From NCBI GenBank assembly GCA_009914755.4, contig CP086569.2:19968001-20032000 (forward strand): DNA of 64,000 bases, given 5' to 3'. Source of the stretch: the human T2T-CHM13v2.0 reference genome, Homo sapiens. The notes below the pieces were generated by a model that was given only the letters and a program-made list of their open reading frames with translations, ran no database searches and was not told the DNA's origin. Below are positions 1 through 64,000 of this stretch, piece after piece. Both the position numbers and the translations under genes were made by a program. How positions within the stretch are numbered: the stretch's first letter is position 1; each line of letters starts with the position of its first letter.

Positions 1-32
1 TGAGACCCCATCTCTTAAAAAAGAAAAAAAAA
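1..32 (+). repeat. 3' end of an Alu plus A-tail (the element starts upstream of the window)
   Basis: 'gagaccccatctc' followed by an A-rich tail is the Alu right-arm terminus. Confidence 0.5.
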
Positions 33-899
33 ATTGTCCAGAAAGAGACACTCCCATATATTGACAATGGATTTTTTGACAAGGATACAAGGCAACACAG
101 GGAAGAATGGATTCCATTTATATGAAGTTCTAGAAAATGTGAAGTACCCTAAAGGGACAGAAACCAAATTGGGATGGGAGAGGGCAATTTTGAAGGGGTC
201 CTAGGAAGCTTTGGTAGGGATAGATGCATTCATTGTCTTTATCTATAATGTATTCATACCCAAAATTTGTCAAAGTGTATACTTTAATTAAACTACAGTT
301 TATTACATGTCAATAATATCTGAATAAAGTTGTTGGAGGAAAAAGCAGCAGTTGCCAGGCTTCAAATGCCAAGCGAAACAGGAAGGAAGAAATAAAATTA
401 TTATTTAGGGCTTACATGTGCCACTCTGGCAGTTACTTTAATAGTCATTAGCTCATTTAATCCCTCGCAAAAGGCCGTGAGAGGAGATATAATCCCAATT
501 CTTAGAAGAAAACCAAAAGCAAGGAAAAATAAAGTAACTTACTCATGGTCATAGCTTATCACTAAGATTCAAAACCTTTCTACAAATCCTGCCCTATAGA
601 AAAAGGGTTGAAATGTGATCCATTATGTGACAGGCACACAAGGGGAAACACATACCCCAGATAACAGTGAGGTAAGCTTATCCAAGTCCAGGTCAATGTG
701 GATCGGTCTGAGGAGAGAGGCGTGAGTGACCACACTGAGGAGAGGCAGCCATGGGTGTTTTGTACACAGACTAAATGTATGTAGGGAATATTGGTTAACA
801 TGATAGACTTAGATGGGGAAAAAAAATTCTCTAAGAAATCTCATGAAAGCATAGGCACCAAAGCCTTCCATTCTACATCCTCAATCTAAAAGCATGACT

Positions 900-1045
900 G
901 CGGTTGCGTGCAGTGGCTCCTTCTTGCAATCCCAGCACTCTGGGAGGGCTAGGTGGGAGGATCATTTGAGCTCAGAAGCTGGAGTCCAGCCTGTGCTGGA
1001 CAGTCAGACACCATCTTTATTTTAAAAATAAAACATAAAAATAAA
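900..1045 (+). repeat. Free Alu monomer (FLAM/FRAM-like) with A-rich tail
   Basis: 'gcagtggctcc..aatcccagcactctgggagg..gagctcagaagctggagtccagcctg' then 'aaaataaaacataaaaataaa'. Confidence 0.6.
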
Positions 1046-1288
1046 GCACTATTGAACCTCCAAACTAGGTACTATCTGGAAATTCTAACAATTTCCCAAT
1101 CACACCGTTTGAGAAGCTGTGTGCAAAACCTAAAAGCCTGCTGCCCTCAAGTCCTGTGTGGTGTGGTGCTCTCATCTCCCTCAAGAATTCACAAAACAGT
1201 AAGAACTCACCAAGTTACCTGCAGTTCTGAAGGAGTTAACAGGAAGTGATTTTTGTTAGAGACTGCTGTAAGAAAAAGCTTCAGGTAA

Positions 1289-1695
<407 letters not shown>

Positions 1696-2912
1696 TCAAA
1701 GGATTTTTAAGCAAAGCAAGTTTATTTTTGCACAGAAGGGTGCCTCTGGTATGTCTGGTTGCCACGAGAGCACCCCAAACAAAGGAGAATAGAAGTTTTT
1801 ATTTTTAAGGCAACTTTTGTCTGCCTTTTTCCTACTGGCTGGGGTTGGACCACACAATCTAAACTAGGCTCAACTGGTTAAACATTTAAACTTTTTTAGA
1901 TAAGGTGGGCGCATGATGGGAGAGAGGGTGGAGGAGGAAGGGGTGGTTTATGACAAACTAGAGAGCCAGTCTTTTCCCAGATAAGGCAAGGAATGTGAGT
2001 TGGTGCTGATAATGCTACTGGTGCTGTGGCACGCCCGGGCAGGTAGTAAAGACAAGGAGAAGAAAAGGAGAAGAAAGGGCGGTGGGGTGGAGTTGGGGGC
2101 ATGTACTGGGAATTAAAAAATAAAAGGCTGAGCAGGCTGTTATGAAGAAAAACCTTGCCATATCTCACAACTCACATGCAACTCCTCACAACAAAGAAGA
2201 AACAGGAAAACATTCATCTAGCAATGTGTCTTAGGTCCTTACTCCAATTACAAGACCATGAACATCATGAGCGATGGCTACCACCTACACATGCAGCCCT
2301 GCCAAACACCACATGCTCATTTTATCTCCAGACAAATCTCGTCTCATAAAATGGGAAGCTGTCATACCCTCGGATCTCCTCCAGCGCTAATACTCAGGTG
2401 ACTACTTGGTAAAGGTGCTCTTCATTGAGCAGGAGAAACCATCAGGATTAGGGGCAGAAATGTAACATAGCAGCACATCTTAGGGTTCAGAGTCTGAGAG
2501 CAATTTCCTATCCTTCTTCTGAGACTGAAGCTCCTGTCAACACTGCCCAATAAACACTCACAGTACACAGCTAAGGATGGAAGCCAGAAGAGTAAGAGGC
2601 AAACAGGGATGCTAAGTTTGCACCCTCCTGTTCCAACCTGAGTATCATCTGTGTTTTTGTGTTTGTATGGATCTGGGGGAATGGTACCAAGATCTCTAAG
2701 GTGCAATATTAGAAGATCTGAACATTTACTAAGGGGAAGGGAAAGGGAGAAAGAAAACGATCTGACTCAACAATAAACCTAGGAATGAAAATAAGGAGGC
2801 TCACTGGCATTTGAAACAAAGCAGTAGCAAGGCCGGGCAGAAGCAGCCATGGCGGCACAATCAGGGACTAGCGTCACACGCACATCACACCCTTCTGATC
2901 CATTATATTTAT

Positions 2913-3070
2913 TTCCTTTTTTTTTTTTTGAGATGATGTCTTCTTCTGTCCCCTACGCTGGAGGGCAATGGCACAATCATGGGTCACCACAACTTCAACC
3001 TCCCATTCCACTGCGCCCAGCTTGTTCCATTTTAATCAAAAAATTAAAGAAAGAAAGAAAGAAAGAAAAA
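2913..3070 (-). repeat. Internally deleted Alu followed by an (AAAG)n microsatellite (3023-3070)
   Basis: T-run, 'gagatg..gctggagggcaatggcacaatc..cctcc..cactgcgcccagc', then 'aaagaaagaaagaaag'. Confidence 0.6.
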
Positions 3071-3984
3071 AACAATGGGTTAATGAGAGGAGCACTAATA
3101 AACTGAAATTGTGTTTATCACTTTCGGGAATAGTTCCTAACATTGCTGTTAGGTCACAGAGGATCTGGGCATAGCAAATGTGGCCCAGCTGCCTCGTCAG
3201 CAGCACACACAGGGCAGAGACCAGAGAAACACTCTCATTACCTTCAATGACCCATTTTTTACAGCCAGGGTCCAAGAAACAGAAATGCACATACAAGCTA
3301 TGACCCTAATAAAGACTCAGACTCAACACTGAAAAAGAAGGAAAACCAAATTGGAGTTGGTTTTTCTTTTAATGCCCTTCAAATCTATAAATAGGATGTC
3401 TATTGTGTGGACATCCCAATCCACATAATTCTTAGGAAAAAAAAGTTCCCTCTGTGGTTAAGCAACCTGATGTCTCCATACCACACCTGAACATTCTCCC
3501 TCATCCCACCTGTTAATTCACAATGTTCCAAAGAGAATGGATCTCAGGATCTCAAAGACCCACTGCCCCCAAGAAGCAACCTGGACATTCCACTGACATA
3601 AGCAATTGAGCATCATCACATGAATGTGTCTTTTTCATCCCCCAACAGTCACCCCCCAGTGCGAAGCTATCTCTGGAGGCCATCTTCTCTCCTCCAGCAG
3701 CTGGCTGTGCGCAGTTCTCCTGCACAGGTATCACCTGCACCACTGAAGCAGCCAGCAGCTTCTTCTTTTGACATTTCTCATCAGGGCTTTACATGCAAAT
3801 TCCTTACTCCCATGACTAACATCAAAGAACCACACCTTAACAGAATGAAACTTTGATTATTCCTAAATTTCTCAAGGATGAGGTAATCTGGAAGTTAAAC
3901 ATTCTTGCACTGAGTTGTCCTCACTTGGGATGGCCTTCTAGGCCTGTCACTTGTTCGAGTACGTAAATAATGACCCAACACTTT

Positions 3985-4090
3985 TCTTTTCTTTTTTTTT
4001 TTTTTTTTTTTTTGAGACCGTCTCACTCTGTCACTAGAGTACAGTGTCATCATCTCAGCTCACTGCAACTTCAACTTTTGGGGCTCAAGA
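3985..4090 (-). repeat. Truncated Alu fragment with poly-T
   Basis: T-run then 'gagaccgtctcactctgtcactagagtacagtg..ctcagctcactgcaac'. Confidence 0.6.
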
Positions 4091-4335
4091 CCCCACACCT
4101 TTGGTAAATCTGTGAGCAGTGGTTCTCCTGTTTACAGGGGCAGCAGTCCCATCAGTAGTAACTCCTGCTACGCCACCCCCCCGCATCCCCCCTCAGGACA
4201 GCCCAAAACAGTCCCTGAAGATTCAGGTGACAGATAACTGACTCCAAGAGTGCAGCATCACTAGAAAAACATTACTTACAAGGAAGGTTTGCCCCCTAGA
4301 TAAAACAAACGTGACCTGATATAAAAAATATCTTA

Positions 4336-4482
4336 AGGCCAGGAGCAGTGGCTCACACCTGTAATCCCAACAGTTTGGGAGACCAAGGTAGGAAGACAGC
4401 TTGAGCACAGGAGTTTCAGACCAGCTTGGACAAAATAGCAAGACCCCATCTCTATAAATAAAAAGAGGAGACTCTGATAATA
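4336..4482 (+). repeat. Alu left-monomer fragment
   Basis: 'ggccaggagcagtggctcacacctgtaatcccaacagtttgggag..gaccccatctctataaataaaaag'. Confidence 0.7.
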
Positions 4483-4730
4483 AAAAAGGCGGCAAGATTA
4501 TTAAACCTGACAGCCCAGGAGGGGTTGATTTCAGCCCCAGCTATGAACACTTTGAAACTAAATAGCCTTTCTTAGCCCATTAATCTTAAATTATTTATAT
4601 GAAACCTGATTCACTGAAAGCAGAGCCCTCAAAAGCATCCTTGTGAGGAGATTATACAGCAAATAAAAACAAATGAACCCCTGGATGACAAAGAAACAAC
4701 AAGCCATTTTTAGGATAGGTAAGGAGAGGT

Positions 4731-5040
4731 GGCCAGGCGTAGTGGCTAACACTGTACTCCCAACCCTCTGGGAGGCAGTAGGGAGGATTGCTTAGCCCAG
4801 GATTTTGAGACCAGCCTGGGTAACATAGTGAGACCCCAGCTCTACAAAAAAACAAACAAAGACACAAGTTGCCTGGTGTGGTGGCACACACCTGTGGTCC
4901 GAGCTACTCAGGTGCCTGAGGAAGGACGATTTCCCCAGCCTGGGAGGTCAAGGTTGCAGTGAGCCACGATCGTGCCAGTGTACTCCAGCCTGGGCGACAT
5001 GGCAAGACACTGTCTCAGAAAAAATAAATAAATAAAATGA
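4731..5040 (+). mobile_element. Full-length Alu (AluS-like) with A-rich tail
   Basis: Dimeric Alu from 'ggccaggcgtagtggct' to 'gacactgtctcagaaaaaataaataaataaaa'. Confidence 0.9.
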
Positions 5041-6611
5041 AGGAGAGGCCTAGCTGACCTGTCTGATGTCAGGCCCTGAGAGATACTTTCAATGAGCCCT
5101 TGGCTCCTACTGGCACAATAATCAGTGAGCTAGAGAAACACCAGAGTAAAGGTCACCCAGGCCCTCCTGGATCTCGATAGCAAATCCAGTGCAGTCTAAC
5201 ACTCAAAAAGGAAACCGTGACTGGAGCAGCACTGTGGCAATGCCACAATTGTAAAACAAATTATCTCCCTCAAGATAACACCTGAAAAAGTAAAATGTTC
5301 CCATATGAGGGAAGGGCTAGTTAAGAAAAGGACTCAGCATAACTGTGGAGGGCTTATGTAAAAATAAACACAAAGAAAGTTTGCCACACAGGGCCCTTCT
5401 GTACCCGGAAGCAACTCCCTTTACGTGCACCTGGACCTGAGCACACTGCAGGGCAATGAGCCATCCAAAACATTTACTTCTGGTCTCCATTCATCTCTGT
5501 ATCTGCAGTTAAGCCAAAGCGTAATTTAGGGCACTGATAGAAACACTGCCACTGGAGACAGCCATCCAATGGAAGGCTCCCTAACAGGGGCCCAGTGCTG
5601 CTGCCCCACACGCAGACCACAGAGGCTCACATCCAGAATGAAGACTGCATACTACCCACTTGAGACAACTCTCCAACACTCACATTTGTTCATAAGCTTG
5701 GCACAAGTTTAACACATTAAATGTTTATTGTATAAAATATTAAGTATTTTCTGTCAGGTATTACTGCCTTCTCAGACCATAAGCCTTTGTAAAAATCAGA
5801 ACTTTTCAGACTTCCAAACAAAGTTTCAACCTAATATTAACTAGGTATCTATTAATATGCACATAGAAGTATTAGGAGATATAAAACAAAAACAAGTCCA
5901 AGGTGAGCCTAGCCATGCATTTGGGCAAACAGAATCCATATTCTTCCTTCTATACTGCTTCTACCAGCAGGCTTCTACCTTCAAAATCTCTAATCCCCTT
6001 CTATTTTGACCCAAAACTACTATCTTGGCCCACACTTTATTGTCTTGACAAAAATCTATGAGAGCAAATACCAGTCTGTCTTAGACAATAGAGCTATTTA
6101 GGAAACACATCTGTTGAGCTGATCAGAGCCAGCAGCTACACAACTGACTAACACAAGGCTCACTCCTGAGCTCTGCCCATCACACTTCCCCACATAACCA
6201 TTTCCTTTCCTGAACCAAGATGCCCACTTCTCCCTCCAGAATGTATGCAAATGACACCAGTGACATCCACATCTGTCAAATGTTTCCAGGGCAGAGAATG
6301 GAGTGTGACATACAGTAGGCACAAAATAAACACCACCTAGCTTCTGCTCCACTGCCCTGTTCCCCATTCCTGCTTTATTTTCTGTCTCCTTTCCTCTATC
6401 CTTTCAAGAGCCACTCCCCTAACTAAAGTTTTCCCAATTCCCTCCACTGGGAATCAATTCATTTTCTCTTTTTCCAAGTTTTTTTTTTTTGTGAATACCT
6501 GTTAACAAACACCACTAAGTCTTCACAACTTGCTTACTCAGTCTGCTTTCCAAGTCCCCTCCCTGTTTCAAGTTTCTCCAGATTCTCTTGTAAGGATCTT
6601 CTTAAGGTTGG

Positions 6612-6866
6612 ACATGATGCCTCATGTCTGTAATCCCAGCACTTTGGGATGCTGAGGAGGGAGGTTCACTAGCAGTCAGGAGTTCAAAACCAGCCTAAGA
6701 AACATACGAAGACCCCCATCTCTATAAAACATATTTTAAATTAGCCTGGTGTGGTGGCACCTGCCTGTAGGCCTAACCACTTGGGAGGCTAAGACAGGAC
6801 AATCACTTGAGCCCAGGATCTCAGGGCTGCAGTGACCCATGATCATGCCACTGCAGACAATTTTTA
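6612..6866 (+). mobile_element. Alu, 3'-truncated
   Basis: 'gcctcatgtctgtaatcccagcactttggga ... cagggctgcagtgacccatgatcatgccactgcag'. Confidence 0.85.
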
Positions 6867-7140
6867 CTTCTATAGAAGGATGCAAGTTGCAGATGGAGTA
6901 ATGGTGACAGCACACCTGGATGAGGGAGGGGAAGCAGTTTTTATTCCTGATACAGGTAGCCCCTACTGCTGTGTAATGCCCTATTGGCTAGGGTGGGACT
7001 GCACATAGTCTAAGCTAATTCCGATTGGCTATTTTAAAGAGAGCAGGGGTATGAGCCGGAGTGGCAGGCTGGGTAGTTTAGTGGGAAGGGTGGTTACAGA
7101 ATAGGTGACTCAGAATGAAAAAAATAAAAAAAAAAAAAAG
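6867..7140 (+). other. Unclassified ~270-bp segment ending in poly(A)
   Basis: Follows a truncated Alu without a tail. Contains 'ccctattggctagggtggg' and 'ccgattggct', and ends 'aaaaaaataaaaaaaaaaaaaag'. Possibly a retroposed fragment or SVA-like composite. Confidence 0.3.
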
Positions 7141-7987
7141 CACATCTTCCATTAAATCTCCCAGGTCACAGAGCCCTTCTCACCTATGATATATTATATC
7201 CTTTTTCACAGGAACCAGTACTTACTTCAAGTTTTAGTCAACTGAATGCATCTTTCTCCCAGTCAAAGCAGGGCCTGGGTCTGCACCATCTTTGTGTTTC
7301 CTAAAACACATCAGAAAAAGCTAAGTTTGTCTAGTTTTAGAAGTCTTCCATAAAACATGTAACTCATTCAAGTTGAAAAAAGACACAAAGCTGTTCTCCC
7401 ACAATGGAGTGCATCCCATTGGGAAGAGCAGACAGGTAAGCTAGAAGTCAGCCACACAGTGTTTTACAATGGTGCCAAATGTGTGAATGGTCACAAAGAC
7501 ATAAAAAATAAGCACTGCCCTCATCAAAACTGCCAAAGTCATGAAAAACAAGGAAACACTGAGAAATAGTTACATACAAGAGACTAAGTAGACATGACAA
7601 CTAAAGGCAACGTGGGATCCTGGATGGGATCCTGGGACAGCAAGGGAACATTATTGGAAAAATCTCCAGCTTGCTCAGTAGTCCCCCAACAATGCCACAC
7701 TACTCTGGCCACATGGACTCTGGTGAACCAACTCAAAGCACTGCAGCCAGGTGCACGACCCTGCTCCAATCATACATGTGATGACAGGGTCCCAGTGTGG
7801 GAAGGAGAAGAATGTCCCAGTGGGTCCGTGTCCTTTCTCTGAAACCTGTGAATATCTTAGGTTGCATGGAAAAGGAAATTAAGGTTACTAATCAGCAGAG
7901 AGGGAGATGATCCTGCATTGTTCAGATGGGCCCAATGTAATCACAAGTCAAGACTAAGATTCCACTTGTAATCACAAGAGGAAGAGG

Positions 7988-8152
7988 GGCCAGGCACAGT
8001 GGTTCCATGCCTGTAATTCCAGCACCATCGGGGGGCTGAGGCAGAGGGACTGATTGAGACCAGGAGGCCAAGGCTGCAGTGAGCCTTGATTGTGCCACTG
8101 CACTTCAGCCTGGGCAACACAGCCAAGAACCTGTTTCCAAAAAAAAGGGGAC
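7988..8152 (+). repeat. Alu with internal deletion
   Basis: 'ggccaggcacagtggttccatgcctgtaattccagcac...gccactgcacttcagcctgggcaacacag...aaaaaaaa'. Confidence 0.8.
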
Positions 8153-9651
8153 CAGGGCAGCAGAAGAGTCAGAGAGATGCCATGAGGCTGGCTTTGAAGA
8201 TTGCAGCACTACAGGCCACAGAAAGCAGGCAGCGTCTGGAACATGGAAAAGGAAAGAAAGAGATTCCCCACTGGAGCCTCCAGAAGGAACCAGCCCTACC
8301 CACACCTTAATTTTAGCCCAGGCAGATCACATTAGGCTTCTAATCAGCAGAACTATAAAACAATACATCTAAGTGTATGGCGGTTTGTTACAGCATCACC
8401 AGAAAACCAACACAGGCAGCACTGATAAAAGTGCCAGTGCTTCTCCAACGGCTGGGAGCTGTTTCCCTTCTACCTTCCGTATCTCCCACGTCACTGCTGC
8501 TTACACACCCTCCATCTGCCTTCGTCTCATCCCCCTGAACCAATGTATTTATGGACTTAGAAGAAAGCTATTAAGGAAAAGGAGAAGGTGTAGGTTAAAT
8601 TCTAAGAGATATTTTCTCCTCAACTCCCGAAAACTTCACTGTGCCATTAGCCTCAACTTAAATGTCCCTCTTTACAAAAGTAATACAAAGTTTCAGCATC
8701 ATCTTTTTAAAAAAGCCAGTCATCTGATAAGAACCCAAGTTTAGTAGAATCAGATCTAATCACTTTGCCAAAGAAACATAAAATTTGAATGTAAATTTCA
8801 CTAAGGTTACATCTGTTTAGCATTATCTAAACTATTAAGTGAAAGTACATAGCACTTTTCTGAGTTTCATACTAAAAGATAAAGGATACAATTCAAATAT
8901 ACCTCTCTTATGTTAGGGGAAAAAATACCTATAAGAAAATGTTCTGATTGTTAGCATATTAATATATTATGCTCTAAAGAACTTCAAATTTCAGATAGAC
9001 TATTCTCAAGGTAACAAAAAATATCTATGTATGTAATTTAAATAAATAACCAGCCAAACATACAATTCTAGTAAAGAAATATGCACAAAGTCTAAAAATT
9101 CCTTCAAATTAGAATCAACTGTGGGGTTGTGGAATACTAATACAAGTTCTCAAGACATTATTCAGCCTCCTAAAAGCTGGATTTTTTTCTTTGTCACCAC
9201 CTAAAAAGGCAAGGTTTATTCAGTGCTCTGCACATCCTTTAATTAGCCAGACATCTTGGTAATAATAACTTTTTAAAAGTTAAGCCTTTCAAGAGTGGTG
9301 CTTTGGGGTTTTTTGTTTGTTTTACTTTTATTTCTTGTTTTGTATCTGTAAAACCACATTTAGAAACATGGTAGAATACTAACAAAGCTTGATATCTTAA
9401 GAGTAAAATACAGTCCCTCACTGCTTCTTACTCTCTCCTATTTTAGGTAAGTTTAAACAATATAGCCATAACAATCTTAAGTTTACATCATCATCCAGAA
9501 TTAAATCAAAATCTTCTTTGATTGTGCCAGTGTGAAAGCAGGACATAAGCTAATCCCAACTCTGGTAAAACCTCAGGAATCAAGCACCCTACACAATCTT
9601 CCCATTGCTTAGAATGACTGCATTCATTATTTCAGGACATTAGCAACCTAA

Positions 9652-10041
<390 letters not shown>

Positions 10042-11249
10042 TAATGTTACATGAAAAATAACCTCTGATATGACAAACTTATTAAGCATTTACAATAGAA
10101 TTTCAATTTCATCCATTCTTAAAAGTCACATTTTTTAGAGTTAAGTAATGAGGGGGAAAGTTTCATAATTTTACCATGACAGAAAAAATTTTCATAGAAG
10201 TGATCAGAAATGTTTTGCATTGAGAAAAAGCCAACATTTTCAAATAAAGAGTGGGTGCACAGTGGTTGCTGTGTAAGTGGAAAAAAAAGGGGACCTACCG
10301 ATTTTTCAGGATAATAAATAATTCAATACACAAATGCCAAGAACAAGCCTGGAAACAGGTCTCACGCTCCGCCAGCCACAGGGACACTATAACTAAGACA
10401 GCAGCACCCACACAGCCACTTCAACCTTGACCTCTAAGAGGAAAGAGAAAAAGCAGGTGTGGGGCATCCCAGAAGATGGGATTTTCAGTCAACAAGATTT
10501 GGCTCTTTCAGCGCTTGAAAAATCTCAGCCATTACTGACAGGATGGCTTACTTTTATTTTCACACTGAAAATGTGCTTTTAACTCTTTATTCACAGAACC
10601 AGTTTTCGAACTACAAGGTAAGATTTCTTAGACCTAGAACAGTGTCTGAATGTTTTCAACCACAAGCAACCAGTTTCCCTCCACCAAATATCCTTGCCTC
10701 TTACTATAAAGCCAAAAAATGAAAACAAGTCTCGATCTCCTAAATATACTCATAGTCTTTTCAAAAGCCATTTTTCACCAATTAAGTTTCATTTAAAAAG
10801 ACACTTTGAAAACATAAACATGGGAAAATCAATAAGGCACACCTCTATTTTGTTGTATTTCCCTCAAAAGAAAATATTTTTTTCTTCATTAAAATGCAAA
10901 AATTTTCACATGACTCCACTTGTTCAGCTACATTTGGCCGGAAGGTACTCAAAGTTACAAATGAAACATTAAATTCTCATAAACAGCAGCAGCCAAAACT
11001 GATTTCAACCCATCCCTTACAGCATCTGAAATCCTGATGGAAAGGATGATGAAATTAGAATAAAAACAGCTTATGGCCTTCTACTTTGGCCTAAAAACCA
11101 GTCTTACTAAAACTGCTTTCACAGAAAGCATTTACTTCCCACAAAGACAACATTCCTTTTAATTATGTTTATCTCTTCTGCCAATTTTGAAAACTGTGTT
11201 CCCACCTTTATGTAAATTATAAAAGCAAACCTGTAATGAAAACAAATGG

Positions 11250-11325
11250 GAGCCACGCATGGTGGCTCACGCCTATAATGCCAACACTTTAGGAGGCTGA
11301 GGCAAGCCCAGAAGTTTGAGGCCTA
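11250..11325 (+). repeat. Alu 5' fragment
   Basis: 'gccacgcatggtggctcacgcctataatgccaacactttaggaggctgaggc'. Confidence 0.6.
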
Positions 11326-11344
11326 TGAAACATAAGGAGACTCC

Positions 11345-11662
11345 ATTTCTTTTTTTATTTTTATTTTTTGTTTGTTTTTTTGAGACTGAGTCTTGCTCTG
11401 TCACCGTGGCTGGAACGCAGTGGCACAATCTCGACTCACTGTAACCTCCACCTCCCAGGTAAGCAATTCTCCAACCTCAGCCTCCCGAGTAGCTGGGATT
11501 ACAGGCACATGCCACCATGCCTAGCTAATTTTTGTATTTTTTTAGTTGAGATGGGGTTTCGCCTTGTTGGCCAGGCTGGTCTCGAACTCCTGACCTTGTG
11601 ATCCACCCACCTCGGGCTTCCAAAGTGCTGGGATTACAGGCATGAGCCACTGCACTAGGCCA
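11345..11662 (-). mobile_element. Full-length Alu
   Basis: T-run, 'gagactgagtcttgctctgtcaccgtggctggaacgcagtggc ... gattacaggcatgagccactgcactaggcc'. Confidence 0.9.
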
Positions 11663-11689
11663 GGAGACCCCGTTTCTAAAAAAATAAAA

Positions 11690-11862
11690 GTAAATTAGCT
11701 GGACATGGTGGCACATGCCTGTGGTCCCAGCCACCCAGGAGTCTGAGGTGGGAGGATCGCTTCAGCCCGGGAAGTCAAGGCTGTAGGGAACCATGTTCAC
11801 GCCACTGCACTCCATAGTGAGCCACACAGTGAGATCCTGTCTCAAAAAAAAAAAAAAAAAAA
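11690..11862 (+). repeat. Alu right-arm fragment with A-tail
   Basis: 'aaattagctggacatggtggcacatgcctgtggtcccagc ... cactgcactcca..gtctcaaaaaaaaaaaaaaaaaa'. Confidence 0.75.
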
Positions 11863-12264
11863 GGCTTGCTAAATGCTAAAATCAAGTGATATTAAACTAA
11901 GACCCAAAGGCTGAGTAACAGTTATCTTGGAGTTGTGATGGAGGCATCTGCATGGGAGACAGCGATAGATATGTCAAAGCCATGCCAAAAACTATGGTAC
12001 CTGGCTCAACTGAGGAAAGGAAAGGCCAAGGCAGCCAGAATGACGCAGGATCCGACTGGAGGCCTGAGGCGGGGTAAAAGAATGAGGCATGTATTCAGAA
12101 TTAGGCCACAATCATCATTTGGGATGTTATTAAAAAAAATAACATCTGAAGTTCTGCCTTATACATACATAAAACAATATAAGCTGAATCTGACTCTAGG
12201 TTAAGAGATGCCATGAAAAAGGTTTCTCAAACAAATAAAAGCCACTTAATAATAGAACCCCTGG

Positions 12265-12500
12265 GCCGGATGTAGTGGTTCCTGCCTGTAATCCCAGTAA
12301 CATGGGAGGCTGAGGTGGGCAGCTCACTTGAGCCCAGGAGTACAAGACCAGCCTGGGCAACATAGAGACCCTGTCTCTATATTACGAAAAGCAAGAGGCA
12401 GGAGAATCACTTGAACATGGGAGGCAGAGGTTGCAGCGAGCCGAGGTTGCAGCACTCCAGCTGGGTGACATAATGAGACTCCATCTCAAAAACAAATGAA
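12265..12500 (+). mobile_element. Alu
   Basis: 'gggccggatgtagtggttcctgcctgtaatcccag ... ccatctcaaaaacaaatgaac'. Confidence 0.85.
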
Positions 12501-12597
12501 CAAATAATACACAATAAAATAATAGAAACGTCTATCAAAATTAATGAAGTGATCATTAAAGTGGATCATGTTCTAAGGCTAAAATGGCTTCTATGGG

Positions 12598-12880
<283 letters not shown>

Positions 12881-14175
12881 TAAGGCAATTATTTAGTTGC
12901 CTGAGTTCCAAGAGCTGAAGATTGACACCTTCTTTCATATGGTTTTACGATAAAAGCTAGAAAGTTGAATTGCACAGACATTCCATTTAAAATTTAAATT
13001 AAAAAAACACACACTGAAAACATTTCAACATTTCAAAACAGTAACTTTTAGTTATTTGAATTCATTCAATTTTTCTATAAAGTTTACCAAACGGGTCACA
13101 ATTCCTACAGAACACTGACTACACAGCAATTTAAATAAGTTGATACAACATGCTGTTAGATAAGCAATGTATCTTCACCTATTCACTAGCAAATACCTTG
13201 CTATTAAATAACACTCATCCACTACACTTACCATTTGACCGATGAAGAGACTTATACAAGGTAATGGACAGACCTAAACACTTATTTTGGCAACCAAATG
13301 TAGATTATTTTCTGAACCAGCATTTACTGATACTCTCTCTGTTATTTAATGGATGATGGGCTCATTGCCCATATGCAAAGTAAATTTCCTCTTACATTTG
13401 ATGAACCATTAATTTTACTATGTAAAACACCAAAGTACCAGTTGCAAAGTAATATTACAGGACTTGCTCAATCACTCTCAAAAGACACTAACAGAACTCT
13501 AAGTATTCCACGCAGCCAACATTTAATAAAAGAAATCAAGAGCTCAGAGACGCCAAATAAAATCTCAGGGTCTCTGATTTTGAACTATCCTAGTTATGCC
13601 ATTAATGGCATTTGCACACAACAAAAATAGTAACTGTTTCAATAGTACTTTTTCCACAAGCAATATCATCTTACATGTTGGCTGAATAAGTCTCATTGCC
13701 TCAAAAAGGATCAAAAGATTCTAAGTTTTGCAGTTCAACAATTGTGAACAATTTTATTTCTCATTTCAAGTGTAAAGGATATTGCTCAAATCACCGCATG
13801 AAACTCTCTCCTCATGTAAGAAAGCCTGAAATCTGATTTCTCTACCAAAAAAAAAAAAAAAATCCAGTTCTTGCAAATGGATACAAAACTACTCATAACC
13901 TGCAAAAACCATGAAACCTAAGCATGTTACATCTTAACTGTTATAAGAAAAATAGTTAAAGCAAAGGGAGCTGTCAGAGAATCTTCATTTTCCCAGTGTC
14001 TTCCAAAACTTCTTGGAACTCGTATACAAGAATACCTTTCAAAAACACAACAGAAGCAGAAAACGTCAATCGGGCACCAGGAAAAGAGCAGGCCTAGAGA
14101 AAAACCTAGACTCCCCTGCCACCGACCTTCCCAAATGACACAGATACAAGCGTTAACAGCACAATCCCTCTGAGA

Positions 14176-14365
14176 GGGGATTGAAACAATGTGGCAGGTA
14201 CGGACACACACACATACACACACACAGGACTGAATCAATGTGGCAGGGACACACACACACAAGACTGAATCCATGTGGCAGGGACACACACACGACTGAA
14301 TGTGGCAGGGACACACACACACACAGAATCCAAGTGGCAGGGACACACATACACACACTCTCACA
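14176..14365. repeat. ~35-bp minisatellite, five imperfect tandem copies, each with a (CA)n core
   Basis: Repeated unit 'gactgaatc(c/a)atgtggcagggacacacacacaca' read directly from the sequence. Confidence 0.85.
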
Positions 14366-14592
14366 TCACTCCCCACTCCCTTCCCCAACGCCCTGGATGA
14401 TGAAATGAGAAACGGAAATTAACATTTCAGGCAACGTCTCACATTGTTCCTTAAGGGCAAGAGCTGCTGTTGAAGCCGCCACCGCCGCCGCTTTCCTCCC
14501 AACTCCCTCCTCCGACCTGCCTACCCTCCCCCCTAATAACCCCCACACTGTTGGCCCGCATTCCAGTCCCTACTCGAACCTACGCGCGCCTC

Positions 14593-14644
14593 CAGCAACC
14601 CTGCCTTTCGCCCGCCCCCAGCAACCCTGCCTTTCGCCCGCCCC
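14593..14644. repeat. Perfect 26-bp tandem duplication containing a GC box (Sp1-like site)
   Basis: 'cagcaaccctgcctttcgcccgcccc' occurs twice back to back (14593-14618 and 14619-14644). Confidence 0.9.
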
Positions 14645-14708
14645 TTCCGGCTGGGATCCCGGCAGCTGCCTGCTCTCATTCCAGAAGAGCAATAATAATA
14701 GGAACGCT

Positions 14709-15020
14709 GGCCAGGCGCAGTGGCTCACTCCTGTAATACCAGCACTTTGGGAGGCCAAGGTGAGCGGATTACGAGGTCAGGAGATCGAGACCATCCTGGC
14801 TAACACGGTAAAACCCCGTCTTTACTAAAAATACCAAAAAAATTTAGCTAGGCATGGTGGGGGCGCCCGTAGTCCTAACTACTCGGGAGACTGAGGCAGG
14901 AGAATGGCGTGAACCCGGGAGGCGGAACTTGCAGTGAGCTGAGATCGCGCCATTGCACTGTAGCCTGAGCGACTGAGCAAGACTCCGTCTCAAAAATAAA
15001 TAAATAAATAAAATAAAAAG
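14709..15020 (+). mobile_element. AluY-like SINE inserted in the CpG-island flank, with an 18-bp TSD
   Basis: 'ggccaggcgcagtggctcac...gagatcgagaccatcctggctaacacggt...' plus a TAAA-rich tail. Direct repeats 'aataataatagg(a/g)acgct' at ~14690-14707 and ~15021-15038. Confidence 0.9.
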
Positions 15021-15109
15021 AATACTACTACTAATAATAATAGGGACGCTGAGAATAACAACTACGACCAGAACCGAACAGCGAAGGCGCCCCTGTTGTG
15101 TGTTAGAAG

Positions 15110-15440
15110 TCGGCGCCCCCCGAGTTCCGCAGCAGTCAACACCTGCCCAGGGCCCCCCTCGGCAGCCCCTCACAGCAGCCCCCGGGCTCCCAGAACCCCC
15201 AGGCGCTCCCGGAAGCCCCCAGTCGGTCCCCCACAGCCCCCTGGGGACCTTCTGCCCCGCCAGCCCCGCCCCGGAGCCCCCCGTCCGCCCCGCACAGCGG
15301 CCTCGGGTCCCCCTAACCGTCGCTCCGAGCCCCTCGAGCTCCCAAGCCCGCTTGGAGCCCCCTGTTGGCCCTTCACGACCTCCCCGAGCCCCCAAAGTCC
15401 ACCGCCCACCCCGATCCCGGCCCTCCAGGCCTGACCCAAG
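15110..15440. repeat. C-rich degenerate minisatellite (CCCC-N12-18 periodicity); the opposite strand is G-run rich
   Basis: Recurring 'gcccc(c)ag...', 'ccccgg..', 'cccct..' blocks about every 17-22 bp. Gives proline-rich pseudo-ORFs in three frames. Confidence 0.6.
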
Positions 15441-15894
15441 GCCCACACAGCAGCTCTGTCGGCTGGGAAGGCCTGCAGGCTGCAAGGCCGCGCGAATGCC
15501 CCGGGCCAGCCCCAACCACTGTCCCTAGGCCAGCGGCGTCTCTTACTGGGATTCGAAGACTGGACGGCTCCCCGGCGGCTCAGCGGCGGGGCGCGAGCGC
15601 TGCCCATGCAGCCCGTGGCGGCGTTTCCCCGGCGGCGCTACCGCAGCGGGAAGGCGGAGCAGGCTCGAGGCCTGGCCGAATTGCGGGCAGGCGGTATGCT
15701 AGCCCGCCACTCGGCTGCGCGGCACCTGTTGCGGAGGACTACTGAGGGGGCATCTGGCCGCAAGCTCACCGGAGGCGCCTCCCCAACTGAAGATCTCGGT
15801 CCATCTCAGGGTGGCCTCTGACTCTCCGACCCGGCGCTGGTGCAGGCTGCATGAGAAGCTCTGGCCCATTGTCCCCGCACCCCACACCCCTTAT

Positions 15895-16155
15895 CCGTCA
15901 CAGCCATTGGCCCGCCCCAGTTGGCCGCAGGGACTGAGCAAGTTATGCGGTCGGGAAGACGTGCGTTAAAGGGCTGAAGGGGAGGGACGGAACTGACAGT
16001 CTCTGTGACAGCTCTGAGGTGGGAGTAGGAGGACGTCGCATTGACGATTGGGCAGGGTCCTGCGTAAGGGAGCACACGACCCTGGAAGTAGCGAGCAACC
16101 GGATTGGCGGTTTCCTTCGCAAACGTCTTGCCTTCTGGGGCCTGGCAATTGGTCT
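15895..16155. promoter_or_regulatory. Core promoter motif cluster: four inverted CCAAT boxes (ATTGG) plus a GC box
   Basis: 'cagccattggcccgcccc' (~15903-15920), 'gacgattgggc' (~16043), 'ccggattggcg' (~16100), 'ggcaattggtc' (~16145). NF-Y-type sites, all in one orientation, 45-140 bp apart. Confidence 0.55.
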
Positions 16156-16734
16156 TTCCAAGTGTCGGAAGCGACGGGGATATGGTCTGGAAACATCTGG
16201 TTTTGAACATCTGGTATTGAAGCGCTGGGAGGCAAAACGTCTGCCCCGCGCGCCCATGCGGCGAGTGTCGGTCCGTGCCCCTGCTCAAGGACAGCTCGGG
16301 CCACGTGCGCCCCGGTCCCCAGAAGGCCTGGCTCCGGACTGTGCTGCCCTGGGGCGTCACTGGGCAAGGAGAGCAGTGGGTCGGCGTCGAGGGGAGGGGA
16401 CCTGGGCTTCGGAGCGGTTGCTCCGGGTGGGCACTGGCCGCGCAACCCCTCTCCCGCGCAGAGACGCTAGCTCCACCGTGAGCGGGAACGGCCCTTGGGC
16501 GGGTTGTAGCGTTGGCTCCAGATTCCCTGGGTCTCGCGCACTGAGAGCCTGAGCCGCCTGAGGGAGGCAAAGCGCCCTGGAGCCGCGTCCCCTGCCTTGC
16601 AAGTTAGTTCTCCAACACGCGAAAAGGGTAGAGAGAACTGATGCGGTGACAGAAGCATTGGGTGAAGTTCACTTGGCACCACCCAATTTCTAATTCAGCC
16701 ATATTTTTCATAGTTCTACAAACAAACGTCCAGC

Positions 16735-17705
16735 TGGGTCTGGGTGCTGTAATCCCTGCACTTTGGGAGGCCCAGGCGAGAGGCTGTATTGAAGCCAAGA
16801 GTTTGAGACCAGCCTGGGCAAAACAGCAAGACTCCATCTCTACAAAAGTTTAAAAAATTATGTAGATATGATGGTGTGTGCTGCTAGTCCCAACTACTTG
16901 GGAAGCTAAGACGAGAGGATCGCTTGAGGCCAGGAATTTGAGACCAGCCTGGACTCCATGTATAGAAATATGTATGTGTGTGTGTGTGTGTATTTAAAAA
17001 TATATATGTGTATGTGTGTGTATATGTGTGTGTTTATATGTGTGTGTATATATGTGTGTGTTTGTGTGTGTATATATATATAGATGGGTGTGATTGTGCA
17101 CACTTGTGGTCCCAGCTACTTGGGAGGCTGAGGTAGGAGAATCACTGAGCCTTGGAGGTTGAGACTCTAGTGAGCTATGACTGCACCACTGCACTTCAGC
17201 CTGGCCAACAGAGCAAGACCTTGTCTTGCTCTGTTTTCATATATATATATGCTGGGTATGGTGGCGCACACCTGTGGTCCCAGCCACTCAGGAGGCTGAG
17301 ATGGGAGGATTGGTTGAGTCCAGGAGGTCAAAGCTGCAGTAAGCCATGATTGCACCAGTGCACTCTTTCCTGGGCCACGGCAAGACTCTGTCTCTAAAAA
17401 AATAAAAGGGCACAGACACCCACAGAGGGATGACCACGTGAGGATGCATTGCTTGAGCCTGGGAAGTTGTGGCTACACTGAGCTGTGATCACGCCACTGC
17501 ACTTACCAGGCTCAAGTGATCCTCCTGCCCTAGCCTCCTAAGCAGGTGAGACCACAGTTTTGTGTCACCACTCCCGGCTAATTAATTATTTGTAGAAATG
17601 AAGTTCTAGGTTGCTCAGGCTGGTCTGAAAATCCTGGGCTCCAGTGATCCGCCTTGGCCTCCCAAAGTGCTGGGATTATAGGCATGAGCCTCTGTGCCCA
17701 GACCA
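16735..17705. repeat. Mosaic of Alu fragments on both strands separated by a (TG)n/(TATG)n/(TA)n microsatellite (16960-17095, 17237-17250)
   Basis: Alu + 16735-16960, Alu right arms + 17095-17235 and 17250-17410, Alu pieces 17440-17500 (+) and 17500-17705 (-). Between them 'tgtgtgtgtgtatatgtgtgtg...' and 'atatatatat'. Confidence 0.75.
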
Positions 17706-17777
17706 ACTGAATTCTTAATTGGTGTCTTGGTAGTTCATTAGTTAATCTGCCTCAGTTTCCTTTAAATGTTTGACCCT

Positions 17778-18090
17778 AGGCCGTGCACAGTGTCTCTGGC
17801 CTGTAATTCCAACACTTTGGAGAGAAGTGTTTGGGATACTGAGGTGGGCAGATCACCAGAGGTTAGGAGTTCCAGACCAGCCTGGCCAACATGGTGAAAC
17901 CCTGTCTCTATTAAAGATACAAAATTACCCAGGCGTAGTTGTGGGCACCTGTAATCCCAGCCACTCGGGAGGCTGAGGCAGGAGAATTCCTTGAACTCGG
18001 GAGGGAGAGGTGGGTAAGCTTCAGTTGCACCACTGCACTCCAGCCTGGGCAACGAGAGTGAAACTCTGTCTCAAAAACAAAACAAACTAA
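17778..18090 (+). mobile_element. Full-length Alu
   Basis: 'ggccgtgcacagtgtctctggcctgtaattccaacactttgg ... ctgtctcaaaaacaaaacaaac'. Confidence 0.85.
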
Positions 18091-18224
18091 AAAATACTGA
18101 GCTTGTCCTCTGGCTAAGCTCTATTAAGAAGGTTGTGTGCTGTCATCCTGTTGTACGTATTTGAGAAAAGTTCTAGATTTCACTTCTTGTCCATCTTTCA
18201 TTTGATCTTTAACAAAAAAACAAA

Positions 18225-18436
18225 TGGAGACAAGGTCTTGCTCTGTTGGCCAGGCTGAAGTGCAGTGGTGCAGTCATAGCTCACTAGAGTCTCAACCTCC
18301 AAGGCTCAGTGATTCTCCTACCTCAGCCTCCCAAGTAGCTGGGACCACAAGTGTGCACAATCAAACCCATCTAATTTTTTTTTTTTTTCACTTTTTGTAG
18401 CAGTGAAGTCTTGATCGCCTGGCTTCAAGTGAACCT
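18225..18436 (-). repeat. Alu (minus strand) whose 5' portion was split off by the HERV-W insertion; its other part is at 26000-26050
   Basis: 'gagacaaggtcttgctctgttggccaggctgaagtgcagtgg ... tttttgtagcagtgaagtcttgatcgcctggcttcaagtgaacc' ends abruptly at the LTR start. Across the provirus the sequence 'cttccagctcagcctcccaaatcacgctattacaagcatgagccact' continues the same Alu. Confidence 0.7.
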
Positions 18437-19196
18437 CTGGAGAGACAGGACTAGCTGGATTTTCTAGGCCAACTAAGAATCCCTAAGCCTAGCTGGGAAG
18501 GTGACTACATCCACCTTTAAACATGGGGCTGGCAACTTAGCTCACACCCAACCAATAAGGTAGTAAAGAGAGCTCACTAAAATGCTAATTAGGCAAAAAC
18601 AGGAGGTAAAGAAATAGCCAATCATCTATTGCCTGAGAGCACAGAGGAAGGGACAATGATCGGGATATAAACCCAGGCATTCAAGCCAGCAATGGCTACC
18701 CTCTTTGGGTCCCCTCCGTTTGTATGGGAGCTCTGTTTTCATGCTATTTTAAAGTCTTGCAACTGCACACTCTTCTGATCCATGTTTGTTACAGCTTGAG
18801 CTGAGCTTTTGCTCACCATCCAGCAATGCTCTTTGCCACCATCACAGACCCGCCACTGACTTCCATCCCTCTGGATCCAGCAGGGTGTCAGCTGTGCTCT
18901 TGATCCAGTGAGGCACCTGTTGCCACTCCCAGTTGGGCTAAAGGCTCACCATTGTTCCTGCAAGGCTAAGTGCGCGGGTTTGTCTAGTTGAGCTGAACTA
19001 GTTGAGCTGGGTTCCACAGTTCTCTTCTGTGACCCATGACTTCTAATAGAGCTGTAACACTCACAGCATGGCCCGAGATTCCTACTTGGAATGCATGAGG
19101 CCAAGAACCCCAGGTCAGAGTAGAAGAGGCTCACCACCATCTTGGAAGTGGCCCCCACCATCTTGGGAGCTCTAGAAGCAAGTCCCCCTGGCAACC
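18437..19196 (+). promoter_or_regulatory. 5' LTR (LTR17-like) of the HERV-W provirus
   Basis: 93% identical over most of its length to the 3' copy at 25249-25999. TATA 'gatataaac', 'ccaccatcttggaag' repeats in U5. Confidence 0.85.
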
Positions 19197-19199
19197 TTT

Positions 19200-19217
19200 T
19201 GGCAACCACAAAGGGAC
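19200..19217 (+). other. Primer-binding site 'tggcaaccacaaagggac', 3 nt after the 5' LTR; a major splice donor 'caGTGAGT' follows at 19224-19231
   Basis: TGG-initiated 18-mer right after LTR end '..ggcaacc ttt'. Resembles a CpG-decayed TGGCGACCACGAAGGGAC. The tRNA identity is not verifiable here. Confidence 0.55.
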
Positions 19218-19699
19218 CTCCAAAGCAGTGAGTAATATTGGACCACTTTTGCTTGCTATTCTGTCCTACCCTTCCTTAGAATTGGAGGAAAATACTGGGC
19301 ACCTGTCAGGTAGTTAAAAACGTTAGCATGGTGCTGGACTTAAGACTCAGGTATGAGGCTGTCTGGGATAGAGCTTTCTAACAATCTCAACCCTTCTTGG
19401 TCGGGAGCATTGGTCTGCCTAGAACCAGCATCCTCTTTGATTATTCCTGGGGAAGCAGAGGGCTAACTAGAGGCAGAAAGCTGTCATCCCTAACTCCCAG
19501 CATTAGCTGTTTGAGATCATGGTGCAGCCAGAAGTCTCTACTCAACAGTCGCCCATGCGTGTGCCCCCACCTTTCCTTCTGATCTATACCTCCTGGGTCC
19601 TGACCATGACTTTCTTGAAAGTGTAGCCCCAAAATTCTCCTTACTTCTGAATCTACTTCCTCCAATCCCTGCCTCCTAATTAATAATGGTTCAGACTTT

Positions 19700-21810
19700 C
19701 ATTTCCTCTAGCAAGTTGTATCTCCAAAGGGATCTAAGGAAGCTCTAAGCTGCATCCTTAGGCCCCTAGGCTATGAACCCAGAGAGTCTTTTCCCTGATA
19801 TCCCTCCCAATTTATGCATACAGCTCTCAACATGGGCAGTTATGTGGGACCCATTCCCCACTACCCTTGCCAAGGCCCCAGGTTTCTAAAGGGCTAGCAG
19901 AAAACAGAGAGACAGAGGGGAGAGAAAGAGAGAGAGGCAAAGCAAGAGTCAAAAAGAGAAAGAAAGAAGAAAGAGAAAGAAAGATAGAAGAAAAAAACAG
20001 TGTGCCCTATTCCTTTAAAAGCCAGGGTAAATTTAAAGCCTGTAATTGATAATTGAAGGTCTTCTCCAAGACCCTATAACACTCCAATACTACCTTGTTG
20101 GCATTGTAAACAAGGTCATAACCTGAAAACACTGAGACCACTGGCAACTCGTAGCCATCCTATCAAAAATCCTTAACCCAGGAACCTACAGATGGCCCAA
20201 ATGCATTCAATTTGTAGCAGTAACTACTTTGCTAACAGAAGAAAGTAGAAAAGTAACTTTTGGGCGAAACCTCTTTGTGAGCACATCTCACCATTTCAGA
20301 ATTATTCTAAGTCAAAAAAGCATAAAGGTAGCTTACTAACTCAAAAATCTTAAAGTATGGGGCTATTCTTTAGAAAAAGGTGATTTAACATTAACCACTG
20401 AAAATTCCCTTAACCCAGCAGATATCCTAACAGGGAATTTAAATCTTAATTGCCATACAAAAGTCCGACCACACCTACGAGGAACTCCCTTCAGGACAGG
20501 AGGATAGATGGTTCATCCCAGGTGATTGAGGGGGAAAAAACAAAAATACAATGGTTATTCAGTAATTGATAGGGAGACTCTTGTGGAAGCAGAGTTAGGA
20601 AAATTGCCTAATAATTGGTCTGCTCAAACGTGCTAGCTGTGTGCACTCAGCCAAACATTAAAGTACTTACAGAATCAAAAAGACTGTACCTCAATCCTGA
20701 CTCAAAAGGTTACCTACACCCTCTCTGAAATAAATTTGCGTAAGAACTGTTGTTTATAGCAATGCATATTGATGGGGCAGCTGGGTTGTTATGAAATACT
20801 CAGGAACCCAGCCCAGCTCTAGAACTCACCTATGAGTACAAAGGCAATGTTGGGCACACTTGGTAAAGGACCACTAGAATCCAGCAGCCCAGACCACTTT
20901 CTTTCTTGGTGGTCAAGAAGGGCAGGAAAACAGGTACAGTACTGCCGCATTGGTGAGCATAACTTATCCATTAAGCAGAAGTCCATTGGTGGTTACACAC
21001 CCTGGAAAAGTATAAGCATTATGACCATAGAGGACACTCTAGGACTAATGCTCATCAGAAAATGACTGGGGTGCTGATATTCCCCCCAAGGCAAACATTC
21101 CCTCCAAGGCAAAGATGCCCCAAAGATGTATTCTGGAGTATTCAGCCCAGTCAGAGAATATGTACCTGTTTCCTTGTCAGACTTGAAGAAAATTGAAATA
21201 GACCTAAGTAAATTCTCAGATAACCTTGATGGCTATGTTAATGTTTTGTAAGGGTTAGGACAATCCTTTGACCTGACATGGAGAGAAATAATGTTACTGC
21301 TAGATTGGACGCTAACCCCAAATGAGATAAGTGCCACCATAACTGCAGCCTGAGAGTTTGGCAATCTCTGCTCTCTCCATCAGGTCAATGATAGGATGAC
21401 AACAGAGGAAAGAGAACAATTCCCCACAGGCCAGCAGGCAGTTCCCAGTGTAGACCCTCAATGGGATGCAGAATCAGCAAATGTAGATTTGTGCCACAGA
21501 CATTTGCTAATTTGTGTGCTAGAAAGATTGAGAAAAACTAGGAAGAAGCCTATAAATTATTCAATGATGTCCACTATAACACAGGGAAAGGAAGAACAGC
21601 CTACTGCCTTTCTGGAGAGACTAAGAAAGCCGCTGAGGAAGCATACCTCTCTGTCACCTGACTGTGTTAAAGGCCAACTAATATTAAAGGATAACTTTAT
21701 CACTCATTCAGTTGCAGACATTAGAAAAAAACTTCAAAAGTCCACCTTTGGCCTGGAGCAAAACTTACTATACCCTATTGAACTTGGCAACCTCATTTTT
21801 TTATAATAGA
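19700..21810 (+). pseudogene. gag remnant of the HERV-W provirus (multiple stops and frameshifts)
   Basis: ORF fragments 20832-21065 and 21396-21806 ('...YSMMSTITQGKEEQPTAFLERLR...LILKDNFITHSVADIRKKLQK') are paralogous to the gag fragment of the second ERV at 44891-45118 (-). Confidence 0.6.
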
Positions 21811-22450
21811 GATCAGGAAGAGCAGGCGGCAAATTGAATGCCTAATGGGGCTTGCTTCCAGTGCAGTCTGCAAGGACACTTTAAAAAGATTGTCCAAATA
21901 GAAATAAGCCACCCCCTCATCCATGCCCCTTATGTCAAGGGAATCACTGGAAGGCCCGCTGCCCCAGGGGATGAAGGTTCTCTGAGTCAGAAGCCACTAA
22001 ACAGATGATCCAGCAGCAGGACTGAGGGTGCCCAGGGCAAGTGCCAGCCAATGCCATCACCCTCACAGAGCCCCAGGTATGCTTGACCATTGAGGGCCAG
22101 GAGGTTAACTGTCTCCTGGACACTGGCATGGACTTCTCAGTCTTACTCTTCTGTCCTGGACAACTGTCCTCCAGATCTGTCACTATCAGAAGGGTCCTAG
22201 TATAGCCAGTCACTAGATACTTCTCCCAGCCACTAAGTTGGGACTGGGGAACTTTACTTTCACATGCTTTTCTAATTATACCTGAAAGCCCCACTCCCTT
22301 ATTAGGGAGAGACATTCTAGCAGAAGCAGGGGTCATTATACACCTGAACATAGGAGAAGGAACACCTGTTTGTTTCCACCTGCATGAGGAAGGAATTAAT
22401 CCTGAAGTCTGATCAACAGAAGGACAATATGGATGAGCAAAGAATGCCTG
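21810..22450 (+). pseudogene. Protease region remnant (active-site LLDTG motif, sense frame broken)
   Basis: Sense translation around 22081-22140 gives '...NCLLDTGMDFSVL...'. No long sense ORF. Confidence 0.55.
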
Positions 22451-34210: not shown

Positions 34211-34789
34211 AAAAACATTTTTTAATTAAAAAACAAGGTTAAGAGCAGAGAGAATCCTTGCCCTCCCCATCCCCACACTGTCCACAACTCAATGCACAAA
34301 TAGATCCCAATCTTTCTGTATATTTATACAAGACTTTATCTTAAAAGATTTATCTGTGCACCACTTTGGGGAAATTTTTGAAAGAAATGTGTCATCAGAA
34401 TGTTGGGAATTTTAAAGATAGTTTAATCTCATTGACTTTACAACTTTTATTCGGTTTTCTAGAAGATAATACAAAATCCCTATGGACATAGAAGGGAAGG
34501 GTAATATGCAATTAGCAGAAAGTTTATAAATTAAGAACTGCACTTATTTATAAGATGATAACACTGGCCTCATTATTTAAAAAAGTACAGGTAAGTGGCA
34601 CACCAATTATATCCCAGGAAGAAGTGGCAGACATTCAATGGTGTGAAAAACTAATCCTATTTTTATATGGTCCAAAACACCTGAAAGTACCTCAAACATA
34701 TACAGCTTCCAGTGCTGGGTGACCATGGGAGAAAGCCATGAGTTTTCAAACCCGTGCCAGCATGTCCCTGAAGTTTTCACTTACTTTTT

Positions 34790-35065
34790 TTGAGGGGGTT
34801 GGAGGGAGGCAGTGTCTCCTTCTGTTACCCAGGCTGGAGTGCTGTGGCACAATTGTAACACATTGCAGCCTTGGACACCCAGTATCAAGTCATCATCCCA
34901 CCTCTTAGCCTCCCAAGTAGCTGGGACCAAAGAAGTGCACCACGGTATCTGTTCAATTTTTAAATTTTGTAGAGATGGGGTCTCACTATTTTGCCCAAAC
35001 TGGTCTGAAACTCCTGGGCTCAAGTGCCTCCTAGAGAACTGAGATTACAAGTGTGAGGCACTGGG
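34790..35065 (-). repeat. Alu
   Basis: 'gtctccttctgttacccaggctggagtgctgtggcacaat ... gagattacaagtgtgaggcactgggcc'. Confidence 0.8.
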
Positions 35066-35689
35066 CCCCAAATTTCACTTACTTATTTTGAAAACAAGTT
35101 GCAGCCCATTAGAGAAGTTCCAGAATCCACAGGTTTTGTATAGGATGGGGATGAAATTCTTACTTCCTACTCCATCAACACCATCAGCCAAAGGAAAGAG
35201 AACACATTGCTCTGGGCTGCAGTAGGTATTATGGACTGAAAGACATAATTTCAAAACTTATATGGGGAGACCCTGACTCTCATGTGGCTGTATTTGGAGA
35301 TAGAGCCTATCAACAAGTAATAAAGATGCAACGAGGTCATAATAGTTGGGCCTTCATCCTATAGGACTGGTGTCCTCATAACAAGATGAAGAAACACCAG
35401 TTATATCTCTTTCTCTCTTTCTTTCTCTCCCTCTCTCTTTCTCTCTTTTATTGTGGTAAAAACCCTTAATATGAAATTTATCTGCTTAAATATTTAAGTA
35501 TACAACACAGCTTTTTTAACTATAGGCATGATATGCACGATAAATCAGAGATTGTAAGTCCTACATAACTAAAACTTTATACCTACTAGACATCTTCATC
35601 CTCATTCTCCCTCCCACCAACCCTGGTCAACAGAGCTCATTATCTCTCTCTCTTCCCATCACCTATCCCCTTCCTTCTTTCTGCTGTGT

Positions 35690-35870
35690 GAGAATGCAGC
35701 AAGAATGTGGCCATCTGCAAACCAGGAATAGCGTCCTCCCCAGACCCCAGTCTTAATATCATCTTGATCTTGGCCTTCCAGCCTCCAAAACTGTGAGAAA
35801 ATTAATCTCCGTTGTTTAAATCTCACAGGCTGTGGAATATTATTACGACAGACCTACCGGAATAATATGG
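35690..35870 (+). repeat. MaLR (MLT1-type) LTR 3' fragment
   Basis: 'gtggccatctgcaaaccaggaa.agcg.cctc.ccagac..cagtct..atcttgatcttggccttccagcctccaaaactgtgagaaaattaatctccgttgtttaaatc'. Confidence 0.65.
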
Positions 35871-35929
35871 TGAGGATTCGTCCCCAAACAGGAATGCCTG
35901 AAGTTGAGACTCTCTGACTCAATAGAGCT

Positions 35930-36340
35930 GGATGTGTCCATTTTCACATTGCTATAAAGACATAACTGAAACTGAGTAATGTATAGAAAAAAGACATCTA
36001 ATTGGCTCACAATTCTGCTGTCTGTACAGAAGACATGGCTGGGGAGACCTCAGGGAACTTACAAACATGGCAGAACGTGAAGTGGGAAGCAGGCACAATC
36101 TTCACATGCCCAGAAGGAGACAGAGAGAGTGTGAAGGGAGAAGTGCTACATAGTTTTAAACAGCCATATCTCTTGAGAACTCACTTATTATTAGGAGGAC
36201 AGCAGAAAGAAAATCCGGCCCCAAGATTCAATCACCTCCTACCAGACAGATCCCTCTCCCAACACAGGGAATTACAATGTAACATGAGATTTGAGTGGGG
36301 ACACAGAGCCAAACCATATGAAGAGCTATATCGGGATCAA
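35930..36340 (-). repeat. THE1/MST-family MaLR LTR, reverse orientation
   Basis: 'ggctcacaattctgc..catggctggggagacctcagggaacttacaaacatggcagaa.gtgaag' and '..attcaatcacctcctacca...gggaattacaatgtaacatgagatttgagtggggacacagagccaaaccatat' are the reverse complement of the THE1 consensus 3' and 5' ends. Confidence 0.7.
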
Positions 36341-36699
36341 ACCTCTTTCTCATTTTCTCTGGATGACAAAAATGTTAGCTGCAGCTCACTGAATTCATAT
36401 GCTTTAACTGTAGAGATTGTCCCCAAATCTTATTTCAAAGACAGCACAGATAAGCTTTTTAAGACCAACCTGTTTCCAAAGGTAAGGGAAGATTGAACTA
36501 CATAATATTTGCAAAGCAGTTAACTTATTTATTATACACTATAAACAACGACTCGAAAAAAACATACAGGAACGTGTTGGAAATTATCTCAATGGCTCCT
36601 CTCCTCTTCCAGATGTTGTTTTAAAAAATGGCTATTTCCTGTTTCTTAGAAAATTAGAAATAAGTATATCATGTGACCAAGCAATTCCACTTGTAAGTA

Positions 36700-37520
36700 T
36701 TTCTCTAAATGAAATGAAATAAAATTATCAAAGAGACAACTGCACCCCCATGTTTACCACAGTATCATTCACTATAGCCTGGGCATGGAAACCACCTAAG
36801 TGTCAGTGCATGGATGAATAGGTAAAGAAAATGTCATGTATATATATAATGGAATACTATTCAGGTTTAAGAAAAAAAGGCAATCAATCATTGGCAACAA
36901 CACAGATGAACCCACAGGAAATTATACTAAGCACAATCAGCCAGGCACAGAAAGACAAATAATGCCGTGTCTCACTTATATGTGCAGTCTAAACTCAGCA
37001 AATTCATAGAAGCAGAGGATGAATGGTGGTTGCCAGGTGCTTTGAGGAGGACTGGGATGTCGTTCTGTAGGTATAAAGCTTCAGTTACACAAGATGAATA
37101 AGCTCTGATCTGCTGTATAAAACACTGTGCCTACAGTTAATAATACTGTCTTCTCAACTACTCAGCCATAAAAAGGAACAAAATAATAGCATTCGCAGCA
37201 AACTGGATGGAGTTGGAGACCATTATTCTAAGTGAAGTAACTCAGGAATGGAAAACCAAATATCATATGTTCTCACTGATAAGTGGAAGCTAAATTATGA
37301 GGATGCAAAAGCTATGAGGATGTAAAGGCATAAGAATGACATAATGGTCACTCAGAACTTGGGGGGAATGCGTGGGACAGGGATGAGGGACAAAAGACAA
37401 CATATTGGGTACAGTGTGCACTACCAGGGTGAGGGTAAACCAAAATCTCAGAAATCACCACTAAAGAATTTATCCATGTAACCAAACACCACCGGTTTCC
37501 CAAAAATTAACCAAATATTT
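36700..37520 (+). mobile_element. L1 3'-end fragment (older primate L1, L1PB/L1MA-like)
   Basis: 'ccacagtatcattcactatagcc...tcagtgcatggatgaataggtaaagaaaatgtcatgtatatata.aatggaatactattcag...ccataaaaaggaacaaaataat..cattcgcagcaaactggatggagttggagaccattattctaagtgaagtaactcaggaatggaaaaccaaatatcatatgttctcactgataagtggaagctaaat'. Confidence 0.8.
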
Positions 37521-38437
37521 ATTTTAAGTGTGAGATAATTCAAAAGTAATAATACTGTTTTTTCTACTTAAAAATTTGAGAGGATAAATTTCATGTTAAG
37601 TATTCTTATCACAATTTTTTAATGGATCTGTTTTCTGGTTCCATCCAAATCTTCTAATCTGCCACTATCTGACTCTCTGTCACCTAAGAATTTCCTTCAA
37701 TGGCCTCCAATAAGACGTCCCCCATCTTGCTTAGCTGTAGGACACCTGAGCCTTATTTCAGGTCACACAAGCTAATGCCAGCAAATCCACCACTCTGTCA
37801 AACCATAGGTACACAGCCTTTCTTAAACCCAATCCACCAGCTTCTCTTGTCATTCCAATCTAACTCCATGCCATACTCAAGTTTGAGGAGATTGATTCTT
37901 TAGTTCTCCAATTCACTTTAGAAAAATAAATAAATAAAACACTCACTTCAGGATATCGTCCTTTCTCTCCCAAGAGGTAAAATCTCAGAGCAGGTGCCCT
38001 GGGAACCTGCTGGGAAGGTTCTATCCTTGGACTAGTGTTGGAGCGCAAGTTCCCAGTGAAAACCTTTAGAATAAAATTGGACCGCAGATATCAGGTATGG
38101 GTATAGGAGTGCAGCCAGGTGAGGGGGCTAGAAAGAACAGACCAAGGTGGGAAGCAGAATTTGTAAATTCTCTCGGCTACAGGAGTCCTGAGTCAGACCG
38201 TTTGTATGGTATGCAGTTGTAAACATACAAGTCTCAGTCCAGAGTCCTCCTGACCTGACCGTTGGGTCATTTTACCAGAACTTGAAGGTACCTCCATAGA
38301 CAGCCATCAAAGATTGCATCAGGTAAACAATGACCCAGAACAATCTCCCCATGGTGAAGCAGTGACTTCCGGATCATGTCAGACAACTCTCAGCCAGCAA
38401 GACCTCCCTACTTTTCTTCCTCCTACTCTTCCTCCTT

Positions 38438-38474
<37 letters not shown>

Positions 38475-38639
38475 AATATATAAAACCTCATGCCCTGCAG
38501 AGAAGACTCTAACCTACAACAGCCTGTGAAACTCAGATGAGTCCAGGAGTACACTTTATATTGTTGATTTATATTTTTGCTACCTTAGAGCCTTGAATTC
38601 ATCAAGTAACCGAACATGAAATCTGTGTAGATAATGCAA

Positions 38640-38847
38640 AAGGGTTCTCAGTATGTGACTATCATTCCTTGCTTCTCTTCCTTTCTTCTTTAGCTCCTCC
38701 TTCTTCCCTCCTCCTCTTATTCCCCCTACCTCCATGTTTTCATTCTTTTTCTCCTTCTCTTCCTCCTCCTTCTGCTTGGGTTTTTTTCTTTTCTTTCTCC
38801 TCCTTCTCCTTCTCTTTCTAATTTTTTATTCCTTTTCTCCTCCTCTT
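38640..38847. repeat. CT-rich (polypyrimidine) low-complexity tract flanking the left (3') end of the ERV9-like provirus
   Basis: 'tcctttcttctttagctcctccttcttccctcctcctctt...ctccttctcttcctcctccttctg...'. Confidence 0.8.
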
Positions 38848-39330
38848 TGTGTCTGGAGTTCATTCCTTCTGGTGGGTTTGTGGTCTTGTTGACTTCAAGA
38901 ATGGAGTAGCAGAACTTCATGGTGAGTGTAACAGCTCTTAAAGATAACATAGAACCAAAGGGTGAGCAGCAGCAAGTTTTATTCTGAAGAGCAAAAGAAC
39001 AAAGTTTCCATAGCAAGGAAGGGGGCCTGAGTGGGTTGCCGCTGCTGAGTGGGGTAGCCAGCCTTTATTCCCTTATTTGTCCCCAACCATGTCCTGCTGA
39101 TTGGTCCATTTAACAGGCTGCTCATTGGTCTATTTTATAAACCTCTAGCTAGCTACAGAGCACTGATTGGTGCATTTTACAAATCTCTAGCTAGCTACAG
39201 AGCACTGATTGGTGGATTTTGCATTCCTAGCTACAGGGTGATAATTAGTGCATTTTGCAAACCTCTTGTAAGACAGAAAATTTCTCCAAGTCACCACCCA
39301 ACCCAGAAGTCCAGCTGACTTCACCTCTCA
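38848..39330 (-). promoter_or_regulatory. 3' LTR (LTR12-like) of the ERV9-like provirus
   Basis: The reverse complement reads U3 start 'tgagaggtgaagtcagctgg', CCAAT tandem units, 'aataaaa', '..cttgaagtcaacaagaccacaaacccaccagaaggaatgaactccagacaca'. Confidence 0.7.
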
Positions 39331-39736
39331 ATACCCCCTCTAAACAGGACACACCAAATGCTGTTGGGAATTGGGTGATGATGGCTCTATCTACTTCCTG
39401 TTGGATAGGGGTGAAGAAGGGGTCCTGGAGTTTTAGTGTCCTTCAGAGGGGAACTCTTTAGGCCAGTCAAAGGGCCAGTGGCTCTGTCCAGGGGTCCTCA
39501 ATAGAAGTTGTTAGTTGAGTTCATTTGAGGTTCCATTTGTAAGAGCATCTGTAGCTTGATGGCCTTCATCTTACAGGAAACAAATTTGACAAGGAGGTTA
39601 GAAATACAGGTCCCAAAGGCGAGTAATATTAAGATGGCTGTCAGGGGGTCTAGAAAGGGGAGAAGCCATATCACTCAACTCTAGACATTGTCTGATTTCG
39701 AAGACTTTTCCAGTAAATGCCGAGCAGTGTTTCATA

Positions 39737-40114
39737 CTATCCCTGACTACTTAGTGTAAAACAACAACAACAACAGCAACAAAAACAAAAACAAAAACAA
39801 AAACAAAAAAACTCTTCTCCTAAGCAGGTGTAAAGTCCTCCTTTCTCATCTTTCTCATCAGTGGAGATGTCTAGAACCCAGCGGTTTGGGAGAGTCACTG
39901 CTAGCAAAGATTCTGTTTGGGAATGTAGAGTAAGGATAGATTTTGTTATTTCTTGCAAACTGTCTGGGAAATCCTTTGAGAGAGTGTGGTAGTAGCATAA
40001 TGAAGTAGACAAACTGGCTGTTCTGGTTCCTGTAGTCATAGCCATTCCTAACCCTATAAGTAAGGGTACTAGTTGTATGGCTCTGCCCTGACAGACTTTA
40101 GCTTTGAGGGACAC
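39737..40114 (-). pseudogene. env transmembrane-subunit remnant with a fusion-peptide-like segment and an immunosuppressive-domain-like motif
   Basis: ORF 'MSLKAKVCQGRAIQLVPLLIGLGMAMTTGTRTASLSTSLCYYHTLSKDFPDSLQEITKSILTLHSQTESLLAVTLPNRWVLDISTDEKDEKGGLYTCLGEEFFCFC...'. Gammaretroviral TM pattern '..LQNRRGLDLLTAEKGGLC.FLGEECC'. The ORF ends in a (GCA/AAC)n-derived run. Confidence 0.65.
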
Positions 40115-42359
40115 TGATAGGGTCTGATTTTCTGGGGCAATGTTAATGTCGGGACTTAGGAAGACTAAGGTGCAGGTGCCTGTCCAGTTGGTGGGGAGGC
40201 AGATAAATGTTGAAGTTCCACATAAGAAGAATGTGTTCTATTTCCCCATTGGAAAAACAAACAAACAAACAAACAAACAAACATTTTGTATCTACTAGGA
40301 ACAATTTGAGAGAGTGATTGAAAGAGGGGAGAAGAAGGCATCCATTAGTGGTGAGGATGGTGCTGCAGGGAGTCCAGAGGTGAATGGTCATGCAGGGAGT
40401 ATGGTTGCCATTACAAAACCTAAACTGTTTGCTAAGCAGGGAAGAGGTGATAATTTTTGGAGGCTGTGTTGACAAGCCGTCTGAATGGAGCTGTTTGTGT
40501 GACTCGGAAGTTACTATGATCAGTTGGGGCTTGAAGTTGTGGGGTGTAATTACACTGATGGGGAGGTAGGTACCCCAGGGGCAGGCCTGATAACAGGTTG
40601 TGTTGGATGCGTAAAGGGTCTTGGGAAGTTAAGATGGTTTTCGCAGTTACAGTGCCATGTATTGGCTTTTCATTGCTTATGTATTGGGTGAGATTGGAAA
40701 TGTAAGAACATAAAAGTTGGATTGTGCGTCATATTAGGGTATTCTTGGTCCTATCAGAGATGGTGAAGTTGGGTAATGGTTACATATTTAGAAGTGAGAA
40801 ACGATCTCTTCCTTCATAATGAGGTTGGTAGATTAAGTTAGTAGAGACCTAATTTTTTTGCGGGAATGAGAGTTGCAACGCAAGCAGTGGTAGGTAGAGA
40901 GATACATAGCCAACAGTGGTTTGCCAGAGAAGGATTGGACTGGTTTAACAGAGTTTGGGTTAAGTTGAGAGTCTTGTAGAGTTAATTAGAAGCTAGTGGA
41001 AGGGGAGGGGTGACTGTGTGGGGTATCCCAGGAAGCAGGAATGATAGATAGGCATAGAGTAATTAGGAAGGTTAAGAGGGTGCTTTGAAGATGAGATCAT
41101 TTTATCCAGTCTGAGTTAAAAGTAGGAGTAAATTGCTGTCAGAAGGAAGGATGATAGAAAGGAGGTTGATGTGGTTAGGATATTTATCCCTGCAGGAGCT
41201 ACAGTATATAGCCCTATTGCAAAGAGTATGGTTAGTATGCTGCTTAATGTGATGAAACAGTAAAAGAATTCCATTAAAAGGGCAAGGAGAGGTGTTAAAA
41301 ATTATGTAGATTTTCACTTACCTTTTTAAGTAGGAAGGGATTTTTCCTCAGGATCAGCTGTAAGAGTCTTCTTAGTCTGGGATGTTTCCTTCCAGAAAAG
41401 AAGATGTAAGTCCTCCAATGGCTCACAGGTGTATCTAGCCTACTCTTGCTGATCCTTGGATTCCTGAGCTGTTTGTCCAGCAGGTTCCTTAGCAGGTGTC
41501 CAAAGTTTAAGTGGGGTGTGGTGAATCCAAGACTTCACTCCTGCCACCTTAACTGCAGTGGGGGTAGAGAGGATTACTGAGTATTGTTCTCTCCACAAAA
41601 AATCATAGATGGGGAGTTAGAGGGGAGGAATTTGACAAACACTAGATTTCCCAGTTAAAACAGCTCTGTTCCCTTTTCTCTGTAACATCCTTCATGTATG
41701 TTTTTAAGGTTTCATTGATATTTTGCCAAATAAGTTATATCCTTCATCAAGTTGGCCATTTCCTGATAAAGTAGGAGGTCATTTGTGAGAAAAGGTTATC
41801 CATACAGCATTTCATAGGAACTGAGCCCCATTTTGTGAGGAGAATTTCAGATTCTCAACAAGGCCATGGGCAAGAGAGTAGGCCATGGGAGATGAGTTTC
41901 TTGTGTTAGTTTCCTTAAGTGCCTCTTGAGTGTTTCATTTACCTTCTCCACCTTCCCTGAGGATTGTGGTCTCCAGGTGCAGTGAAGGTGATGCAGATAT
42001 CACCAGCGCCCTGGAAATTCCCTGAGTTATCATGGCTTTAAAAGCCAGACAACTGACACTTTGAAAGCTTTAGGGAATCCCAAATCTAGGAATTATTTCA
42101 TGAATTAAAAGTTTAACCACTTCCATACCAACAAGTATTTAAATTCCTTTGATTTAGGCATATAGGTGAAGCCTAACAGCCAGTCCTCTCTGGGATAGTG
42201 AGCTATTCTTTGTTCTCCCAGGAGGGCCTTAGAATGGACCAAGGGATTATTCCTTTGGCACTTCTCACAGACTTTGACTACTTGTTGTTTGGTCTGGAGG
42301 AAATTTGCCCTGTAAATAGGGATTTGTTCATTTGATGAATGTTCTCAATACCCATATGA

Positions 42360-43933
42360 AAAGTTTTGTGTAGGGTTTTAAGTATTTTCCACTGGTTGGT
42401 TTTGGGTATGAGTACCCTTCCCTCTTCTGTTGCTAACCACCCTGAGGGGAGAAAACTGTGCCCCCATGAAAGTCCTCATTCTGTTTCTGTCAGGGAATAC
42501 TGGGGATTAATCTCAAGGAGAGGTTTTTCCCATAACAAGGGTCCTTCTATAGGTATTTCTAGTGGGAGATTCTGCCTGGCAGAAAATTTGGCCTCAGCAG
42601 CTGCCCAAAGATTTTCTTCTACCTTTTCTCCTTCACCTTTTTGATGGTTTGGGCAGAGTAAGACTGCAACCTCCTTGGGTTTTTGAACTTGGTGCAATAA
42701 CTCCATGATTTCTTTGTGGTATTTAATTGGGTTTCCCCTAGAGGTTAGGAACTCCCTTTCTTTCCATATTGCAGTGTGGGCATGTAGGATTAGATAAGCA
42801 TACTTGCAATATGTATACACATTTATTCTTTTTCCCTTTTCCAATTTGAAGTCTCTAGTAAGTGTTACTACTTCTGCTAACTGAGCTGTGGTTCCTGGGG
42901 TAATAGACTTACCTTCAAGTAGTGTTACATCATTAACTATGGCATAACCTGCCCTTCATATCCCATTCTCCATAAATGAACTTCCATCAGTATATAGGTT
43001 AAGGTCAAGATTAGCTAAGGGGAATCCTAAGGTATCCTCTTAGACAGCATAAATCTGGACTATAATTTGTTTGCAGTCATGCTCAATTGGTTCTCCATCT
43101 TCTGGGAGAAAAATCGCAGGATTGAGTGTCACAATCATGTGTATTTGAAGCAACAGTCCCTTGAAGAATGATGCCTGGTATCTATGCAGGCAGTAGTCTG
43201 ATAGCCATAAACTTCCTTTGGCACCTAGTATGCAATTTACATCATGAGTAATCCAAACGGTAAGATCCTTTTCTTCTATTATTTTGACAGCCTCTGATAC
43301 TAAGATGGCCATTGCTGGACCCTCCCATAAACAGAGTTGGCAAAAGCTGGTGATTTCAAGGAACCCCCACAACTGGTTTAATGTCTTATGGAGAGGATAA
43401 GCCAGTATAGGCTGTATTCATTCCTTTCAGGGGCCCTAGTTTCTCCGGGTAAGATTAGGCCTAGATATTTGACTTGTTGTAGGCAGAGCTTGTCCTTCAA
43501 TTTAGACACCTTGTAGCTTTGATTAGATAGAAAGTTCAAGATATCTACAGTAGCCTGCTGGCATGAGGCTTCCAAACTGGGAGCCAAAAGTAAGTCTTCC
43601 ACATAATGAAGGACTAGAGTGCCTGGATTTCAGAAGTGGCCTATATCATGGGCCAGTGTCTGACCAAACAGATGAGAGCTATCTCTAAACCCTTGGGGCA
43701 AGACCATCCACGTAATTTGGGACGTGTTTTGTGGCATCCTCAAAGAAAAAGAGAAACTGGGGGTGAGAGTGTGGGGGAATACAGAAGAAGGCATCCTTGA
43801 TGTCCAGAACAGTGAACCATTCTTCTTCCTCTTGTATTTGAGAGAGAAGTGTATAGGGTTGGGTGCAGCTAGATATAGAGCTAGCAAGATATAGAGGAAT
43901 TACTGTCTCATTGATGAGTCTAAGATCTTGCAC
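42360..43933 (-). pseudogene. pol remnant (RT, RNase H, integrase start) of the ERV9-like provirus
   Basis: Minus ORFs 43685-43933 '...FTVLDIKDAFFCIPPHSHPQFLFFFED', 43630-43887 '...WMVLPQGFRDSSHLFGQTLAHD', 43378-43602 'MEDLLLA...YKVSKLKDKLCLQQVKYLGLIL', 43040-43372 and 42476-42844 '...LLCPNHQKGE...' parallel the HERV-W pol ORFs at 22747-24034. Confidence 0.75.
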
Positions 43934-43989
43934 TACTCCCCACTGATGTTTGGTTTTTGTATTCCTAGAATTGGGGTGTTGCAGGTACT

Positions 43990-46000
43990 GCTGCTTTTTC
44001 TTACTAAGATTTGAGTTTTTAAATGTCTAACAATATCCCGTAATCCTTTATGAGCTTCAGGCCTTAAGGGATTTTGCTTTTGATTAGGAAAAGTGGCACT
44101 GTCTCTTAGCCTGATTTTGCCTGGGTGGGTATTTTTTGCCCTTCCAAATTGTTCTTCCTATGCCCAGACTTCAGGTTTGGTTCCCTCCTCAAGTAGGGGA
44201 CAAAAAATTAGTAACTTGTTCCCCATATTCACACAGATAATAGCTCCAGCTTTGACTAAAATGTCCCTCCCTAATAAGGTTGTGTGGCTTTCTGGGATAA
44301 CAAGAAAGGCATATGAAAGGACGAATGTCTCTCAGTTACAACTGAAGAGGTGGGAGAAATACCTGGTTACAGGCTGTTCCAGGATTCCTCAGATGATAGT
44401 GGAATTTGAGGACATGTTTCTGGGTCAGAAGATTATCACTGAGAAGGCAGCACCAGTGTCCAAGAGGAAGTCAATTTCCTGGTCTTCAATAGTTAAATAT
44501 ACCTGGGGCTCAGTGAGGGTGATGGCAGGAGATGGCATTCACCCCAGGCACCTTCAGTCCTATTGTTGGATCATCTTGTTGGGGGTTTCTGGCCCAGAGA
44601 ACCTTTGCCATCTGGGGCAGTGCACCTTCCAGTGATTGCCTCAGCATAGTGGACATGGGCTAGGGGGCGGCTTGTTTCTTGATGGACAATCTTTTTAAAA
44701 GTCTCCTTGCAAACCACACTGATAACAAGAGCCACCAGGTGATTGGCCCGCTCCATTTTCTACCCTGTCTGAACTACCAAGGCTTGTTTGTCTGAGGGCC
44801 ATGACTAAGACTGAGGCCTATCTCTGATTTCATGTTTCTTTTTGGCCTGTTCCTCTTGGTCCCTATTATAGAACACTGAGCTTGCCAGGTTTAATAATGC
44901 CTCCAGATTTGTTCAGGCCCCAGGGCTGGTTTTTGGAGCTTTCTCCTGATGTCTGTTACTGATTGGGTAATAAACTTATCTTTTAGGATCATTTGACCCT
45001 GAAGTGAGTTGGGTGACAGAGTAGTATACTTTCTTAAGGCCTCCTGTATTTGCTTGAGGAAGGTGGAAGGATTTTCTTCCTCTGTTTGAGTTATGGTGGA
45101 TATCATTGAATAACTCATGGGCTTTTCCCTAATACTCTTTAGTCTTATATTTTCTTTTGTTCTATAAGAATTAGCCCTAATTCTCTTGAGTTCTATAAGA
45201 AAACAGGTTAAGAAATGTTTGTGACTCCAGTCCCCATGATCTGAGCTGAGTTCACAGTGGGATCCATACTGGGGACAGCTTGCTGACAGGTAGGGAATTT
45301 TTGCCTTCCTTCAGCTGTCATTTCATCATTTACTTGATTAAAATACCAGGTATCTCCAAACTCGGGCTACAGCTAAAGCCACATTTGTTTCATTAAATGA
45401 TAGGGTTTGATCTCACAATAGCCTGACATCTCTACAAGTTAGGTAGAACTTTAGACCCTGTAGAAAATCAATATACCTATCAGGATTATCTAAACACTTC
45501 CCCAGGTCTACCTTGATCTGCTTTAAATCAGAGAGGAAGAAGGGGATATATACCCTGATTGGGCCAAATTCCCCTCCCTCTACAGCTTGAAGGGGACATA
45601 ACTGATAATCCAGGGGTTTTTGTGTTCCGTTGGAGATTCCTTTGCTTGTTTTCTTCTGGGTGGGGGAGATTAGAGGAGTCTTATCATTAATAGGAAGTGG
45701 AGCTATAGAAAGTCTAGGACATGGAGGTAAGCTGAGAGGTCCTCCTGTAAGTTGTAAATTGCAAGCTTTGCATAATTGTAGATTATCCTTCAATGAAAAG
45801 AAAACTTGGACATAAAGTATTTAACTCCCTTTGCCTTCCCTCTTACAGAAAAGGTCAAGCTGCAGAAAATTTTGTAATTTATGCTTTTCTCGTATGGCCA
45901 TATTCTCCATCAGAGAGAGATTATTGGGGCCATCACATAGTGCAGAAAAAAAAAGAGCTGCTTCTTTTTCAGGGTTTGGGGGCCAGATTCTTCCCATAGG
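43990..46000 (-). pseudogene. pro and gag remnants of the ERV9-like provirus
   Basis: Minus ORFs 44891-45118 'MSYSMISTITQTEEENPSTFLKQIQEALRKYTTLSPNSLQGQMILKDKFITQSVTDIRRKLQK' and 45413-45793 '...PLQAVEGGEFGPIRVYIPFFLSDLKQIKVDLGK...' are gag capsid-like and paralogous to the HERV-W gag at 21396-21806. Confidence 0.65.
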
Positions 46001-46089
46001 CTTAGGATACATTTCAAGGGTGAGCCTGTTGATGCCTGGGTGTTTTCCATCTGATAGAAAAAACTGCCAGTGGTTTGGGTTTGTTGTTC

Positions 46090-46420
46090 TACACCCCCCC
46101 ACACACACACACCCAAGAACCCACAATTGTCTCTGGACCCTACTGATCAGAATAGTTGCACTCACCGATGCAGCAGCAGATCCCCCTCTTGCCCAAGAAC
46201 CCGCAATGGTTCCTGCATCCTGCCGATCGGTATAGTTGTGCTCACCGTAACAGCAGCAGAAACACTAGTTTTCCTCCTAGAACACAAAGAGGACCGAGCA
46301 AGGTCAGATTTAGTGGCTCTTACTGACACATATTCAAAAACCTGCACTTTTGCTTTTTCTCTTAGAACACAAAGAGGACCAAGAAAAATCAGGTTTAGTG
46401 GCCCTTACTGAAGCATTCTT
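46090..46420. repeat. Two pairs of ~80-bp tandem duplications inside the ERV9-like leader
   Basis: 'cccaagaacccacaattgtctctggaccctactgatcagaatagttgcactcaccgatgcagcagcagatccccctcttg' and 'cccaagaacccgcaatggttcctgcatcctgccgatcggtatagttgtgctcaccgtaacagcagcagaaacac', then 'tagaacacaaagaggaccgagcaaggtcagatttagtggctcttactgac...' twice. Confidence 0.7.
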
Positions 46421-47265
46421 AAAAACCTGTTAGAGTTCTAAGCATTTTCTTCTGTCAGTATTGGGACCTTATCCCGTCCTATAAAGATGTTATGCCTCAA
46501 AAACGGAGTGGATGGCCATACCCTGAAGGAGGGAAGAGATCTCTAGGGTTGGAAGAATGATATCTTTTGTCCTAACTTCTCATCATATGAATAGGAAGGA
46601 AAAAAATTCTGAGGCTACCCATATCCTAGCTTCAGGAATAGACTTTTCAGGCCAGCTAGTCTGAAGAGGGATCCTAAAATTCCAGATAATCCCCCAAACC
46701 CCAGTGGGGCTTTGGGCAAAAATTATGTATTTCTGTTTGTTGAGACTGGGTACCTAAAGAAAGAAACAGAGTCCCGAAATTTGTACTAGAAATTTTTCTT
46801 ACAATAGAAGTTGGAAAATCACCAGAGAGAGAGAGAAATTATTTTAATTAATTAATTAATTAATTAATTTACTTACTTTTATTTTTTATTATACTTTAAG
46901 TTCTAGAGTACATGTTCATAACGTGAAAGTTTGTTACGTATGTATACATGTGCCATGTTGATGTGCTGCACCCATTAACTTGTCATTTACATTAAGTATA
47001 TCTGCTAATGTTATCCCTCTCCCTTCCTCCACCCCACAGCAGGCCCCAGTGTGTGATGTTCCCCTTCCTGTGTCCATGTGTTCTCATTGTTCAATTCCAA
47101 CCTATGAGTGAGAACATGCGGTGTTTGGTTTTTTGTCCTTGTGATAGTTTGCTGAGAATGATGGTTCCTGGCTTCATCCATGTCCCTACAAAGGACATGA
47201 ACTCATCATTTTTTATGACTGCATAGTATTCCATGGTTTATGGTATTTATGTGCCACATTTTCTT

Positions 47266-47407
47266 TTTCTTTTTCTTTTTTAAATAAATAGTTCCTTATT
47301 ACCTAGGTAGATTTCTGTAATCTGAGGTAGATTTCATTAATTTCATGTTATTGTGGGAAGGATCCTTGAATGATGACCTTTTATTATTTATCTTTTTATG
47401 CCTCTGA
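47266..47407 (-). other. Candidate L1 3' transduction: ~125 bp of unique sequence between the L1 (AATTT)n tail and a second poly(A) run
   Basis: On the + strand: T-run 'tttctttttctttttctttttt' (47266-47281), unique 'aaataaatagttccttattacctaggtagatttctgtaatctgaggtagatttcattaatttcatg...gcctctgaagg', then 'atttaatttaatttaatt' and the L1 3' end. Confidence 0.5.
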
Positions 47408-53564
<6,157 letters not shown>

Positions 53565-55637
53565 CATGCCCCATTTTCTTAATGCAGTCTATCATTGATA
53601 GACATTTGGGTTGGTTCCAAGTCTATGTGATTGTGACTAGTGCCTCAATAAATATACGTGTGCATGTGTCTTTATAGCAGCACGATTTATAATCCTTTGG
53701 GTATATAACCAGTAATGGGATGGCTGAGTCAAATGGTATTTCCAGTTCTAGATCCCTGAGGAATCACCTCAGTGACTTCCACAAGGGCTGAACTAGTTTA
53801 CAGTCCCACCAACAGTGTAAAGGTGTTCCTATTTCTCCACACCCTCTCCAGAACCTGCTGTTTCCTGACTTTTTAATGATCGCCATTCTCACTGGTGTGA
53901 TATGGAATCTCATTGTGGTTTTGATTTGTATTTCTCTGATGGCCAGTGATGATGAACATTTATTCATGTGTCTGTTGGCTGCATAAATGTCTTCTTTTGA
54001 GAAATGTCTGTTCATGTCTTTCGGGAAGTTTTGATGGGTTTGTTAGTTTTTTTCTTGTAAATTTGTTTGAGTTCTTTGAAGACTCTGGATATTAGCCCTT
54101 TGTCAGATGAGTAAATTGCAAAACTTTTTTCCCATCCTATAGGTTGCCTCTTCACTCTGATGGTAGTTTCTTTTGCTGTGCAAAAGCTCTTTAGTTTAGT
54201 TAGATCTCATTTGTCAATTTTTGCTTTTGTTGCCATTGCTTTTGGTGTTTTAGACATGAAGATCTTGCTCTTTCCTATGTCCTGAGTGGGATTGCCTAGG
54301 TGTTCTTCTAGGGTTTTTATGGTTTTAGGTTTAACGTTTAAGTCTTTAATCCATCTTGAATTAATTTTTATAAGGTGTAAAGAAAGGATCCAGTTTCAGC
54401 TTTCTACATATGGCTAGCCAGTTTTCCCATCACCATTTATTAAATAGGGAATCATTTCCCCATTTCTTGTTTTTGTCAGGTTTGTCAAAGATCAGATGGT
54501 TATAGATGTGTGTTATTATGTCTGAGGACTCTATTATGTTCCATTTGTCTATATCTCTGTTTTGGTACCAGTACCATGCTGTTTTGGTTACTGTAGCTTT
54601 GTAGTATAGTTTGAAGTCAGGTAGTGAGATGCCTCCAGCTTTGTTCTTTTCAATTAGGATTGACTTGGCATTGTGGGCTGTTTTTTTGGTTCCATATGAA
54701 CTTTAAAGTAGTTTTTCCCAATTCTGTGAAGAAAGTCATTGGTAGCTTGATGAAGATGACATTAACTCTATAAATTACTTTGGGCAGTGTGGTTATTTTC
54801 ACTATATTTGCTCTTCCTATCCATGAGCATGGAACGTTCTTCCATTGCTTGTATCATCTTTTATTTCATTGAGCAGTGGTTTGTAGTTCTCCTTGGAGAG
54901 GTCCTTCACATCCCTTGTAAGTTGAATTCCTAGGTATTTTATTCTCTTTGAAGCAATTGTGAATGGGAGTTCATTAATTATTTGGCTCTCTGTTTGTCTG
55001 TTATTGGTGTATAAGAATGCTTGTGATTTTTGCACACTGATTTTGTAACCTGAGACTTTGTTGAAGTTGCCTATCAGCTTAAGGAGATTTTGGGCTGAGA
55101 TGATGTGGTTTTCTAGATATACAATCATGTCATCTGCAAACAGGGACAACTTGACTTCCACTTTTCCTAATTGAATACCCTTTATTTCTTTCTCCTGCCT
55201 GATTGCCTTGCCCAGAACTTCCAACACTATGGTGAATAAGAGTGGTGAAAGTGGGCATCCTTGTCTTGTGCCATTTTTAAAAGGGAATGCTCCAGTTTTT
55301 GCCTGTGTATGGTATTGGCTGTGAGTTTGTTATAAATATCTCTTATTATTTTGGGATACAGCCTATCAATACCTAATTTATTGAGAGTTTTTAGCATGAA
55401 GTCATGTTAAATTTTGTCAAAGGCCTTTTCTGCATCTATTGAGATAATCATGTGGTTTTTGTCTTTGGTTCTGTTTATATGCTGGATTACATTTATTGAT
55501 TTGTGTGTGTTGAGCCAGCCTTGCATCCTAATGTTGAAGCCCACTTAATGATGTTGGATAAGCTTTATGATATGTTGCTGGATTCAGTTTGAAAAAGTTT
55601 TATTGAGGATTGTTACATTGATGTTCATCATGGATCA

Positions 55638-55796
<159 letters not shown>

Positions 55797-58700
55797 TCAG
55801 ATTTGAATGCCTCTGGTACTGCACTTTTTTTTGGTTTGTAAGCTATTAATTATTTCCTCAATTTCAGAGTCTGCTATTGATCTATTCCTAGACTCAACTT
55901 CTTCCTGGTTTAGTCTTGGGAGGGTGTATGTGTCCAGGAATTTATCCATTTCTTATAGATTTTCTAGTTTATTTCTGAAGAGGTGTTTTTAGTATTCTCT
56001 GATGGTAGTTTCTTTTTCTGTGGGATAGGAGGTGATATCCCCTTTGTTATTTTGTATGGTATCTGTTTGATTCTTCTCTCTTTCCTTCTTTATTAGTCTT
56101 GCTAGTGGTCTATCAATTTTGTTGATCTTTTCAGAAAACCAGCTCCTGGATTCATTGATTTTTTGAAGGATTTTTTGTGTCTCTATCTCCTTCAGTTCTC
56201 CTCTGATGTTAGTTATTTCTTTCTTTCCGCTAGCTTTTGAATGTGTTTACTCTTGCTTCTCTAGTTCTTTTGATTGAGATCTTAGGGTTTCAATTTTAGA
56301 TCTTTCCTGCTTTCTCTTGTAGGCTTTTAGTGCTATAAATTTCCCTCTACACACTGCTTTAAATGTGTACCAGACATTCTGGTGTGTTGTGCCTTTGTTC
56401 TCACTGATTTCAAATAACATCTTTATTTCTGCCTTCAATTCATTATGTACCCAGCAGTCATTCAGAAGCAAGTTGTTCAGTTTCCATGTAGTTCAGCGGG
56501 TTTGAGTGAGATTCTTAATGCTGAGTTCTATTTTGATTGAACTACAGTCTGAGAGACAGTTTGTTGTGATTTCTGTTCTTTTACATTTGCTGAGGAGTTC
56601 TTTACTTCCAACTCTGTGGTCAATTTTGGAATAAGTGCGATGTGGTGCTGAGAAGAATGTATAATCTGTTGATTTGGGTTGGAGAGTCCTGTAGATGTCT
56701 ATTCGGTCTGCTTGGTGCAGAACTGAGTTCAATTCCTGGATATCGTTTTTAGCTTTCTGTCTTGTTGATCTGTCTAATGTTGACTGTGAGGTGTTAAAGT
56801 CTCTCATTATTATTGTGTGGATGTCTAAGTCTCCGTGTTGGTCTCTAAAGACTTCCTTTTTGAATCTGGGTGCTCCTGTATTGGGTGCATATATATTTAG
56901 GATAGTTCCTCTTCTTGTTGAATTGATCCCTTTACCATTATGTATTGACCTTCTTTGTCTCTTTTGATCTTTATTAATTTAAAATTTGTTTTATCAGAGA
57001 CTAGGATTGCAACCCCTGCCTTTTATGTTTTCCATTTTGTAAAGTATTTTATTTATCTATCAGTTATGAAGCTTAGTTTGGCTGGATATGAAATTCTGGG
57101 TTGAGAATTCTTTTCTGTAAGAATGTTAATATTGGTCCCCACTCTCTTCTGGCTTGTAGAGTTTCTGCGGAGACATCTGTTAGTGTGATTGGCTTCCCTT
57201 TGTGAGTAACATGACCTTTCTCTCTGGCTGCCTTTAACAATTTTTCCTGCATTTCAACTTTGGTGAATCTGACAATTATGTGTCTTGGAGTTGCTCTTCT
57301 CAAGGAGTATCTTTGTGGTGTTCTGTGTATTTCCTGTATTTGAATGTTGGCCTGCATTGCTAGGTTGGGGAAGTTCTCCTGAATAATATCCTGAAGAGTG
57401 TTTTCCAACTTGGTTCCTTTCTCCCCATCACTTTCATGTACACCAATCAGACATAGATTTGATCTTTTCACATAGTCCCATATTTCTTGGAGGCTTGGTT
57501 CATTTATTTTTACTCTTTTTTCTCTAACTTCTCTTCTCACTTCATTTCATTCATTTGATCTTCACTCACTGATACACTTTCTTCCAGTTGATCAAATCAG
57601 CTACTGAAGCTTGTGCATTCCTCAGGTAGTTCTCATACCATGGTTTTCAGCTCCATCAGGTCATTTAAAGACTTCTCTACAGTGGTTATTATAGTTAGGC
57701 ATTCATCTCATCGTTTTTCAAGGTTTTTAGCTTCTTTGCTATCGGTTCAGACTTCCTCCTTTAGCTCAGAGAAGTTTGATCGTCTGAAGCCTTCTTCTCT
57801 CAACTCATCAAAGTCATTCTCCATCCAGCTTCATTCTGCCTCTGGTGAGGAGCTGTGTTCCTTTGGAGGGGAAGAGGCACTCAGATTTTTAGAATTTTCA
57901 GTTTTTCTGTTCCTTTTTTCCCCATCTTGGTGGTTTTATCTACATTTGGTCTTTGATGATGGTAACGTACAGATGGGGTTTTGGTGTGGATGTGCTTTCT
58001 GTTTGTTAATTTTCCTTCTAGCAGTCAGGACCCTCTGCTGAAGGTCTGTTGGAGTTTGCTGGAGGTCCACTCCAGACCCTGTTTCCCGAGGTATGAACAG
58101 CAGAGGCTGCAGAGTAGTGAATGTTGCTGAAGAGCAAATGTTGCTGCCTAATCATTCCTCTGGAAGTTTCATCTCAGAGGGGTACCTGGCCGTGTGAAAT
58201 GTCAGTCTGCCCTATTTTGGTGCTGTCTCCCAGTTAGGCTACTCAGGGGTCAGGGACTCACTTGAGGCAGTCTGTCCATTCTCAGATCTCAAATTCCATG
58301 CTGGGAGAACCACTACTCTCTTCAAAACTGTCAGAAAGGGACATTTAAGTCTGCAAAGATTTCTGCTGCCTTTTGTTTAGCTATGCCTTGCCCTCAGAAG
58401 TGGAGTCTACAGATGCAGCCAGGCCTCCTTGAGCTGCAGTGGGCTCCACTCAGTTTGAGCTTCCCAGCTGCTTTGTTTACCTACTCAAGCCTCAGCAATG
58501 GTGGTCACACCTCTCCCAGACTCATTGCCATCTTGTAGTTTGGTTTCAAATACTCTGCTAGCTATGATTGAGTTTCTGTGGGTATGAGACCCTCTGTGCC
58601 AGGAGTGGGTTATAATCTCCTAGTGTGCCATTTGCTAAGACCATTAGAAATGTGCAGTATTAGGGTGGTAGTGACCCAATTTTCCAGGTGCCATCTGTCA

Positions 58701-59409
58701 CAGCTTCGCTTGGCTAGGAAAGGGAATTCCTTGACCTCTTGCACTTCCTGGGTGAGGCAATGCCTTGCCATGCTTTGGCTGATACTTGATGTGCTGCACC
58801 CACTGTTCTGCACCCACTGTCCAACAAGCCCCAGTGAGATGAACTTGGTACTTCAGTTGGAAATGCAGAAATCACATGTCTTCTGCATCAATAATGCTGG
58901 GAGCTGTAGACTGGAGTTTTTCCTATTTGGCCATCATCAGGAATGGTTTTTACAAGTGGGATTAGCCTCAGAGATGGGAGATGGAAGGAAATTAATCTTA
59001 CAGGCATTAGAACCCAGGAGGCAAGGGTCAGGATTGATAGGATAGATAAGCAAGTCTCACTTGGTTAACATGATTTTAAGAGTTCTCCTCATGTCTGCAG
59101 GGTCAACCAACTTATTCTCTGGACCCTGCAGCTGAATGGCTTTCCTATCTGACAACCCTCAGTTCAGCTCAGGAGTACAGAAAAATTGGAAGCTGGTTTC
59201 AGGCAAACCAATGCTCCCAACTCTGAAGAATAGGGGGTTCTTAGAGAGATCTTTCCCAGAAAGCCTTACACCCATGTCTTTAGTCCGGTTGCCATGCTAG
59301 TCACTTTTAATTGGCTGACAGGTGCCTGGCATTTAGCTCACAAATTCTAAGGAAAAATAGGACACAATAGTAAGTAAAAGGGGTCTGATGGTACTCACCA
59401 TATGGGGCT

Positions 59410-59427
59410 ATCCCTGGTGAGCCCCCA
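59410..59427 (-). other. Primer-binding site of the ERV9-like provirus, closest to the tRNA-Pro PBS (15/18); a splice donor 'tgGTGAGT' follows
   Basis: Reverse complement reads '...ctcagaacaca tc tTGGGGGCTCACCAGGGAT agcccca tatggtgagtacc'. Compare the canonical Pro PBS TGGGGGCTCGTCCGGGAT. Confidence 0.55.
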
Positions 59428-59430
59428 AGA

Positions 59431-60174
59431 TGTGTTCTGAGTTTTTTTTATTTCTGGTGTGTTTGTGTCCTCACTGACTTCAAGAATGGAACCATGGACC
59501 TTTGCAGCGATTGTTACAGCTCTTAAAGATGGCACAAATGCAGTTGGGCATGGTGGCTCATGCCTGTAATCCCAGCACTTTGGGAGGCTGTGGTAGGTGG
59601 ATCACAATATCAGGAGATCAAGACCATCCTGGTTAACATGGTGAAATCCTGTCTCTATTAAAAATACAAAAAATTAGCCAGGCATGGTGGTGGGCACCTG
59701 TAATCCCAGCTTCTCAGGAGGCTGAGGAAGGAGAATGGCGTCAACCCAGGAGGCAGAGCTTGCAGTGAGCCAAGATAACACCACTGCACACCATCCAGCC
59801 TGGGTGACAGAACGAGACTCCATTAAAAAAAATTACACAAACACAAAGAAGGAGCATCAGGAAGATTTATTGTGAATAGAAAAAGAACAAAGCTTCCATA
59901 GCATGGAAAGGAAGCAAAGTGGATTGCCACTGCTGGCTGGGGTGGCTAGATTTTATTCCCTTATTTGTCCCTGCCCATGTCCTGCTGATTGGTCCATTTT
60001 ACAGAGCACTGACTGGTGAATTTTACAAACCTCTAGCTAGCTACAGAGTACTGACTGGTGTGTTTTACAATCCTAGCTGCAGACTTCTGATTGGGGCATT
60101 TTACAATCCTCTTTTAAGACAAAAATTCTCCAAGTCCCAACCCAACCCAGAAGTCCAACTGGCTCCACTGCTCA
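59431..60174 (-). promoter_or_regulatory. 5' LTR (LTR12-like) of the ERV9-like provirus, carrying an Alu insertion at 59545-59830 (+ strand)
   Basis: Same structure as 38848-39330 ('gacttcaagaatgga..', 'gaacaaagcttccatagcatgg', 'cctgctgattggtccattttacagagcactgactggtg..', 'ttctccaagtcccaacccaacccagaagtcca'). The Alu is 'ttgggcatggtggctcatgcctgtaatcccagcactttgggaggctg ... gagactccattaaaaaaaa'. Confidence 0.7.
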
Positions 60175-60440
60175 CTATTTCTCTTATTTTTTCTTCTATA
60201 TCTCCTCCTGCTCCTCCTCCTTCTTCTCTGTTTCCTTCTCCTCCTCTTTCTCCTATTCTTCCTTGTCTTTCTCCTCCTCCTCTTTGTTTCCTCCTCCTTC
60301 TTTGTTTCCTCCTCTTTCATCTCCTTTTCCCTCCTCGTCTGCCTCCTCTCCTCCTTCTTCTTTCTCTCTGCCTTTCTCTTACTTCCTTTGTTCTTTTTTC
60401 CTTCCCACCTTCCTTCCCTTCCTTGTTTCTTTCTTCCTTC
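60175..60440. repeat. CT-rich polypyrimidine low-complexity tract flanking the right (5') end of the ERV9-like provirus
   Basis: 'tctcctcctgctcctcctccttcttctctgtttccttctcctcctctttctcc...'. Confidence 0.8.
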
Positions 60441-60704
60441 TTTAAGCACCCCATGCAACAAATCCCACACAGTCATTTGCAAATATGTGTGTCATTGGAA
60501 TATGATTAAAGACATATTAAAAACAGTACCAATCAGCCAAAAAAAATAGTGGGTCTGATATAGGTCAGATATCATTATGAAACCACCTGTAGCTCTATTC
60601 CGGAATGGGATGGATGTTGAAGGCTGACACACATCCAACATAAAACACAGTCTCAACCACATGACCAGCAATTCCACTCTTGAGTAGGTACAGAGAAGAA
60701 TTTG

Positions 60705-61150
60705 TGTCAGGCATGGTGGCTTCTCCCTGTAATCCTAGCATTTTGAGAGCCCGAGATGGGAGGGTCACTTGAGGCAAGGAATTCAAGACCAGCCTAATCA
60801 ACATACTGAGACCCCCATCACTAAGTTAAAAAAAAAAAAAGAATTCAGAGTCCAACAGATATGTACACACTCATATTCATAGCAGTACCATGGGTTAAGC
60901 AGTGTGGTAAATGCCTGTAATCCCAGCAGTTTGGGAGGCCAAGGTGGGTATATCACTTAAGTCTAGGTGATCTGAATAAAAAACACAAAAATTAGCTGGG
61001 GGTGTTTCACAGCTGTAGTCACAGCTACTTGGAAGGCTGAGGAGGGAGAATCATTTGAATCTAGGAAGCTGAGGTTGTAATGAACCAAGCTTTTGCCACT
61101 ACACTTCAGCCTGGGCAACAGATGAAGACCTTGTTGCTAAATAAATAAAT
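60705..61150 (+). repeat. Alu left-monomer fragment (60705-60840) and an old full Alu (60895-61150)
   Basis: 'gtcaggcatggtggcttctccctgtaatcctagcattttgagagcc...' and 'gcagtgtggtaaatgcctgtaatcccagcagtttgggaggccaaggtgggta ... cacttcagcctgggcaacagatgaag'. Confidence 0.75.
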
Positions 61151-61179
61151 GCATAGCCAAACATAGCAAGATGCAGAAG

Positions 61180-61500
61180 AGGCAGAAAGTAGAAACAACT
61201 TAAATATTCATCAGAGCATGAAAGCATTTACATAAATGGAGTTCACACATGCAACAGATTATTACTGGAAAATGAAAAGAAATGGAGCTCTCATTCATGC
61301 TGTCATATGAATGAACATTGAAAACATGATGTTAAATTTCAAAAGACAGACACAAATGTTTCATGTTGTATGATTCTATTTATATGAAATGTCTAGAATA
61401 GGCAAAGAGAGAGATGGCAGACTGCTATTTGCTGGAAGCTTCAGGTAGGGAGAGGATTGTTGGACAAGGGGCTGATAATCATTGGATGTAGTATATTTGT
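61180..61500 (+). repeat. Ancient L1 (L1M-type) 3'-end fragment
   Basis: 'caaaagacagacacaaatgtttcatgttgtatgattctatttatatgaaatgtctagaataggcaaag.gagagatgg' matches the L1M 3'UTR consensus '..gccacatattgtatgattccatttatatgaaatgtccagaataggcaaatccatagagacagaaag'. Confidence 0.55.
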
Positions 61501-61519
61501 GAGTTATAAAAGTGTTTTA

Positions 61520-61830
61520 CTGGGCATGGTGGCCCACATCTGCAATACCAGCACTTTGGAAGGGCAAGTCAGGTAGATCACATAAGGCCAGGAGTTCAAG
61601 ACCAGACTTGCCAACATGGTAAAGCCCTGTCTCAACTAAAAATACAAAAATTAGCCAGACATGGTCGTAGGTAACTGTAATCTCAGCTAGCTGGGAAGCT
61701 GAAGCATGAGAATCATTTGAACCTGGGAGGAGGTGGAGGTTGCAATAAGCAGAGTTCTAGCCACTGCTGTCCAGCCTGGGCAACAGAGTGAGGCTGTGTC
61801 TCAAAAAAAATAAATAAATAAATAAAAGTG
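61520..61830 (+). mobile_element. Full-length Alu
   Basis: 'ctgggcatggtggcccacatctgcaataccagcactttgga ... ctgtgtctcaaaaaaaataaataaataaataaaag'. Confidence 0.85.
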
Positions 61831-61939
61831 TTTGAGCATTGATTGGCATAATCATTGCACAACCTTGTTGTTCACACAACACTAACTTACGGTTGTGAAT
61901 GCACTAAATGCCATCAAACTCCACACTTTATTTTATTTT

Positions 61940-62400
61940 ATTATTTATTATTATTGTTATTGTACTTTAAGTTCTGGAGTACAAGTGCAGAAAATGCAGG
62001 TTTGTTACATATGCATACGTGTGGCATGGTGGTTTACTGAATCCATCAATCCATTGTCTACATTAGGTATTTCTCCTAATGCTATCCCTCTCCTAGCCTG
62101 AAAACTCCTGACAGGCCCTGGTGTGTGATATTCTGCTCCCTGTGCCTATGTGTTCTCTTTATTGAACTCCCACTTATGAGTGTGAACATGCGCTGTTTTG
62201 TTTTCTGTTCCTGCGTTAGTTTGCTGAGAGTGATGATTTCCAGTTTCATCCATGTCCCTGCAAAGGATATGAACTCGTCCTTTTTATATGGCTGCATAGT
62301 ATTCCTTATTGTATATGTGCCATGTTTTCTTTATCCAGTCTATCATTAATGGGCATTTGGGTTGGTTCCAAGTTTTTGCTATTGAGAAGAGCAAATTGTA
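61940..62400 (-). mobile_element. L1 3'-end fragment (L1PA/PB-like), reverse orientation
   Basis: 'tactttaagttctggagtacaagtgcagaaaatgcaggtttgttacatatgcatacgtgtggcatggtgg...ctcccacttatgagtgtgaacatgcgctgttttgttttctgttcctgcgttagtttgctgagagtgatgatttccagtttcatccatgtccctgcaaaggatatgaac...tatccagtctatcattaatgggcatttgggttggttccaag'. Confidence 0.85.
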
Positions 62401-63554
62401 CACTTTAAATGGCTAAAGTGGTAAACTGTATGTTAGGTGTATCTTGCAACAATTAAAATAGAAAACTATAACTTCACAGTCTCAGCGATGTGACACCCAT
62501 CCTCCCATGGCTAGTGGCTGATGTTCTGCCAGAGCCTGAGGCTGGAAAGAAATTCCAAAATCGGCAATGGTTTTTGAGAGGTTTCATCAACAGGTTACTA
62601 TGGACACCCTTTATTAACTGTGCCTTTTGTTGGAGTGCTTTGTGGTATCCAGGTCAAACCCTGAAGGAAATGAAATCCCCTCTGCTGCTCCTGTCTTTGG
62701 GATTATGTTTCTCCCAGTTCTCAGCAGTGGCTGCATCTCATACACCCTTTGAGCTCCTCTGAGTCTGAGTCTCTAGGGAGTTGTCAGGGATATCCTCATC
62801 TTATCCCAAGCAGCAGCTGGGTGGTAGGAGCCCACCTGTGCACACCCACCCAGCAGGTACCCTTCCTTCTCTGGGAGCAGCTCGCCTTCCTGGGAGCCCC
62901 ATTCCTCAGCCATGCAGAAAGCTGTGGATAAAGGGCACCTTGGAAGCACTGAAGTATTGGTGTCATTAACAGCAAAGCCATGAAACTCTACAGCAATCTT
63001 AATTCCTACCTTCTCAGGAGAAAGAATTTGACTGAGAGGCATAAGGCAGAAGGAGAGATGGAGGCAAGTTAGTGAGAATGAGTGGAAGATTTTTAGAAAA
63101 CTTTAGAACATGATAGCAAAAAAGGAAAGGACCCTTGGAAGAAAGACTAGTGGGCAACTTCAGAGTCAAGTGCATGGTTTTACTATTACACTTGGGTTTT
63201 TATGCATTGACTTTTAGACTGCAATCTTGCATTCCTTCTCCCCTGATTCTTCCCTTGGAGTGGGCTATTCACAAGTGCAGGGGAATGCCAGCACTCAGGA
63301 GGAGAGCACGCACAGTGTGTTTAGTGGCTTTGTGCACGTGCTCACTTGAGGCATTCTTCCTTTACCAGTTGAGTGTCCCTAGAAGAAGGTCACATAGCAG
63401 TTACACTCTCCCATTTGTCTCTTAGTAGGCATGCTTGATTCCATTTATCCAACTCCTGAGATCTTATTGGGAAGTTGCTGATCACATTTCAGGTGTTTTC
63501 TGTGTATCAGGAGACTGTGTTTCCCTGGTGCCACGACCAATTATTATTTATTTA

Positions 63555-63835
<281 letters not shown>

Positions 63836-64000
63836 ATTATTATTTTAAAGGGATAGTTTATCAATCACCTGACCATCACCTGATGGTCTTTTCACATTTC
63901 TGGTATGTGAGGGAAAAGAAAGGAGGTAGGGGGAACCCCTCTCCTGCCCATTCATGGCTGAATACCTACCTACTCTAACAATAGGAGGCACAACAAGACC

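What the first reader, a model, noticed from the sequence alone, without database searches (positions are those of the whole stretch)
38848..60174. 21-kb ERV9-like provirus (LTR12-type LTRs) carrying three successive nested retrotransposon insertions
Direct LTRs at 38848-39330 and 59431-60174 (minus orientation) bracket env, pol, pro, gag and leader sequences in the right order. Two L1 insertions totalling ~12.1 kb (46845-58938) sit in the leader, and an Alu sits in the 5' LTR. This gives the insertion order ERV, then the older L1, then the younger L1. LTR12 elements are documented to act as promoters and enhancers (the ERV9 U3 CCAAT/GATA repeat enhancer), so the two LTR12 copies here are plausible regulatory elements. 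The leader is clearly homologous to the HERV-W leader 20 kb upstream, so two sister-family proviruses sit side by side in opposite orientations.
Basis: partly seen in the sequence, partly recalled or inferred. Interest (0 to 1): 0.6.

Follow-up and report, generated by a model that had tools for sequence, protein, structure and literature searches.

The report
Old ERV9 provirus with nested L1s
This is an ordinary, long-dead primate endogenous retrovirus of the ERV9/LTR12 family that was later split by two LINE-1 elements, one inside the other, and an Alu; it is a textbook transposon nest, not a new kind of element.

Summary
Two direct repeats on the minus strand, 38848-39330 and 59431-60174, are a TG...CA LTR pair, 20% diverged once the Alu is removed. 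They bracket a PBS, leader, gag, pro, pol, env and a polypurine tract (PPT) in the correct order.

Published HERV consensus sequences (Vargiu et al. 2016) give a reciprocal classification. This provirus is HERV9: pro-pol is 84% identical to HERV9 against 71% to HERV-W, the env surface subunit (SU) matches only HERV9, and the LTRs match LTR12. The plus-strand provirus at about 18438-25999 is HERV-W/LTR17.

A full-length L1 sits in the leader with a 9-bp target-site duplication (TSD). A second full-length, younger L1 sits inside it with a 14-bp TSD matching at 13 of 14 positions, and carries about 125 bp of probable 3' transduced sequence. An Alu sits antisense in the 5' LTR.

- The PBS is tRNA-Pro-like rather than Arg. 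This variant is already recorded among HERV9 proviruses.
- The LTRs are short (483 bp, LTR12F-sized).
- The GATA and MZF1 enhancer motifs are absent, and CCAAT boxes are partly lost. Regulatory activity is therefore untested and less likely than for young LTR12C copies.
- The Alu is an independent insertion, not a third level of nesting.

All genes are riddled with stops. Interest is low.

The parts
38848..39330 (-). 3' LTR (483 bp), LTR12-type, TG...CA termini
   Evidence: Sequence read. Pairs with the 5' LTR. Matches the LTR12 portions of the HERV9 consensus at 76-81%.
39124..39220 (-). U3 tandem repeats, 42-bp unit, 2.3 copies, each with a CCAAT box
   Evidence: TRF, period 42, 90% matches. 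CCAAT at LTR positions 119, 161, 203 and 227.
39331..39342 (-). Polypurine tract (..TTAGAGGGGGTAT) abutting the 3' LTR
   Evidence: Sequence read. Same motif as the HERV9 consensus ..TTTAGAGGGGGGAT|TGAGAGGTGA.
39393..41086 (-). env remnant (SU and TM). Has an approx. 50-aa gap in the SU alignment and (AAAACA)n/(AAAC)n microsatellites at 39758-39809 and 40255-40283. Many stops.
   Evidence: Pfam TLV_coat 1.4e-22. tblastn to HERV9 env aa 18-626 at 54-79%, against 34-53% to HERV-W env in the TM region only. TRF.
41322..44070 (-). pol remnant (RT, RNase H, IN) with an approx. 334-bp internal deletion at about 43333
   Evidence: Pfam RVT_1, RNase_H and MLVIN_C. tblastn to HERV9 pol aa 2-1132 with aa 246-359 missing. 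blastn shows consensus nt 1264-1598 missing.
43966..44619 (-). protease remnant
   Evidence: tblastn to HERV9 pro, 69% over 229 aa. Weak RVP hit.
44443..46050 (-). gag remnant
   Evidence: Pfam Gag_p30. tblastn identities: HERV9 gag 58-73%, HERV-W 50-62%, HERV30 42-61%.
46051..46835 (-). 3' part of the leader (pre-gag region), including 80-85-bp tandem duplications at 46112-46429
   Evidence: blastn to the HERV9 consensus leader, 78-80% over 46543-46015. TRF.
46836..46844 (-). 3' copy of the outer-L1 target-site duplication (AAAATAATT)
   Evidence: Sequence read. The partner AAAACCATT is at 58942-58950. The HERV9 consensus is continuous across this point.
46845..47265 (-). Outer (older) L1, 3' piece with its (TTAA)n/A-rich tail. 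Its upstream end, 47252-47265, is the 3' copy of the inner-L1 TSD (AAGAAAATGTGGCA).
   Evidence: Homologous to the inner L1 3' end (46864-47265 vs 47413-47809, 82%). Sequence read.
47266..53566 (-). Inner (younger) full-length L1. The body is 53566-47411. The first A-rich tail is 47411-47440. About 125 bp of unique non-L1 sequence lies at 47286-47410, followed by a second A-rich tail at 47266-47281. This is a probable 3' transduction.
   Evidence: 5' end matches the L1 5' UTR start. Pfam ORF1, EN and RT domains. The extra segment has no other copy in the window. Sequence read.
53567..58941 (-). Outer (older) L1, 5' piece (5' UTR, ORF1, ORF2). Has a 378-bp deletion spanning the ORF1 end and ORF2 start. 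53567-53580 is the 5' copy of the inner-L1 TSD (AAGAAAATGGGGCA).
   Evidence: Self-blast 47796-51269 vs 53567-57038 at 87%, and 51647-53561 vs 57038-58935 at 81%. Pfam ORF1, EN and RT domains, with the ORF1 dsRBD truncated. Sequence read.
58942..59430 (-). 5' part of the leader. Includes the PBS TGGGGGCTCACCAGGGAT at 59410-59427 and a GTGAGT splice-donor-like site.
   Evidence: Sequence read. blastn to the HERV9 consensus leader, 81% over 449 bp, against 78% over 217 bp for HERV-W.
59431..60174 (-). 5' LTR (441 bp of LTR plus the Alu insertion). Lacks one 42-bp U3 repeat unit relative to the 3' LTR.
   Evidence: Sequence read. Global alignment of the two LTRs: 439 aligned sites, 20.3% different, K2P 0.24.
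59543..59832 (+). Alu, dimeric with an A8 tail, antisense to the ERV, inserted about 25 bp downstream of the LTR poly(A) signal. TSD CACAAATGCA / CACAAACACA at 59533-59542 and 59836-59845.
   Evidence: Sequence read. Matches other Alus in the window at 78-85%. Closest to my remembered AluY/Sc-type consensus, 14% diverged.

Best explanation
A gammaretrovirus-like ERV9 (HERV9/LTR12 family) provirus integrated in minus orientation into a purine-rich (GGA/GAA)n tract tens of millions of years ago. It has since decayed into a non-coding fossil.

A full-length L1 of the primate L1PA lineage then retrotransposed into its pre-gag leader. A younger full-length L1PA retrotransposed into the 3' end of ORF2 of that first L1, bringing about 125 bp of 3' flanking sequence from its source locus. 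Separately, an Alu inserted antisense into the R/U5 part of the 5' LTR. All three insertions carry the marks of L1-endonuclease target-primed reverse transcription: A-rich tails, TSDs of 9-14 bp, and TT|AAAA-like target sites.

Shown: the anatomy, family assignment, colinearity and nesting order. Inferred: absolute ages, L1 and Alu subfamilies, and the 3' transduction. The element has no coding capacity. Any present function could only be cis-regulatory through the LTRs, and that is untested.
For: LTR pair and exact termini.

Domain order gag-pro-pol-env on the minus strand.

Family assignment, using published consensus sequences from Vargiu et al. 2016 (PMC4724089, Additional file 3):
- Pro-pol DNA is 84.4% identical to HERV9 and 70.8% to HERV-W. 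The neighbouring provirus gives the reverse, 72.7% and 91.4%.
- gag identity ranks HERV9 above HERV-W above HERV30. The env SU matches only HERV9.
- The LTR and leader match HERV9/LTR12. LTR30 gives no hit.
- The 42-bp CCAAT-bearing U3 repeats fit the approx. 41-nt repeats described for LTR12 (PMC11853044).

PPT and PBS lie in the expected places.

Both flanks are the same kind of polypurine low-complexity DNA.

L1 nesting:
- The outer L1 is interrupted at ...AAGAAAATGGGGCA and resumes at AAGAAAATGTGGCA.
- The inner L1 starts at the canonical 5' UTR start.
- Both copies have ORF1, EN and RT domains.
- The HERV9 consensus leader is continuous across the outer-L1 site.
Against: - The PBS is tRNA-Pro-like, matching the classical TGGGGGCTCGTCCGGGAT at 15 of 18 positions. 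It is not the Arg-type TGGCGACCACGA..GGGAC of the HERV9 consensus.
- The provirus TSD is not clean. It is AATAG against AAGAG (4 of 5), or ATAG against AAGA if 4 bp, and it lies in low-complexity DNA where chance matches are likely.
- LTR-LTR divergence of 20% is at the top of the range reported for canonical HERV9 (mean 10.3%, maximum 18.5%, file 5).
- No Dfam or RepeatMasker library was available, so LTR12, L1PA and Alu subfamily calls are not tool-verified.
Confidence: 0.9

Rival explanations
1. The provirus is not ERV9 proper. It would belong to another lineage of the W/9 supergroup, such as HERV30 or the old 'LTR12F-HERV17-LTR12F' ERV-W-like type described by Grandi et al. 2020, or it would be a mosaic.
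For: - Pro-type PBS.
- Short 483-bp LTRs of the size given for LTR12F.
- LTR12F-flanked proviruses with ERV-W-like interiors exist (PMC6995185).
- Identity to the HERV9 consensus is only 76-84% at the DNA level.
- Mosaics are common among HERV9 proviruses.
Against: - gag, pro-pol and env are each clearly closer to HERV9 than to HERV-W.
- HERV30 gag is the most distant of the three, and LTR30 gives no hit.
- No segment switches its best match along the element.
- Canonical HERV9 proviruses with Pro-type PBS are listed in Vargiu Table S1, e.g. chr19:18688225 with tgggggctcacccaggat.
Confidence: 0.08
2. The two LTRs come from two different proviruses joined by recombination or rearrangement, so the 21-kb unit is not a single integration.
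For: LTR divergence is high at 20%. The TSD is imperfect. The 5' LTR lacks a 42-bp repeat unit.
Against: - Both flanks are the same polypurine low-complexity tract.
- The LTRs share lineage-specific features against the consensus, such as GTAGCTAGCTAGAG in place of GT[GA]TCTAGCT.
- The neighbouring HERV-W LTR pair is also unusually diverged, at 14%, which suggests locally elevated divergence rather than a mismatch of LTRs.
- Loss of a tandem repeat unit is a common slippage event.
Confidence: 0.04
3. The two L1s are a tandem duplication of one element, not a nested insertion.
For: They lie head to tail in the same orientation, with about 5.77-kb spacing.
Against: - They are only 81-87% identical, and the identity differs by region.
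- The outer copy is split. Its last 405 bp and its tail lie beyond the inner copy, and a 14-bp TSD brackets the inner one.
- The inner copy is closer to a remembered L1HS sequence than the outer one: 89% and 92% against 79% and 88%.
Confidence: 0.01
4. The LTR12 copies are active promoters or enhancers, for example for the gene at the CpG island about 23 kb away.
For: LTR12 elements are documented NF-Y-dependent promoters and enhancers (PMC11853044). The 3' LTR keeps 4 CCAAT boxes and a poly(A) signal.
Against: - The GATA motif TCTGTATCTAGCT is replaced by TCTGTAGCTAGCT in both LTRs.
- The MZF1-like GTGGGGA motif is absent.
- The 5' LTR keeps only 2 CCAAT boxes and is split by an Alu.
- There are only 2-3 U3 repeats, against 5-17 in active LTR12 copies.
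- No expression or chromatin data could be consulted.
Confidence: 0.1

Closest known systems
HERV9 / ERV9 proviruses with LTR12-family LTRs (class I, HERVW9 supergroup; Vargiu et al. 2016 taxorder 10320)
   Same: - LTRs are homologous to LTR12, with approx. 42-bp CCAAT-bearing U3 tandem repeats.
- It has a long pre-gag leader with a GTGAGT donor.
- gag-pro-pol-env is colinear with the HERV9 consensus and closest to it.
- The HERV9-type immunosuppressive-domain remnant (..GGL.T.LGEE) is present.
- The PPT is AGAGGGGG.
   Different: - The PBS is Pro-like instead of Arg. This is a minority variant already tabulated among HERV9 proviruses.
- The LTRs are only 483 bp, with 2-3 U3 repeats and a single U5 unit.
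- GATA and MZF1 motifs are absent.
- LTR divergence is 20%.
- There is a 334-bp pol deletion and a partial SU deletion.
LTR12F (shortest LTR12 subfamily, about 500 bp)
   Same: Length of 483 bp, LTR12-type sequence, and apparent old age.
   Different: No LTR12F consensus was available, so the assignment rests on size only. Some LTR12F-flanked proviruses have ERV-W-like interiors (PMC6995185), whereas this one has a HERV9-like interior.
Nested L1PA insertions with 3' transduction (target-primed reverse transcription)
   Same: - Both L1s are full length, start at the canonical 5' UTR start, and carry ORF1, EN and RT domains.
- They have A-rich tails and TSDs of 9 and 14 bp at TT|AAAA-like sites.
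- Extra unique sequence lies between two A-rich tails.
   Different: Nothing unusual. The outer copy has a 378-bp internal deletion. Subfamilies could not be called without a repeat library.
HERV-W (HERV17/LTR17) provirus, the neighbour at about 18438-25999
   Same: It is a sister family of the same supergroup. The leaders are homologous (74% over 211 bp) and pro-pol is about 71-74% identical.
   Different: The LTRs are unrelated in sequence (LTR17 against LTR12). It has an Arg/Trp-type PBS (TGGCAACCACAAAGGGAC), a different env, and the opposite orientation.

Membership tests
HERV9/ERV9 (LTR12) | LTRs homologous to LTR12, identical family and orientation at both ends, TG...CA termini | tested here: met
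   blastn to the LTR12 portions of the published HERV9 consensus gives 76-83% for both LTRs, with no hit to LTR30 and none to LTR17. Termini read.
HERV9/ERV9 (LTR12) | U3 region with approx. 41-nt tandem repeats carrying CCAAT (NF-Y) boxes | tested here: met
   42-bp repeat, 2.3 copies. There are 4 CCAAT boxes in the 3' LTR and 2 in the 5' LTR. The copy number is below the 5-17 quoted for typical LTR12.
HERV9/ERV9 (LTR12) | GATA (TCTGTATCTAGCT) and MZF1-like (GTGGGGA) motifs in the U3 repeats. These are features of the enhancer, not of the family itself. | tested here: not met
   Neither motif is present in either LTR. TCTGTAGCTAGCT is found instead.
HERV9/ERV9 (LTR12) | Internal region colinear with, and closest to, the HERV9 gag-pro-pol-env consensus | tested here: met
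   tblastn is colinear across all four genes. Pro-pol DNA is 84.4% identical to HERV9 against 70.8% to HERV-W. The env SU matches HERV9 only.
HERV9/ERV9 (LTR12) | PBS complementary to tRNA-Arg. This is the historical criterion. Vargiu et al. regard PBS usage as unstable. | tested here: not met
   The PBS TGGGGGCTCACCAGGGAT is Pro-like, 15 of 18. The HERV9 consensus has TGGCGACCACGA..GGGAC. Canonical HERV9 proviruses with P-type PBS are listed in Vargiu Table S1, so this feature does not decide membership.
HERV9/ERV9 (LTR12) | Short target-site duplication flanking the provirus | tested here: inconclusive
   AATAG against AAGAG (4 of 5), in a polypurine tract where such matches are expected by chance.
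LTR12F subfamily | About 500-bp LTR with subfamily-diagnostic indels | not testable with these tools
   The length of 483 bp fits. No LTR12F consensus or Dfam model was available.
L1 (primate L1PA lineage), both copies | 5' UTR homologous to L1PA/L1HS, ORF1 (Tnp_22 domains), ORF2 (EN and RT), A-rich tail, TSD | tested here: met
   Pfam domains. Junctions, tails and TSDs. 5' UTR and ORF1 are 79-92% identical to an L1HS sequence recalled from memory. That last result is a lead, not a library test.
Alu | Approx. 280-bp dimer with A-rich linker, poly(A) tail and TSD | tested here: met
   290 bp with an A8 tail and a TSD matching at 8 of 10. Homologous to more than 15 other Alus in the window. The subfamily (AluY/Sc-like) rests only on consensus sequences recalled from memory.
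HERV-W (LTR17), neighbouring provirus | LTR17 LTRs and an interior closest to the HERV-W consensus | tested here: met
   LTR plus leader is 87% identical to the HERV-W consensus. Pro-pol is 91.4% to HERV-W against 72.7% to HERV9. The env tail is 72% to HERV-W against 47% to HERV9.

The most novel reading that the evidence does not exclude
The provirus could represent an early, poorly described ERV9 lineage that predates the LTR12C/D/E expansions. Its features would be a Pro-type PBS, approx. 480-bp LTR12F-like LTRs with few U3 repeats and no GATA motif, and a HERV9-type env. If so, it would help reconstruct how the ERV9 enhancer repeats and primer usage evolved from the ERV-W/9 ancestor. A second possibility is that one of its LTRs has been co-opted by the gene at the nearby CpG island.
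Probability: 0.1. Interest if true: 0.3.

Novelty: already known. Interest (0 to 1): 0.1.

Why it matters
It matters little beyond annotation. It is a clean teaching example of relative dating by nesting: ERV first, then the older L1, then the younger L1. It also gives one data point on PBS switching (Arg to Pro) and on short, repeat-poor LTR12 forms within ERV9. For gene regulation it would matter only if the LTRs show promoter or enhancer marks, and the motif decay seen here makes that less likely than for young LTR12C copies.

Tried and rejected
- A direct Pfam scan of whole frames failed because of stop codons. It was replaced by concatenated stop-free fragments.
- I considered HERV30/LTR30 as the family because of the high LTR divergence and the odd PBS. 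I rejected it because the LTR30 start gives no hit and HERV30 gag is the most distant of the three.
- I considered that the Pro-like PBS excludes ERV9. I rejected this because canonical HERV9 proviruses with P-type PBS are tabulated.
- I tried to locate the locus in hg19 through exact PBS strings in Vargiu Table S1. The ERV9 PBS is absent. The HERV-W PBS string matched only unrelated proviruses, on chr3 and chr8. The stored table is truncated, so this says nothing about species.
- Tandem duplication of the L1s was rejected from the junction sequences.
- Published consensus sequences already settled the classification.
I treat them as leads only.


Full report
**Observation**

A repeat search and blastn recover one pair of direct repeats, 38940-39324 and 59828-60168, at 80-84% identity with E about 1e-55. 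The window holds no further copy. The 3' LTR is 38848-39330 (483 bp) and the 5' LTR is 59431-60174 (744 bp). Both start TGAG... and end ...ACACA.

A polypurine tract (TTAGAGGGGGTAT) abuts the 3' LTR. An 18-nt primer-binding site lies 3 nt after the 5' LTR. The 5' LTR is longer because an Alu sits in it at 59543-59832, on the plus strand and so antisense to the ERV. The Alu has an A8 tail and a TSD of CACAAATGCA / CACAAACACA.

With the Alu and one TSD copy removed, the LTRs align over 439 sites with 20.3% differences (K2P 0.24). There is one 42-bp gap, which corresponds to one U3 repeat unit. Both outer flanks are the same kind of polypurine (GGA/GAA)n low-complexity DNA. This is what a single integration into such a tract would leave.

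**Internal structure**

Pfam on stop-free minus-strand fragments of 39250-46900 gives Gag_p30, RVP (weak), RVT_1, RNase_H, MLVIN_C and TLV_coat in that order. This is a class I, gammaretrovirus-like provirus. Every frame carries about 100-145 stop codons, so nothing is coding.

**Family assignment**

No repeat library was available. I therefore took reference sequences from Additional file 3 of Vargiu et al. 2016 (PMC4724089). These were the HERV9 and HERV-W consensus DNA and proteins, HERV30 gag, and the start of LTR30.

| Test | This provirus | Neighbouring provirus (about 18438-25999) |
|---|---|---|
| HERV9 proteins, tblastn | Colinear: gag 46050-44443, pro 44619-43966, pol 44070-41322, env 41086-39393 | – |
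| gag identity | HERV9 58-73%, HERV-W 50-62%, HERV30 42-61% | HERV-W 63%, HERV9 56%, HERV30 52% |
| env | HERV9 54-79% across SU and TM; HERV-W 34-53%, TM only | C-terminal tail only: HERV-W 72%, HERV9 47% |
| pro-pol DNA | HERV9 84.4%, HERV-W 70.8% | HERV9 72.7%, HERV-W 91.4% |

The pro-pol result is a clean reciprocal classification. The LTR12 parts of the HERV9 consensus hit both window LTRs at 76-83%. The HERV9 leader hits 59394-58978 at 81% over 449 bp, and 46543-46015 at 78-80%. LTR30 gives no hit. The HERV-W consensus LTR plus leader hits 18440-19876 and 25257-25949 at 87%.

So this provirus is HERV9/LTR12, and its plus-strand neighbour is HERV-W/LTR17. The two leaders are homologous, 74% over 211 bp. 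The two proviruses face each other 3' end to 3' end, 12.9 kb apart.

**Departures from a textbook ERV9**

1. *Pro-type PBS.* The PBS TGGGGGCTCACCAGGGAT matches the classical tRNA-Pro PBS TGGGGGCTCGTCCGGGAT at 15 of 18 positions. That reference sequence is established knowledge. Two of the three mismatches are CpG decay. The HERV9 consensus has the Arg-type TGGCGACCACGA..GGGAC. The HERV-W neighbour has TGGCAACCACAAAGGGAC. This is not new. Vargiu Table S1 lists canonical HERV9 proviruses with P-type PBS, for example chr19:18688225 with tgggggctcacccaggat. The authors also stress that PBS usage is unstable.

2. *Short LTRs.* The LTRs are 483 bp, with 2.3 copies of a 42-bp CCAAT-bearing U3 repeat and a single U5 unit. 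A recent review gives about 500 bp for LTR12F and 5-17 U3 repeats for typical LTR12 (PMC11853044). The size fits LTR12F, but I could not test the subfamily.

3. *High LTR divergence.* At 20%, it exceeds the canonical HERV9 range (mean 10.3%, maximum 18.5%). The neighbouring HERV-W LTR pair is also high, at 14%. AluS-type elements in the window are 11-16% from a remembered consensus. Locally elevated divergence may therefore inflate the age estimate. Depending on the rate used, the LTRs suggest roughly 25-55 million years.

4. *Internal damage.* About 334 bp of pol is deleted at about 43333. About 50 aa of SU is missing. Microsatellites have expanded in env.

**The L1 block (46845-58941)**

Self-alignment shows two L1 copies on the minus strand, 81-87% identical. 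Both have ORF1 (Tnp_22 trimerisation, RBD and dsRBD domains), endonuclease and RT domains.

The junctions settle how they are arranged:

- The outer L1 starts at about 58941 with ..GATGATGGCCAAATAGGAAAAACTCCAGTCTACAGCTCCCAGC. It runs to ...GACTGCATTAAGAAAATGGGGCA at 53567.
- There the inner L1 begins at its own 5' UTR start, GCAAGATGGCCGAATAGG (53566).
- The inner L1 body ends at about 47411 in a (TAAAT)n tail.
- About 125 bp of unique non-L1 sequence follows (47286-47410). It has no other copy in the window.
- A second A-rich tail follows that (47266-47281).
- The outer L1 then resumes with AAGAAAATGTGGCACATAAATACC... (from 47265). It ends in its own (TTAA)n tail at 46845.

The 14-bp TSD around the inner element matches at 13 of 14 positions. 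This proves nested insertion and excludes tandem duplication. Unique sequence lying between two A-rich tails is the signature of an L1 3' transduction. That reading is an inference.

The outer L1 is flanked by AAAACCATT (58942-58950) and AAAATAATT (46836-46844). The HERV9 consensus leader reads straight through this point..TCTAAAAACCAACACTCCCTGT..CTCTGGTGCTTTTCT... The L1 is therefore a simple insertion into the pre-gag leader.

The outer copy also has a 378-bp deletion removing the end of ORF1 and the start of ORF2. Summing the pieces shows both L1s were full length, about 6.15 kb, when they inserted.

The inner copy is 89% and 92% identical. The outer copy is 79% and 88% identical. Both retain an approx. 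126-132-bp 5' UTR segment that this sequence lacks. This agrees with a younger L1PA inside an older L1PA, but it is a lead and not a library-based call.

**Mechanism**

All three secondary insertions show A-rich tails, TSDs of 9-14 bp and TT|AAAA-like target sites. These are the marks of L1-endonuclease target-primed reverse transcription. The nesting order ERV, then outer L1, then inner L1 is shown directly. The Alu is independent of the L1 nest and can be ordered only relative to the ERV.

**Regulatory claim**

LTR12 elements are documented NF-Y-dependent promoters and enhancers that assemble NF-Y/MZF1/GATA-2 on the U3 repeats. Here the 3' LTR keeps four CCAAT boxes and the 5' LTR keeps two. 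The GATA motif TCTGTATCTAGCT is replaced by TCTGTAGCTAGCT in both LTRs. The GTGGGGA motif is absent from both. The 5' LTR is split by the Alu just downstream of its poly(A) signal. No expression or chromatin data can be reached with these tools. Activity therefore remains untested, and the sequence makes it less likely than for young LTR12C copies.

**Verdict**

- The PBS is Pro-type.
- The LTR12 form is old and short.
- The structure is a two-level L1 nest plus an independent Alu, and the inner L1 carries a probable 3' transduction.
- The enhancer motifs are weakened.

Every component belongs to a well-known family and would be annotated routinely by RepeatMasker. It is a tidy transposon nest of low scientific interest.

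Noticed in passing
window 14500-16500: A CpG island: GC 0.57-0.68 and CpG observed/expected 0.7-0.8, against 0.195 for the whole window. It is probably a gene promoter or first exon, about 2 kb upstream of the HERV-W 5' LTR and about 23 kb from the ERV9 3' LTR.
   Followed up: partly
window 18438-25999 (+): A HERV-W (LTR17) provirus. Its LTR pair is 14% diverged and its PBS is TGGCAACCACAAAGGGAC. The gag N-terminal part is missing. An Alu is inserted in pol at about 22996-23272. A large deletion removes IN and most of env, so pol aa ~773 runs directly into the last 79 aa of env.
   Followed up: partly
window 47266-47410 (-): About 125 bp of unique non-L1 sequence lies between the inner L1's first A-rich tail and a second A-rich tail next to the TSD. 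This is probably a 3' transduction that could identify the source L1.
   Followed up: partly
window 59410-59427 (-): The PBS of the ERV9 provirus is tRNA-Pro-like (TGGGGGCTCACCAGGGAT). The HERV9 consensus and the HERV-W neighbour have the Arg/Trp type. Published tables list a minority of HERV9 proviruses with the same switch.
   Followed up: yes
window 52668-52794 and 58053-58185 (-): Both L1 5' UTRs contain an approx. 126-132-bp segment absent from my remembered L1HS sequence at position ~780. This is reminiscent of the 129-bp segment lost in the youngest L1PA subfamilies. The comparison is memory-based only.
   Followed up: no
window 61932-62388 (-): A third, separate L1 3'-end fragment lies just outside the provirus. 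It is 77-78% identical to the 3' ends of the two nested L1s.
   Followed up: no
window 46112-46429 (-): Two adjacent tandem duplications (80-bp and 85-bp units, about 1.9 copies each) lie in the ERV9 pre-gag leader. The published HERV9 consensus shows similar duplications, so they appear to be a family feature rather than a local event.
   Followed up: partly
window 38700-38847 and 60175-60380: Both flanks of the provirus are polypurine/polypyrimidine (GGA/GAA)n-like low-complexity DNA. The ERV integrated into a simple-repeat tract, which makes its short TSD uninformative.
   Followed up: yes
window 30988-31175 and 31321-31513: A pair of direct repeats about 190 bp long and 77% identical, 333 bp apart, in the interval between the two proviruses. 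Not characterised.
   Followed up: no
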